Made by a program: the position numbers and the translations under genes | Part shown: positions 1-64,000 of the stretch, one piece after another | Layout of the letters: each line of letters starts with the position of its first letter | Numbering within the stretch: the first letter of the stretch is position 1 | Notes under the pieces: model-generated | Seen by the model: the letters and a program-made list of their open reading frames with translations, nothing else | Databases searched by the model: none | What the model was told of the DNA's origin: nothing | Source of the DNA: Klebsormidium nitens | Lineage: Eukaryota > Plantae > Klebsormidiophyceae | Length of the DNA stretch: 64,000 nucleotides | Direction: 5' to 3' | Assembly: GCA_000708835.1 (NCBI GenBank) | Contig: DF237059.1 | Location: forward strand, 130,944-194,943

Positions 1-94
1 ATGTTGGCCGTATCACTCGTTCGTTTCCTAGCTCAGTGATCAGCCCTGGCAACTGCTGCACCCACCAATTCTAACCTCAAAATCATGATCTCAC

Positions 95-998
95 CGTAAC
101 TAGTCTGAGCACACAACGCCTCCGCCAGCCCCAGCAGCGCCGTCACTTTGTCCCCCCGCTCTGCTCCCCGGCCAACGCACTCGCCAAAGTACTCTGCTGC
201 GCTTTTGGCACTTCCAAGTTCCAACAGTTTCCACCCCCTCCTCAGAAGCGCCTCTACAGAAAGCTCCTCCAAGCTCTCTAGCCCCTCTGGTTTCCTTAAC
301 CCCTGGTTTAACCCCTGGCTAACCTTGTTGGCTTTCCCCGTTTTGCCTGCCCCATTGGGCTTACTCTTCTTCTTCTTTAGCTTTGTCTTCTTCTGCGGCA
401 ACGATTCCCCAGAGGCTGCCGCCCAGATCTCCGCAACGTTCTTCTTCTTCTTTCTTCTCAGAGGGCCCCTTGGTGCCCCATTTTCCTCCCAGCTTTCTGC
501 CGACACTTCAACCTCTTCTAAGCTGGGGACATTATCCACCCCTTCCGTTTCAGCCAGAACACTCAAACCCGCATCAGATTCAGAGGCCAATCCTGCGGAT
601 GCACCGGTCAGACTTGCAGCTCTGCAGATTCCCAACGGTACTGCCCGACCAAACGCTGGCAACGAATGGTCTATACCAGCACGCCTGAACCCAGAAATCA
701 ATGGCGCCTGGTAGCCAAGGTCAGTCTTCTCTCCAACAAATCTCACTTTTCTACCCCCTATGCAATCTCCCAAGTGACTGCGGACCGACTTTTGCAAGTA
801 ATTGTTAGTACCCCCTGTCCGGTTGGTTGCCGACTTCAGCGGATTCCTTATTTGGCAGCTAGCAACGTAGTTGCTGTGACTCAAGAAGCCTTTGGAAAGG
901 CTTTGCGTGCATCCCTTGAGGCTTGTGTTTGTTGAGGAAAACTGAGGTTTGAGTAACGTGTGGCAAGAATCTGATGGCCTCAGAAGCTTCACCGCCAT
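95..998 (-). CDS. 5' exon of a probable organelle-targeted protein with TPR-like helices; gene continues beyond the window's left edge
   Basis: ATG at 998 (MAVKLLRPSDSCH...). Ser/Arg-rich transit-peptide-like N-terminus, Lys-rich low-complexity middle, then LLRRGWKLLELGSAKSAAEYFGECV...VTALLGLAEALCAQ, which resembles a TPR helix pair. GT donor (gtgag) follows position 95. Confidence 0.6.
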
Positions 999-1750
999 GG
1001 CGTAGCGTCTGAACGAAAACCAGAGAAGCAATTGTCACGAACGAGGGCCCCTCACGACCTCTGCAGGGCTAAGGACAAATGCCTCCTGCAAACGACGTCC
1101 ATTGGCATTGGCATTGTGTAAGCTTTCCAAAACGATGACAAATGCCAACGCAATTGCTGGACCGCTCTCTCGATCAGACTAACAATACTAGTCTATAGCC
1201 TTGGTGAGCGTCCGACGGCAAGGCTCGTACCACCCAAAACTATATTTCACCCAACTGATGCATGATCTGTGTAGCCGTTGCGAAGAACGGCTTCAACGTG
1301 GTTTCTTTGCCGTCAGTGTATTCGGGGAATCCTAAGTACCCTACATTGAAGAACCGTCACTTTGAGACAACGGCGTCGGGCCGCTTGTTGAGTTCAATGG
1401 AGTATACGCCGGCGCGAGGTTGGTGCCAGTGGCAGGAGCAGAAAAGATATTCAGGATTGAACTTTGCATTTGACAAGCTCCGTTTTCCCTTTCCCTGTCC
1501 TGCACCTCTCCTGCAGCTTTCTGCTTTCCAAGCTTTGAGATTGAATAGCGCTGCGCTGAATTGGGTGCAACACCAGCTAGACAAGACTTTGTAGCTGGAC
1601 CAGGTGGCAGCTTCAAGCATGATCTTGAAAGATTGAGCTGCATTCCAGCTCCTAACCAAAATTCCAGCGGCTCCTTTGGTGCTATGAAGCGCGGCGCTGT
1701 GTCCTGGGCAAAGTCCATTCCGCAAGCTGCCGCATATCATCTTCTGTTCG

Positions 1751-3573
1751 ATGCAAACTCGTAGCAAATACCTGCAAATGGCCGATATGCCAAAAACAGG
1801 TGCAAAGCCTGTGAAAATGAGCCTCCAGGTGAACAAGTTTGAGATCAGTGTGGGCGACAGGGGACCCAATCCTTTTGAGCGTAAGCGGCAGTTCTTGGTT
1901 GAACAGAACTATGTGCTGCAATATGAGATTCGTGTAAAGGGCACTTTCAGAAATGGAGAGCAATATTCTGTAGATCTCTTTCCAGCTTCTCATACAGATG
2001 CTCATACGATGCCCATTAAGGGAGACATCCTTCTCGGCTCAATACATATTGTAGCACAGACCAGTGCCATTGACCTGACTTTTAGCATGAGCAGCGATCA
2101 TCTGGCCGCCTGCGATGGTCTTGAAGACTTCACTACACAGATGGACGGCACTGTGATTCGTCTCTGGATAGATGACGAGGTCCCTTTTGTTGAGAAATAT
2201 GTCACCATCTCAGAAGTCGGACTTATTCTGAAGAGGAGATTGGAAACAAGAGTAAGAAAGCGTGGTCGACATGAGTTGGACATAGATGGAATGAAAGTAG
2301 AAACAAGATTGAATATTCAATTTGCCATGCATTTGCGGCGATCTTTCTGTGAAACTGAAGGGATTCCTCCGAAAATCCCAAAAAGGCAGCAAAGCCACCT
2401 CGTCGACGCTTTAGTTGACCAAAGTGGAGATGTTCAACTTCTTGGCCAGGTAAGTTCGCCATGCTTCAGTGTTTGACTTGATCGAGCCAGCATACGATCG
2501 TCCTGGTTTCGAAGCACCGTTGACATTGCATCCTGTTCTAATGTTCCATGTTGATGATGGTGAGCATTCAAGGACTCCAATAACTAGGCCCACTTGTCTT
2601 GAAATTTCAGTCCATACGAACGAGTTTATCTCTTGACGGATTTTTTGCCAGTATTCACAATCAATGAGGCCATGGTGACATTCTTGGAATATTGTTCTTG
2701 CAGGATGGATCAGTCCACACAGCTCATTCGTCAATCCTAGTTGAGTCGGCTCCCTACTTTCAGGCTTTGCTGAGCAAGAATTGGTCTGGCGAAAACACAA
2801 AAGACCTGTCCCTGCCTGTCCCTGCCACTGGAGAAACCATTAAAACCTTTTTGAAAGGCTTGTATGGGGTCCCAATCGGTTTGCAGGCACAGGTTGGGAA
2901 GAACTTTCCACAACTCGAGGTATGTAACCCATGGGCCTACGGATTGGTATTTTGATCAAGGTGACTGATGCAATGGAGACTGATTTTTGTGAGCTGACAC
3001 ATGCAAGCCTTATTTGAGCTCGTTTTCGATGGGCAAACTTCTTTTGGTTATGACTCTACTCCAAGATAGCTGAGAGCTGCTTAGCGCGCGCTGGCCCCTC
3101 ATATGTAGCTGGGAACCAATCTCACTAAGCAAGTGAGAAGAGCTGCTGTTTAACCAAGTTCGAACATCATTGGCAACAGCTTCATATCCTGCATCTGATC
3201 AGGTCTACTTGGACGAAAGTTATGGCGAGCACTTAATACTTTTGCATCCTCTATTTTGTGACAGGACGTTTACCGCCTAGCAGATGCTTGTGGGGCTCGT
3301 CAAATCTGCCTTCAGATTGTTCACTGCCTGGAAGTCTCGGAGGCAAATGTTTCCTGGTGGATTGACTGGTTGAAGGAGGAGCATGCGCCTGATGAGTATG
3401 AGGCCGTGAAGAAGAAAGTCTGCAGCTTCATGAAAAGTAGCTTCGCGCCCGCTGATCTCTGGGACTTCTTTGAGCCCGACACAATGCAAGCACTCTGGGA
3501 AGTTCGGCAAGGAGATTCTAGAGCTCAGAGGGCACTAGAGAAAAGTCGTGGCAAGACCAAGGTTGCTCAATAG
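1751..3573 (+). CDS. BTB/POZ domain protein; exons 1751(or 1778)-2449, 2704-2919, 3265-3573
   Basis: Phase-0 joins give ...GDVQLLGQ|DGSVHTAHSSILVESAPYFQALLSKNW...TIKTFLKGLYG...QLE|DVYRLADACGARQICLQI. This is the typical BTB pattern (DV.L...G..f.aH..iL...SpyF.al; A..y.l..L...C). All junctions are GT-AG. Confidence 0.85.
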
Positions 3574-4672
3574 ATTGGTAGTTTTCTTATCACAAAGTCA
3601 CCTCGAAGCTCAGGCCCCGGATGCTATTCTGAAACCAGACCGTTTGTACTACTTGCTAGGGCTTGCCAGGATTCACAAAAGCCAGTTCGTTTGACAGATT
3701 TCGGGCCATGGATGATTGCTCCTGTGATTGGCAACTTGGACATGCGATCTGATTTATAGTCCAGTGAGCTTGAAGTACATATCTGAATTACTTGATGGTA
3801 CAAGCTAGCCGCCCATCATTGCCCATATACATAAGTTTTGTTTCCGAACTTCGAATATGTACGAATGGTTTCAATGGCTTAAGCATGATCATCTAGCATG
3901 AGTTGTCAGCTGCGCTTTTAAACATGACGGAATTCAATGACTTGCATCGAACTCCTTCGCTCGATCGATCCGATTATGCGACGGTGATCATCTACCACGA
4001 TCATCTACCATGACATCTACCATGATCCGAGCTCGATCAAAGATTGCATAAGCTGTATGCTACTGAGTGCCAGAGTGCACTATAAGGGACTCGTTCTTGG
4101 CAAACCAACTTGGTTCTGCTCTCAGTTACTCGTGCACTTGCTTGCACAAGCTATGATGATTCGACGAGCGCGGCGCTCAATTCAGTGTCAGCTCGTTATC
4201 GTTGGAGTCTTGGAGAGTGACAGACATCACGGTAGACAGGCTTGCTCGAGACGAGTAAACTCATGGAAGTCACCTTCAAGGTACTTGTACGTAGTAGCCA
4301 ACCTGCTTTCACTTCCTGGATCCCCCTCAATCTGACTTGGTGCTTGTAAGACCAACTCTTGGCGGCGTGCGACCCTCAGATGCTAATACGGAAGTTGCTG
4401 CAACAAAAACGAGCAAGTCAGAGCGACATGATTGCTTTGTCAAGTCCGCCGACCAACTCTTAAGTATCATGGAGGGCCAAAGATTAAGGCCGTGCTTCGT
4501 GAAGCGCCGATACATCGTTCGCTCTATTTATTAGGCAGCGGATAGCAAAGCCGATGCAGATTTCCTAACATGTTCCCCGATCGGTCCCGAGCTGCATAGA
4601 ATGAATCTTATCTACGAAAACAGTGTTGCCAAGGAAACCTCAGCTGTGTTAGGAGCAAGTCTTCCTGCTCAC

Positions 4673-6475
4673 CTTATGAAGTCTGGCATTCGTGACAACA
4701 CACCCCGGAAGTCGTGGTAGCTGACGCCCCAGTGGTACGGGTCGATCTCGCTAGAAACCTACAGCAACCGGTTGTCAAGAGGTCGAACTTCGATTGTGCA
4801 CAGCTTGAAGAGTGCTCCTCGGACTTGGCACTGACTGGGCGTGCAGTATGTTGTTAGTATGAGAAGAAAAATATTAAACTGAGGAAGGGCCTACTGGCAT
4901 GCTCCAAAGTCCGTCCAGTCTTCCGGCTCTTCAACACATGCTTCTGGTCCTGATGTTCACAAGTATTCGACTTACAGTGACGCCCACCAAATTTAACTTT
5001 GTATTCAGAGCTGCCTTTGATGCTGACCTCGTGCTCGATTTGAACGCGCCAATAGCAGAAATGGTGCATAGTCCCTTACCCGTTGGACGATGTTGGACAG
5101 CTCCTCGTCGCTAAGGTGCGACGACGACTGCTCCAAAGCGTAGCCCTGGCGGTTGTAATTCCCGTTGCACATCAAGTCCAGGCCCTTCTTGATGTCAGCT
5201 GTGCACGAATGGAGAGCTGATCAAAATAAGACGCCCTGTAGCTGCTTCTACTGACATGAGGATCTGGAGCTGACGTTTTTGAAACAGTGCAATAAAGACA
5301 CCGGCAATCCACCGTCTCTTCTGACTGTTCTGAGCCAGGCTGCTTTTTATGCAAGCTGGTTTTTGCCGTTGATACTGCTCTAAGGGCGTCCTCACTGTAC
5401 CTCAGAGCAGGCAGCATTTATGCTGAAAGGAAGACCTGTCCTTTGATCCTCGATCAGTCTCCCCGACTAGCCAAGGTCGCGGCCTTGTCCGTGTGATGGG
5501 GCAGAGCTCATCCAGCTCACCTGGTCCGATGACATCGTCGCCGTCGAAATCCCAGATTGCAAACGCCCAAATCATCTTGATCTCCGGGTCCGTCCGGTGG
5601 CTGAAGACTGCCATCATGTTGAGGAACTTCTCAAAAGTCAGGTCTCCTGAGCCATCCTCTGCACCAAATTCCGAACGCTTTGGTCAAAGTTCCTTCGCGA
5701 AAATGTGGAACCGTAGGAAAGTTGTCGACCCCCATTACCAAATATACTTCTTTCTTACCTTCTTTTGGATTCTCATTCTTGCAGGTGATGGCTGAGCATA
5801 CACAATGAGAGCATTTGAGCCTGCATTCAGCTCTATAGACCCCAGATTGGCAAAGAACTTTAGAACGTTCTAAGTGTAGTCAATAGATGCAGAACCCACC
5901 ACTGAAGAGCTCGCATATTCGTGGTGCAAAGGGGTTTGCCCGCATCTCCTCGATGTTCATCACCTCCTTTGCCCTTAGGCTGTGCAGGCCCTCGGCACTC
6001 AGGGCTTGAAACTTGGTATGCAGCTTCAGAATCTCCTTCCGCGTAAAGGGAGTCCTAGGAGAGATTTCAGGACAGGCGATGTGCTGAGGTCCACTTGGTA
6101 GAAGCATTCAACTGGAAAAGTCCTTCAACAAAAAATATATACGCGTGCAGAACGAACGATTGTTCGTCACTGCCAGAAGCACCAGAGTCGTGCATCCTAA
6201 AATTGCTCTTTCTCTTGCCAATGCCAAAGCTGTGACCCAGATGTGTGTCAGCTCAAAGGATATTGACGCTTAGGCTATAGTGGACTCTAAACATGCTTTT
6301 TGCTCCATCTGACAGCTGCAGGCTTCAATCAGGGTAATTGCTCAGGGAAGGTAGTAGATTTTGATAGGTTCTCAAAAGCAGCCGCAGCATTGAAATCAGC
6401 TCACCTTTGCACAAAGTCGTTGATCTCTTCTGCCGCTAGCTTGAAGACAGCCTTCTTACTTGGACTGGACGGCAT
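4673..6475 (-). CDS. Calcium-and-integrin-binding (CIB)/calcineurin-B-like EF-hand protein, about 190 aa; exons 6475-6405, 6054-5900, 5658-5521, 5198-5080, 4758-4673 (last short exon not resolved)
   Basis: Spliced translation: MPSSPSKKAVFKLAAEEINDFVQRTPFTRKEILKLHTKF...EMRANPFAPRICELFSEDGSGDLTFEKFLNMMAVFSHRTDPEIKMIWAFAIWDFDGDDVIGPADIKKGL...LSDEELSNIVQRVSSEIDPYHWGVSYHDFRGVLSRMPDF. It matches CIB hallmarks (T.fT..EI, ANPF..RIC.lFS, lsFedFLdm.sVFS, AF.IwDFD.D, SR.PDF). All four introns are GT-AG and phase-consistent. Confidence 0.85.
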
Positions 6476-7320
6476 CTCTACGTTTAGACAAGCTCAGCTT
6501 CTACAATCTCCTGATCAGTCAAGGCTACCACATCTTTGCTTAAACTGCCACAGCTGGCGAGTACACTTTCTACCTTCAGAAAAGTTCTCAAGTGACAAGG
6601 CCAGAAATAAAGTGCAAGGGTATGCATGCTACCTGTACAGCCCTATCAGCAATAGCGATGGCATGTAAACCTCATGTTGATCCATTGATCTCGTGTCAAT
6701 AAACTGTGCGCACGCAAGTATCTTAATCTGTGACAATAGCGGCCCCAAAGCTCGGCCTGGCTTGGACCTCGCAATGAAAGCTCTACTAAGCACCTTAGGG
6801 CGCCCAAAGCATTAGAATTAGTATCAACTGTATGCTACGTGCGACGCAGAAAATAATTACAAGCGCTTGAAGAGTTGCGCCCCGCCACCGCCCTTGCCAG
6901 CTCTGCAGGTGGCAGCTGTCTGCGCGTCGTTGCATGTGCCCGCAGCTGTCCTTGTGTTAGAATCGCTCTGCTGAATGGCCTTCTTGAAGATGAGAGTTCA
7001 TGAATCATGTACAATCGAATTTCGAAAAGCGAGCCAATTTTGATCTCTGTTGATCAATTCTGGATAAATGATAAACGTTTTCCCAAGAGCATTCTGCGCG
7101 CGCAGTCTGGCCCAACCAATCAGCGGCCGTTCATTTTGGGTTATCGGACGGGTTCCTAAGAGGTCAGCGTAACCAGACGGAAACCCATAGGCTCTGGATA
7201 AAACGGCTGCTGCCACAAATTGTGTGTCCAAGTCTTCTTGTCGTTGAGCACAAGTTCCGCAGCTAGAGCCTCAGGAGGGTCTCGCTTCGCTTGGCGGAGG
7301 GAGCGTTCAGCATATCGCAC

Positions 7321-7893
7321 ATGGCGCTGCTGCCTTGGAAGAAGTGGATAGGCATTGACAGCATCGTGGACATAAGTCAGGAGGATGATGACGAAAGGCG
7401 CAGGCCGTTCGCTTCCGCTTCTTTCTCTGCAGACGGCACTCCGCGCGTCGTCGATGAAGAGGCGCTAGCGGCAGCAAGAGCTGCAAACGAGGGTTACGCT
7501 GTTCCTGTGCATGTATTGGCGAGCCGCGCACACCCTAAAAGGCAGCCGGTGGTGGTTATCAGCAGCTACCTAAAGCCGTCAGAGCGGCTGATAGAAGCGA
7601 GGACAGGAAAGAGAAAGCCCAGAAAAGGCTCGATGACGTCAGCATTGCCTGCTGTGGCTGCGGTGGGGCTGGCAGGGTTTGCTGGCAGGAAGTTGCTGAA
7701 GAAGCTGAGGGCAAACAGGGAAGAGCCGCTATGGGCGTTGAGAGGTCTAGAACAAAAGGTGCCCGCCACTGCCCCTGTTGAAGAAGCTTGCATCCAATGT
7801 CTTTCAGAGAGCAGAGGGGTTAGTATAATGTTTCACCGTTACCAAGATGGGGTCACCATTCACAATCTTGCGACGGGAGTAGATGCGTACTAG
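7321..7893 (+). CDS. Single-exon hypothetical protein (about 190 aa) with one hydrophobic helix
   Basis: Open frame MALLPWKKWIGIDSIVDISQEDDDERRR... with protein-like composition and a central SALPAVAAVGLAGFAGRKLLKK segment. No family recognised. It lies divergent from the CIB-like gene. Confidence 0.55.
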   Translation: MALLPWKKWIGIDSIVDISQEDDDERRRPFASASFSADGTPRVVDEEALAAARAANEGYAVPVHVLASRAHPKRQPVVVISSYLKPSERLIEARTGKRKPRKGSMTSALPAVAAVGLAGFAGRKLLKKLRANREEPLWALRGLEQKVPATAPVEEACIQCLSESRGVSIMFHRYQDGVTIHNLATGVDAY

Positions 7894-8538
7894 TCGACAC
7901 CCTGACTTGGTCGTACACTTTGTCATTTTTTTCGAATGTCTAGAGTTGTCAGGACCGTGGTTGTCTGTGCTCTACATGCTCGGATCCTTCTCATTGGGTC
8001 CGAATGGTGGATTGAAGGTATTCTAAATAATTGTGGTCAATCTTTGAGGCACCTGTGGACTATTCTTGGGGTATGCCTGGCCGTGGTCGCATCACATCAT
8101 AGTAACGCTGTGGCCTTCTAGGCTTCAGTAATGTCTTTGTCTCTGGAAATTGTTTATCAGGTGACAGCTTGTCACTTTGCCGAGAAGGTCTTTGAAAGCA
8201 ATCTGGAATCTATATATAAGCCCACCCTGCTTTCCAAGAAGCCCTCTTGAATGATTTCACCCATGAAGTTCTGTTTTCGCTCTGATGGAACCTAGCCTTT
8301 TTTGGGTTCCGAACACCTGCCCCTCCTGACATAGGAGCTTCTTCTTTTGGCACCCCTTTCCAAATGCCTACCTCACCTTCAAGCAATCCCTTCTTTCCGG
8401 TCCCCTTGGTAGAAGAAATTGTTTTTTTTTGGCACTCCTTCATATCATGGGGACTCCAACCTCCTACAACTCCTGGCGAAGAACATTCTTCTCCTCTGTC
8501 ATCACTTCACAGTGCCCATCTCTCCTCCAAGTAACTCA

Positions 8539-11500
8539 ATGTCTCAATCCTCTTGGCAACAGAATCTTGAGTCGTATGGGGACTCCAACCTCCTTCGCCT
8601 CCTGCCCGAAGAAGTCCTCCTGTCCGTCACCAGCCGCCTCGGCATCGCCGACCGCCTCCGCCTTGCCAGCACCTGCCGCAAGCTGTACCACATCAGCACG
8701 CTCCCGTCCGCATGGGCGTCCGTCGACCTGTCCGGAAGCGGCCCCGCCGTCGCCCGGATCTCGGACAAAGAGCTCTGGCGTCTAGTCAGGCGGTGCTGCG
8801 GAGGCGACGACGTCAGCAGGGGCGGTGCTGATGTCGGCCGGGAGAGAGATGACGTCGGCAGGGAGCCACCGCCCTTGAAGGGGCGCATCTGGCGTGATGA
8901 GGTGCTGAGGGAAGAGACGGTTGTTGCTCCACCGGGGAATGCAACCGGGGGGGCTGCGCAAGCAGGGGCCGGGCCCCCCGGGGGGATCATCCTGGCGTCG
9001 GTTAACCAGCTACGAACCCAACAGGGTCAGGAGCAAGCCCCAACGGTTTCAGCTGCCCCCCCCACGGGTGCGGTGGTCGATTCTACGTGGGGTTATGCGG
9101 GGGGAGTGGAAGAGAACAAGTCCCCGCTTGGAAGAGGGGACCCGCTTTCGATGTCAATTCCTCTTCGGTATTTGGACATCTCAGGTTGCAGTCAGATCTC
9201 GCGGGAGTGCCTAACGTCAATCATCGCGCATTCTGCGAGCAGTTTGCGGCAGGTTCGGGCGTCGGGGGCGTGTTTTCTGGACCGGAGGGGCGTGGATTTG
9301 ATTGTGCAGTATGGGATCCAAGCGGAGGTGGATGTGGAACTGACGGCGCCGAACAAGGTGGAGTGGCGCATGCTGCTGATGAACCTGAGGGGAGAACGGG
9401 ACCAGGGCCTTATCATTAAGCGGCTCCTACTGAAAGGTTCGATTTGTTTCTCGCCCTTGCGACCTCCTTTCCGACCATACTCCGTCTGTCTCGTGTGCGG
9501 ACCGTTTTCTGACCCTCCTGTTGCTTTTCTGGAAACGCCCGGTGGCACACTGTGTTCTTGGGCGGCAGGTCCTTTTCAGGTGTCTGTCTTTCTCCAACAT
9601 GCGCCTCGCAGAACTCGCTTGCCCGGACTACACCCAATTGCAATCGGCCTTTGCTTCCGTCTTTTTCGCACCTGCTTTTTCTGCCACTCCACCCTCGTCG
9701 TCCTCCCCGCAGACGCTCTCTGGCGCGCATTGACTCTCGCACCGCCAAGGTCTTTTTCAAGTGTCCGTTTTTCGCACCATACACCTCGCGAAGCATTGCA
9801 CCTCGACGGGAGTTGATTAGCGTCAGCCTTTTTTGCGGCTCTTCTGTGCCTCACTTTCTCATACCGCACCATCCTTCAGTTCGTTGCAGATGCTCCGCTG
9901 GCTCTCATCGACTCCCGGTCCGGGCAAAGCCTTTTCAAACGTCCTTTTCGCCACCATGCGCATCGCCGGAACGCGCGGTAGCACTCCCCATCTCGTGCCT
10001 CTCTCTTCTCACACCCCACCCTCACTACCCCTTTGCAGATGCTCCGCTGGCTCGCATTGACTCCCGCGCCGGCAAAGTCCTCTTCCAGATGTCCATTTTG
10101 CACAACATGCGCCTCACCGAACTCCACCTCGACCATTGCGTTCTGCGCCCGTCGGACGCGGTCACTGTGCTGGAAGCGGTTCAGCACAACGTGGGCTTGC
10201 ACACCCTACGCATTAGCAGTGAGTTTTCTTCTCGTCTTTCATCGCCTGGTGCTTGTTTGACCGAGCTTTCGGCTTGTTTCCTTGGTCTGAACTCCGAGGG
10301 AAAGATTCAGTCGCGTTGGTTAGCGGCAGTCAGCTGACGGAGGTCACCTTGCTTTGCTGAGAAGCGTTGACTCGCTCGACTTCTCGAACGACGGTAGGGG
10401 GCAGTCGAAAGGCGAAGACCCGCTGGCAGTGACATGTATATCGACGCCTAGAAGCCCAAAATTCTGGAGTGTATTTCATAGTGAGTACACTGACGTGCGA
10501 AAGGAGCAGGACTGCGACATGCGTTAGCGGCGAGCGGGATGATTTTAATAATTGACTTTGTCAACTTTCGTTACGCATCAGCGGAGATTTTTTTGGAGGA
10601 TGTCGCAGAGGAGTGCGCCCAATGTGGAAAAAGTACGACGAGATGCTCCAAACCCTGCATAATAGCAGTGGGCCTTACGTCATCTTCATAAACTCAAAAA
10701 CTGGGATTCTACTCCGAAGTTGCTCTCTTGCATTTGACGGGCTCAAAGGTGCGGAGAAAGTTGGTTCGAGAGTGCCGATAATAGCTGGACCAAAGGAAAC
10801 CGTTTGGATGACAACAAAAACTTGTTCCTGTGGCGCGCAGAAGCCCCGGAGGGCATCTTCGAACACGTACAGCCCGTGCGCGCCGCCTTGACGGCGATGT
10901 TGCAGGACAATTTCACCCTGCGGAGCTTGATCATTGAAGGTGAACTCCTTTCTTCCTACTGATTTCAGCAGGCAGCAATCTCCAAAACGTTTGAGGTAGT
11001 CAGCGGTGGGAAGAGGACTGTGTGCTGCGTGAGGCGTGGCGCTGCGTAAGTTGTGGCCTCTGTTCCGTTTTGCTAAGTCCCTTGCTGCAGCTGAAGCTTT
11101 TTGAGAAATTCTAAAGGGCTTCGGTGCATCATTGCCAGATCAGAAGCTTGTGTCCCGAAGCAGGAGTCGTTTTATAATCAAAATTGCCTTCATCGCCGAT
11201 TCCATTCGAGCGGCTGGTATGTGACTTGACCCTGAAAGTTACTTGGAAGATACTTGAAAGCACCGACATATTTGTGCGTTCTATCAATAAAGTGTTTGAC
11301 ATGACATGGGATCCGTACTTTATGTTCGGAGGTTGATGCCACGGTGTTGCTTGCAGATACTCGAGTAGACGAAGACTGCGTTGACGGAATCGTTCTTGGC
11401 GCCAGTGCCAATGGCGCGCTGACGAGCTTGGGGCTCAGTAGTAAGTTTGCGTCCCTTTGGTGCATTTCTTTTTGCGTTCTGCTGCGATTGGACGCTTTTG

Positions 11501-13943
11501 CTTGAGCCGAATGTTCAAATGCGCCCAGCTTTTGGATCTGGTTGAGCATTCGAGCTTGAAGGCTGGAAACTTTTGGAAGAATAATGAGCGGTGCAGGTGA
11601 GCTAACGTCTTTAACTCGCTTGGACAGCGTTTTCCCCGAGCGCTTGCTTCAATTGACCAAAAGACAACCTGGTTTGAGGACCAAGCGGTCATTGATTCCA
11701 TTGATTTGAACGCGGACCAAGCACCGTACAAGCGATCTGATTTGCCGATGGCAAACAGACCAGTATCCTCTCAAATGTGTACTTATCTTGGGATTCTTTG
11801 CAAGTTTGACTGCGTTTGCGCGGGGATACTGTGCGCGTGCCTTTCCTTCACCGAAAATCCTTCTCTAATGTCCCTGCATCTTGTTCGACGCAGGAATAAA
11901 AGTCGCTGCCTTTGAGAAGGTGTACGCATCGTTGGGTCCAGGGAACGAACTTGGTTCGTTGAAAGAGCTGCGGCTGACAGGTAGGTCGTTCGTCTTTCGG
12001 GTTTCCGCTTTGCTTTTCTTTTGTCAGACAGAACCTGAGGATTCCAGCCCACTTTCAAAGGTGTTTGCTCTTCCAGGCCAAACTGCTCTGACGTCTTGTC
12101 CTCACACTTTGCCAGCTTTGCTATCCTACATCAGCCGAGGCCTTCTCATCGAATGCTCTTCCAGTACCACCCCATTCTAGCACATGCCTCTTGAGGCCTT
12201 TCCGCCTTTGGCATCGTGGTTGACGGACGAGGCGTTCCACCGCCGTATCCGCAGGGGGTTTCAATCCAAGAGCGAGTCCTCAACCAACAAGTCACTGTCT
12301 GCTGTTGTCCGGAAGTGGACTCGGGCGGATGGCTGAGCGAGTTGCTGGCAAATCGAGTGGCGTGCCAAAGCACCCCTTCTCAGATCAAGTCCTGTGAGAT
12401 TGTCTGAATGATCTTGCCGCCGATTTTCGGATGCAGGCAGCAAGCTCCCCTGCCGGACTCTGTTGCAGCACACGCCGCTCTTCCAAAACTCCAGTCGAGG
12501 GATCCGACACTTAGAACTAGACGGTAAGAGCTTTGTCGCCGAGGTCCGTTCTTCTTCTTTTCTGCTTGAACGATTCTAACCTTTGTTTGCTCCGAAGGTA
12601 GACAGCTCAGAGCGCCCAGAAGTGGTTTACAGCAAAGCGACACAATGTGGTTACTGTACCCCGCTGATATTGTAGGCTCGCCGACACCGCTCTGAACTCG
12701 CCGGTGCTAAATTCAGAGGTTCAGATCCTCGCAATTCGAGTCAAGCAAGTGCTCCACTCTTCAGGATAACAGCGGGACCTTGAACTGAAAGCACTAGAAG
12801 CACCTCTAGGGCACAAGGGTAAAGTCAGGGCGCAAGTCGCTTCCCTTCGCCGTGTGCGATTTTACTGTCCTACTCAAGTTCCTTGACCTCGTGAATTGCA
12901 GTGAACACCTCCTGTAACGGTCAGTGCGTCGCTGCCCTGAGCAAGTTGCTCGACCGCAACGGGAAGCTGCACCACCTTCGGCTAACAGGTGACCACCATG
13001 TTCCAAGTTTGATTCGACGAAGTTGATGTATTCGTGTAGGTCGCCGAAGAGCCTGACTGGCAGAAGACAATCTCGCCTCTGGGGGCAGCTTTTGCTGCTC
13101 TTGCTAGTCAACAGCTGTATCGATTGAAAGATCTTCTGCTTTGAAACCGCTCGCTGAGCCTGCGATTCTTGTACAAGTCAAAGCACGACCTCTAGTGATA
13201 TCAGCAATTTCACTTTGGATATATCGATGTGCATCGTCTGTTGCACTTATCCACCAAGCTTTTCAAGAATCGGGTTCCAAACGATTCTTTGAAACAGTCT
13301 GCAACTCATAGCTGCCGACGCCGAGGTGGCCGTTCACGAAACAAGTCTCGTCTACATCCAACTGACAAAGCTGCTCTCCTTCAATGCAGTACACTATGAG
13401 GAGATGACCCGCGGCTCGGCGGCTGCGCTGATGCGGCTCATGAAACGGCACGGCCAGCGGGTCGCCGTTCAAACGCCGGCGGCCCAGGGGTACAAACCGG
13501 TGGGCATCCGGGACCTGCAGTTGGCGACCCTGGACAGGGTGTACAAAGACAGTGAGTCGCCGTTTTCCGCAATCTGCCCAATGCTCGAATGATTATCATG
13601 CGAAGATAGTCCTCAAGTAGCTGAGACAAGGGATCTGTGACCAAATCCTCTGAACAATCGAAACGATGTCAAGCACCGGTTTGGGCATAATTCGTAGTCT
13701 ATTATACGGCCTTTGAGCCGTCGAGACTGCAGAAAGTTGCCACGTTAAGCTGCAGCGGGATTGCGTGCAACTCGAAGTGCTGACCAGCGAAGGTAGAAGT
13801 GGCATCACTCGTTTCTGTTCCTCCCCGCATGTTCGTTGAGCAGTCGCTTATGAGGCGCTCTGTTTTCCCCTGCAGGTCGACCACGCCTCCTGTTCGCACT
13901 CTTCGCGCTTGCCTGTGCAAAGCTGACCTTTGCGGCAGCCTAG
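8539..13943 (+). CDS. F-box / LRR (RNI-like) protein; exons 8539-9436, 10039-10218, 10841-10939, 11894-11980, 12437-12523, 12902-12988, 13312-13551, 13876-13943
   Basis: F-box motif LLRLLPEEVLLSVTSRLGIADRLRLASTCRKL. LRR-like units: LRYLDISGCSQI, LTELHLDHCVL, LQDNFTLRSLIIE, LKELRLT, IRHLELD, LLDRNGKLHHLRLT. All introns are phase 1 and GT-AG. An additional exon near 12181 is possible. Confidence 0.8.
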
Positions 13944-15252
13944 ACTGATAGAGATCCGCGAGGCTGGGCGATTGCAATTTAGATTGTCAGGGGACAGACA
14001 TCCGCACGTTTACGCAATCATCATGAAGTTCGCCCATCATGGTCTATAACGCACGGTCCGGAAAGGCTTTGCTTTTGCACACAACAAATGCATCGCCTTG
14101 GCATGCGTGTAATTCTAGCATGGTAAGTTCGGCCAGTAATTCAAGCTGACGCAACATGTTTATACTGGATGTCCACTGAGTGAGAGGGTAAAATGATGTT
14201 CCAAATATAACGTACTCCGTTGTCGGACGTGGACGAGATAGTTATATTTATATTCGATGATTGGAGCAGTCCGCTTATACGATATCAAGCATGTTCCATT
14301 GAGCAAGTGATTGCGGACTGCTTTGCAAGTTGTCTCTTGAGCCGCGCATAACGCGTGTGCACGGTCCATCAAAGCCGATCACAAAAATTTGCAAGGCGCC
14401 CGCATTAAACATCCGAAGTTTAGGCTTGTGTCAGATGCTCTCTGTGCAAAAAGAAGCGCGCGAGCTTCCGACCTTTTGGCGCGAGCTCAGGACTCTGCTA
14501 GCATGCCTGCCATGCACCATCCTCAAACTTAAGCACGACGGTTGATGGCAGCCGTCAATCAAACATCTTTGACGATCTATATGCACGCCATGCTTGCCAA
14601 CTCCCCTTAGAAGCGGCCTAGGTGAGGGGACCGCGTGAGTCCTGAATCTGAGTTTGCTCTCGAATTCAAAATCCCGTAGTGCTGACCAGAGGTGTCTCAA
14701 TATCAAAGAGGCACATGAGGAGCTAGCAGCCATCGCCTATAAATGGGCCTAAAATCTGCCTAAGATCAGTGACAATAGTGCGGACCGAGTTAAATGATAC
14801 CTCCTTTCGAACGAATCCTCTGCGGCCACACGGCCGGATGTTGTGACCAGGAATTCAACTTCTCACCAACTTGATTGCATGAATGCAGCTGACGCGTTAG
14901 AGCAGGAGCCCAAGGGCCGGGAGGAATGGAACGACCTGCGCAAAGGGCTGGCCGAGAAGCTAGCACTGCCGGTATCTTTCAAATTCCCATGTGATTCTTG
15001 TTGAATACTGAGAGTGATGCTTTTCTTAACATTCGCGGCCGCGACCAGTCGGTCAAGTCCAAGGCAAATGACTCGCGTTCTGCTTAAACCCGGCCAAACC
15101 CAGGCCAAACCCAGCCAAACCCCCTTGAAGCGCGGCGGCGCCAGCCCGCGCTCAAAGGGCCCACGCTGATTGAGCCGCGCTTCTAGCAAGTGGCGCTCTC
15201 CCATTGGTTCGTTCAGCTCCGACAATTCAGGGACCGCCAGCCGGCCCCTTTT

Positions 15253-15258
15253 CACGTG
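15253..15258 (+). promoter_or_regulatory. G-box/ABRE core (CACGTG) about 280 nt upstream of the LEA-like gene
   Basis: ttttCACGTGacgcgcc. Function is inferred only from its position before a LEA-like gene. Confidence 0.3.
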
Positions 15259-15535
15259 ACGCGCCAGCTGTTGGCTCTCGGATCATTGACCTATCATTGA
15301 CAGATGGACTCTTGCAGAGAGGAGCATTTGCTCTGCAGTATCTAGACTGTATCGACCTTGAACTTCTTGTGGATGCCACTGATGTTGATATTGTCTAAAA
15401 GTTTTTTCAAATGCGGGAGCTTCTGCAATTCTGATCAATTCGCATTTCCTGATCAGAGAGAAACACAGTTCAGCAGCCGCGCTTCTCTTTATCAGCATCA
15501 AAGCAACTACTCCCCGCAGCTAGCAGCCTGAGGCG

Positions 15536-17581
15536 ATGGCTACCACGCCAACGACGGACCCCATGGCAACCAGCACAAGCCCTCCGAAACATGGAATCAA
15601 GGTGAGACATTCTGATGAGTAACGGCTATCTCTTGAATTGTAAGGATCAGCTCATGTTGCTCCTCTTCAGATGACAACTCAGATTGTCAATTGCCTTTCG
15701 ATAGCTTCACAGTGCTGATCAGGAAGTGATCAGGTCAGGTCACAAGTAATGGTCTGAAATCCTTCAGTTCATATCGAAGAGGTGAACAAAGACATTGAAC
15801 CTTGGAACTGAAAAAAAAGAGTTTCATTGATGGCTTCAACATGTGATGGCAAACTGAGAATTGCGTGATCAGGCTCGCACTATGAAAGAAAATCAATCAT
15901 TGGCAGCTTAAGCGGGATAGATGGATCCTATTTGAATCAGGGCTCATATGTCCGATCTAAACAGGGTTTTAAATTAGACTAATGCGTCTGTAAACACTAT
16001 GGTACTCAAGGAGAGAGCTTTAGGGACTGTGAATTTACTCCTCAGCTTTGCTATGTGACCAATGCAAGAAAATTGCGTTGACAGACGTCTTCACACCTTT
16101 GCAGGAGAAGGCTAAGGCCGCTCTCCACAAGGTGACCCACCCCTTCAGCAGCAAGGATGAGAAGAAGGAGCAATCTGCTGCAGGAGTCGCGCATGATGAG
16201 CAGGCTGCAGCAGCAAAGGCCCAGGGAAATACTGGAGAGTCCAAGACCAAGCAAGTTGTGAACAAGATGGCGCACCCTCTCCAGAGCAACAAGGACGAGA
16301 AGAAGTCTCCCCTGGGAGCAGAAACGAGAACCACTACATCCCCTCAGGTCAGCAGGGGATATCAGAAGCCCGCTGGCACTGAGAATCTCCTTGCAGTGCC
16401 TTGGTGGGAGCAGTCAAGCTTATAGGAATTTCGTTGTTCCAAACTTGCATGACTTTCAAAGATGCCTCCAGGTTATAATGTGAGTCACCAATCCACATTA
16501 TCTCGGTGATAGTTATATGATTGTATCATTCATGATGAAGGAAAGCATGTGCAAGTCTTTGCTCGTATATTGATTACTCAGAGACTGTCTGCTTTGACTG
16601 TGGCTTTGCTTACTTCTGGACCTTGTCGTCACCCCACAATCGTCTCTCACACGCTTTGATTCTATGCAGGTCGGCCTCCACCCTGCTTCGAATACCCTCA
16701 CGAATACAATTGGTAAGACGACTGTTCCTTTCGAACGACTAAGCTTTTGAAATTGAGCAGCTTTTATTGCTTACGACGATGGCATCTTTGACGGACAGTC
16801 ACTGTGGGAAGTCTTTGTTAACTTTTGATTTGCTTTCTCTTTGCTCCAAAACTGCAGTATGCGAATCTTCCAAGGCGGTCCAACGAACTTCAATCTTCGG
16901 GTTCCCCAACTCATCTTCGTAACAGCTGAATCTACAATTGAGCCTTCTGTATGGATATACGTCCAGCTTCTGTTTCGTTCTTGACCGCAGGACGGTGAAA
17001 CCACGAGTTCTGAAACCAGATTCTCTCTGCACTGAAGCAGCACTAAGCCATTTCAGAGATCTGCAAACCGCCGTTCAAAATCTCACACGCCTTTCCACTC
17101 TACTGCAGACCCGATGTACACGGCTCCCATGATGACGTCAGACCCTTCTTGCGGCATCACTGCTGGACACGGCAGCTGCCACCACAGCCACGGCCACAGT
17201 GGAGGCGCCCTCGGCGGCCTTGGCAGCGGCTCGTTCGGCGATGGAGGCAACTCTGGAGGGGGCACCGATGTGGGGGGGAACCAGGTGTCCGGAGGTGGCG
17301 ACTCTGGGAGCGGACTCGTGCCCCCCACTGGAGATGACGGAGGGGGCCTCTCTTCTGGCGGCATGGATACGTCAGGCGGTGGCTCAGGCTTTGGCGGTGA
17401 CTCTTCTGGCGGAGCGGGAGGTGGCTTTTCTGGGGGCGACACGTCTGGCGGTACCGGGGGTGGCTTCTCTGGGGGTGACACCTCTGGCGGGGGAGGTGGT
17501 TTCTCTGGAGGAGACACGTCCGGTGGAGGCGGCTTCTCTGGCGGCGGCGATTGTGGGGGCAGCTCAACTACCACTTGCTAG
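15536..17581 (+). CDS. Hydrophilic, probably disordered protein: LEA/dehydrin-like N-half plus Gly-rich repeat C-half; exons 15536-15601, 16105-16347, 16670-16712, 17109-17581
   Basis: Phase-consistent GT-AG joins: MATTPTTDPMATSTSPPKHGIK|EKAKAALHKVTHPFSSKDEKK...KMAHPLQSNKDEKK...TSPQ|VGLHPASNTLTNTI|DPMYTAPMM...(GGFSGGDTSGG)n...STTTC*. The join of exon 3 to the Gly-rich exon is inferred from the matching phase 1 and a strong polypyrimidine acceptor at 17108. Confidence 0.65.
17380..17550 (+). repeat. Coding tandem repeat encoding GGFSGGD(T/S)SGG, about 4-5 units
   Basis: Repeated ggtggcttctctgggggtgacacctctggcgg-like units visible directly. Confidence 0.85.
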
Positions 17582-19036
17582 ATGTACTAGACCGATGGAG
17601 AACGTTGAGACCAGCAGACTTCTAGGGGTGACTGATATGTAGATACGACAGATGCTACTTGAGTGTACAGAACTGCTTGCTCGAGGTTATGCTTTTTGTA
17701 AAATCTGATGTAATATACCAATGTTTTCAAAAAGATTCTTGACTTGCCCATCTGAGGAGCTTTTGCACGAGCAGCAATGATGCAGACATGACTCGGGTGA
17801 ACGGACTCACAGCAGGCCTCTTGATACGATTTGTAAGATACTCCAGCTCGTTTCAAGCTGTGGGAGCTCAGAAGCTCTTTATTAGCGCGGGCTTTGGCTT
17901 TCCGCGAACGTGATCTGTGATGGCACAAACGACATACACACTTGCACGAAGCCTGCAGATGCTATGGATGATGTGTCCGCGTGGTGTGAACCTCGCTTGA
18001 AGCTTCATGATGCAGATGACCTATGCATGGGGCATGGCCTTCCGCAGACGGTTTGCACTTCAAACTAGGGCTCGCAGTATACTGAAGCATACGTGTTGTT
18101 TCTCGGATTGCTTGCAAGGTTCACCTTCTCCTTTTGCGCATCCTCTAGCTGCCTGGTGGTGCTTTGATGGTAGTACTGGTCGTGGTGTTTTTCCTTCTGA
18201 GTTTCTTCCTCCGGCGGAAGTCATGGCTGGGGTGGTCAGACTTCAGGCACCCGAGACTTGCTATCTCTCTGAAAGGTGGTGGAGCTAAGTATCTCACAAT
18301 CTCAAAAGTGGCGATGCGCCTCAGGCATCTTCGGGGCTACGGAAGATAATATTGCTCTCTGGCCAAGTTTTCTGCCAGCTTGCTCACGGCACATATAAAT
18401 GATTTGAAAGGGGCATCCTTTGGAACTCGTTGAAGACGTCAGGTGCAGCAGCTGGTTTTCGAGGCTCACCAAAATTCGCGACATCAACTGCGTGAGAGTG
18501 CACTTGGCATTTTGTTGTCTTAGTACCTACATTTTCTACAGTACGCCCGCTGGCGCGGGGATCCCTCTCAGGGGCCTGCCTGCGGTGAGCTTCCAACGTT
18601 TCGATCCTCAACCGTGGATATGATGCAGTTTAGGAAACGACCCCACCCTTCATTGTAGCACGTGGGCAGCGATAATGGAATCGAGGCGTGGCGGTAACGG
18701 TGTGCATGTCAGCCTGGCTCTGACAATTTCCAATTTCCTCGCTGCCGCAGTGCTCAGGTTTCAAGATGTCGTCATGCCGGCTCAAGTGTGCGCCATGGCT
18801 GCATTGGGCATTGCCCATATCAGCTTGAAGTTGCAGAGGAGACGGACGTAGCTGATCAATAGGGCTCATAAGCCATGAAAAGAGAAGCGATCAATTGCCT
18901 TGCAAGAATTCGGAAGAGGAGCCACTCCAGCGGGTTTGCTGCCCTGGGGGCCGGGTCCTGACATGCAAGGCGGTTAGTGAAGCGCCAGCGCATTTAATCT
19001 CCTCAAAGCAGAAGCAGCTCCAGCTGCGGACCCATC

Positions 19037-22000
19037 ATGGAGCGTCCGCTCATTGACAGCCGCCGCAGCTCGCCAGGTGGCAGTCGTTCAGCGGCTGCCA
19101 GGGACTCCCCTCCTAGCGCCCTCACCATCGATCGAAGAGGAAACGCATTCAAAACAGGCTCCAATGTGCAGCAAGCGGCTGCGCTGGTTGATATAGCCTA
19201 TGACGGCGAAGGGCTACCTGAGTCATTTCTTGAGAGCCCCCACTTTTCTGAGAAGGCGTCTTACTATCTCGTTTACAATGCTGCCGGGCCCTTGTGGCTC
19301 GCAACGTATGCGGCCCTGCTTCTGCTCAACTTTGTAGAGGTACCCTCTTGGTGCCTCAACAATCATGAGCAATATTGCGGGAATCCTAAAGAGTACTGGC
19401 TGGGCGACGTGCCATACCTTCCCCCCAACGTCTTCCTTGTCGTTGAGCTTGTCATTTTCCTACTCCTTGCGGCACACATCCTCTTTCCACTCCTATATGC
19501 TGGGCCCAAGCTCTATCAGGAGAGCCCCAAGGATGCCATCAGCACAGGGCTCTTACTGCTCCTGGGCTTAGACATCATCCGTCAGATGCTGTTCTGGTGG
19601 ACGCAATTTCCTGTAGTGGAACCGCAGGCAGTGAGACTCGCGCCGTACCTGCGTGTGTTGATCTTCCTGGTCTCGGTCAAAGAGATGCGGGACAATCTTT
19701 GGACGGTGGTGGCTGTCGTTCCTAAGTTCTTGGACATTTTCATCCTGGGTTTCGTCTTCCTGGTGTTCTCCTCGTGGCTGGCATATGTGCTCTTTGAGGA
19801 TACTCTTCAGGTAAGACCTCTGTCCTGTCTTGTCTCTATATCAAGTCATGAGTACACAAGTCTTGAGAAGACCGCCGAAGATCCTCCAGCATCATCAATC
19901 TTGAAACGTATATCAAGCTGATCCTGAAACAAGACGAGTGCAAGCAAGCCCAATGGCGCATCAAAGGAGTGATTTAGGCGTCCAAGTCCGCAGGGCACCT
20001 TCTGCCAGGGTTTGGAGGCGTTGGAAAACGTAGTCCATCCGCTATATTCAACTATTGTTGCAAAATTCTGTTGGTAATCCTAGTAGGATGATAAGAAAAC
20101 GGACAAGGGGCATGTCTACTTTTCATGAAGGCAAGTCCCAATTCTCCTGCAGGGGAGGAAGGAGTTCCCGACTTTTGGCATCACCTCCCTCAAGATGTTC
20201 ATCCTTCTCACGGGCTCAAATAACCCAGATGTCTGGCAAACGGCGTATGAGCAGCACCGCGCATACAGGTAAGTGTACTATTGGATCAAAGCAGAAATCA
20301 AAATGTGCATGATGAATGCTCGGAATTTTAAGAAGAGTCAGTGGATTGCAAGCATATGAGTGGTAACTGCACGCAGAATGTTGATTGCTTCTGACTGAGA
20401 ACTGGCAGGAACAACACCACCCAGGCTTGGCCTTACTGGATCAGGAGACTGACATTAGCTCCCCAGATTCTTTGCCTTGAATTGTCATCTCCTAATGCAC
20501 AACGAGGAGGGCCACATTGGCTTTATCTCTCACAATTATAAAAGGTGCAAACGCTGCTCACATATGGCCTTGACGCTACCCCTGCATTGAGGGGAACAAG
20601 AGATTTGAACCACGGCTTTTGATGTCAGCTTGATACACCTGACAGCAACTGGCGTCTTCTGTACTACAGGATGCATAGACTAATCCTCGGTGCATGATTT
20701 TTCTGAAAAATGCCGGTCCAGATCTGTCTTTCTGTAATTGCTAATCTATAATTGCGCATACAAGGCAAGCGATCGCATCAGATTTTCCTTTGTGAAGGTA
20801 TTCTCCTTAGGTGATTTCGTCGTCCAAGAGCGTGCCGTGAGAACAGAAGGTCTGTTTGAAATGACCAGTCTGGCTTCTTGGAGTAGGTTTAAGAGTTCTG
20901 CTTAGCCGAAACCCTTCACCTTTTCTTATGTTCCTTGGAGCAGATTATGGACCTCGAGCACTTGTCCCCCACACGCTTTCTTTGACCGCACCCTGTCAAG
21001 AACAGTCCTGCCAGAAGACCCTTTCTTGCATAGGCATCCCTTTCAAACCACATCACCTTGGAGCTCTCACGGGTTTTCTCACCTCACATTCGGCAGGCTC
21101 AAGAATGACTCACAGTCTTGGGCAAATTTGTCTGCAGTCTCTTCTTCGTCCTCTACCTCCTGTTGGGCCTTTACTTCCTTACGAACCTCACTCTTGCTGT
21201 CATCTTCGACAGGTGAGCTTCTTCGATTGTGTCCTATGAATGCTTGCTTCTTTGCGGATAACGCAAGAGGCTTGAGGGTAGCTGACAGAACTTTTTCCCA
21301 CTAGAAAACGAGCCTTGGAAGTCGTGACTTGTCTTCGCTAAGCGTTGCTCTTCTGCGTATGGTAAAGCAAAGCGGCTTGAGGTAGCTGAAAAGAGCGATT
21401 CTTCTGGGGCGTGTGAGAATAGCCCCTTCGACCTTCTTCGTCTGCCTCGCTTTAAGACGGTTTGTCTGGCCAGCTGAAGCGGAAGGTACGCCTTTCCTGA
21501 CGGATCATTGACGCTCAAGACTTGGAAGACCATAGAAGAGTTGGCTCTTGCAAGGATAAAAGTTGAGGACGACAGACTTTCAACAAGTCTTGCGCTCACT
21601 GTCACTTTAATATATATACCTTTCGAAATACAGGATCTGAAATGGACAAGCGTTCTGAAAACTGCTCTGGATGCCTCTGTTCGTGTCTGTCCTCCAGCTT
21701 CAAGAATCAGTTGGGCTACGCTCGCAAAGCCATTGAAGAGAACAAGCGTCGCGTGCTGTCCCGCGCCTTCTCGTTCGTCGACGAGCAAAAGCGGGGCTTC
21801 ATCGACAGGTCAGCACGACCGACTCGCGTTCTTAGGAACGGTTTCAGTAGCCGAGGGTCCGACTAGTGGTCGGAGCATGTGGTATCTTTCTTTGTTGCCA
21901 TGAAGAAGTCCATCGCAACTCGAAGCGCGACTCTCTATCAGTTGGTCCAATTATGTTACGGAGATGCAAGTGCTCACTGCGATTCTTGCTGTGTGTCTTG

Positions 22001-25000
22001 AAGGAACCAGCGAGTCACTCCACGTGATATATCTGCCATTCAACAGATTACTCAGCGATTTAACAACTGAATGTTCAGTTGCAGCGACCAGCTGATCGCG
22101 CGCCTGAACGCCCTCAACTATTACGGTGTTCTCTACTAAGAAATTGTTTTGGCGGCTTCTTTTCCCATTCACAGAATCAAAGAACCCAAGCTAACCTGAG
22201 TAACAGAATCCAACAAAAGCATTTATTTCCAGGTTGCAGCGACCAGCTGACCGCGGTGATGAACGCCCTCAGTCGTTCAATATTCCCTGTTGGAAAACCG
22301 AGTCGCTTGGCAAACTCCTTCCCCGAGCACAGTAACCCGACTTACCCAAACCTAACCTCAGTGACGGGAATCGAACAGAACCAGCCATTTTCCCGGTTGC
22401 AGCGACCAGCTGACTGCGCTATGAACGCCCTCAATCGCTGTTTTCTGTTCGGGGGACGAGTGTTTTGGTGGCTTCTTCCCCCCCTCGCAAAACCGATGGA
22501 ACCCAAGCTAACCTGAACACCAGAATCCAACACAATTCAACATCTCCCGGTTGCAGCGACCAGCTGACCGCTCTGATGAAATCGGCCGCTGTTCCCTGTT
22601 GAGTCACTTGGCAGATTCTATCCCCCAAGGACAAAAACCCGACTAACCAAATCTAACCTAAGTAACGGGACTCAAACAGAAGCTAACATTTCCCGATTGC
22701 AGCGACCAGCTGACTGCCTTAATGAACGCGCTCAACTTGTACCGGGCGGTGCCCCACATCGAGAAGGACGACATGCGCCACATCTTTTTGGCGCTGGACG
22801 ACTCGGGGGACTACAAGATCCAGGAAGACGAGTTCTCGGACGTCTGCGAGGCGATCGGGACCAAGTTTATTAAGCTGGACGAGCCGCCGTTTCTGCAGGT
22901 GCGAACCTTCTCGGATTGCAGTTTCCGGATTGTGAGTCTGGTATTAGCAGTTACTGTCGATCAAGCATAGTGTCTTTGTATCTAGATTTCGGTGATTTAT
23001 ATAAATTAAGTGATAGAGAGGGTTTTAGTGCCCTTGATGGGCAGCAAATCCTGGGCGTACCTTCCGAAGTATTTAATCTTTAGGCGAGCCTCAGAGGGTC
23101 TCGCCCTAATTGAGCCGCCGCTTCTGCAGGCGCGTGCCTTGGCTTTGGTTTGCTTTGCTTTTCTGGTTAAAGAAGGTTCTATTCCAGACGCTTACAAGGG
23201 TATGGGGAGCGTTTCACTGATCAGAGTCTTGTTGTCTGCTTTACCTTTTCAAAACCTAACCGGACCGCCCTCGAAGTTCAACTTCTGAGGCGGGCCTCAA
23301 ACTGTTCTTCATGCAATGCGCTTACGAGTGCTCTGCCTCTTCGTTCAGAATGGCGCTCGGGCATTCGTAAACCTCCTCAGCTAACGTGCGGGAAAAGTCG
23401 AAAAGCAAACACCCGTTTTGAGCAATGCACTCTTGCAATCAAAATTCTTTTCTCCCGGAAATACTACCACCAGCTTTCTCAAGTCAGTACAAGCCGCGTC
23501 ACCAGACCAGAAGTGCCGCGTTCGCCTCCATTTCTCGACCACTTACTCCCGTTGCAAAACATACCTGGAAACGTCATGCCGGAGACTAAACTAGAAAGCA
23601 TCGTGCACATTTTGACCTGCGTCTCTTCTTCCACTTCACCCTCTCTCAGATCGTGGCGCCCGGTGTCTTCAACAGCCGCGCCTTCACCGCGGTGCGGGAC
23701 TTTGTGAAGGACCCGCGCTTCGACCGGTACGTGATGACGTCAGTCCTGCTGGCCAATCTGGTGACTGTGGCCATCGAGACGACGCTCGACATGGAGAACC
23801 TGCCCTCGCAGGCCATCTGGCAGGTGGGAAACTCTTTCCGGATTCTGCGGGGATCCTGGTCTCGTGGCCATGCCGCTATACCCTCTAGGGGTTTCTTCTG
23901 TTCTCCCATTTTGTGTCCAACTCAGTCAGCCTTGAGGGATTCCCGTTGGGATGACTTTGTATTGCGTACCCTGCGCCTAGTGCTGGCGAGTCTCTGAGTG
24001 GACCTCAAACATGCATCTTCGCGCCCCAAGGACGTCTGCAAACGAGCTCGCAGACTCTTTTCTTTCCTTTGGACGCTCCCAAGACATACGGAGTGTATGT
24101 TGCTGCAACGGCCTCGATAATGGTCCTTCTTGGTTCGTCCTCTTCTGTCAAACCTGCACGGCAAATTCTAAGAAGACGGTCCTGCAGACACGCTGCCTAA
24201 GTCGGATAGACACAGCTTCTGACTAAGATAAAAGCAACAGATCTTCACGCAAGACTCTGATACTAAACCCTCAGTTGACACCCTATGAGGGTTGTCATAG
24301 GGTGACAACCCTATGACATGGAAATGAAACATGTCATTTCCATACCCCTTGGACCAGTAAGCCTTGACCTCTGCAAACAACGCAGACCTGTTGTGAACGC
24401 TCTACTCTAAGCCCTGAGACGTGACTTCCCGTTCTGACGAACTCTCAAAAGATCCGCTTGCCGAAAACGTCGCATTCGCAGTCGGGTGAGAACTTATACC
24501 GGTTGGAGGTGCCACTTTCTGATTTCTTAAAGTCTGCTTGCAATTTTGTACTCTGATCGTGGTGAGCCCTGAAATCAAGGTCCGACGCTGATTTATCCCT
24601 CAGTTTCTCAATGTTGGTTCAGAGCAGAGCACGCAAACGGGAAACCCAGACCTAAATGCGACCTCCGAAACCTCCCACGCAGAATATCGAGTACGTGTTT
24701 GGGTGGGTATACGTCCTGGAGGCGTTGCTCAAGGTCAGCGCGCTCGGCTTCTGCAACTACTGGCGGCAGGGCGCCAACCGCTTCGACTTTCTTATCACGT
24801 GGATCATCTTGATTGGTCAGACGGCGCTCATCCTAGACCCGCACCAGACTGTCGCTAGCAAGGTAAGGCGGTAGAGTCAAATTCAGGACGAAACACAGTC
24901 AGGTTGAGATAGGTCAGTGCATGGCTGTCGGATGGGGTTAACTTGCGAGTTAGAGTAGGTGACGGTGCGGAGCACGTAGATTTGTGTCTAGGGGTTTTGG

Positions 25001-26997
25001 TTTAGGTGCGTCCTCCCGGTAACAATGTGTATCTCAACCAGGCTCAAGTCTACCTGAACCGGAGACTTATCACGGTACAGGAGGGTTTCGTTCGTGATCG
25101 GTTTTTTTAATACAGAGGAAATGTCGATGTACGCAGGTTTTGGGTATCACATTACCGGCAACCTTTTGCGAGTCTTCCTCAAAGTTCCTTCATGTGTTTT
25201 CCCTATACTCTGTTGGCTTCGACTGAAACTTTATCAGGTCGTAGAAGGCTCTCTTTATTTCTCTTCCTTAACGTCAGCTCGCACGGCAAAAGGGGCTTGG
25301 AAGGAACTCGATGGTCCCGAAGAGGCCCCCAAGGTTCAGCGTCGGGACGTTCGCGGAACACTTGCTATGTACAGCAAGAGGCTTCAAGGCAGAAACTGCG
25401 GATTGCGCCCTTGCCGCAGCCTGATTGAAATGGGCTTTCAGTATTGGATGGCCAAAGCTCGAAGCTTGATCGTACCGCAAATCGGGAGTGCTACCGAACT
25501 GCGTGCTGTTGCAGCACGTTCAGAAGCGGCAACTTAGACTCGAGCTTACCAGATCTCAACGGTCGCACAAGTTGAGCGCTTCTCGCAAATAGCGGGCATG
25601 CTGCTGTCCGCTTTCAGATTTCATCAGAATTCTTGTCGGAAATGCTTTTTGGACCTTGGACACGGTTTTCATTGCAGGAGTGGATCCGTTACTTGCTGAT
25701 TGGGCGCATGCTGCGCCTCTTGCGGCTGCTGACGTACATCGAGCGCTACCGCGCGATCGTGAACACGTTCCTGAAACTCGTTCCCGCGATGGGGCCTCTC
25801 TTCGGGGTCCTGTTTGGTTTCCTCTCGCTCTTCACCAGGTGAGGTCCGACGGTCTCAAGTCCGCTCTCCCTTCTTGGCCTGGTGTGCTCTTAATGTTTCC
25901 GTCAACCATGCATCTTTGCTTCGTCCTTCACACTGCTGTCTCTTCTGCTCGCTACTGGATTCACATCCAGCGCGGCAGACTGATTCGTCAGTCAGCCTGT
26001 TGAGCTTCGCACCGCTCTCTGGTCTCGAAGTAGTTGTACTCACGAGCCGTTGCATAGAGTCCTCTTTGTAAACGTTCTCAATTCACCCTGGACCACCATA
26101 GTCTGCCCATGAGAACTTGGTTCAGGCTCCTTTTCGTCCAACTTTTCACAGCCTTCTAGTTTCGTTTCCACTCGCCTCGTTTTTGCTCCTTTGTCCAATA
26201 TCGCCTGACTTCTCTTCACACCCGCAGCCTCGGGATCCACCTTTTCGGGGGGTTGGTGTACGAGAGCAACCCCCTGCTGAAGTCGACCCCCCTGAGCGAC
26301 CACAAGCCGTACAACTTCAACGACTACTCCGCGGGCATGGTCACGCTCTTCAACCTGTTGTGCCAGGCCAGCTGGCAGGTGAGTGACGTAAGCAAGGGAT
26401 GTGATGCGAAGTTAATGGGAAGGGATATAACGTAAGGCTCACACTCCCATGTCGTAATCTGCTAACGGAGGCCAGCTGGCAGCTGAAAGATTTGGTGACG
26501 CTAGCTATGAGCGTAACGCAGTCTGTGATCCGGCTGGCGTTAGATGGCCTCGATCTCAAGGCTGGCTAAGCAGGCCAGTGGGCAGGTTATTGACGGGGTG
26601 AACCGGTCACAAGCGCACTCAAAGTGCAGTCCACGTTTGCTGACAATCTCACAATGGTCACCGTTTTTTCCAGGATTGGATGGAGGGTTACGCCGTTTTG
26701 AGCGGACACCGCGCGCTCGCCCGGGCGTTCTTCCTCACCTTCATTGCCCTGGGGACGTACCTGGTGATGAACGTCTTCGTCTCATTCGTCATGGAGGCGT
26801 TCACCGTTGAGATGGAACTAGCGGCGGCGGAGAAAAAGGAGGAGGCGTGGCGGAGCGGGGGGCGGTTGAACCTGAGCGTTGCGCGCCATGGGGCTAATGT
26901 TAGGCCGGAATCGAGCCCCATGGAACGGTTGATGGATAAGATGTTTGGGGAGGGGGAGGGAGACGAGGATAAGGATAGCGCTGACCCAGGAGTGTGA
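19037..26997 (+). CDS. TPC1: Two-pore cation channel (plant TPC1 family, divergent filters), about 750 aa; exons 19037-19810, 20153-20268, 21138-21212, 21698-21808, 22703-22898, 23650-23823, 24683-24862, 25678-25838, 26228-26378, 26674-26997
   Basis: Colinear with Arabidopsis TPC1 motifs as I recall them: QAAALVDIAYDG.GLP, RLAPYLRVLIF, FEDT, NNPDVW, EF-linker DDSGDYKIQEDE, ETTLD, GANRFDFLITW, EWIRYLLIGRMLRLLRLL, NFNDY..GMVTLFNLL, FVMEAF. All nine introns are GT-AG and phase-consistent. The symbol denotes family membership; orthology to TPC1 versus the second plant TPC type is not established. Confidence 0.93.
22079..22740 (+). repeat. Intronic tandem array of about 155-bp units, each ending in a copy of the TPC exon-5 acceptor and exon start
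   Basis: ttgcagcgaccagctga occurs at 22079, 22234, 22397, 22551 and 22697 (the real acceptor). Confidence 0.9.
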
Positions 26998-27938
26998 ATA
27001 CGGGTCATGAATGTAAAGATAAGTTTTTTTGGAGAGGCTGACGATGCCCGTCAGCGTTTATTCGCATAGTACTTCAGGTTCGCCCGCAAGTCAGCAGTCA
27101 TTGTGAGCTGCACTCACTTTGTAGTATAAACCAAAGCGCGCGCAATCAGTTGCTGAGGAAGATATAGTACGCGTCAGCTGTTGCAGCTGAGCTCGATGGG
27201 CGTTGCAGAGCTTTTCTTAGCATAAAGTCACGAAGCGGTAAGTACTATTCAGTAAGGTGGATTTGGATGGCTGCATATGACCTCCCTGGAGCTATATCAT
27301 TTTGAGACCCCATGCGCACGTGTAATCAGGTAATGCTCTTCTTTGGGTCACTTTTGGAAAAGCCTAGCTGCCTCCGATTGAGTGAGCTTGATCGAATCTG
27401 GAGATTCGCAGTGGTCTGTGTCGGACTCTACATATGGGGCCACTATGGTAACTTGTCATGGATATATGATGATTAAATCATGCAAACGATTCGAACAGTG
27501 TCGTCATGAAGATGTGATCTGATTATGTGTTGCACATATGTTGAAAGACCTATAAGTTCTGAACATGATAATTGGCGGCATAAGTCGACATAATAGTAAT
27601 CGAGACATCTTCACATGCGGGCCCGTCTAGTTCAGACACTAGAATTGACTGTCTGTGATTGCAGCGCCACCAATGACGAGGCGGCCAGCTGCCATGGTAT
27701 GAGCAACGGCTCGTCAGTGAGGAGTCGCTGGCGGGGCTCGACCAGCAAACAAGCTAGAGCAGTCTTGGACATGTCCCGATCGAGCTCAAGAATACTGACA
27801 GCAAATCGTGATCTGCTGGATATTTCAGCTGCACAAAGTCAAGCAGATGAATAGCAGTTTGTCTCGAATATTGTAGATCACATAGAAGCAGCTGAAGAAT
27901 GCATGCTAACGCCGTTGACCATCTACCTATGTGTTCGA

Positions 27939-29434
27939 TTAGGACTCGGATAGTTGACATGCCCGCCTATGACCAGCTTGCCATGCCGTCTTTTGGCACT
28001 CTTTGCTGCAATACTTCACTTGCTCGCTGTTGCACCTTCCGCATACTTTCAGAAGACTTCCCCCCTCAGCCTTCAGGTCTCCACAAACCTGACACGAGTC
28101 TGATACTCCCTCCTCTTTGACCTTCTGAAGCCTTTTGCATTCAGCCATATGGGTTTTGAAGAATCTCCGCTGGCAGTCCTGCAAATGTCTCACGGGAGTC
28201 TGTCAGTTGCTTAACAGATGCACATTACCGCACAGTAGATGATACTCGCTGCCAAGTTACGAGTAACAACAGCTTCCGCTGTTACTGAGGGGCGTCCAAC
28301 CTTTGTCCAAACCACAGCAGGGCCAGGACTGAACCGCTACCAGTACTAGAGGGTCAAACCAATTGTGCTTGCAAGTTCCTAAAGTTGGGGCGTCATTTTG
28401 ACCGCTCATGTCACTAGACTCCTACAATTGAGTTTATAATCCTTCTTGTCAATTCTCTGTGCTCAGCAATTTGCCTGGAGCCTAGAATGACTGGACTGAC
28501 TGTGCTTCATTGTTTTGATAATACAGTCAGTCTGCATTCTGGCCTTTCCCCGTTCATACAGAGCACGCAGACTTCAATCTTTCCCAAGTGCAACATCTAC
28601 AACCGCATCTGCATCAATCCTTACCTTGCTGCAGAACAAAGCTATGGTTTCATTCACACAGTTCCTGCACCCCCTCAGCTCCAGCCCTTCTGGGGTCTCT
28701 GTCTTGCCACAAGCAGCACAACCCCGCAACGGCGCCGCCACAAAAAAGTTGTCTAACCCCAACATCTCCGTGCGGTACTCATCCGCGTACAGAGCTAGGA
28801 CAGTGAGTATCTTGTTGACTCGCTCATTCCCAAGGTCGTACACATCCTTTTGCAAAGCAATTCCCCTGGCCTCAAACTCCTTGAACTTTTCGACCGCTCT
28901 CCTCTCCTTGCAGTGGAAGGATTGCCCTGCCTTGATGTTATCCATATCCAGCATCATAACGAAGTCGTTAGGGAGCTGTCTCGGGAGCTTGTTTTTGGCC
29001 AAAAGGCTGGCAGCCATTGACCATGCGTGCTCGAGATCATCTTGAAGCTCGCTGCTGCACCAATTCTCATACAATGCCACCAGCGAACCCTGTCCATCTG
29101 AAACAAAGTCCTCAACATTAGACTCCGGAGTAAGCAGCGCAATCTGCTCCACCGAGTTCCCCCGCCTTAGGATATCAGTCCTCTTGGCCGGCATGTTTGC
29201 GACGCATGACTGGAGCAGATTCTTCTTTCCTGCCAAGCTTAACTCCGTCCACATCTTCTTGAAGCCCTCATGGTGCTCCTCCCAGAACCTCCTCAGGTTG
29301 TTCTTCAAGCTTCTGTTGACAGCCATCGGCCCGTCTGGTATCAAAAACAGGGGAGGCAGGTCCTCAGCTGTCTTCTTGTTGGCTGCGGTCGCGCATCGGC
29401 GCCCATCACCGCCTGTCCATTTTCCCTCAGCCAT
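27939..29434 (-). CDS. Protein with an uncharacterised N-terminal domain and two C-terminal MYND zinc fingers; exons 29434-28625, 28178-27939
   Basis: CAACGKTETPEGLELRGCRNCVNETIALFCSK|DCQRRFFKTHMAEC and CQVCGDLKAEGGSLLKVCGRCNSEQVKYCSKECQKTAWQAGHRRAC both fit the MYND pattern C-x2-C...C-x2-C...YCS.eCQ...W..H...C. One phase-0 GT-AG intron. Confidence 0.88.
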
Positions 29435-29885
29435 CGGTGCCCCAGCGAATGCCCTGTTTCTTGCTCAGAACCGAGCTGCTACACAAAATGCTCAACTTAC
29501 AAGGAATCCAGGCGCTCTTCACCTCACACTGAGGCCTCACACTGTCACAGTTGAAGTGGCCGTCGGCGTGAGGGGGAGTGCTTTAATAGGGAATTTACAT
29601 GTTAATTTAGTAGTTTGACGAACAGCAATCGTCAGGCGTCACAAACGGCAAACCAAGCAGGCTAGACTATAGACCAGGGCTGTGCCGGGACCAATAAACG
29701 GCAAATGGGAAGGACAGAAAGCAAACACGGAAAATATATTAATTAATCGTTTTCCATGTGCAAGCAAGGAACAAGGGAAATGCTGGTGCACTGACCAGTA
29801 CAGTGGTAGCCATAGCTGGAGCCTGAGGAAGGAGGAGCCATCTAAAGCGTTCTGTGACTTCTGTCTCTCTTATTTTGTGGGACGC

Positions 29886-32368
29886 ATGGCTTCTACAGCA
29901 TCCCGAATTTTAGCAAGAAGCGCACTTCATTGCTCCAGCCAAGCAATCAGCGGGGACCCCGCGTTTCGAGCGCAACCAGGGGCTCAGAAACCAGGCTGGC
30001 AACTAGCTGCACAACCCTCTTTTTCAAGCAAAGCATCCGTCAATAAACCGTTCCAAAAGGACAACAGGGTCCCAGCAGCTTGTCTTCCTCACACGTGCAC
30101 TGCATTTGGTCTGTACAGTCAAGTGTCTCCAGCTGGTCTCTTTCTGGATGCTTGTCTTCCTCACAGTGATTACACAGGGCCCGGTCCAACGATACCAGCG
30201 CAGCGTAATGCGTCTTGCTTTGGCAGGAATACTGAAGTCGTAGCTCAGAAGGACAGTAAATTGGGACAGCAGATGCAATCAGCAATGCCGTGGGAGTTGC
30301 CAGATGATTTCAAGTGTAGAGAGGCTACAAGATTCTCAAAGGGGCCGTTCAGGAAAGCTGCTCAGAGCTTTTACGTACCCAAGGCACTAAGACGGTACAG
30401 CTGGCTGAGGAATATTGTCAGCTCTCTCAGACAAGCATTTGCCAAGCATGCAACGCAAGAGATCGTACTGAAGATAGTTCTCACCCTTCTAGTGATTGGC
30501 ATCTTTTTCAGCTCACAGCGGTGGGCTCAGCTTATGCTTGGGGCGTCTACCTTATTTGCGGGAGTCGTATGTGTTGCTGAAAGTGTAACAAGCAAGAGGG
30601 AAGAACAGCGGCGGTGGGAGACGCGTCGGAGGAGGGTGGTCGTGCACGAGGCGGGTCACTTCCTGCTGTGAGTTCTGAAGCCCTTCTGTTTATCTGGAGG
30701 GATCAGACAGCTTTCATCTGCTAGTTCTGCTAAAGAAATATGATGCTCAATTTGGTTTTCCTCCTCTCATCCCTCGGGGCGCGTACTCGCCTCATCAAGA
30801 GGACCCCCAATTGTGCATTTGTTCCAAGAGGAGCTTCTTCAGCATCATTGGAAAGGGCTGGCCGAACATGGACCTCTTTTCTCCTCCCCGGAGGCGTTGA
30901 TGTACTGCAGATGACGTCCATTCAGACTTGTCTTGCAGCTAGAGGGAACCTTTTGACGGGTTCATCTAGCATTCTCAACCTCTACAGTTTGGCTTGAAAG
31001 AAAGCCTGTGAGCAATGCTATTGTGGTCAGTCAACGATGCGAGAACAGGCTTTGTTGGATATTCCCACAGGCCTTTCTTTCTCCTTACCTTGGCGCACAA
31101 GCGTTGCCTGAATCCTGCCCGTCTTTGAATGGACGACTCCTCCTGTATAGGTCCGTGTTGCTCAGGGTTTCTACAGTTGGTTATCCTGGTCGAACCGATC
31201 TGTCTAAGTATCGAAGCCCTCTGACTTTTTCTTATGCAATCATCTTACGTCTGCAGGGCTTATCTTTTGGGATTCCAAGTCATGGGCTATAAAGTACCGC
31301 CCAGAACGAGACCGGGGAAGCCATCAAAGACAACCGCTCCAATTCCTGAGCAATCATCGGGCAGCAGCGTGGAAGGCCAGACCTTTGTAAGTAAACTTCG
31401 CATGCATATTCATGTCCAAAGGTAACTTTTCAGTCTCAAGCAGATGTACCGAAGCCCTGAACGGAGCAGAACAGCGACCATCCTCCAGTATTCAGTGTGT
31501 TTGCAGAATCAGTCACCTGGAAGTGGGTTACGACTGCACGTCTGCCCGAACCGAAATGAGCGCTCCTCGGCCGTTCATCAAGGGCATGTTCTTCTCCCCA
31601 TCGACATTTAGCCTCAGTCCCCAATCTGGAAACTATCTTAGAACGGCCGCTCTTGTATTAGACCTTGTCAAAACCGCATGAGCGCCTGCTCCAATCCCCC
31701 TTTCTCCGTTGCCTTTCCATGAGATCTGTCCCTGCTGATTGGCCCCCACTGATAATATCTGCAAGCAAGACTTATAATCGACGATCGAGGAGTACCGAGT
31801 ACTCGCTCCGCTTTTGGCAATCGTCCCGAGGCCGTCCTCAGGATCCCTTTCCGGCATCAATTCGAACCGTTTGAACCGCTGTTGAAAGGAAAGGGCCGTT
31901 AATATTCACCGGAGAATCATCGAAGTCGGTGGACTTGATTCAAGACGCCCTTTGCACTTGCAGGTGTCATTGGCTGCCCTCAAGTATCCCTTCGAAGAGC
32001 CAGAGCAAATCGACGGGTACCTTCTCGGTCGGTTCGCAACGTTCATGATGGGGGGCCTCGCAAGCGAAGCCCTTTGTTTCCGGACCTGCGGGCAAGCACC
32101 AGGGAAGGAAAGCAGTAACTCGCAGACTGGCGACTTGGACATTCTTCGACAGCGTTTGCTTTCGTTCAGGCCCGATTGGTCCGTTCAGAAGAGCGATGGT
32201 AGGATGGTCGGTTCTCTGCCTACGAGAGTCGTGGCTTTCGAGAGAAGAGCTTTCCGGCGCGCGTGTGTGATATTGGCGCGGCACGGCAGCTCTTTGCATC
32301 GTCTGATAGAGGCGATGGATGCTGGGCGGCCTGTGCAGGAGTGCATTGATACACTCAATCGTGTTTGA
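29886..32368 (+). CDS. Stand-alone peptidase M41-like (FtsH protease domain without AAA+; VIR3-like plastid family); exons 29886-30667, 31257-31386, 31964-32368
   Basis: Transit-peptide-like N-terminus and two TM helices, then RRVVVHEAGHFLL|AYLLG (HExxH) and MGGLASEAL...TGDL (FtsH-type third Zn ligand). No Walker A/B motifs. Confidence 0.82.
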
Positions 32369-33181
32369 CTTGTGATGCAAGCCTGCAGTTCGAGCTGAGG
32401 ATCATCCGGCCGTTAATGCAGTTACTTTTTGAAAGTGCGTACTTAGGATGCTAGTTCTTGCTGCGTACGTCCATGGACGTACATGTCCACATATCATGAT
32501 GGCCACGGGGTCGCATGTCCGTCGGATAAGTCATGCAACATGACGTACCTGCTTTACTCGTCAAGGCTGTATTTCAACAATGAAGGGAAGACTGATGTGC
32601 ATGACAATTCTACATGTATATGCCAGGACGGTTGGGGGGATGTAGCATGGTCACTGGGGTGACCTGTGGCGTATGTGCATACACTTGTCGGATGCTTTTG
32701 GTCAGCCAATAAACGCGACTCAGGCTATAGAACGGGCTGGCAGGTGGGGCCATGACCAACCTCGCAACACCTCTTCGTAGCACACAGATGTATCCTTCCA
32801 TATGTCAGTGTGGCCCGGCCACACTGACCGGCGACCGGCATCGAGTGGTCACTCACAGACGCTTAACAGTCAGAATATTGCACGAGTTCAATTGATCTTT
32901 GAGTGCTAGTTGCATGACATTGCTGGCATATGCGGAGACATTTGCAGCGGGCCATCTACGTCAGTAGTATGTGAAGCTTCGGGCACTACCGTTTGGGCCT
33001 GTGTCAACGAGTCCCTGATCGAATAAACTTCCAAATTGCAACGAAGTGTTCTAACAAGCGCACAGCAAGTTGGAAGACTTTCCACCCCGAATCCAAGCTG
33101 AGTTGCTTACAATATATACATAAGTTCATCAAAGGGCGGTGACACCCCTCCGCAGAGGAGCAGGTTATGTACGTCAAGTCA

Positions 33182-34837
33182 TCACATGTGGCTCCCCCGC
33201 AGCTTTTTGCACTCCCGCTTGTGCCCAGCCTGCCATGCTACCGTCTGGCACTCCTTGCCGCAATACTTTACCTGCTTGCAGTGGCACTTGGAGCACTTCC
33301 TCAATGCGCCTCCTCCCTCTGACTCTAGGTCGCCACACACCTGACAGCTTCTGGATTTCCCCAGCTCTGCATCTTTCTGAAGCCTCAGGCACGCTGGCAG
33401 ATGCCGGACAAAGTCCCTTCTTTGGCAGTCCTGCGAAAATAAACAACGGATTGTTAGAGCTGATAAATCCCTTCGAAATGCAAAGTTGAGTACTCTAGAC
33501 TGACAATTCCTTTCATTGCAAACATTCCAGAAAGCTCCTCCACAATAGAGAAGATGCCATATAAGCCTGAAGCTTGGATCTCAGACCTGGTGCTTAGTGT
33601 CACACCAAGAAATACGGGGCTTAGATACTCAAAAAGGCCTTTTGGACCAAGGATCGAGTGAGAATAGCACTCGGGTGCATCCAAAGCTCTCTGATGCCCA
33701 CCCACAATTTTGCTTTTGTTGAGTGCCTTCAATCCAAAAAGGAGTCGTCACATAAACGAAGACCCCATTGATCCCAGTGAAGGATCCTTGAAGTTTGACA
33801 GACATTATGCAGCTGACAATCTTGGAGAAGTACTAGCTACAGCCAATTGACTAGGATGCTTTCATTAATTTCCACACCTGACCCACTGAACCTAGTTCGA
33901 ACGCATTTCATGAAGGAGCCAACTATGGGCTGCTGCTTCAAAGCAAGCAGTACATTCTCCAAGTTCGGATCTAGTTAAGAGTGATCTTCAACAAGTAACA
34001 GTAATCATGCTCACCTTACTGCAGTACAGCGCTCTGCTCTCATTTCCGCAGTCCCTGCATCCCCTTAGTTCCCCGCCCTCTGGTGTGTCAGGCCTCCGGC
34101 ACAAAGCGCAGCCCTTGACAGGTGACGATACATAGAAGAACTGGTCTTCACCCAGCATGTTCATTCGGTACTCATCAGCAAAGTGTGCCAAGAAGGCCAG
34201 TTTCTCTCCAAGGCGATGATTTACCAGGAAGAAGATATCTTCCTTAATCAGACAACCTCTGGCCTCAGCCTCTTCGCACGCTTTCAGCGTTGTGCTGTTG
34301 GCATCTACTTTGAAGCTCATCCCAGCTATAAGGGGAAGACCTTCTAGCATTGTGTTGGCCACTACGATGTAGGTGTGGTTAGGTGTCACCTGAGAGGTGG
34401 TCTCCATGTGTCTATATGCAACCTGAATGTCAGAGCTGACCTTGGCCAGCTTCTCCTCAAGCTTCCCATGGCAGATGTAATCAAAGGAGGAAACCAACGA
34501 GTTCTCTGTGTCTGACAACAGGTCTTCAACGTTCAGTTCGGCGCAAAGGGACAGGACATCTGCAAATGGCTCGTCGTCCTTTGATTTGTCTTTCGCTGTT
34601 GCTGGCAAGCACGCGTATACAGAACAGAGTAAGTCTCTCCTTCCCACCGCAAGTCAGTGCCCTCCACCTACTTCTGAAGCCCTCAGAATGCTGTGCCCAG
34701 AATCTCCTTAGGTTGTCTCTCAAGCTCCTGTGAATAGCTTCCCAACCGCCCACCAAATCCATGCACAGAACCAGATCCTGGGGCAAGATCTTCTTTCTTC
34801 CTACTTTCGAATCAATCTGCTTCACTTGCCAAGCCAT
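33182..34837 (-). pseudogene. Paralog of the double-MYND gene with one apparent +1 frameshift at about 34651 (pseudogene or sequencing error); exons 34837-34015, 33430-33182
   Basis: Aligns to the 27939-29434 gene (SLRDNLRRFW vs SLKNNLRRFW; ELNVEDLLSD vs ESNVEDFVSD; ADEYRMNMLG vs ADEYRTEMLG) and has the same intron position, CSK|DCQ. Exon 2 encodes DCQRRDFVRHLPAC...CQVCGDL...CSKCHCKQVKYCGKECQTVAWQAGHKREC. Removing one T from actt restores WRALTAVGRRDLL, aligned to WTELSLAGKKNLL. Confidence 0.8.
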
Positions 34838-36330
34838 AGGCACTAGTTGCGCCCCTGCTGCTTCTCAGTCGTCCCCTTGATCGTGTTCTGACGCATGAGC
34901 ACTGATGTTCGCAGGTGACGTCTAGACCGACAAGAGACTTTAAAGCTAGCCTGCGCCTCTTGACAAGCTGAGCCGAGCTTTGGAAACCAAAGCTCCGAGT
35001 CCCGGTCAGCTTTGAGAAGAGCTCTGAACCGCTTTGAAGTCGGAAGCTCAGGCTGGAGACAGTCTGAGTCAGCTGGCTGCTTTCTGCTTTCAAAGGTTTT
35101 TGGCGCGAAGGCCCAGGGTTTACCGTAAAACCCGACTTTCCGAGTCTATACCTAGTCGGACCCGCCGCCTGGCCGCGGATCGCCCGCCCGCGCGGGCCGG
35201 CCATGCACGGCGCGCTGTCCGGCAGCTGTGAGTCCCGGCCAGCCGAGAGCTCTGGGCGACGAGAACCGGCTATTATTTCAGCCTCGTGCCAAGCGAGCGC
35301 CACGAAGTGCCGGCTTCAAGCTTTCAAGCTTTGAATCGCCGGTTCCAAAATTCACGCGGTTCAGGGCGTTGCCTGCCTGGGTCATGTGTTGATACAGTAC
35401 ACAAAAACAACTAACCCCGGGTACCTTTGTGAAGATACTATAGCACCTGGCCCAGTTTGCAAGCTACAGCGGAGACCAGATGTTCCCCAGATGTTCAGAT
35501 GTGAATCACAGCCAACAAACAGACTCTCTCAGCTTTGGAGCACTGAGGCAGACAACGAGGTGACATTTCGCCTCCAATTAATCATGAGTACTCTCCCACG
35601 TCTAGCAGGATCTCGATGCCCTTGGCCAGCCGCCTTATTGCAGCACAAAAATTGGCGACCTGATATATGTGAGTCCTTTCGACGCTGCTCAACGAATCAA
35701 ATGTGCTGCATGACACCCGCGTGCGTTTGGACGGTCTGGCTGTGACGTCGGGTGCAGGCCGCGCCACGGCAGTGCTGAGAGTCACTGGATTGCCCGATTA
35801 CCGCCCAGTCACTCTGGCGCAATTGTAAAGCCTCAAATGCTTGCGTCCACCCGGTGATTACGTGAACAGCCCATGTCCCATGCATAATAAATGCCCACCA
35901 TGCTCCGTCCCTATCATCCGGCCTGTAATGTACTCCGCTCAGCCACTCAAGCCCCATGATGCCTCTGGCTGCAACCGATAGATAGCTAGTACTGTTTGAC
36001 GATAGATTGAAGCAAGTCAGTAGAGTAACGATTGGTACTTCACAGTGTACGGATCCATTTGCAACTTTAAATTGTTCAGCCCAAATCCCACCAAGGCATG
36101 CCGTTGCTTCAACTTACAACTCATTGGTGGTGTACGATTCTAGGACGAGACTGAACTAACTCAACAAGATCTTTGAACGCTCTTCCGATTTGGCTCTGAG
36201 TGAGGGTGCATTGAAAGCAATCAATCTTTTAATCTAACCCTTCTGAATGGTTGCTTTGATGGGCGACTCCTATCTGAGTACTATCAACGGGTCGAAAGAG
36301 TGTAATCTTCGGCAATCCGGCAGGCCCATT

Positions 36331-38623
36331 TCAGGCGGATTTTTGGACAATCACGGCGCCGGATGAACATTTGGCAGTGACGTTCACCCCTCGCACCTGG
36401 TAGAGATACGGTGAATCCTGGTAGGTGGCAACGCCAGCCCACTCTCCCTCATGAACGGTCGAAGCGTCCCAGATCGAAGCATACCTGTCACGAACGAGTA
36501 GGTTCAGATGAGTATTACTGTTGTTTAAACTGATTATAATCAGATCAATGCCGACGTCAACTTGAAGTCAGAAACATCTCCAGGAATCGCATTATTTGCT
36601 CTCAAAGTCAGGTTAGCTGTCTGCAAAACGGACAATCAAACGGAGAATGGCAGCACGGCGCGAGAAATCAAAGCAAGTGCATGATGACCGCGTCCCGTCA
36701 ATCTGGAGTCAAGGTACTGTTCCCATGTGGTTGGTCGAGGCTAGTAACTTACACGAAGCTTGCTTTTGTCGGCCAGGGTGAGTAGCCGTCGTTGATTGCT
36801 TTCCGAACGAGTTCGTCGTCGATTGACCACCTGTTTGCAGACTCGAAGCTTCAGTGTTCCGTCACTCTCTAGAGTTGGTCCGCATTTGACAGACTGTTAC
36901 AAAGGGCTTTGTTGGAACTTGACTATTTGGATGTGGAAGAAGATTCAAAAACTGCTTTGAAACGCCGTTCTACAGTTAGGCCAATGGTGCTTGACGCGCA
37001 ATAACTTCTTCGCGCAGCTCAAGGCAGTCTGGACGCAACTTAGGAAGAATCGAAGCCAAAGTTTCTGGCTGCCCTATAGATTCATCCCCGTTTCGATCAG
37101 TGAGATCGTAAAAAAGCAAACGTCTCTTTCCCTTTCTGACTGAAGAGTACTTACTTTATGTACCAGCTCGTCCACTGGATCGTATACTTATGAAAAGCAG
37201 AACGGCAATCGAAGCCAAGACCGATCATCTGCTCGCGGTCGCCGCCCTTCGATCCATCAGAGAAAGAGGCGGAGAAAGGTAAGCCACTCTAGAAAGCAGA
37301 ACTGGCTAACGTTGTGGCTCCCCACGCTGGTTTGGAGTACTGATTTTGGGTTTGGCGAAAAGACTGTTTGATTGGCACCACCAGATGACGAGATGCAGAG
37401 AAAGCTTACAAAGGGCATGCGTGGCTTGAGAAATCACTTGCTATAGAAGTCTCTATTCAATTTAATTTTGAGACTCAGTTAAGGTTTCTCACCTCCCCAT
37501 TCACCCAGTAGTTCGTTTGGATCATATCCGGACTCTTTCCGAGGAACTCAAGTCGATCTCGTCCTGAGCGAAAGATTTGGACACTATTTGAATATGCATC
37601 CGGTGACGATTGAAGGAGGTCGCCATTTGTATACGAGTAATCTACGCAACTGAAACCCACAGATCCAAAAACATGAAAGCAGGTACGAGATAAGAAAAGC
37701 AAGCCGATTGAACGGCGGCCGTGATCCGCATTCCTAGGTCTAAGTTGAAGCACTCCTTGTCTTCCGTCCTGGTCGAGGGATCAGCAATAGAATTTCAACC
37801 TAAAGCTCTGGTGATCTTGAACTTAACTTGGCATAATTGTATGGACAATTACCTGATCCAGACTTCCTTCAAGAGAACTTATGTAGAATGTCGCAACCAT
37901 ACCCGCGAAGTTGCCTGCAATTACACAGAAGCTTTTTTGATGCCATTTGTGCCAAGAGGGTTGACTCCCGGCGGCCCAGAAAGTCGAAGACCACAGTTTA
38001 TGAAGCTGGCCAGAGCCTCTTCTGAGAATCTCAGGGGGACGCCCTTTGGGTCTCCTTCTCCCGTTCAATCCCTCTACTAAACTTCGTCGTTTCCTTGAAC
38101 TAGAGCAACGAGAAGCATGCATCAAAAGAGGGCTCCGTGCAGTCATCTTAACAACATGTGGTCAGATCTCACCGGCAGGACACTTGAGGAAAGCAGAAAA
38201 GGTCCCATGCGTGTATCTCTCGCGCGTGTGGATATTCCTCGCACCCGCGCTCCGATCCATCCTGATGGTATAGATGCCGCGGCTTGTCGTAACATGATCT
38301 GGGTCTGTAGGAAAGGGAGATCGAGACGCTCTAGCTAGCAGCCTCCATACAGGAACCAGTGGGCGTCGGCCCTTCAAAAAGCGTTCCCCGGTGCAATTTG
38401 GGCAGAGATGATGTTCATAGATCCAATATTTCCAACACTAGAAGGAATCAAGAAGAACCGCATGCGAATGAGATCTGGTTTGAAAGGTAGAACCTCACTC
38501 ACTGTAGTCAATCTCTGTCAGGATCAGGTGCGTTCTGAGAGCTGACAACATGAGGACGAAGAACGTTCCAAGCGCGGTCAACGCGGGCCACAGTTTGGTG
38601 ATTGAGACCGTTGCTACCGCCAT
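36331..38623 (-). CDS. GH16 endo-glucanase of EG16/XTH type, about 235 aa, with a signal-like N-terminus; apparent 1-nt deletion at 37550-37551; exons 38623-38503, 38304-38173, 37914-37853, 37563-37493, 37246-37155, 36830-36753, 36484-36331
   Basis: Spliced: MAVATVSITKLWPALTALGTFFVLMLSALRTHLILTEIDYNPDHVTTSRGIYTIRMDRSAGARNIHTRERYTHGTFSAFLKCPAGNFAGMVATFYISSLEGSLDQDEID[F]EFLGKSPDMIQTNYWVNGEGGDREQMIGLGFDCRSAFHKYTIQWTSWYIKWSIDDELVRKAINDGYSPWPTKASFVYASIWDASTVHEGEWAGVATYQDSPYLYQVRGVNVTAKCSSGAVIVQKSA*. EG16 motifs: GTFS...CP.G, YlSSLEG...QDEIDFEFLG, QTNY, LGFDC, FH.Y.I.W, YAS.WDAS. Six GT-AG introns are phase-consistent once one T is added (exon 4 is 71 nt, 72 expected). Confidence 0.9.
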
Positions 38624-41143
38624 GACTTCAGGTGAATGGGCTTCAAATGGAAGAAGGACGACCAAAGTGCGCTGACACAGCCTGCCCACCCTGAGCTGCG
38701 TTTGTTTGCGTGGTGAATGAAACTTTTTGCTCTTTTCCTGTCCGATCTAGGTACTTGGAGGTTCGGGCCCTTCCTCTTGCCGCTGCATGAACGCTTGAAG
38801 GTGCTTTGCATCACCTTGCGGCGCCTTTCTCCGTTAACGTTGGTTTTCGTTAAGTTGGTTGCATAATCTGGCTGACTGGCAGCCCCTCCTTCAGACCCTT
38901 CATCAGCAGCAGTCGTTCCAATCCTCGATCACATGTATAGACCTCAATCCTGAGTTGCTCGAGGGGCAAAAATCTGCAGGAATGAACGGTATTCCTGCCC
39001 CCAGCTCCAATTCGATTTGAGAGGTCTACCATTATTCTTCGCTCACGAACTCAAATTCAAGAGCCAGTAACCAGCGTGACTCTTGTCAAAAGTTTGAAAG
39101 GCAGACCGAGTTTTCTTTATCGTCTAGAAGAAGTGTTGCAAACTCCTTCAAAAATTCGTATCACCACGGTTCTGCAGAGCTTCAAAGCAAGAAGCTGCTA
39201 TGCAGCATACTGAGAGAAGCATCACCATTAAGGAGACGGGCGCATGCGCCAACCTGGACAAGATTGCTGGCAAGCTCCCGCAATGATGAATGTTGTTGTG
39301 ACATGCTTTGCAAGTCATTTCTATTCTTTCTTAGAAGAGGCTGTCACTCGCTGTCACCGCAATATGAAACCAATTCTCCTAGGAACTAGGAAGGATAGCA
39401 GAGCAAGTTAACTAAAGCAAGAGGGGAAAGTGCGGTGAAAGATGCTTTGGTCGACCTACCTAAGATCAGTATTCCAGCCAACAGATTCCAAAAACGACAC
39501 CTGATGTAGGCTGACCGGAAAAGGGAGTAAGTAAACTTTTGCAAGTCGCACAAGATGTCCCCCCTGATCGACTTACTGCCTTCGCGATCGCCTCGAGAAC
39601 AACTCCTAGTGCGGATGGAGTCACCATTCGCGAAGTCGATTGACGCTGTGCAGCAGTACAATTCCTCACTGGTGCAAAGGTGTGGCAAAACGGGGCCAGT
39701 CCTTCTTTTCTTTCAAAAGGAAAGACCTGTGAAAGGGCGAGCAAGAAAAGGGCCGACCAACAGAAGGTGCGAAGCTTGCCTACATATAGCCTCCTCTACG
39801 TGTTTACTATCTTTTCGAGCGCATTACTCAGATCGGCTTTCAGACGGTTTCGTTTCGGCCAAGGGTTGAGTGCACTGCTCCTACTCTAAGTGACGCCATA
39901 GCCGGACTGCTCTTGAAATCGCACGAGAAGACGCCCCTGAGGAAAGTAATTCTGGCCAGGGGATTAGACGATCTCACAGGCTTTCAGGCCGCATTTGGAC
40001 TGGGGGAGGACGGTAAGTACCGACAGTACTGTCGGTCAGTATCCTGCGGGGGACAAGTCGAGCTCAGACACGTGCGGATCGTGCTGCATAGTGAGAACAA
40101 CAAAAAGGGCATCAACTAGGCGCCTGTGAAGTTGACTATTCAAAAGTCAAGGGCATTACAGCGCACGACCTCGTGCTTGCGAAAGATATGAACTGTATCG
40201 ATCATATGACGCCTCATCCGATCTGATCATTTTGGCTCATCTACATAGGTAACTTTTATTTTCGGCAGAAAATCTCAGCCGCTCGTCGCATTGAAGAAAC
40301 TTTGGCGGTTTTGTCCCAGTCCTTCCGTCCTCCGCTTCGCTCAACGTGCGGAAATACCGCATCCTGCTGAGCCAAAGTGTTGTCAGGCCCCGACCATCGT
40401 GCCCGGCAAATCACCCTGCTTCTTGCGAATCAAGATCAGCGACGTCGACTCTCACGTCAAGGACTCGTCATTACTTCATCTTGGCACGAGCCATTCGCCA
40501 TTGCCCAGCTGAGTCGCCCCCTTGCTCTCCGCGCCTCCTCTGCGCGCCTGCGCCCGCGCGATCCTGCGCAAACGGGCGATCCGCTTTCCTGAGCTTCTCC
40601 AAATGGAGTCCGTTCCGTCGGCTTTCTATTCCCTCACCTTCCGGTCGCACCTAGTGGACTCCTCATCGCGTTAATCCTGCTGACGCTCCGTTCTTCCGTC
40701 AGCTGGATTCCGACGGGGCTGGTCCGCCGGCCGCTCTGCTCGATCCCGTCATTCTCTCGACGCCCCGCGCGCGCGCCTTACTCGATCACCTAGCCTCCGA
40801 CGGGCTCAACGCGCGCGGAGGTCGTCGAGGTTGTGGATGACTCATCTTATCCAAGGACACGGCCATGGTGACGTCATACAAGGATTCTTTGTATCAAATG
40901 TCGCCCGACGTTACTAGGCGGGTGTCGTTTGAGGGATGCATCTGCATCCCCGGGCTCAGTTGATCCGCCCCTGCTCCGGGAGAGGCGTCGGGGTCGCTTC
41001 CGTTGGTTCCGCTGGTTCCGGTTCCGGTTTATTAAGGCCGACTCGACCGTCCTTTCTCACGCGTCAGCATTGCAGGCTTTCGGAGGGGTATCCGTGGCGT
41101 GGCGGAAGCTTTTGGTGCGGGGGCTGAGGTTTGCGTTTCATTC

Positions 41144-44100
41144 CTATCGCCAGTGAAGATCGGGGGCTGTTAAGATCTCTGGAATAGAGTTCTGAAGTCC
41201 CGGAATCTCAGCAATTAAATTATAGTACCTTTGGAGCGCTCCCGGGCCGCAGCTTTGATTACGTAACTCGCGCCCGCGTTCCGGTTCCGTTGACGTTCGG
41301 CATCCTGCCGTTTGCAAAAAAGTTGTCTGCGTCCAAACCAAAAGGGGCTGCTCCAGGTCGTCCGACTTGCCCTCCTCCTTTAATTTGCGGACAGTATGCG
41401 GACAGGGCTCTTGGACGTTCTCCATAATCCCAATGTACCGCTCCTTCGGGCTCAGCGACAGCTTCTGCTTGGGCTTCCGCTTCCGCACCCCTTCGTTCCG
41501 CCGGGAGGGCTCCTCCGTCCGCCCAATTCGCTTCTCGCCCTCAGGGGCCTTCACCGGGCTCCTCAGGCTTGCCCCTCCGAAGTTCTCGCAAGTGCTCGGC
41601 CGGAAGCAGGTCCTCCGTCCGTGCGAAAACGTTTGCTTTGGAGGGCTACACAGCAGTCTAATTGCGTCCGGCGAAGAAAAATTCGCATATATATTAGACC
41701 TTCAATTCTCGCTCAGTCTCCCCTTGTCAACATACCTTTACGGAGACTTTGCCTTCCTTCTACCGAAGCGAATCCGGGGCGCTCTGGTTCTGACGCATCA
41801 AACGAAGGACGCGACAGAGTTTCCTGGAGTCTGGTTCTGACGCATCACACGGGGGAGACGACAGATTCCCCTGGAGGATTCGACGCTCGCTTCCAAATTG
41901 CTTGCAAAAACCGTCCTCCGTCTTGGGGGTGGTAACTGAGCCGGAGTCTCGCTGAACACACTCTCTCGGTCTCTCGGGGGCTTGCACCGGGGCTTTGGGC
42001 CTTGCTCGGAGGTGATGCCGTCACGATGACGTCAGCGTGGGGGTCGCATCTCGGGCCGTGGTGCTGACGTCGGCGTCCGGGGCAGTGACGTCGCGTACCA
42101 GCCCCGGAGCTTCTGCCTTCAAAGCGGGAGGAATTTCGACCGGAACCGGAACGGAGTGACCGACCGGAAGGGGCAGAAGAGCATCTTTAGCCGTCCCGCT
42201 TTTCTGCATCCTCAACGACTGTTCTGGGGCCTGCCCCTCTGATGTGTTCATTCCGAATGCGAGGTTTTCGCTCAAAGCACCCTTCTTCGCCTTTCCTTTG
42301 TTTGGGCCGTTCTCCTTCCCGGAACCGTCCTCACTAGTTCTATTCGCAAACCCCTGAGCTTTTGGAGCGGCAGCGTGACACGTGGCGCGACAGGACTGGC
42401 CGCGGCTCGCCGCCCGAAGAACGCGGCTGCGTTGGGAAGTCTCTCCTCGGGTGAACCTTTTCTTGCGTGCGGACCTTTTCATCCTCGGACCCCTCGTTGC
42501 TGTCTTGGTCCCGCTTTGGGGGGTCTCCAGATCACAGCGCTTCGGGGCTGCTCCGTTTTGGTCTGGTTCTACTGTCAAGAAGGCTTGGGGAGCGCTTGAA
42601 TCGACCGGAACGGGGCTCCGCTCATCAAAGGCAGAACGGGCGGTGGAGACTCCAGCGAGCAGTCCTCCCACAGAGCGGAACGGAGTCCATTGGATGCTGG
42701 CACCTTGTTTGGCGTGACGCTTGCCCGGAGGAAAAACGCCGCAGCGCCCCAGAAAGTCGCTTCCGGCGACCGCTCGGCCCCGTCTGCCCCCAACTTGTAG
42801 CCACGCCTAGCAGGCGACCCGACCATCTCTTCCACAGGGAGGAGGTCGCCTCCGTTGACTGCGCCCCAACCGCCGCCGCCCTTCTAACAGAGGTTTCCGC
42901 GGTGTCTTGGCTTGGGTTCTCGTTCGCTTCCGCGTCTGGAATGCCCAGCCCCCTCACTTTCTGTGGAGACACCGTTGCCTGGTCTCTGTGCCCGGTTGGT
43001 CCTACCGGGCTGTTTGGCAGGCAGGAAATCAGACCTCTGGGGGGTGTAGAAACCGGCCGGAACGATGCCCTCAGGAAGAGAGCGGCGGCGCCGACAGAGG
43101 GCCCTACGGGAGACCCAGGCTCCCTCTAGCTGTCGACAGACCTTTCAGGCGGGTCATAATTAATCCTATATTCGCTGACGTCATCACGCCGTCGGCCTCC
43201 ACTTCCTGCGCTGCTCTTGCTGACGTTACGATGCTTACAGCCTTCACTTCCTGCGCTGCCGTTGTCTCCTCGGACCCAGGGACGATTGGCGCTTCGGGTG
43301 CTTCGGCCTGAGCAGCGGCGGGCGGGGTTTGGGGGTTTAGCGCGGCTGCGGCCGCCTCAAACCCAGCCGCGGCTGCAGGGGTAAGGGGTTTGGCACTCCG
43401 GCTTCCTTGTCGTCTTCCGCCCGTTCCGTTCCGTTCACTTCCTCCACCTGGTCCTCAGCCGCGTTGTTCTTCTCGACCGCTGAATCTGCTCTTAGGTCTA
43501 GGGAGTCAGACACTTTCTCGGTGTAATTCGCTACATTACCCACTTGCTCATCCCTTACACTCTGCTGAGACCTTCGCTCCGTTTCCATCGAATGTTCAAA
43601 AGCATCGGCCGAGTCTCCTCGGTTCGCTTCTTGTTTCTCGATCCCAAACCCTTCGCCAGAAAGGCCTTCCCGGCCGATAGTCACAGCCGCGTTCGCGGCG
43701 ACCGTGCCGTCCATGCGCAGCCTGCGCGCAGCCCTTGGCACGTGTCCCTGGTCGCCCAAAACGCGCGAGCGCGCCTCCATCTCCTCCAGCCGTTCCGCTG
43801 ACCCCACCGGACTCCGCCCGTACAGTCTTCACTAGGCGGTCGACGGTCTTCACTAGGCGGGGGTTTGGCGGCGGGCTCTTCCAGCGTGGAGCAGGGCTGT
43901 TTGGGGCGTTCCAGGGAGGTCTCTTTGGTAGGGGCTGTCTGGGGCGCTCCAAGTGGAGATACCGTATCATTTGGACCCGGTTATATCAAACCGGGGCATG
44001 ACTTGCAGCGTTGGCGCCCCCCGGTTGGCTCTCCCCGGTCGCCAGCGGGTCCAAGAGCCGCGCTTCGCCAGCCCCGGTTGACGATCTCCGACCTCCTGAC

Positions 44101-44320
44101 GGCAGCTCTCAGTGGCGGTGGAAGAGACGCGTACGTCTGGATTGTGGAAAGGCTGAACACGTTCTCGGAACGTTGATTTCTGCGGCCGCCGTCGCTTGTG
44201 GCACGCTTGTGGCGCATCGAGACGTTGGACTCGTGCTCAGTAAACAGGGATGCTCGGGAGGCTTGATTGGCCCTGAATTGCTGTCTCAGTGAAAGTTCGG
44301 CTGCTCATCAAGCTGGGTAA
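41144..44320 (-). pseudogene. Long low-complexity (Ala/Glu/Pro/Ser/Arg-rich) coding-like tract broken into overlapping ORFs by several frame changes
   Basis: Chain of minus-strand frames: PGPNDTVSPLGAPQT... / SAERLEEMEARSRV... / PAAAAGFEAAAAALNPQT... / VEEMVGSPARRG... / ERSPVPVDSSAPQ...KRSARKKRF... / KRKPKQKLSLSP. Internal repeat GAAA(L/F)FLRAS. No domain recognised, and it could also be a misread intact gene. Confidence 0.35.
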
Positions 44321-45379
44321 GCAAACTTGAGCGCATAAGCTTGCTTCTCCGACCCATAACTGGCCCGTAACCAGGTTAAAAGTCTGGGTACTGCACAAAG
44401 CTCCTCATTGGACGTACAATCAGCCGCTTCTAACCAGCCCGAAAGATCGTGATAAACCGCTCAAAACCCTGTTTGTTCAACTCAGACCTTAAATGCTATC
44501 TAGGTCACAGCTTAGAGCAAGATAACACTGCATTCCACACACTCCAGACTTGATCGATACTGGGCCCGCAATCAAACTGCTTCAGATCCTGTCAAGATCA
44601 ATGTTATTCAAGCAACGTGCCGTCAAAGAGTGAACAGGCGCGTCGGTAGGCCGCACAACGTCCCATGTGACGTATGCAAACCGTCAAAACCAGGCACGGC
44701 CCAGAACTGACTAAACCAATGGCTGCGACGCACTATGTGGTGCTCGTGAAGCGTATGCTTAGATTCTGCACTAATTGATCGGCCCTTTACTGTCATGCGC
44801 GCATTCGCGCATGTAAAATTGATCATGGCCGGTGCTTCAAAATCAAAGTTGACCGGGTGTTCAGTAATCTAGCAAGAGTAAATAACGTCAGCTTGTTGAA
44901 CTTAGATTCAAACAAGTCTTTGCCGTGAAGCTTGAATGAGCAACGTTCAGCAGACGTTGAAACGATTTGGTCCCGCATGAGAGTACATTGAATAACTCGT
45001 CCGTACATTACCCAGTCGTCGAAAGTTCAGCTTGCCTCGCCCAAACATTCTTCGTAGCCAAATGACATGCTTGTACATTTAAGGAGACAATTGATTCTGA
45101 GCTAGTCAGTATGGCCGGTCAGCGTAGAAGAGTCGAAGTTGGATGGGTTACCATGGAAGACCACATGCTGCAATGCCACTTGTGACTCAAATTAAGAGGG
45201 GGCTGTGAGGACGCCAATGCTAATTTTCAACTCAAGCTCAATGCAAGCCAGTTGGAGTCTGGCGTGAATGGTGGCATATGCATGCATTCAGTTTGATACG
45301 TTGGGAGAAAAATGTAACAGGACTCTTCTTAAGGACTCGTGATTGGCTTACGGTTCAAGTAACTAAATGCAGGATTCGT

Positions 45380-47185
45380 CTATTTCACCTGTTCATAGTT
45401 CAGAGCAATGTACCCGGCTTTCCGCTTTCCGTTGGTCTTTCTCAACTCGTCAATTAGTCGGTTCCAATTCGATCCCAACACACCTACAAAGAAATCAGCA
45501 TCCGCGGCCAAAAATAGATTGACAAACGCCAAGTCCGACCCCGCTCTGGCCGGCGTGTGCGTCTTCCAAGGATCCTTTTCATTAGAATGGATCCGCTCTG
45601 CCTTTGTATAGTACAAACTCCAGTGAGGCGTATACTTGCTTACAGCCTGATCTAGTATATCTTGAGACTCGGTACTCAACCAGATCGACCGCACCGCTGG
45701 ATTATGCTGCCGAATCCTCTCCGCTTGCGCCATAAAGTCAGGCAAGTCCACAATCCGCATCTCGACACTCTTCTCATAAGCGTGCCGCACATGCACGCTT
45801 ATGAAAGGCCGCGGCATAAACACGTCATCCTTCCACAACTCCTGCTCCAATGCTCCAGAACGCCGGGGATCCCCAGCTTCTTCCGGCGCATGCTCGCCCT
45901 GAAAACGTATGCTCTCCGCCAGCCCTGCCGCGACCTCCACCCCAAAGGCATCGTGCCTCGCGCCGTTCATCAGTCTGCACAGGTACGCGCTCGGAGCCCT
46001 GAGCAGATACCGCGTCGCCTGGGCCCTCCACCAATTCATGGGGCCATATATCTGTGCCCCGTAGTTGAATGGGCCAACTGTTTCGTCCACTATCTTCCCC
46101 TCAAACTCAATCGAGCCCCGTTCCAGCTTCCAGGGCTCCCCCCACAAGTCTGGCACTATGTCCATAAGCGTGTGATCCATCAATGCATATTCGGGGAGTA
46201 AAACCACCCGCTCTTCCAGACCCTGCGCCGCTGCCATGAGATCCGCAGTAGATCCTGGCCTGTGCCGCTTTCCCGCGAGCGCGATCGCCGCGCACTCCTT
46301 CGATGTCGCCGGCAGGACGTAGCAGTCCAGCGTCCCGTTGCTTTCACCCGCACACCCCTCGTGCATTGCGCGCTCGAAGCTGTTGTCGACCACAAACACC
46401 CGGCCCGTCATGACCGCCAGCGCAAACCCCCCGGTTATCACATGTAACTGGGACCCTAACCCATGGGTCGATGTGTCTACCCATTGCGCCACCAGAAAGC
46501 GGACGTCCGACGCGTTGCAGTCTTGCGGATGCTGCCGCAGCCACAGGTCTTGCTGAACGTGCCTGGTTAGGGGAATGTTGTCCACGTCAGCGCCCCTAAC
46601 CCAAAACGGGTCAGGAACCGGGTGTCCCGCAAACCCTTTCTGGTCTGCCCAGTCAGGAAGGCCCCCGTCAGGTAGCCTGCTGTCTTGGCTTAGCTCCTCT
46701 TGAGACACACGGTCGCAGTCTACCAAATGCGGGGGCAACGGTGGCCCCTTCTCCGCCGTCTGCGCTTCGCTTCCCGTGCCAACCTTGCCGTCAAAGAAGC
46801 GCGAGCTGTTCCACGCTTGGAGGAGCGCCTTCACAGCAGGACAGGCGTCTAACTGCTCCGCTGTCCACTCTTTTCCCGACCAGGTGCAACTGAAGGGAAC
46901 CGCTGGAGCGGTCACATTTGGAACAGGGGGGCAGGGTTTGCAGGGCTTCTCTCCCATCAACTCTGCCCCCCCAAGGGCTGGAGCCGCCATCACATTTGCA
47001 ACAGGGGGGCAGGGCTTGCTGTGCTCCTCCCTCATGATATGTACCCCCACTAGAGCAGGAAAGGAGGTGACCAGCAGAAAGTGGTCGCTGGCTTTGTCGC
47101 CCCAGAAGATAGCCGCAGGGACCAGAAGGAAGAAGCTGACGCTGAAGGAGAAGAGGACCCAGAAGCGGGAGCAAGGGGACGCCAT
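45380..47185 (-). CDS. Intronless type-II membrane glycosyltransferase, GT23-like (alpha-1,6-fucosyltransferase FUT8/NodZ fold), 601 aa
   Basis: N-terminal signal anchor (RFWVLFSFSVSFFLLVPAAIFWG) and a Pro/Cys stem with the KPCPPV.NV.APA repeat. GLGSQLHVI...LAV.TGR.F.V resembles FUT8 G.GCQLHH. FISVHVRHAYEK (motif I), IWLSTES (motif II) and NLFLAADADFFVGVLGSNWNRLIDELR (motif III) are present. Confidence 0.8.
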   Translation of the reverse strand: MASPCSRFWVLFSFSVSFFLLVPAAIFWGDKASDHFLLVTSFPALVGVHIMREEHSKPCPPVANVMAAPALGGAELMGEKPCKPCPPVPNVTAPAVPFSCTWSGKEWTAEQLDACPAVKALLQAWNSSRFFDGKVGTGSEAQTAEKGPPLPPHLVDCDRVSQEELSQDSRLPDGGLPDWADQKGFAGHPVPDPFWVRGADVDNIPLTRHVQQDLWLRQHPQDCNASDVRFLVAQWVDTSTHGLGSQLHVITGGFALAVMTGRVFVVDNSFERAMHEGCAGESNGTLDCYVLPATSKECAAIALAGKRHRPGSTADLMAAAQGLEERVVLLPEYALMDHTLMDIVPDLWGEPWKLERGSIEFEGKIVDETVGPFNYGAQIYGPMNWWRAQATRYLLRAPSAYLCRLMNGARHDAFGVEVAAGLAESIRFQGEHAPEEAGDPRRSGALEQELWKDDVFMPRPFISVHVRHAYEKSVEMRIVDLPDFMAQAERIRQHNPAVRSIWLSTESQDILDQAVSKYTPHWSLYYTKAERIHSNEKDPWKTHTPARAGSDLAFVNLFLAADADFFVGVLGSNWNRLIDELRKTNGKRKAGYIALNYEQVK

Positions 47186-48304
47186 GGCAAGCTGGAAAGG
47201 GTCGGCCCAGATTGGTATGTAGGTCTAACAGAGCCTCAGATCAGGCAGGACTTACTTGAGCAGCATTTCTGATCTGCTGGCAACGCGTTCCGCTTCGCAG
47301 CCAGCAGGCGAGACCCGGGTAGGAAGTCAGATTCAAAGAGATCTGGGTGTGGTTAGCGCCCTGAAGTTGAGGGCAACTTTGCTGAGGCAGGACCGCCAGA
47401 CGTCTTGTCATGTGGTCATACCAGCCTTGCCAAGTCAGAGCATTGCATGCATGTGGTGCCGTGCTCCCAACGTTGGACATCAACTTTCAATCATGCAAAC
47501 GCACCTGCATTGGCAATGCTGCCAAATCTCCCAGATGCATCATGCTCAGCTCAAGCCCAAGGCTTGAGTAGTACCGGTAGGACCTACTACTCGGAGTCGG
47601 TACTCGGAGTTCGACGGAGTACCTACCTCCTCCTATTAGTAAAGGCTTGCTCTTTTCAAGCACGAACGTCGAAGCACTCCACGGCCGATCGTCTGGTACG
47701 ATGATGTCGCCCCAACCGGCGCAGTCTTCAGGCTTTATGCAAGCCAGGGGAGTCGATAGGGGCACCTATCGGCCCCCCCCAACTCGCAGAAAGCCGAAGA
47801 TTCAGGCATATCCCCGACTTGAATATGTCATATGCCAACTCGATTTTCCGGCGATATGCCCTATGCTAGCCGGGTTTTAACCCTTTGTCGGCGGGGAACT
47901 TCCGGTCATTTTTACCGTACGCGAATTTTATCGATATTCGCAAAAATCGAATTGACCGTGCGATTGATCGACCGGACGGCGTCGATGACTATACTGACGG
48001 AACGGCACGCCGGTAGCAGCTACGATCGCCGTCGAAACTCGAGAGTTTTTCGCGTAGGGGCAATCGGAGCCACCGGCCGCCATTGTACGGCATAAATGGA
48101 CGGTGCCGAGCATGGTCAGTATTGGCAATTACAAAACGGTATAAGCGCGAACTTCGGGAACTTGACGAAACTTGTATAAGTGACTAGGTCCTATTATTAC
48201 AGTATAGCTTATATGGAAAATATCAGGCGGCTGCAGCTGCGGTACTAAGATTCGCATGCACACCGGTGGTACCGAAATTATCAAAGTGATCGAGATTCCG
48301 GAGT

Positions 48305-48540
48305 CAGGAATTGACCTAAGGTACATGCTTCTCAAATCATGTTGACTAAGCCCATTTTGACCAAGGATAGTGCTCGGGGTACGAACAAACCTCAAAAACT
48401 AAACCGATAGGTGACACTCGCTTCGCGCACCCGTTCCCACTCTAACCAGTGTGCTAACCCTACCCGTCCCCCGGGTGCTTTTCCTTAGTCAACATGGCCT
48501 TAGTCAACATGAAATCGAGACCTACCCTAGGTACAACGTA
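48305..48540. mobile_element. Putative MITE/foldback element: about 45-bp imperfect terminal inverted repeats with reiterated TTGACYAAGG motifs
   Basis: Left arm: ttgacctaagg (48311), catgttgactaag (48338-48350), ttgaccaagg (48357). Right arm: cttagtcaacatg twice (48484, 48499), then gagacctaccctaggtacaa. No TSD identified. Confidence 0.45.
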
Positions 48541-48859
48541 CTAGGTAGTTGGTAGTCTATTTAAAATAATACTGGCGTTACTGTCGTATACCGGGTGGAT
48601 CCCGGCAAGTGATGCGGGCAGACGGTCATCACATTTCGATCATGATTGCCGACGCGCGACGCCGGCCGCGGGCTCGCGGCCGGGCGTTCCGTTCTTTCAG
48701 AACTTCACATCTAGATTCTAGTAGCTGGGACTTGCACAAGCTAGTTGCAGGCGCTTGCTTGCCCCAACAAACTGTCCACTTCGTGTCACTGTTGATACAG
48801 GAGTCCGTAGGGGGGGCAGAGGCTAGCTTCTCTTTTAACGCGGGGGCTTTGCGGCAAAT

Positions 48860-51800
48860 ATGGCGCTCTCGCAAGTCAGCGCCGGCATGTGCAACCCTTT
48901 GCTGCACTTTCCGGCCCTGACGACCTCTCCATTTGTTGGGCCAACGTTTGTTTTGTATGCATCACATTGCTCACCCGCAAGCAGCACTTGCAGAGCAATT
49001 ACCAGGAGTCGCCCTCAACGGGTTTACTCATCAGTGGCCTTTGGGTTGACACCAGCGCCCTTGCTAGAATCCTCTCTCTGTGGTGGTACTTTCAATTCCA
49101 GGCGTCGTTCTTCTCAGCGTCGTTTGCGCACCCGATTATACGTTCACAATTCCAAAAGTGCAGCGGTCAGTGCCGAAAAAGTTGGTGAGAGGCAATGCAG
49201 CGCAATCAGAGTGGAACAGGTCGTTGACGCGAGTGAGCATGATGACGTCAGCAAGGGGCGGAGGATGGGACGGAGAAATGTATTGGAATTGGCGGCGCTG
49301 ACGATTTTGGTGGGCAACGCAGCGATCGGTGCGTCGCCGGCGCACGCATACAAGCCTCCGCCAGAAGGTGAGGTCCGACAGGATTAATTGGAGACGTAGA
49401 GGGAGGGAAGACGGGAAGTTAGCCATGACATTCACGTTTCATTGTTTGCATTCTTGCTGGCGGACAAAGAGTTGGGCGTTGAAGGAAGGCTTGCTCAAGC
49501 AGCTTTCAGCAAGAGGGTACTCGGTGAGCGATGCAGCGAACGCATATTACTTTAGGTCCGATACTCTGGAGTTTTTCCAACCGCGAGCCCTGCAAGCTGA
49601 CCGCCAAGCTGCACCACCCCTGATTGCCGTGGCGCAACTCTTATGGCAGTCATTTCCATCATGAGGGTTCTGACCACATTCGGGCTTTGCCGAGGGATGA
49701 ACAATCCATGTCCGAGGTTCTCTCTGAACGCTGGGATTGCTGTTTAGACAGCCCGTTGAGTGTAGAAAGTTGTGGGGAGTGATACTGCAGTTACGCCCCA
49801 GAGTGGATCAAAATTGTCTGGAGATGAGCTTCCGGCAGTCACGTTCTCCTGCTTGCTTTCTGCAACAGCAATGCTTTTATAGACTCTGATGACGAGCGTA
49901 CTCTGTTCAAGGATTTCAGTTGCTAGAGAGCAGCCTTAGAGACCTGGACTATTGAATCTATGCTGTCACCCTCAGAAAGCACAGTGGCAGAGGAAACGAA
50001 AGTCGGCAGTTTTTGCATACCACTTGATCCCTCCTGAATGCTGAGGTCGCATGACAAAGCAGGCACTATTCTTCCATTATCTTGGTGTCTTCATGTTCGA
50101 AACTGCCTGAAAGCAGGCTGCTTATCTACGGCCACTCCCGTTGAGAAGCCTGGATCCTGCCGGAGTAGTGAGCTCCTTGAGAGCGGTGTTGAGGCACTTC
50201 TTGCAGTGTCTCACAGTTACAACCGCAATTTGGGGCAACGCCTTCTCTGATACTTTGCTGCGGCAATCGTGAAGCGTTTGGGGCTCCGCTCATTGTCGCT
50301 TGAAATCCGGTTAATTTCTTGACTTATTATCTGCTTCAAATCCTGTTAATCTTTGACTGCATAAGGACTCGCATGGAGTGCCTAGCAAGCAGTCGACCAA
50401 TCCCACTCGTTTTGACGGATAACGATTCTTGTTTCGTACTAACCGGTTCATGTCGTGGGGTTCGGGAAATGATTTCCCTGTGCCTAAGCATTGTCATGGG
50501 ATCGTTTGATCCGGTTCCGTTGATGCACGAAACTCCTGGGAGATTCCAGTTGCTTTATCCCCTAACACCCTATCGAGCCCAGTGCGTCTTTGGATCTCAG
50601 ACTGTCAAAGCCAGCATCGTCACGCTAGTAAGGCCAAGTCCTGAGGGCGGCTTGTAGTTGCCAAGAATGAATCATCCGAATAGATCGAACTCTTTTGATC
50701 CCGTTCAATCGTCAGGTGCAAATTGCAAGGTGCACTTAGCCACAGTTGTATGAACATTGTCGTTGCTCCCAATGTTCAGGTTTCCGCCGGTACACCGACC
50801 GCCTCGACGGGTTCACCCTCCTCGTTCCCGACTACTGGGTCCAGGTCCGGGGGAGCGGCGCTGAGGTGCAGTTCCGCAGCCCCCAGAACGGCGATGAGAA
50901 TCTTTTCGTTGCGGTTAGCTCGCCGAGTTCTTCAAAATACACCGGGGTTAAGGATTTGGGTTCGCCAGAGGAGAGTGGGAAGTTCATCAAGAAGCAGTAC
51001 GTGGCGGAATACATGTCGACGCGGATAGGCGTGCGGCGGACGGCGGAGGTCGTGAGCGCGAGCAGTAGAGAAGTGGAGGTGAGGCACCAAAAGCTTCTGA
51101 TCGTCTTCTGCTTCATTTTCCTTTCCCTTTGTGCCGCTTTGATCGCATGCTACTTTTGCGGTGGCGATTGTTGTGGTTTCTGCTTTCTTTGCGATTCGCT
51201 TTTATTCTGTTCTCTGTTTCTGCCACCCTTCTCTCAACTTTCGTTGGGTGCTTATACACCGCCTGCTTTACGCCTCGTAGCAGTTACAACAGACCATCTC
51301 TTCACCTGTTTATTTTTGTCGTTCACCCCGAGGCTCGTTCTTTCGTGCGTCCACCTTGGAAAGGTGGGACGTGTTTTGTCGTCTCCTTCTTTCGGCATCC
51401 CCTCTTGAAACTTTGCACAAAAGCCGCGTCGACTGGAAACTTTTGGTGGACACGAATGGCATCTGGAATGCAATATATGACTCTTGGGCTTACCTATTCC
51501 TGTTCCAACTCTTCCAGCCCTCCCTTCTTATGTGTACATCGTCATGACGATCCATGGCACAACACGCACTAAAGCTTGCTCTATTTAAAGATATTTCCTT
51601 GCCTCTTTTTGCAGGAGGGGAAGCCGTACTACCAGATTGAGATGAGCGTCAAGTCAGAGGCGAACTCGAACCAACTGGCGGTCACCCCCGAAGAGAGGGT
51701 GCCCTTCGTCGAGTGGGAGAGGAGATACATCACGGTTCAGGCGGTCGAAAATAAGCGACTATACGAGTTGCGGGTGCAAATACCGGCTGATATCTATGGG

Positions 51801-51884
51801 CGAGAGCGGGCCCTCTTGCAGACGGTGCTAGATTCATTCAGGACGTTCCCTGTTGAAAGCTTTGAAGGAGGCAAGCCTGTTTGA
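48860..51884 (+). CDS. PPD1: PsbP-domain protein 1 (thylakoid lumen, PSI assembly); exons 48860-49367, 50780-51078, 51615-51884
   Basis: Bipartite transit peptide with twin-Arg Tat signal (GRRNVLELAAL...PAHA). Mature part GFRRYTDRLDG...WVQVRGSGAE..FR.P...DENL.V..SSPSSSKY....DLGSPEE...EYMSTRIGVRR...GKPYYQ.E...KS.AN.NQLAV.PEERV...EWERRY...AVENKRLYELR.Q.P matches PPD1. Confidence 0.92.
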
Positions 51885-52892
51885 TAGATTGAGAGCATGC
51901 GGCCCTTTCCAATCATCTTATTTGACAACCTGTGTCCAATTGCCAAGTTGAGTGTCATGCTGATTGCCTTCAGAACGGCTCCTCTTCTGCATGCGGCCGC
52001 ATCAGTTGACAGCGCTTCCAAGTCTACTGGCCACGATGACAAGGCCTGGTGGATGGATGCATGCATGACCAGAGCTGCTACGAGGAACCATCTGCATGGC
52101 GCATCAGCCTGCATATGCATGACATATACTGTGCAAGAGTACGTACTTAACAGTGCGTGAACTCGGAGGCTAGGTTTAATTCAATCAAGCGCCTGGCCTG
52201 AGAACGAAGTTGAACATGATGCATGCTTGCTGCACATGTGAGCTTACACGCGCGCTCGTACGTAACGGCGGCCCCGGGTTCAACCATATTGAGGATCGTG
52301 TACCGTCCATGGCCACTGATCGAAGAGCTAGAAATATGGCGATGGCTACATATAAGTATATATCTTACAGATGAGTATATTGTAGAAGATATCCGTCGGA
52401 CCGTCGATTAAATGCTCATGCAAGGATGTCGACTTCATAAATGCCTGATCTCTATATGCATACTAATATAAGATTCAATCTGCGTGCAGACCAGCTGGAT
52501 CATCAATTGAATGCTGATCGACGGTTGTCGCACCTCATCATTGAATGCTTACGACAGGCTGCCAGTACTAATGCATTCAGACGCACTACAGATGCCAAGC
52601 TGCTATACGTGATCGCAAAGCTCTAAAGGACTGGCCATGATAAAACCATGCATGTGCGATCGAATGCTGTTTTGGTTGGTCGATTGTTGGCCGAGTGCAA
52701 TTCCTAAGTCACTGCTGGCCGCGGATCACGTTTCATACTGTTACCGAGTCTTTACTGTACGTTTGACGTGAACTAGCTTTATCTTTGCGGCACCGAACAA
52801 TCTTATTATCCAGAATCGACCGGGGCCCTCATTTGACAACACGCTATTGTAAGCGTTAACGAATGTGCATGTATTAAGTGCCATTGTCACCC

Positions 52893-55800
52893 TCAAGGCT
52901 CATGCCTGGACGCCTGGCTGCCCCCTTCATCTTCCGATTCCGCGCCCGCATCGGCTGCCGCGTCTGCGGGCACCCCTCGAAGTTCGCCAGTGTGTCGACT
53001 CCTCAGCTTTGCTTTCAGACTTTGCTGCCTAGCTTTCAGATCGCCCATCTCTCCCTCCCCGCCGATACTAACCCGATACCCGTTCGACGCTTCTGGATCG
53101 TACCCCCACTCGTCGTCAGCACTCATCTCATACCCGGTCGGCAGTTCCGGACCGCCCGCAACCCCGTCCGTGGTCCCAGTGGCTGGAGCACCGTCCGAAT
53201 CTTGCCACGTCTCAGCATCTTGGAGGTCCACGTGGGCCTGCTTGTACATGGCGGCGAGCGTGCTGGATTGGTCCACGTAGAGGGCCTTGTGGTGCTGGAG
53301 CTGCTTCCGCAGTTGGGCGTGGACTGCGTACATGTACGGCTCCTCGGGATAACTGGTGAAAAGAAAAATGTAAGTTCCCGTTTAGAAAGGAAGCAAGCTT
53401 CCGCAGGTAGGGCTTTGATGTATTGCCGAGCTTCTGAGAGACTCCGACAATCTAAGAGTTGAGAGTTCGCGGATTGCGGGTAGCAGGACTCCCTAAGAAT
53501 CAGGTGTCAGTTCTGTGACTCATGCAAGGACTCTGCGGACAAAAGGCCTAACAAATCGGGACCTTCTACGGGCACATGAAGGCAGCAACTGCATGAAGGC
53601 TTCCGAGCGGTCTGCAAGAGGTCAAGATAATGAGCACGCTGCACGAGGACCACTTTCTGTGCTGACAACAGAGGAGCCGCTTGAATCTAACACATCCGTT
53701 TCACGCGTTGCAAGCGACAGAAGGCCCAGATCCTTGCACGCCGCTCGCTCAGGAGCGGCATGAGGTTACTAAACGACAACAAAAATATGGTCCTGCGGCG
53801 CCACGTGGCAGCCCACCTGCTCGCCACGTTGACCAGGTACGCCAGCGTGGCCTTATTCACGACGACGCCCACGTCCTGGATGTCGCCAATCACCTCCACG
53901 GCACGTGCGACCTGGTAAGAGGCAAGTATGTTCGTTACCATACGACTTCGCTGCATCTTTCACCTTGTATAACTTCTTCTGGTAAATGACTTCGTCAGGA
54001 AACCTCCGAGTGGAATCGCTTATGTGGGTTGAAGCACAAAGACGCAGCTGATCGACGGTGACATTCTGAACGTCAGCGGAGTCAGATTGCGGGCGATTAA
54101 GATGTTGGTGTGCGGAAATCATACGCAAGGAATTTGTGCTGGTCACGCTTCTCGCGTCCGATAGCTTGGTCCCCCAAATCAAAGGCAAGAAGTCCTCTGC
54201 AAATCGATCAGAGGCACTTCCACGCATTTTCCTGATCAAAGCACATTTAGAGACACAGAACAGGGCCAGGCAAGGACAAAGGGAGAGATGCAACGAACAG
54301 AAAGCGGACCCAACTCACCAGCCCCGCCCCGCAGCAGCCCTCGATGAGCGCCTCGTACCCGAGTGCCGGGATCTTGGCCAGCGGATTCCGGTAGTTGGTC
54401 ACCCACCGGAATCCGCCCGTCTGCTTCAGGCGCGCGAGCTCCGCCACGGCCTTGGCCTTCACCTGGTCGTACAACTCGAGCGCCATGGAGAGGCGCCCGG
54501 TTCGGGCACAACCGGCCACCAAATGCCCCAGAGAAGCGACCGGTAGACGCACCCCGTGGTCCTCCATGTACTCGACGACGCGCACTGCCCGTCCGACCTG
54601 GCGGGATAGGCATTTGGTGAGGAGGCGAACGGTGTTCCGAAAACCGACTTCTAAGCAAGGGACAATCGGTATCAGATTCTCAGATTTGGAATTGAGGGTC
54701 TGAAAATGGATAACGTAATAAGAGTTTCAGGGTCTGAGAATTGTTGGAAGATGGCGGAATGAGACCTGGAAAGGGTGCATATTTGTAGAGATGCGATGCA
54801 GAAGTTCCCGCATAAGCTTCGACTCCTTTAGCCGGTTCCCTTCGCCTTTTACAACGAGGCCGGTTGCGGGCTGAGCCCAATCTGAGAGCGTCAAGCGACC
54901 ACTGTATAGCAGATGGCAACGCATCGTGAGACTGGACAGCAGAAGGAAAAGAAAAGCACCCACCTGTCCCGCAATGCACAGCGCCGAGACGAGCTTCCCG
55001 TACGGCTTCTGATCCGAGTTCCATTCTCGCGACACCAGCTCCTTATGGAACTGGTAAGCGGGTTCTACTTGGCCGTCCCGCGCGAGACCTTCGATGAGAA
55101 TGAGCAGCGAGCGGCGGTTCGGCTCGACGCCCATGCTGCGGCAGAGGGACAGCACGCGCACGGCGCGGTCCACGTTGCGGGTGCCGTCGGAGGAGCAGAG
55201 CGCGAGCATCAGGCTGTAAAGGAAACAGGAAGCGCAAGAGAAAGTCAGTCGTTTGCTTACATCTCGCGAGCATGAGGCTGCGGGGCGGTAATGGAGGGCC
55301 AAGTATTTTCATTCCTTCCTCATACGAGTACGCGTTTTTTGGATGTCGTCAAAAGCCTTCTATAACGAAACGAGTGCTTTTTCCAGTCGAGAAGAGAAAG
55401 GAAGAGAGGGCAGTAAGTTGGTCAAGAAACGGTACACCGCACAAAGCAGACTGGAGGTTGACTCAATGGCGACAGTGCATTTGAAACATCTCGGAAGCCC
55501 GCCCAACGGCATTTCGCAAGCATGCAGTAAATCGAGAATGGCAACGACATCAGGAACTCTGAGCGCACCTGTTAAAGGACCCGACAGTGACCGCGTTGTG
55601 CTTCCGGACGGTCTCCTTGAAGACGTCGAGCGCTTCCTCGATCTTCCCTGCTCGGCTGCATACCTGCACCAGGCACCCTGAACATTTCAATATTGGACAA
55701 GGCCGATGATTTATGATATAGTCGCTGTTTTGAAGCCTTGGAGGTGACGACAGGGGTGAAACATATCATTCATAGACTAGAACGGTCAACCGTAAGGCAT

Positions 55801-58800
55801 TGCGTCTGCTTTGCGCTTGCACGACTCAAAAGCAGGCTGTACGCTTAGTGATAAAAGATATGCACTCCAGGTGCGATTAACGCCGAATCTCCACGGAGCC
55901 TTCGTGGGGCCCGTGCAAGAGATTTTCCACTGAAAGCCCCTCCAATAGTTGTGCCCGTCTTCTTATCAACGTGTACCTTTTCAATTTCGGGAAGTTTTCC
56001 TCGCTGTTGACGTGAATGACCCACTTTGACCTGCCCATGTTTGCCGACATCCCTTCTTTTTCTTTCGAGATGTCCTGGTCCAGCGCTTGCAAGTCCTTTA
56101 TGCCCTCAGACCTTCTGAGCGGAGATGCCCAGTTGTGACTTTCTCAAGGAATCAAGGCAAAATACATTGCACGGCCTCTTTATCCTGCCTGCTGACAAGC
56201 CAATCTAGTCGCCAACGCCGATGGGCGCAGGGCCAGTGATCTTTGTCCCACGTCTTACGCCGATAGGCGTACTTTCATAAGCAGGTCGTAGCAGGTGTTT
56301 GTGGGCTCAATCCCGTTTTTCCAAAGTATCTTCTTATCCACCTCGCCAATAGAAGTTTCAGGGCCAGCGACCTTATCCCACGGTTTCGCAGAGAAACGTA
56401 CCTTGATAAGGAGATCATAGCAGGTGTCATTGGGCTCGATTCCGTTCTCCCACATGTACCGCCACAGCTTGAACGCCTGCTCCGAGTCTGCCCGCACAGC
56501 GCACGCGCCCAGAAGCGCGGCAAACGAGTCGGCCGTCGGCAAGATGCGGTCATTCTGAGGGGAAAAAGAAACAGTCAGAAAGTCTGTTACTGTGGAGTTG
56601 CCAGGAATATTGGAGGTAGTGAAAAAGGTGATTCCGTACAAAGAAAGCAGACTGGTAGCGAGTAGAGGAAAACTGGCCTTCAGGAAGTTGCGAGTCTGTC
56701 TCGGCAAACTGTCAACGGGGTCGCAATGTTTGAAAGGGTTTGACACATGCCCCACCAAAATAGAAAATGGAGAGTGCGTTCTCTACATCGTGTCAGCGCC
56801 TCTTCACAGCATGCCGATTCCAAAACAGAACCTGACACAGGCCCAACAACCCGAAAGAAAAACCAAAGAAAGAAGATTTGATGAGGCAAGGAACTCGTAA
56901 CCAAAGCCGAGGAGAGTAAGACAGCAGAGACAAATTCAAAATGCGAAACCGCAACATTTATCAATACTTCCATCCGCCTGCCATCACCAGAAAATACAAT
57001 CTGCGGACCAGCCGCCTACAGCAAAGTGGGTTGCAAGGAGTTTCGGAAAAACAAGAACACCAGATCTTACCATCATCTGCCGGAAAATCCCAAACGCCTG
57101 CTCCGGCACCCCCGACTGGCTGCACGCCTCCATGAGCCTCGTATAGATGTTCCGGGTCGGAGCCAAGCCCCGGTTCTTCATCTCGGCTAGCAAGCTCAGC
57201 GCGCGATCCAGTTTGCCCACCCGCCCGCAGACGTCGATCAGCGGCATGAAGGTGCGCTGGTTTGGGACGAGGCCCTGCTGTTGGAGCTGTTTGTAGACTA
57301 GAAAGGCGCGGGNNNNNNNNNNNNNNNNNNNNNNNNNNNNNNNNNNNNNNNNNNNNNNNNNNNNNNNNNNNNNNNNNNNNNNNNNNNNNNCTAGAAAGGC
57401 GCGCATCATCTGTAAAAATAGAAGGCCCTGTTTTCAGCGTGGTAATATTAGAATAGAGAGGCAGCAATAGCCTCGGAAGCTGGATACATGATTGCTAAAG
57501 CAGAGCGCGCGGAGGTGTGTTAGTTGGAGGCGACGCCCTGTTGGAGCTGTTTGTAAACTAGGAAGGCCCTCATCTATAGGAGCGGGAGGCCCCTGGTTTT
57601 AGCGAGGAAAAAACAGAGGGAGAGGCTGAAAGCGTCCTGAAGAGTCCAAAAAGCCGGGTACCCGCGAACCACGCGAAGACGCGATTGTCGAGAACGAGGC
57701 CCTGTTTATGGAGCTGCCTGAGGAGTAAGGGGGCGTAGGTCATCTGCAGACAATGACTTACAAAACGAGGATAGGTCCAGAATACAACAGCAGAAATTCT
57801 GTGACGGGCCTCATAGAACCTATCGCGATGGGTGGAAGGTCTGCCGGTTCGATTACGGACAAGACATTGCTTCTGGAGCTGCTTAATAAGTGGTACGCTC
57901 AATATCTCCAGGCAGGTGAGGCCACTTCTTGATGAATGACAAAGCATGTACTTAATCGGCAGCAGTATGCAAGAGACAACCTGCCGACAACGACGTCAAG
58001 GGCTGCCTCGCCGTGGTACTTGCAGAACAGTCGCACCTGCCGTAGCACCAATCTCCCGAGCCATGCACAGTGTAAAGCCTCTCACCTGCTTGTTATACGC
58101 ACATCCCATGAGCACCGTGTTGTACGCAATCAGGTTCGGCTTCCACTCGTCGCTCTCCCGCATGCCCTCCAGAATCTCCATCGCTTTCGTCATCTCGCCC
58201 GCTTTCACCAACACGTCTAGAATCGCGTTATGCACTGCCAGCGGCCCCCCAGGCCGGTTATGGCCGTAGTGCATCGCGGGGGAACTAGGGTCGGCGGAAA
58301 CCTCGTCGAAGTACTCGAGCGCGCGCTGCACTTGGAAGACTTCGCCGCACGCGCGGATGAGCGACGTGGACGCATGCGCATCGGGGGAAATGCCCGATCT
58401 TATCATGTCGCTGCAGGAGTGGGACGAAAGCATCGGTTGTTAGGTGCGTGTTGACCGAACATTTATTTGGCCTCCAGTGTTGCCTTTGTGGTACCGCCAA
58501 GTGGGAGGTACGGTACTTTCCAGGCCGAAATAATGCTTCGGTATGTACCTACTGAAGCACGTGGATCTAAGGGACCATTCAATCGGCTCAAAGCTCGGCA
58601 AGAATCTGAGAATATTTTTGCGCTTTTGGTCGATGTGAGCCTTTAGACACACCATGGACCCGAAACGCCACAGTTGATGCCAACTGTGCTTTTCTTGCTG
58701 AATGATCTTTCGAATCCTGACAGGGACTGGATGATTATAGAGGACTCTGACGAGAGACTGGGTTGTGAAAGCGTGAGAAAGGTACGAGTAAAGGTTCTTC

Positions 58801-61800
58801 TGAAAGCCCATATACTCTATCCCTTCGATGGCAACGACCTTTCTCGCAGTCAACCCCGAGCTACAGAGTAGTACTACTCAAAATTAACATCCGCATCGGC
58901 AAACCTTTTCATTCATTTGGAAGTATAGACACCTTCGCGCCCAATAAACCTCGTCATCTGTGCTGTCCCAAGGACCCTGCCTGACCAGTTCCAACCAGCC
59001 TTTCTCGAAGAATTTGGTCGCCCGGAAACCTAAGAGCAACGGTCCTTACTTCCGAATCCCGAAGGCGTAGTCGACCTTCCCCGCTTTCGCGCACGCGTTC
59101 AGCAGCGCAGAGTACACGAAGCGCTTGTCCCCCGGGGAAAAAGCCCTGGCCGCAGCGGCCGGCTTCACCTCCTTCGTATACACTTCCAGCGCTGCTTCGA
59201 GTTCCCCAGGCTTTTGCACCGAGTGTACCGCGTTGAAAAAAGCGCTCCACATAAACGAGTCCGGCCGCACGCCGGCGTTTATGAGCTCTTGGTATAAGCT
59301 ATGGGGCGAGACGGAAGGGCAGGGGTTCGCGGCCATGGCGGAGAAGAGCACGGTGGCGGTGCGGGCGTCGGGGGAGAGCCCAGAGGAGACGAGCTGGTGG
59401 TAGAAGTCGAGGGCTTTGGGGAACTGTGAACGGAGAAATTCGAAGTCCGTCAAGAAGAAGGCGCCAAGCTCCATTTAGCGTAGCCTGAGACGACGGCAGC
59501 TGCCAAAGATTGCGTACACGGAGAAGTCCTTGTGGTTGCAAGCGAATCCTCCTACGGACGAACAAGAACAAGTATGTGTGAGACGAAAGATACTTGTGCC
59601 CCTTCTGAATTTATGAAAAGGTAACAAGGCGCAGTGCTCCAAGAGCTCGGTGGAGTTCAAGGCCTCAAGAAGCAGCGAGCAATTACTTGAGTAAACGTGC
59701 TCGTAATTTACCGCTAAATGGTCATCGTCCTGAGGACCTATATTCCATGATGAAAGCCACAAAACTTATCTGGATAGAGAACGCGGGTTCGACTGTCTGA
59801 ACACTCTCAGGAGAGCAGTGCTTACATCGCCCCCCTTGGCAGCCAGGCTGACCATCGTGTTGAACGTCGTCAGGTTCGCCGTCTCCCCGCTCGCTTGCAT
59901 CTCTTCAAAGAGCTCGTAGCCCCGCTGGAACTGCCCCGACTCCTTGCACGCCTCCAGGAGTGCGTTCCACAGCGAGACGTCCGTCACGCCCTCTGCGGAA
60001 GAAGGAAGACGGCATTTGCTCAACAGATCTCCCTAAGTCACAATTGCAACATTTAAAGATGAACAGCCGTAGTCGTAATCCTTTTCAGACCAGTATCGAG
60101 AAAGGTCACCTGTCCTTCGGGTTACTTTGGATCTACTCTATATGGATCTCAAGCTTTGAGGGAAACCGAAGAAGAGAGTCCGATTAAAAAGCGAGGGGCA
60201 GAAGGCACGGCTGTTTTTTGGCTCTCAGGCCTCTATTGAGAAGCACACCCTCTCTTCTGAAGGCCAGCGGCGTGATCCTGGCTTTCCATTGCATATGAAA
60301 TTGCACGATTGGGCTCTAAAGAGCTCCACGAGTCTTTCGAACCACAGAAGGTAGGTCAATCTCAGCTTTCGCGGCACAGGGCAACCAAACTCAATTCCTA
60401 ATCAACCAGTCCAACGATAGCACTAACATCCAGCCTGCAATTTGATTTTCTGCCTTACCTTCTCTCGCTCTTTGGAACAGCCCCATCGCCCGGTGATAGT
60501 CCCCTGCCTTGGCCGCCGTGCTTATGACTCCGCTGTAGTCAAAGAACGACGCTGCAACACCCCTCTCCTTCATGATCTCGAGCACCTCGATCGCAGAATC
60601 AACGTTGCGCGCCCGGGCGCATGCATTGATTACGCAAGTGTAGTCTTTCGGCCCTACTGGCAGGAGGCGGATATAGGAAAGAGCGGCGGGGAGGAGCTTT
60701 GGCTGTCTGGGGAGGGCCAGGAAGAAAATCTGCAGATAGAAAATGCAGACACTCAATATTCTCAGGACTCTGGTGACGTCTCTGGTACCACTCCCTCTTT
60801 GTGCTTGTAGATGACTGGAGAAATACTGGCTGGCGGGACAAAACCAAGAATGCAGGTTGCAAACACCGAAGCTCCCTAGCAATCTGGATTCATGCTGACG
60901 GAAAAGTAGGCAACTGGAACATAGAGGTGAACCATGTCTGAGAGCGGGGGCTGGAAGGGCTCTCAAAATGACGCTGCACTGCATGACAGTTGCGGCAGGC
61001 TGTCTCTTTTGCTTTCAAGAAATTTGTCAAAAATGCTTTGTATGGCAGAGTAACTGGTCTCTGTGACAACATGTTGAACCTTCATGTGTGTCCAGGTTGG
61101 GCTTGAGCTATGTCACCACCTCAACCTCAATTTGTATGAAATGCAAAAGGCTTCTGATTGACAAAGTACAACTTGGGAGGGGAAGGCCCAGGCTCGTCAA
61201 CCCTCGACATCACCGCAGAGCTCCTGAAGACCTTCGATGGTAGTGGTGGTTGAACGGGGATAAGCCAACTCACACAAGCCCTGCTTGAAAACTCAAGTAG
61301 GTCCCTTTGAAAAACAACAAATCAGAGGGGTTTACAACTTTAGACGTGACCGGAGAGTGGTTGAAGACCTCCGATGGTAGAGGTGGTCGAATGGGAATAA
61401 GGCAACTCGGAAGAACCCTGCTTGGAAACCCAAGAGTAGGTCCCTTCGAACCTCAATAAATCAGAGTCGAACAACCAAACAACCAAGTATATTCAAGTGT
61501 GCGGGTGTCGGAGCTTACAATACGGCCGCCTTTGAGGGCCCTGTCGATCTGCTTTGCACTCCAGCGGCCCTCCTCGATCATTGACTGCACCAGCCTGGCA
61601 CAGTCCTCTGCTTTCCCAGACTGGAGAAGTGTGTCATGGACCTCTGCTAGCTTCTTCAGCGCTGCTGACTGCGAAACAACTTTCGCCTCTCCATCACCCC
61701 TCCTCCCATCTGGTTTCACCACAGTCACTTCTCCTTCTAGCTTGCCTCTCCTTGTTGGTCCACTGCTATAAGGTGCTTTGCTAGTTGACGCTGTCCTTTC

Positions 61801-62484
61801 ACTCAGCTGCCTTTCAAGCACTTGACTAACGTCCTGTGCCTCGCTCTTACTGGCTACCGCCTCTTCTGTCAGCATCAGATCTGCCACAGCCTTCTTCCTT
61901 GAGCTCAAGGGTGATCTGCAGCCCTTCTTGCTACTTGTAGCTGACCTTTCTCCCAATATCACCATGCCCGCAACAGCATTGGCAACCTGACGGCCGTTCC
62001 TGATGTTGAATGGGAAGGGCGCCAAAAAAGGGCTTCCGACGTCTGTGGTAACCCCGCACCCTGATTTGACATATTTTAGGGTTTCGCTCTCTTCTTCCGA
62101 AAATTCTTGCCCTGGCAAACGGGTCTCTGGGCTCCTGGACCCAGCAGAACGAGAGCTGAGAAGTGCGCTTCCGTGTTGCCTAAGTACGCCCTTGATCCGT
62201 TGATGATTGATGCGCAGGCCATCATTCTTGCTGCCTGACAAGGAAGGACCAAAACCAGCATTGGCAAGATCAGCACAGTGGCCGTCAGTGATTTGCATCA
62301 GCGGACTGCGGTTCCAAGAGGTCCCAGTATAGGTCAGGGCCTTAAGGGCCTTGGCCCTACCCTTGATAATGGAACTCTTACAACCGAAATGTGGAAGGTG
62401 ATGGCTCTGATCAGACACGAGGCTTGCGGACGGAAAGGGCGTACCACGATGCAAAGAGAGGTGGTGTGAGAGTATGGCGTCCAT
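52893..62484 (-). CDS. P-type pentatricopeptide repeat protein with plastid transit peptide; N-terminal repeats resemble MRL1; exons about 62484-61560, 60706-60459, 59992-59826, 59423-59050, 58410-58086, (gap)57312-57071, 56554-56402, 55663-55569, 55213-54964, 54597-54319, 53911-53817, 53352-52893
   Basis: More than 15 PPR motifs, e.g. DYTCVINACARARNVDSAIEVLEIMKERGV, LWNALLEACKESGQFQRGYELFEEMQASG, VYSALLNACAKAGKVDYAF, TFMPLIDVCGRVGKLDRALSLLAEMKNRGL, SFAALLGACAVRADSEQAFKLWRYMWENGIEP. Acidic C-terminal tail. The end of exon 1 and one acceptor (in the gap) are uncertain. Confidence 0.9.
57313..57390. other. Assembly gap (78 N) flanked on both sides by ctagaaaggcgcg
   Basis: Run of n. The identical 13-mer on both sides indicates that a local tandem repeat broke the assembly. 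Confidence 0.97.
61215..61470. repeat. Intronic tandem duplication, period about 137 bp, in PPR intron 1
   Basis: gaagaccttcgatggtagtggtggttgaacggggataagccaactc...aagccctgcttgaaaactcaagtaggtccctttgaa at 61226 recurs with substitutions at 61363. Confidence 0.85.
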
Positions 62485-63009
62485 CCTACCAAGATCAGCT
62501 CATGAATGGTGAAGGAGGAGAGCAAGAAATGGAAGCCACAGCGAGTGATCCTGCCACAGGTTTTTGGCATGCCATTTTTTGGCTAGTATTGCGCGCTATA
62601 AGTGTGCGCGAGCACAGACGTATAATTGAAAATGGCGCAGCCCGGCCGTCGAGATGGGATCAAAAGTGTCGCCTTATGACGTCGCAAACGAGGCCCGCCG
62701 AACTTAGCGCCCTGCGAATGATCAGCCGGCCCGGCCACGCGTACAATGGCATGTCTCAACGGACCCGTCAGGGTCCCGGTCTAGTTAAGGAAATTGTATC
62801 TGCGGTCGCGACTAAAAACTGTGTTGCCGCGAAAGTGATCGAGAGTACTTTGGGTGGTGGAGAGTCGTCGGACGTCAGATCTCCCTGACGGTTCTACTTG
62901 GCGGTACCGTAAGCTGCCGTATGACGTCAAAGTGACGTTGGCACAATACGCTGACAGGTATAAGTTGAATATAAGCATATATATCCATAATCCGAATATT
63001 ACCTTCGGA

Positions 63010-63200
63010 GCCCAACCCAGCCAAACCACCCTAACCCTATCCAACCAAAGCAAGCCAGCTTAACCAGCCCAGCCAGCTTAACCATCCAAGCCAACCCAAC
63101 CTAGCCAGCCTACTAGCCTATACCCGCCCGGCCAACCAAGCCAGCCTGACCAACTTAACCAGCTATGCTAACCAGCCTAACCAGCCTGACCAGCATAAAC
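63010..63200 (+). repeat. Degenerate short tandem repeat ((A/T)AACCAGCC-like), strongly C/A-skewed
   Basis: aaccagccc agccagctt aaccatcc aagccaaccc aacctagcc ... aaccagcct aaccagcct gaccagc. Confidence 0.7.
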
Positions 63201-64000
63201 AATACTAACTCGCTAGTATTAAGGAGAAACGCCAGGCGTCGAGGTAGCCCATTAGCAGAAGGATCCCATTAGGATATGGTAAATGTTTGGGCGCTTGTAT
63301 GGCTTCCTGAGCGTTCCAATTTCCGACACCCTTAAACCACCAACCCAAGTATTTAATCGGGCAAACCGGTCGGCATTTTCGCCAACGGTCACCGGAATTC
63401 AAATTTCGGTCCGAGGGCGCACGACTTTGAACATGCAAAATTGAGCTTTTATGATGTAAAACAAGAGCGTTTCTTTGTCTGTTTTCGGCGGTTTTACCTT
63501 CTACAGCCAGGATTCAGTGGTAGCAGCGAGGCCAGGTCGAAACCGCCAGTTGAAACGAGAAACAATGCTCCGTTAACATGGCTGCAGCTGGCCCGTTTGG
63601 ATTGATGCGCCCTCGCAATTTTTCAAGTTGCGAACATGACTTTTGGAACTCCTTGACAGTCAGGACTATTTATATTTCGGTTGGTGGTTTAATTGAATTT
63701 AAGTCTAGACTGCGTGCGGAGCTAGGGAGCTAAATAGGGCAATCCCTCTCGCTATTGCCTAGCGGGGGCCCCAGCCTTCCGGTTCCGAGGAGGGCGGGTG
63801 TGGACTCAGAAAAGCGTACAAAATTCCTGTGCTCCCCCTTCGCCCGGGAAGTTTTTGAGCGTCGGGCCGGCCGGACCAATCAGAGGTTATTCTTTGGATC
63901 CATCGAACGGCAGTAAGAACTTCGAAAACTTTGCTACCGGGACATCTTACGGTTGAAAGATCTTTAAAAACTTCAAGAAAACTTCAGGCGGAATCATTCC

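What the first reader, a model, noticed from the sequence alone, without database searches (positions are those of the whole stretch)
19037..26997. Two-pore channel with non-canonical selectivity filters in both pore loops
Seen: pore 1 is LLTGSNNPDVW (codons at 20210-20221) and pore 2 is LFNLLCQASWQDW (26361-26378). Established: Arabidopsis TPC1 has FTTSNNPDVW and LLVMGNWQVW, animal TPC2 has TTANN and VVNNW, and filter-II residues set Na+ versus Ca2+/K+ selectivity. Loss of the near-invariant filter-II Asn (N to S) and G to A is unusual. Meanwhile the domain-II S4 arginines (RMLRLLR), the EF2 loop (DDSGDYKIQEDE) and the equivalents of the luminal Ca2+-site acids (FED, TTLD, EWIRY) are retained. 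The acidic outer-pore EDD cluster is largely replaced (PLSDHKPY). Inference: a voltage/Ca2+-gated channel with altered ion selectivity or conductance, possibly of the second TPC type described in bryophytes and algae.
Basis: partly seen in the sequence, partly recalled or inferred. Interest (0 to 1): 0.72.

Follow-up and report, generated by a model that had tools for sequence, protein, structure and literature searches.

The report
Algal two-pore channel, unusual filter
An intact, expressed gene of a Klebsormidium-type green alga encodes a plant-type vacuolar two-pore cation channel whose ion-selecting loop reads C-Q-A-S instead of the usual V-M-G-N. The variant is real and conserved in a relative, but it is a lineage-specific form of the ordinary TPC1 type, not the second bryophyte type, and its effect on ion selectivity is untested.

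Summary
Window 19037-26997 (+) is a 10-exon, 753-aa two-pore channel gene. Seven of its nine splice junctions, including 26378|26674 that builds LFNLLCQASWQ|DWMEGY, appear in RNA contigs of four runs from four studies.

By alignment to AtTPC1, C-Q-A-S replaces V628-M629-G630-N631, and G replaces T264 in filter I. These are retained:
- the EF-hand residue D376;
- the VSD2 arginines R531, R537, R540 and R543;
- luminal site 1 (D240, D454, E528).

E457 is N. The E605-D606-D607 pore mouth keeps one acid and is two residues shorter.

The gene is under purifying selection (dN/dS 0.12-0.16). CQAS recurs in a metatranscript 78% identical (dS about 1.2). Klebsormidium nitens KFL_003120080 (84% identical) instead has SEAD, a derived state on a faster branch. 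Whether that gene is an orthologue or a same-genome paralogue is unsettled.

Trees place the gene in a Klebsormidium-specific clade on the TPC1 side of the TPC1/TPC1b split, so the "second type" reading is not supported. N631 substitutions (S, D or A) also occur in several land-plant TPC1s.

Verdict: a real, lineage-specific filter variant of a known channel family. Its permeation properties remain to be measured.

The parts
19037..19810 (+). Exon 1 (aa 1-258): N-terminus with an E-R-P-L-I dileucine-type motif, S1-S5 of domain I, and FED (E239/D240 equivalents) at 19793-19801
   Evidence: ATG at 19037 and GT at 19811. phmmer to AtTPC1 gives E = 1.6e-45. Pfam Ion_trans.
20153..20268 (+). Exon 2: pore loop I. 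Filter I T-G-S-N-N-P-D-V-W lies at 20210-20236.
   Evidence: G aligns to AtTPC1 T264. The same TGSNN is found in K. nitens, L006 and L001.
21138..21212 (+). Exon 3: S6 of domain I
   Evidence: The loose end at 21135 carries the end of exon 2. Junction 21212|21698 is seen in 4 runs.
21698..21808 (+). Exon 4: linker helix and the first part of the EF-hand 1 loop (DEQKRGFID, 21780-21806)
   Evidence: Junctions; model. Pfam EF-hand_7/EF-hand_6 hits on the near-identical L006 and P0133 proteins.
22703..22898 (+). Exon 5: rest of EF-hand 1 and all of EF-hand 2. Loop DDSGDYKIQEDE lies at 22797-22832 (D376 equivalent kept).
   Evidence: Junctions. phmmer alignment to AtTPC1 348-406. Weak Pfam EF-hand_6 hit on the exon alone.
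23650..23823 (+). Exon 6: S7 and the luminal S7-S8 loop. ETTLDMEN lies at 23776-23799 (D454 and E456 kept, E457 is N).
24683..24862 (+). Exon 7: S8-S9 of voltage sensor 2
   Evidence: Pfam Ion_trans, E = 1.5e-9.
25678..25838 (+). Exon 8: S10 voltage-sensing helix and the S10-S11 linker. EWIRYLLIGRMLRLLR lies at 25678-25725 (E528, R531, R537, R540 and R543 kept).
26228..26378 (+). Exon 9: S11 end, luminal pore mouth PLSDHKPY (26289-26312), pore helix, and filter II C-Q-A-S-W-Q (26361-26378)
   Evidence: No differing letters in the RNA contigs.
26674..26997 (+). Exon 10: DWMEGY..., second pore helix, S12, C-terminal helix (ERLMDKMF), stop codon at 26995-26997
   Evidence: Junction 26378|26674 in 4 runs. 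Model. Pfam Ion_trans C-terminal part.

Best explanation
This is a functional, expressed member of the plant TPC1 (slow-vacuolar channel) family. It belongs to a Klebsormidium-specific group of TPC genes. By homology it is a dimeric endomembrane, probably tonoplast, cation channel. It should be opened by depolarisation through voltage sensor 2 and by cytosolic Ca2+ through its EF-hands. Its pore carries a lineage-specific selectivity filter: T-G-S-N in loop I and C-Q-A-S in loop II. That filter is kept by selection. Because the central filter-II residue is a small Ala (Gly in AtTPC1, Asn in Na+-selective animal TPCs), I expect a wide, poorly selective cation pore like the SV channel. Because only one of the three pore-mouth acids (E605/D606/D607) remains and E457 is Asn, I expect weaker block by luminal Ca2+ and easier opening, as in Vicia faba TPC1. 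Shown here: gene structure, expression, conservation, residue equivalences and family placement. Inferred: localisation, gating, permeation and luminal Ca2+ sensitivity.
For: Identity:
- Exon-wise phmmer hits to AtTPC1 structures with E from 1.6e-45 to 9e-6.
- Pfam Ion_trans on exons 1, 7, 8 and 10 (two Ion_trans stretches in the full-length relatives L006 and P0133), plus EF-hands.
- An AlphaFold model of the 78%-identical CQAS-type protein L006 (pLDDT 82, pTM 0.83) matches AtTPC1 7fhk at TM 0.80/0.90. Q-A-S sits in the coil between the two pore helices.

Expression and splicing:
- Seven junctions appear in RNA contigs of 4 runs from 4 studies. 20 runs from 7 studies hold the stretch.

Selection:
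- dN/dS is 0.16 against K. nitens KFL_003120080 and 0.12 against L006.
- CQAS is identical in L006 at dS about 1.2.

Functional residues kept: D376, E528, R531/R537/R540/R543, D454, E239/D240.

Phylogeny: the gene lies inside the streptophyte TPC1-side clade (99/98 under LG+C20, 91/91 under LG+G4).

Literature:
- M629 and G630 abolish Na+ selectivity in plant TPC1 (PMC8892357).
- Asn653 makes the Na+-selective constriction in HsTPC2, and plants have Gly there (PMC6424560).
- Neutral residues at E457, E605 and D606 make VfTPC1 hyperexcitable and weakly Ca2+-blocked (PMC10665017).
- An N-terminal dileucine motif targets TPCs to the tonoplast, and the C-terminal helix is needed for activity (PMC4894940).
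Against: No electrophysiology or localisation exists for any Klebsormidium TPC that I could find. All four filter-II positions and T264 differ from AtTPC1, so permeation could differ more than I assume. In my sample of 202 proteins the combination occurs only in this group. The placement of the Klebsormidium clade is not fully resolved: a tree with all five Klebsormidium-type sequences next to the TPC1b-like clade is not rejected (AU p = 0.13). The exon 1 to exon 2 junction was not seen in reads. The structure model is of a relative and is a monomer, so pore geometry was not measured.
Confidence: 0.6

Rival explanations
1. The filter changes re-tune ion selectivity, and the filter is an evolving selectivity switch in this lineage. 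CQAS (neutral) and SEAD (two carboxylates per subunit, in K. nitens KFL_003120080) would then be functionally different channels, for example one poorly and one strongly Ca2+-binding or Ca2+-permeable. If both genes sit in one genome they would be sub- or neo-functionalised paralogues.
For: With L006 as outgroup (tree 100/99), CQAS is ancestral and SEAD is derived. The KFL_003120080 branch carries 63 unique replacements against 18 on the window branch (p = 5e-7). Three of them fall in the four filter residues (hypergeometric p = 0.002), and one more is E456R beside luminal site 2. Exon 9 is otherwise 45/46 identical. There is no synteny within 10 kb either side of KFL_003120080. RNA contigs of a much-sequenced organism match the window at 100% even in introns. 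Other agents' notes call this genome K. nitens. These last points fit a same-genome paralogue.
Against: No functional data exist. The clustering test uses only three sequences. I could not show that both genes lie in one genome. Single substitutions at these positions are tolerated in land-plant TPC1s, so changes here need not alter function much.
Confidence: 0.25
2. The gene belongs to the second plant TPC type (TPC1b / type 2 of mosses and liverworts).
For: Type 2 is said to predate land plants (my recollection of Hashimoto et al. 2022, a paper I could not read). Filters in that clade also differ from TPC1. A tree joining all five Klebsormidium-type sequences to the TPC1b-like clade is not rejected (AU p = 0.13).
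Against: In the best trees the TPC1b-like clade (which includes the Riccia protein) lies outside the group formed by Klebsormidium, P0006 and embryophyte TPC1. Joining the window group alone to that clade gives AU p = 0.041. Joining it to the divergent P0006 gives p = 0.0025. The window protein keeps canonical EF-hand loops and SNNPDVW / WQDWM motifs of the TPC1 kind. The TPC1b-like proteins have TTANNPNVW / VNNW-Y and mostly no Pfam EF-hand, as described for TPC1b in PMC9783492.
Confidence: 0.07
3. The odd filter is an artefact or a sign of decay: an assembly error, a mis-called exon, or a gene under relaxed constraint.
For: One low-depth contig of run X20 has a 1-base deletion at 26287. The intron after exon 9 holds a 14-base copy of the exon's end, which could have suggested alternative splicing.
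Against: Contigs from four independent runs agree letter for letter with the window across exon 9 and its junction. The open reading frame is intact. dN/dS is 0.12-0.16. CQAS is conserved at dS about 1.2. The intron copy is followed by CT, not GT.
Confidence: 0.03

Closest known systems
Arabidopsis thaliana TPC1 (SV channel; PDB 5E1J, 5DQQ, 7FHK)
   Same: Same architecture: two 6-TM domains, an EF-hand pair in the linker and a C-terminal helix. About 43-45% identity between this gene's group and land-plant TPC1. Same VSD2 charges, D376, luminal site 1 and SNNPDVW. The fold of the close relative L006 matches at TM 0.80/0.90.
   Different: Filter II is C-Q-A-S instead of V628-M629-G630-N631. Filter I has G for T264. 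E457 is N. The pore-mouth E605-D606-D607 is reduced to one Asp and the loop is two residues shorter.
Klebsormidium nitens KFL_003120080 (P0133, hypothetical protein, uncharacterised)
   Same: 84% identical. Identical 10-exon structure with equal exon sizes except the last. Same TGSNN filter I and the same PLSDHKPY pore mouth.
   Different: Filter II is S-E-A-D, which adds two acidic residues. E456 is R. Its branch is 3.5 times faster. Introns are unalignable and flanking genes differ. Whether it is an orthologue or a paralogue is not settled.
Vicia faba TPC1 (hyperexcitable natural variant, PMC10665017)
   Same: Neutral residue at the E457 position and loss of acidic residues at the luminal pore entrance (site 3).
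   Different: VfTPC1 keeps the canonical filter. Here the pore-mouth loop is also shortened and the filter is changed. The functional parallel is an inference.
TPC1b / type-2 TPCs of mosses and liverworts (PpTPC1b, MpTPC2/3; PMC9783492)
   Same: Also streptophyte TPC paralogues whose key motifs differ from TPC1 and which have no assigned current.
   Different: They form a separate clade in my trees, have degenerate EF-hands, and have filters TTANNPNVW / C(I/V)VN(N/K)W. This gene keeps its EF-hands and lies on the TPC1 side.
Human TPC2 (PDB 6NQ0; PMC6424560)
   Same: Same fold family. Filter II decides selectivity.
   Different: HsTPC2 has V652-N653-N654, with Asn653 forming the Na+-selective constriction, and it has no functional EF-hands. 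This gene has Ala at that position.

Membership tests
Plant TPC1 family (two-pore channel 1 / SV channel) | One chain with two Shaker-like 6-TM Ion_trans domains | tested here: met
   Pfam Ion_trans hits on exon 1 (domain I) and on exons 7, 8 and 10 (domain II). Two Ion_trans stretches in the full-length relatives L006 and P0133. Full-length alignment to TPC1 proteins.
Plant TPC1 family (two-pore channel 1 / SV channel) | Pair of EF-hands in the cytosolic linker, with the activating EF2 residue D376 | tested here: met
   The DDSGDYKIQEDE loop aligns to AtTPC1 376-387. Pfam EF-hand_6/7 hits on L006 and P0133, and a weak hit on the exon alone.
Plant TPC1 family (two-pore channel 1 / SV channel) | Functional voltage sensor 2: S10 arginines R537, R540 and R543 (plus R531) | tested here: met
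   EWIRYLLIGRMLRLLR aligns to AtTPC1 528-543 with all four Arg kept.
Plant TPC1 family (two-pore channel 1 / SV channel) | Luminal inhibitory Ca2+ sites: site 1 (D240/D454/E528), site 2 (E239/D240/E457), site 3 (E605/D606/D607) | tested here: inconclusive
   Site 1 is complete. Site 2 lacks E457 (Asn). Site 3 keeps one acid of three in a loop two residues shorter. Site definitions are from PMC10665017.
Plant TPC1 family (two-pore channel 1 / SV channel) | Canonical filters T-T-S-N (loop I) and V-M-G-N (loop II) | tested here: not met
   The filters read T-G-S-N and C-Q-A-S. In 202 streptophyte sequences, about 187 have N at the 631 position, and TGSNN occurs only in the Klebsormidium group. 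The filter motif is typical of the family rather than definitional: land-plant TPC1s also vary here.
Plant TPC1 family (two-pore channel 1 / SV channel) | Phylogenetic position with TPC1 rather than TPC1b or non-plant TPCs | tested here: met
   The clade of Klebsormidium group, P0006 and embryophyte TPC1 has support 99/98 (LG+C20) and 91/91 (LG+G4). Strict sisterhood of the window group to embryophyte TPC1 is not rejected (AU p = 0.098). The best tree instead makes a Klebsormidium-specific clade with two divergent K. nitens paralogues (94/94 and 86/92).
Plant TPC1 family (two-pore channel 1 / SV channel) | TPC fold | tested here: met
   AlphaFold model of the 78%-identical L006 protein: pLDDT 82.4, pTM 0.83. 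Best PDB matches are AtTPC1 chains, at TM 0.69-0.80 by the model and 0.79-0.92 by the chain. The window protein itself could not be folded, because a spliced sequence has no reference.
Plant TPC1 family (two-pore channel 1 / SV channel) | Slow vacuolar, depolarisation- and Ca2+-activated non-selective cation current at the tonoplast | not testable with these tools
   Needs patch clamp and localisation. Only indirect evidence is available: an N-terminal E-R-P-L-I motif like the AtTPC1 dileucine motif, and a C-terminal helix (PMC4894940).
TPC1b / type-2 plant TPC | Membership of the separate bryophyte clade | tested here: not met
   The clade holding Riccia fluitans KAL2634744.1 lies outside in both trees. 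AU p = 0.041 for joining the window group to it. Caveat: I had no named MpTPC2/3 or PpTPC1b sequences, so the identity of that clade rests on its liverwort member, the matching filter motif of moss-metagenome loci, and its missing EF-hands.
TPC1b / type-2 plant TPC | Degenerate EF-hands (not recognised by domain prediction; PMC9783492) | tested here: not met
   EF-hands are recognised in this group. They are not recognised in P0035, P0026 or P0022.

The most novel reading that the evidence does not exclude
Klebsormidium carries two young TPC1-type genes in one genome. This one is absent from the public K. nitens proteome and keeps the ancestral neutral C-Q-A-S filter. The other, KFL_003120080, has rapidly acquired an acidic S-E-A-D filter and an altered luminal sensor. 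That would be a natural selectivity switch, in which one copy is a Ca2+-preferring or Ca2+-blocked vacuolar channel and the other a monovalent cation channel. It would give a direct handle on the long-argued question of whether plant TPCs release Ca2+.
Probability: 0.15. Interest if true: 0.75.

Novelty: new variant of a known kind. Interest (0 to 1): 0.45.

Why it matters
Filter II is the part of two-pore channels that sets Na+, K+ and Ca2+ discrimination. Reviews describe plant TPC1 as structurally very conservative from charophytes to angiosperms (PMC9783492). This gene shows that an early-diverging streptophyte lineage keeps, under selection, a TPC1-type channel in which every filter-II residue differs. 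A close relative or paralogue has exchanged that filter for an acidic one. Together with the land-plant N631 variants seen in passing (lettuce, chicory, dandelion, a fern), this gives a ready-made natural mutant series for testing how the plant TPC filter and pore mouth set selectivity and luminal Ca2+ block. It also matters for annotation: TPC phylogenies built on the public K. nitens proteome would not contain this protein.

Tried and rejected
- The full-length window protein could not be handed to the search, fold or look-up tools, because a spliced sequence has no reference and I did not type it. I used exon pieces, and I used P0133 and L006 as proxies. The spliced protein was handled only inside scripts.
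- I first took P0006 (public run assemblies SRR8128902-4; filters QSQNS / TEGN) for the TPC1b representative. Its intact EF-hands and its position as sister of embryophyte TPC1 argue against that. The Riccia-containing clade fits better.
- The third word search, with an alignment of P0006 and the two divergent K. nitens paralogues, returned only 8 proteins and no named type-2 sequences.
- The supplement of PMC9783492 holds no full TPC1b sequences.
- Hashimoto et al. 2022, Guo et al. 2016 and Kintzer & Stroud 2016 are not held.
- Attempts to fix the organism and assembly gave nothing. Exact look-ups of three long window ORFs and of the exon-1 read-through ORF found nothing. tblastx of the K. 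nitens flanks against the window found nothing.
- Tandem Repeats Finder and Rfam found nothing in 18-28 kb.
- I did not run complex prediction. A dimer is expected by homology, and a pass would not change my odds.


Full report
**What is in the sequence.**
The window is eukaryotic DNA of about 51% G+C. On the + strand, 19037-26997 holds a 10-exon gene:
- 19037-19810
- 20153-20268
- 21138-21212
- 21698-21808
- 22703-22898
- 23650-23823
- 24683-24862
- 25678-25838
- 26228-26378
- 26674-26997

Every intron is GT..AG, and the spliced frame gives 753 aa. 20210-20221 is T-G-S-N inside FILLTGSNNPDVW. 26361-26378 is C-Q-A-S-W-Q, followed by GTGAGT.

**Transcript evidence.**
Twenty public runs from seven studies hold the 3' part of the gene. 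I laid four of them, from four studies and two coded organism names, on 21050-27049 (6,000 letters). Their contigs show seven junctions, each GT..AG and each seen in all four runs:
- 21212|21698
- 21808|22703
- 22898|23650
- 23823|24683
- 24862|25678
- 25838|26228
- 26378|26674

A loose end at 21135 carries the end of exon 2. There are no differing letters anywhere, and unspliced contigs match the introns exactly. So LFNLLCQASWQ|DWMEGY is what the mRNA encodes. The refuting outcome 'cDNA shows a different exon 9' did not occur, although contigs can hide rare isoforms. The exon 1 to exon 2 junction was outside the stretch laid. It is supported by the identical exon sizes of the K. nitens gene and by the continuous ORF of transcript L006.

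**What it is.**
Exon 1 alone hits AtTPC1 structures at E = 1.6e-45, and the other exons hit only TPC1. Pfam finds Ion_trans on both halves and EF-hands in the linker.

Residue equivalences, from those alignments in AtTPC1 numbering:

| Feature | State in this protein |
|---|---|
| Filter I | T263-G(T264)-S265-N266-N267-P-D269 |
| Filter II | C(V628)-Q(M629)-A(G630)-S(N631)-W632 |
| EF2 | D376 kept |
| Luminal site 1 | D240, D454 and E528 kept |
| Luminal site 2 | E239 and D240 kept, E457 is N |
| Luminal site 3 (E605-D606-D607) | one Asp left, loop two residues shorter |
| VSD2 | R531, R537, R540 and R543 kept |

The N-terminus (M-E-R-P-L-I) resembles the AtTPC1 dileucine signal, and a C-terminal helix is present (roles per PMC4894940).

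I could not fold the window protein itself, because it has no single reference. An AlphaFold model of the 78%-identical CQAS-type protein L006 has pLDDT 82 and pTM 0.83. It puts Q-A-S in the coil between the two pore helices and matches AtTPC1 at TM 0.80/0.90.

**Relatives and conservation.**
- The nearest named protein is K. nitens KFL_003120080 (P0133, 84% identity). Its locus has the same ten exons, but its introns are unalignable and its neighbouring genes are different.
- A JGI metatranscript (L006, 755 aa, 78% identity) and a genomic contig from a public run assembly (L001, exons 1-3) are further relatives.
- Filter I is TGSNN in all four.
- Filter II is CQASW in the window, CQASF in L006 and SEADW in KFL_003120080.
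- dN/dS is 0.12-0.16. dS is 0.55 to KFL_003120080 and about 1.2 to L006. The gene is therefore constrained, and CQAS has been kept over a long time.
- The tree (L006,(window,KFL_003120080)) has 100/99 support, which makes CQAS ancestral and SEAD derived.
- The KFL_003120080 branch has 63 unique replacements against 18 on the window branch (p = 5e-7). Three of the four filter residues (p = 0.002) and E456R are among them.

**Orthologue or paralogue.**
This is not settled.

For a same-genome paralogue:
- RNA contigs of a heavily sequenced organism match the window at 100%, introns included.
- Notes of other agents treat this genome as annotated K. nitens.
- There is no microsynteny.
- The divergence of the two copies is asymmetric.

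Against it, or neutral:
- The window protein is absent from the public K. nitens proteome in both searches that should have found it.
- Exact look-ups gave nothing.

I lean about 60% towards a paralogue.

**Type 1 or type 2.**
K. nitens has two more, much more divergent TPCs (P0291 and P0296; filters TGSNV/TAQNL and NGTLY/NSSLF). These group with the window pair in a Klebsormidium-specific clade (94/94 and 86/92).

That clade, a divergent protein from public run assemblies (P0006) and embryophyte TPC1 together form a clade (99/98 under LG+C20, 91/91 under LG+G4). It excludes a group that contains Riccia fluitans KAL2634744.1 and three unnamed proteins from public run assemblies. That group has filters TTANNPNVW / C(I/V)VN(N/K)W, which the moss-metagenome loci L007-L013 also carry, and mostly no Pfam EF-hand. 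These are the properties reported for TPC1b (PMC9783492), and I take it for TPC1b/type 2.

AU tests:

| Grouping forced | p (AU) |
|---|---|
| Window group with P0006 | 0.0025 |
| Window group with the TPC1b-like clade | 0.041 |
| All five Klebsormidium-type sequences with the TPC1b-like clade | 0.13 |
| Window group with embryophyte TPC1 | 0.098 |

So the 'second type' reading is not supported, though deep placement is not fully fixed.

**How unusual the filter is.**
Among 202 streptophyte TPC1-family proteins, about 187 have N at the 631 position. The exceptions are:
- S in Ceratopteris, Cichorium and Lactuca;
- A in Taraxacum and one protein from a public run assembly;
- D in a liverwort-clade protein from a public run assembly, in a Rhododendron 1B protein and in KFL_003120080.

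Q at position 629 occurs in an Apiaceae paralogue group. N at position 630 occurs in 26 sequences. Single changes therefore have precedent. The full C-Q-A-S set and T264G are confined to the Klebsormidium group in this sample.

**Mechanism.**
According to PMC8892357 and PMC6424560, plant TPC1 is non-selective because M629 and G630 replace the Val-Asn of animal TPCs, whose central Asn forms the Na+-selective constriction. [quoted passage not shown] With Ala at the central position, an Asn constriction is impossible. I therefore expect a wide, poorly selective cation pore, lined slightly differently by Q and S.

By analogy with VfTPC1 (N458/A607/N608; PMC10665017) and with the E605/D606 mutants (PMC8892357), the neutral 457 position and the depleted, shortened pore mouth predict weaker luminal Ca2+ block and easier voltage activation. 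All of this is inference. No recordings exist for any Klebsormidium TPC in the literature I could search.

**Verdict.**
The assignment to the second TPC type is not supported, and the Asn loss is less exceptional than stated. This is a new variant of a known kind, of moderate interest. Its main value is as part of a natural filter series (VMGN, VMGS, CQAS, SEAD) for testing TPC selectivity.

Noticed in passing
window 22071-22742 (intron 4 and start of exon 5): Intron 4 holds four decaying copies, spaced 146-163 bases apart, of the exon-5 acceptor and its first ~30-45 coding bases (TTGCAG|CGACCAGCTGAC...). Only the last copy (exon start 22703) is used in the RNA contigs of 4 runs. The K. nitens paralogue/orthologue has a 275-base intron here with no such array. 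This matches the earlier notes s1-273895 and s1-267523.
   Followed up: partly
window 26469-26482 (intron 9): A 14-base exact copy (AGGCCAGCTGGCAG) of the last bases of exon 9, which are the A-S-W-Q filter codons, lies 104 bases downstream in the intron. Zero such copies are expected by chance. It is followed by CT, so it is not a donor site, and it is not used in the contigs.
   Followed up: partly
L002:10001-17320 (K. nitens DF237261.1, KFL_003120080): This annotated K. nitens TPC has an acidic filter II (S-E-A-D-W) and R at the E456 position. It evolves about 3.5 times faster than the window gene. Its flanking genes (a hydrolase and an amine-oxidase/kinase) are absent from the 64 kb window.
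   Followed up: partly
proteins P0255 (Ceratopteris), P0268 (Cichorium), P0275 (Lactuca), P0232 (Taraxacum), P0151 (Rhododendron), P0325, P0174: Several land-plant TPC1 proteins lack the filter-II Asn631. They read VMGSW, VLGAW, VMGAW, VMGDW or VMNDW. Cichorieae (lettuce, chicory, dandelion) seem to share the loss. I saw no mention of this in the papers I read.
   Followed up: no
L007-L013 (JGI moss-associated and other metagenome contigs); proteins P0017, P0022, P0026, P0035: A separate TPC clade with filters LLTTANNPNVW and LC(I/V)VN(N/K)W and mostly no recognisable EF-hand includes a Riccia fluitans protein. It is probably the TPC1b/type-2 group. Its filter II looks like the animal V-N-N type.
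   Followed up: partly
L003-L005 (public run assemblies SRR8128902-4), protein P0006: A 750-aa streptophyte TPC with intact EF-hands but very odd filters (LLQSQNSPDEW and VLVTEGNATW) sits as a long-branched sister of embryophyte TPC1. Its organism is unknown to me.
   Followed up: no
window 26287: One low-depth contig (depth 6.5) of run X20 lacks one base here, inside exon 9. The other three runs, and a deeper X20 contig nearby, do not show it. It is probably an assembly error.
   Followed up: no
window 8419-9816 (+), 45380-47185 (-), 48860-49387 (+), 56255-62484 (-): Other coding-looking ORFs in the window: an F-box protein, a 601-aa ORF with a faint FUT8-like fucosyltransferase hit, a PsbQ-like fragment, and a run of ORFs on the minus strand, one of which has a PPR-repeat hit. 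None was found by exact look-up in the protein collection.
   Followed up: no

What the first reader, a model, noticed from the sequence alone, without database searches (positions are those of the whole stretch)
36331..38623. Hidden 7-exon EG16-type GH16 with a secretion-signal-like N-terminus and no XTH C-terminal extension
The ORF track misses this gene because its exons are only 62-154 nt. Seen: the reconstructed protein has EG16-diagnostic motifs (YISSLEG..QDEIDFEFLG, LGFDC, YASIWDAS), ends right after the beta-jelly-roll, begins with a hydrophobic segment (LWPALTALGTFFVLMLSAL) and carries an N-V-T sequon. Established: characterised land-plant EG16s lack a signal peptide and the XET_C tail, whereas XTHs have both. 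Inference: this is an intermediate, apoplastic EG16-like enzyme of the type proposed to precede XTHs in charophytes, relevant to the origin of xyloglucan/mixed-linkage-glucan wall remodelling. It may belong to the charophyte EG16-2 clade rather than being new.
Basis: partly seen in the sequence, partly recalled or inferred. Interest (0 to 1): 0.75.

Follow-up and report, generated by a model that had tools for sequence, protein, structure and literature searches.

The report
Broken copy of algal EG16-2 glucanase
This is a seven-exon gene for a wall-glucan-cutting GH16 enzyme of the EG16-2 group already described in the alga Klebsormidium. In this sequence one base is missing from the codon in the middle of its catalytic motif, so it is an ordinary family member that is either freshly broken or mis-sequenced.

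Summary
The gene is real. It lies on the minus strand at 36331-38623, with seven exons of 121/132/62/71/92/78/154 nt and six canonical GT-AG introns.

The motif QDEIDFEFLG is not encoded. Exon 4 reads GAC GAG ATC GAC TT|GAG TTC, one base short in the Phe codon. The exons sum to 710 nt, and translation stops 9 codons after the break.

The closest relative is K. nitens KFL_009220030. It has the same exon structure, with exon 4 of 72 nt reading GAC TTT GAG, and 81% protein identity. It lies in a different genomic context, so it is a paralogue.

- dN/dS between the two copies is 0.18 overall and 0.10 in the catalytic domain.
- Amino-acid change is about equal on both branches.
- The damage is therefore very recent or a sequencing error.

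An ML tree puts the gene inside a Klebsormidium-only clade (100/98), outside land-plant EG16 and XTH. That clade is the published EG16-2 group. K. nitens has six such genes, five of them with predicted signal peptides and none with the XTH extension (PMC8711696). Interest is low.

The parts
38503..38623 (-). Exon 1 (121 nt). It holds the ATG in a G..ATGG context, a short n-region with one Lys, the 19-residue uncharged hydrophobic stretch (residues 11-29, window 38593-38537), and then RTHLILTEIDY.
   Evidence: It is 65% identical to the N-terminus of K. nitens P0073, which starts at the homologous ATG.
38173..38304 (-). Exon 2 (132 nt), the first beta-strands of the GH16 sandwich (..YTHGTFSAFLKCPAG). 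It has one codon more than the paralogue, an in-frame difference.
   Evidence: Pfam PF00722 gives a weak hit (12.3 bits). VvEG16 is the weak best PDB match. It is 74% identical to P0073.
37853..37914 (-). Exon 3 (62 nt): NFAGMVATFYISSLEGSLDQ, with a strong donor CAG|GTAATT.
   Evidence: It is 85% identical to P0073.
37493..37563 (-). Exon 4 (71 nt; 72 in the paralogues), the catalytic ExDxE motif. It reads D-E-I-D, then a two-base remnant of the Phe codon, then E-F-L-G-K-S-P-D-M-I-Q-T-N-Y-W-V-N-G-E in the next frame.
   Evidence: The part after the break is 89% identical to P0073.
37550..37551 (-). The break: TT where KFL_009220030 has TTT (Phe) and the kfl00110 paralogue has GTC (Val). This is a loss of one T from a run of three.
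   Evidence: DNA alignment A5. The L001 exon 4 sequence is.
37155..37246 (-). Exon 5 (92 nt): GGDREQMIGLGFDCRSAFHKYTIQWTSWYI.
   Evidence: Pfam PF00722 scores 20.2 bits, E 4e-4, for 30 residues. The best PDB matches are VvEG16 and PtEG16, ahead of licheninases and XTHs. It is 90% identical to P0073.
36753..36830 (-). Exon 6 (78 nt): WSIDDELVRKAINDGYSPWPTKASF.
   Evidence: It is 92% identical to P0073.
36331..36484 (-). Exon 7 (154 nt including the TGA): YASIWDAS..., the last strands of the sandwich, the N-V-T sequon at 36384-36376, a 14-residue unconserved tail and the stop.
   Evidence: Residues 1-36 align to residues 166-201 of the 207-residue VvEG16 chain and to PtEG16 (E 1e-5). It is 83% identical to the unannotated exon 7 of the K. 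nitens paralogue. No Pfam XET_C hit was found.

Best explanation
This is a paralogue of K. nitens KFL_009220030 in the Klebsormidium EG16-2 clade of GH16. In its intact form it would encode a protein of about 236 residues with three parts:
- an N-terminal ER-targeting hydrophobic segment, either a cleaved signal peptide or a signal anchor;
- one beta-jelly-roll domain that cleaves beta-glucan backbones by the retaining GH16 mechanism, with the nucleophile Glu and helper Asp in D-E-I-D and the acid/base Glu opening E-F-L-G;
- a short tail without the XTH C-terminal extension.

In the sequence given, one T of the Phe codon between the Asp and the acid/base Glu is missing. Translation leaves the frame after D-E-I-D and stops 9 codons later. 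The product would be about 118 residues, without the acid/base Glu and without more than half of the sandwich.

My preferred reading is that this base loss is real. The locus would then be a very young pseudogene or null allele of an enzyme gene that was under strong purifying selection until recently, made tolerable by its close paralogue.

What is shown: the gene structure, the break, clade membership and the past constraint. What is inferred: the secretion route, the substrate, that the break is biological and not technical, and likely nonsense-mediated decay of the mRNA.
For: Structure and break:
- Searches give exon 4 as 71 nt against 72 nt in the paralogues, with TT against TTT.
- No frame-preserving alternative keeps the catalytic motif. 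All 18 GT-AG combinations tested and exon-4 skipping lose D-E-I-D.

Clade:
- In the ML tree the window gene and KFL_009220030 pair at 100/100.
- Seven Klebsormidium sequences form a clade at 100/98.
- Land-plant EG16 (100/100) and XTH (100/99) are separate.
- Exons 5 and 7 match solved EG16 structures best.

Past constraint:
- dS is 0.52 and dN 0.096, so omega is 0.18 overall and 0.10 over codons 41-215.
- End branches are 0.11 and 0.091.
- Lineage-specific amino-acid changes are 11:8, 8:7 and 10:9 with three outgroups.
- All splice sites, the start and the stop are intact, and the only other length differences are in frame.

Why I lean to a real mutation:
- If the window comes from the published K. 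nitens assembly, that was 5.4 Gb of 454 Titanium plus Illumina reads for about 104-117 Mb (PMC4052687), roughly 46-fold coverage.
- From my own knowledge, not tested here, a consensus error in a run of only three T is rare at that depth.
- From my own knowledge, single loss-of-function variants in redundant secreted-enzyme families are common.
- The published census lists one K. nitens EG16-2 (Kfl00047_0180) as 'fragmentary'. A frameshifted locus would yield such a model.
- No protein of 102-390 residues matching these exons at or near 100% is in the databases.
Against: - The lesion is a homopolymer length change, the classic 454 and long-read artefact, and it is the only defect in an otherwise well-kept gene.
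- I could not confirm which assembly the window comes from. Exact look-ups of ten window ORFs found nothing.
- I had no reads or transcripts for this locus, so a real break and a technical one cannot be told apart here.
- One of four relative-rate comparisons (13:4, p 0.03, uncorrected) hints at slightly faster change in this copy, but the other three do not.
- SignalP or an equivalent could not be run. The cleavage site seen in the paralogues (AEA|Q) is replaced by ALR|T, so 'secreted' is inferred from homology and hydropathy only.
Confidence: 0.5

Rival explanations
1. The gene is intact and functional, and the missing T is an assembly or sequencing error (a run of three T called as two). 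The locus then encodes a working, ER-targeted EG16-2 endo-beta-glucanase of about 236 residues, a close paralogue of KFL_009220030.
For: - There is only one lesion, and it sits in a homopolymer.
- Omega is 0.10 in the catalytic domain and the two branch lengths are about equal.
- All six introns keep consensus sites, and the other length differences are in frame.
- The published K. nitens assembly used 454 reads assembled with Newbler.
Against: - From my own knowledge, not measured here, a run of three is short for a consensus error at roughly 46-fold mixed 454 and Illumina coverage.
- No transcript-derived or annotated full-length protein for this locus appeared in word and profile searches seeded with its own exons. 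K. nitens transcripts seem absent from those sources for the intact paralogues too, so this is weak.
Confidence: 0.38
2. The locus makes a catalytically dead GH16-like protein through alternative splicing that restores the frame. Examples are exon-4 skipping, or the exon 3 donor joined to an AG inside exon 4. The product might be a glucan-binding protein and not an enzyme.
For: Exon-4 skipping with the canonical donor, and 18 other GT-AG combinations, give open frames of 211-270 residues.
Against: - All of them delete or replace the nucleophile motif and one or more core strands.
- The internal acceptors lack polypyrimidine tracts.
- Exon 4 after the break is 89% identical to the paralogue, as expected for a normally used coding exon.
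- There is no transcript evidence.
Confidence: 0.04
3. The window comes from a different Klebsormidium species, and this gene is the orthologue of KFL_009220030 and not a paralogue.
For: - No exact match of ten window ORFs exists in a collection that holds the K. nitens proteome.
- The window-to-KFL_009220030 distance on the tree (0.20) is similar to that between K. nitens P0070 and its counterpart P0054 from a transcriptome that I took to be another Klebsormidium species without checking (0.23).
Against: - There is no synteny. About 9.6 kb on each side of the K. nitens gene gives no blastn or tblastx match anywhere in the 64-kb window.
- Other agents' notes on this genome call it K. nitens. 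I did not check those notes.
Confidence: 0.12

Closest known systems
Klebsormidium nitens EG16-2 proteins (GH16), especially KFL_009220030 (kfl00922_0030). Described as a group by Behar et al. 2018, as cited in PMC8711696, and by Shinohara and Nishitani 2021 (PMC8711696).
   Same: - The seven-exon structure and intron phases are the same.
- Protein identity is 81% in the tree alignment.
- The N-terminus is homologous and starts at the same ATG.
- It has the same SLDQDEID, LGFDC and YASIWDAS motifs, the same N-V-T sequon and a short C-terminus without XET_C.
- The two are sisters in the tree at 100/100.
   Different: - One base is missing in the Phe codon of the catalytic motif.
- Exon 2 has one extra codon.
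- The C-terminal tail is 6 residues longer and unconserved.
- The genomic neighbourhood is different.
- The AxA cleavage site of the kfl00110 paralogues is replaced by ALR|T here, and by AFK|T in KFL_009220030.
Land-plant EG16 endo-glucanases (VvEG16, PDB 5DZE/5DZF/5DZG; PtEG16, PDB 5SV8).
   Same: - They are the best solved-structure matches for exons 2, 5 and 7.
- They share LGFDC and YAS(I/V)WDAS.
- They have a single beta-jelly-roll ending at the same place, with no XET_C.
   Different: - EG16s have no N-terminal hydrophobic segment (PMC8711696).
- They form a separate clade at 100/100.
- Their activity on mixed-linkage glucan and xyloglucan is measured, whereas EG16-2s are biochemically uncharacterised (PMC8711696).
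XTHs (GH16_20; PttXET16-34, PDB 1UMZ/1UN1; TmNXG1, PDB 2UWA).
   Same: - They share the GH16 fold and the ExDxE motif followed by FLG.
- They are secreted.
- They share ancestry with EG16 and EG16-2 according to PMC8711696.
   Different: - XTHs carry the XET_C (PF06955) extension, which was not found here.
- They are a separate clade at 100/99.
- They appear only as weaker PDB matches to exon 5 and not at all to exons 2 and 7.
Bacterial GH16_21 enzymes (alphaproteobacterial ExoK, Bacillus licheninases).
   Same: They share the fold and the catalytic motif. Exon 5 matches licheninase chains at E about 2e-3. ExoK is the proposed donor lineage of EG16-2 (PMC8711696).
   Different: They served as the outgroup in the tree and were separated at 100/99. 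The gene here has six spliceosomal introns and a eukaryotic structure.

Membership tests
GH16 (Pfam PF00722) | Sequence homology to the GH16 beta-jelly-roll domain | tested here: met
   - In per-exon Pfam scans, exon 5 scores 20.2 bits (E 4e-4) and exon 2 scores 12.3 bits to PF00722.
- The seven exons tile the PF00722-carrying K. nitens protein P0073 at 65-92% identity.
- The joined model was not scanned because it has no reference.
GH16 (Pfam PF00722) | Intact catalytic E-x-D-x-E motif in one reading frame | tested here: not met
   The codon between D and the second E has two bases, so the frame is lost and a stop follows 9 codons later. No alternative splice keeps the motif.
EG16-2 (charophyte clade) | Phylogenetic placement with the K. 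nitens GH16s that define EG16-2, outside EG16 and XTH | tested here: met
   ML tree of 52 rows under LG+C20: the Klebsormidium clade of 7 has 100/98, and the gene is sister to KFL_009220030 at 100/100. The broken codon was masked as X. Two-domain proteins were left out.
EG16-2 (charophyte clade) | N-terminal signal peptide (predicted for five of six K. nitens members by SignalP 4.1 in PMC8711696) | tested here: inconclusive
   - The n-region has net charge +1.
- A 19-residue uncharged stretch follows, with a 19-residue Kyte-Doolittle mean of 1.83, equal to paralogue P0046.
- LSA|LR is a possible cleavage site, but the AxA site of the paralogues is lost.
- No signal-peptide or transmembrane predictor was available, so a cleaved signal and a signal anchor were not separated.
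EG16-2 (charophyte clade) | No XTH-type C-terminal (XET_C, PF06955) extension | tested here: met
   - The stop lies 14 residues after the last residue aligned to VvEG16.
- Exon 7 and three downstream minus-strand ORFs give no Pfam hit even at E up to 10.
- The paralogue ends at the homologous place.
EG16-2 (charophyte clade) | 'Signature residues' of EG16-2 at the sites matching residues 44-46 of PttXET16-34 (PMC8711696, Fig. 4) | not tested
   The residues are shown only in a figure and a supplement that are not held as text.
EG16 (land-plant clade) | No signal peptide, and membership of the land-plant plus Coleochaetales EG16 clade | tested here: not met
   A hydrophobic N-terminus is present, whereas Vitis and Populus EG16 have none. 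The gene lies outside the 100/100 EG16 clade.
XTH (GH16_20) | XET_C extension and membership of the XTH clade | tested here: not met
   No PF06955 hit was found. The XTH clade is separate at 100/99.
Endo-beta-glucanase activity on mixed-linkage glucan, xyloglucan or cellulose-like glucans | Measured hydrolysis or transglycosylation | not testable with these tools
   This needs biochemistry. EG16-2s are uncharacterised (PMC8711696).

The most novel reading that the evidence does not exclude
The base loss is an assembly error, and the locus is an unannotated seventh K. nitens EG16-2 missed by the protein-based censuses. Its N-terminus, like that of KFL_009220030, has lost the AxA cleavage site and keeps a 19-residue hydrophobic stretch followed by a basic residue. 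It would then act as an uncleaved signal anchor, giving a type II membrane-tethered wall glucanase subclade. This would sit beside the C-terminally anchored EG16-2 that another agent reported in this genome.
Probability: 0.12. Interest if true: 0.35.

Novelty: already known. Interest (0 to 1): 0.15.

Why it matters
Very little changes for the question of XTH origins. Secreted EG16-2 enzymes of Klebsormidium without a C-terminal extension, seen as putative ancestors of EG16 and XTH, are already in the literature.

The practical value is in curation:
1. This locus should not be counted or modelled as an active enzyme until the missing base is checked.
2. Its closest paralogue, KFL_009220030, is annotated 44 residues short because the model reads through intron 6. 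Its true last exon is at L001 11732-11867.
3. The pair shows family turnover in Klebsormidium: an old duplicate (dS about 0.5), long kept under selection, with one copy now apparently disabled.

Tried and rejected
- Looked for a second GH16 copy in the window with tblastn of every exon peptide. Only self-hits came back.
- Ran the representative-library search with exon 7 alone. The top hits were repetitive proteins; the useful returns were two-domain EG16-like proteins and a 47-residue fragment. None was near 100% identical.
- The first profile that mixed exons with a two-domain protein misaligned, so I did not use it. I rebuilt profiles on the single-domain proteins P0027 and P0073.
- Tried to identify the window's assembly and annotation:
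  - an exact look-up of a 601-residue single-exon ORF and of ten ORF variants found nothing;
  - a by-sequence look-up of earlier findings was blank;
  - a literature search for kfl00047 returned only PMC8711696, and its supplement is not held.
- Tested synteny with the K. nitens paralogue by blastn and tblastx and found none.
- Tested rescue of the frame by alternative splicing and rejected it as a route to an active enzyme.
- Looked for a hidden downstream XET_C exon and found none.

Left out: the joined (spliced) protein has no reference, so I did not send it to any search, family-scan, structure-prediction or atlas tool. All database searches were exon by exon, or used profiles whose rows were references. 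I built the joined model only inside local scripts from window.fa, with the broken codon as NNN/X, for alignment, dN/dS and the tree. No signal-peptide predictor or fold was run on it.
Full report
**What is in the sequence**

The gene lies on the minus strand. I derived a model with canonical splice sites:
- exon 1, 38623-38503 (121 nt)
- exon 2, 38304-38173 (132 nt)
- exon 3, 37914-37853 (62 nt)
- exon 4, 37563-37493 (71 nt)
- exon 5, 37246-37155 (92 nt)
- exon 6, 36830-36753 (78 nt)
- exon 7, 36484-36331 (154 nt, including the TGA)

All six introns (198-324 nt) begin with GT and end with AG in good context. The N-terminal segment, YISSLEG, LGFDC, YASIWDAS and the N-V-T sequon are all encoded as stated.

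The exons sum to 710 nt, which is not a multiple of three. The fault is in exon 4, which reads GAC GAG ATC GAC TT GAG TTC CTC GGA. That is D-E-I-D, two orphan bases, then E-F-L-G in the next frame.

- A DNA alignment with the same exon of two K. nitens paralogues shows a single-base gap in the window sequence. KFL_009220030 has GAC TTT GAG there, and the kfl00110 gene has GAT GTC GAG.
- Both paralogues have a 72-nt exon 4.
- As written, the frame runs D-E-I-D-L-S-S-S-E-R-V-R-I and stops.
- The break separates the nucleophile Glu and helper Asp from the acid/base Glu of the GH16 ExDxE motif.

I enumerated every GT-AG combination around exons 3-5 that keeps the downstream frame open. All 18 of them, and exon-4 skipping, remove the D-E-I-D motif. 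No isoform of the sequence as given can encode an active GH16.

**Family**

Per-exon Pfam scans give weak GH16 hits for so few residues: exon 5 scores 20.2 bits (E 4e-4) and exon 2 scores 12.3 bits.

Per-exon searches of solved structures give the following:
- For exon 7 the only matches are the plant EG16 structures VvEG16 (5DZE/F/G) and PtEG16 (5SV8), at E about 1e-5.
- For exon 2 they are also the only matches, but weakly, at E about 0.5.
- For exon 5 they are the best matches, ahead of licheninases and XTHs.

The word search is blind to proteins outside 0.55-1.75 times the query length. I therefore used exon 7 for the one all-against-all search, which returned EG16-like proteins. I then ran three word and profile searches: one seeded with one of those hits, and two with alignments whose rows were references to the window's exons plus a full-length relative.

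These searches found four K. nitens GH16 proteins:
- P0046 and P0155 on scaffold DF237059
- P0070 on DF236960
- P0073 (KFL_009220030) on DF237871

The window's exons tile P0073 end to end at 65, 74, 85, 89, 90 and 92% identity.

**The paralogue**

I fetched the K. nitens locus as L001. It has the same seven-exon plan and the same phases, with exons of 121/129/62/72/92/78/136 nt and an intact 690-nt CDS.

Its annotated protein of 185 residues is truncated. The model reads through the donor of intron 6 (...S-F-V, stop). The true seventh exon lies at L001 11732-11867 and is 83% identical to the window's exon 7.

Outside the gene, L001 and the window share nothing by blastn or tblastx. The two are therefore copies in different genomic contexts.

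**Constraint**

A Nei-Gojobori comparison of the two coding sequences, with the broken codon masked, gives these values:
- overall: dS 0.52, dN 0.096, omega 0.18
- codons 41-215 (the catalytic domain): omega 0.10
- the signal region: omega 0.37
- the last few codons: unconstrained

Amino-acid changes private to the window copy against those private to KFL_009220030 are 11:8, 8:7, 10:9 and 13:4 with four outgroups. The terminal branches in the tree are 0.11 and 0.091. A copy that had drifted as a pseudogene for any large part of a dS of 0.5 would not look like this. The break is very recent or not real.

**Phylogeny**

I built an ML tree with IQ-TREE under LG+C20. It had 52 rows: Klebsormidium, zygnematophyte, land-plant EG16, XTH, bacterial ExoK-like and fungal CRH-like sequences. 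Two-domain proteins were left out.

- The window gene is sister to KFL_009220030 (100/100).
- Both sit inside a clade made only of Klebsormidium sequences (100/98).
- Land-plant EG16 (100/100), XTH (100/99), fungal (100/99) and bacterial (100/99) groups are separate.

The K. nitens GH16s are the reference EG16-2s of the literature (PMC8711696, Fig. 5 legend). The gene is therefore an EG16-2.

**N- and C-termini**

Residues 1-10 carry one Lys. Residues 11-29 are an uncharged stretch with a 19-residue Kyte-Doolittle mean of 1.83, the same value as paralogue P0046. Vitis and Populus EG16 have nothing comparable.

The paralogues on scaffold kfl00110 have a textbook AEA|Q cleavage site. At the aligned position this gene has ALR|T and KFL_009220030 has AFK|T, and a basic residue at -1 is unfavourable. 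LSA|LR is an alternative site. I could not run a signal-peptide or transmembrane predictor, so 'ER-targeted' is well supported but 'cleaved and apoplastic' is not settled.

At the C-terminus, the last residue aligned to VvEG16 (residue 201 of 207) is followed by 14 unconserved residues and the stop. Neither exon 7 nor downstream minus-strand ORFs hit XET_C or anything else in Pfam. The N-V-T sequon is conserved as N-V-T or N-V-S in KFL_009220030, P0070, P0054 and P0048.

**Comparison with what is known**

Shinohara and Nishitani 2021 (PMC8711696) state the following:
- K. nitens encodes six EG16-2s and no EG16 or XTH.
- Five of the six have conventional predicted signal peptides.
- EG16-2s lack the XTH extension and are the putative ancestors of both EG16 and XTH.

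The Penium genome preprint gives the same count of six.

That paper marks one K. nitens member, Kfl00047_0180, as fragmentary. The four K. nitens proteins I found lie on scaffolds 11, 110 (two of them) and 922. Another agent's note reports a membrane-anchored member on another piece of this genome (I did not check it). The fragmentary sixth member may therefore be this frameshifted locus. I could not verify this, because the supplement is not held and the scaffold cannot be fetched.

No protein of 102-390 residues in the searched collections matches these exons at or near 100%.

**Real break or artefact?**

I cannot decide this with the tools at hand.

For an artefact:
- The change is a homopolymer length change and the only defect in the gene.
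- The published assembly used 454 reads (PMC4052687).

For a real change:
- A run of three is short for a consensus error at about 46-fold mixed 454 and Illumina coverage. This rests on my own knowledge of the platforms, not on a test.
- A close paralogue provides redundancy.

I put a young null at about 0.5, an assembly error at about 0.4, and the rest on minor alternatives.

I also could not confirm directly that the window is from the published K. nitens assembly. Other agents' notes on the same genome say K. nitens, but exact look-ups of window ORFs were blank.

The spliced protein has no reference, so it was not sent to any search, family, fold or atlas tool. It was assembled only inside local scripts from window.fa, with X at the break, for alignment, dN/dS and the tree.

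**Verdict**

The interpretation reduces to a known family whose 'unusual' features are its published definition. Interest is low.

Noticed in passing
L001 (K. nitens DF237871.1) 11407-11867: The public model of KFL_009220030 (185 residues) is truncated. It reads through the intron 6 donor to an in-frame TAA. A well-conserved seventh exon with a proper acceptor lies at L001 11732-11867, which gives a 229-residue protein.
   Followed up: yes
L002 (K. nitens DF236960.1) about 4270-4341 and 4420-4490: The gene of P0070 holds a tandem duplicate of the exon that begins inside the catalytic motif. The upstream copy encodes L-A-F-E-L-L-G-K-S-S-S-I-V-Q-T-N-Y and the used copy L-D-W-E-F-L-G-K-N-S-S-I-I-Q-T-N-V. 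A transcript isoform from another transcriptome (P0161, against P0054), which I took to be another Klebsormidium species without checking, appears to use the upstream copy. This could be a pair of alternative exons or a decaying duplicate.
   Followed up: partly
window 45383-47185 (-): A 601-residue uninterrupted ORF with an N-terminal hydrophobic anchor-like segment and a weak Pfam hit to the alpha-1,6-fucosyltransferase catalytic region (FUT8_N_cat, E 3e-4, below the cut-off). It is probably a single-exon Golgi glycosyltransferase-like gene. The exact sequence is not in the protein collection.
   Followed up: partly
window 28577-29434 (-) and 33991-34843 (-): Two long minus-strand ORFs about 5 kb apart share clearly related sequence by eye, for example ..NLRRFW..H.EGF.. 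and a C-terminal ..RGC..C....PEG.ELRGCR.C.NE..AL.CSKV. They look like a tandem pair of related genes with a Cys-rich end. Neither has a Pfam hit.
   Followed up: no
window 8419-9816 (+): An ORF with an F-box domain (PF12937, E 6e-8) near its start. The 3' part of the ORF looks non-coding, so an intron is likely.
   Followed up: no
P0155 (K. nitens, scaffold DF237059): A second GH16 model on the same scaffold as P0046 is also truncated (141 residues). It leaves the family alignment right after ..YYVNGQ. This suggests another mis-modelled or damaged EG16-2 copy. The 47-residue orphan P0005 resembles a last exon of this subgroup.
   Followed up: no
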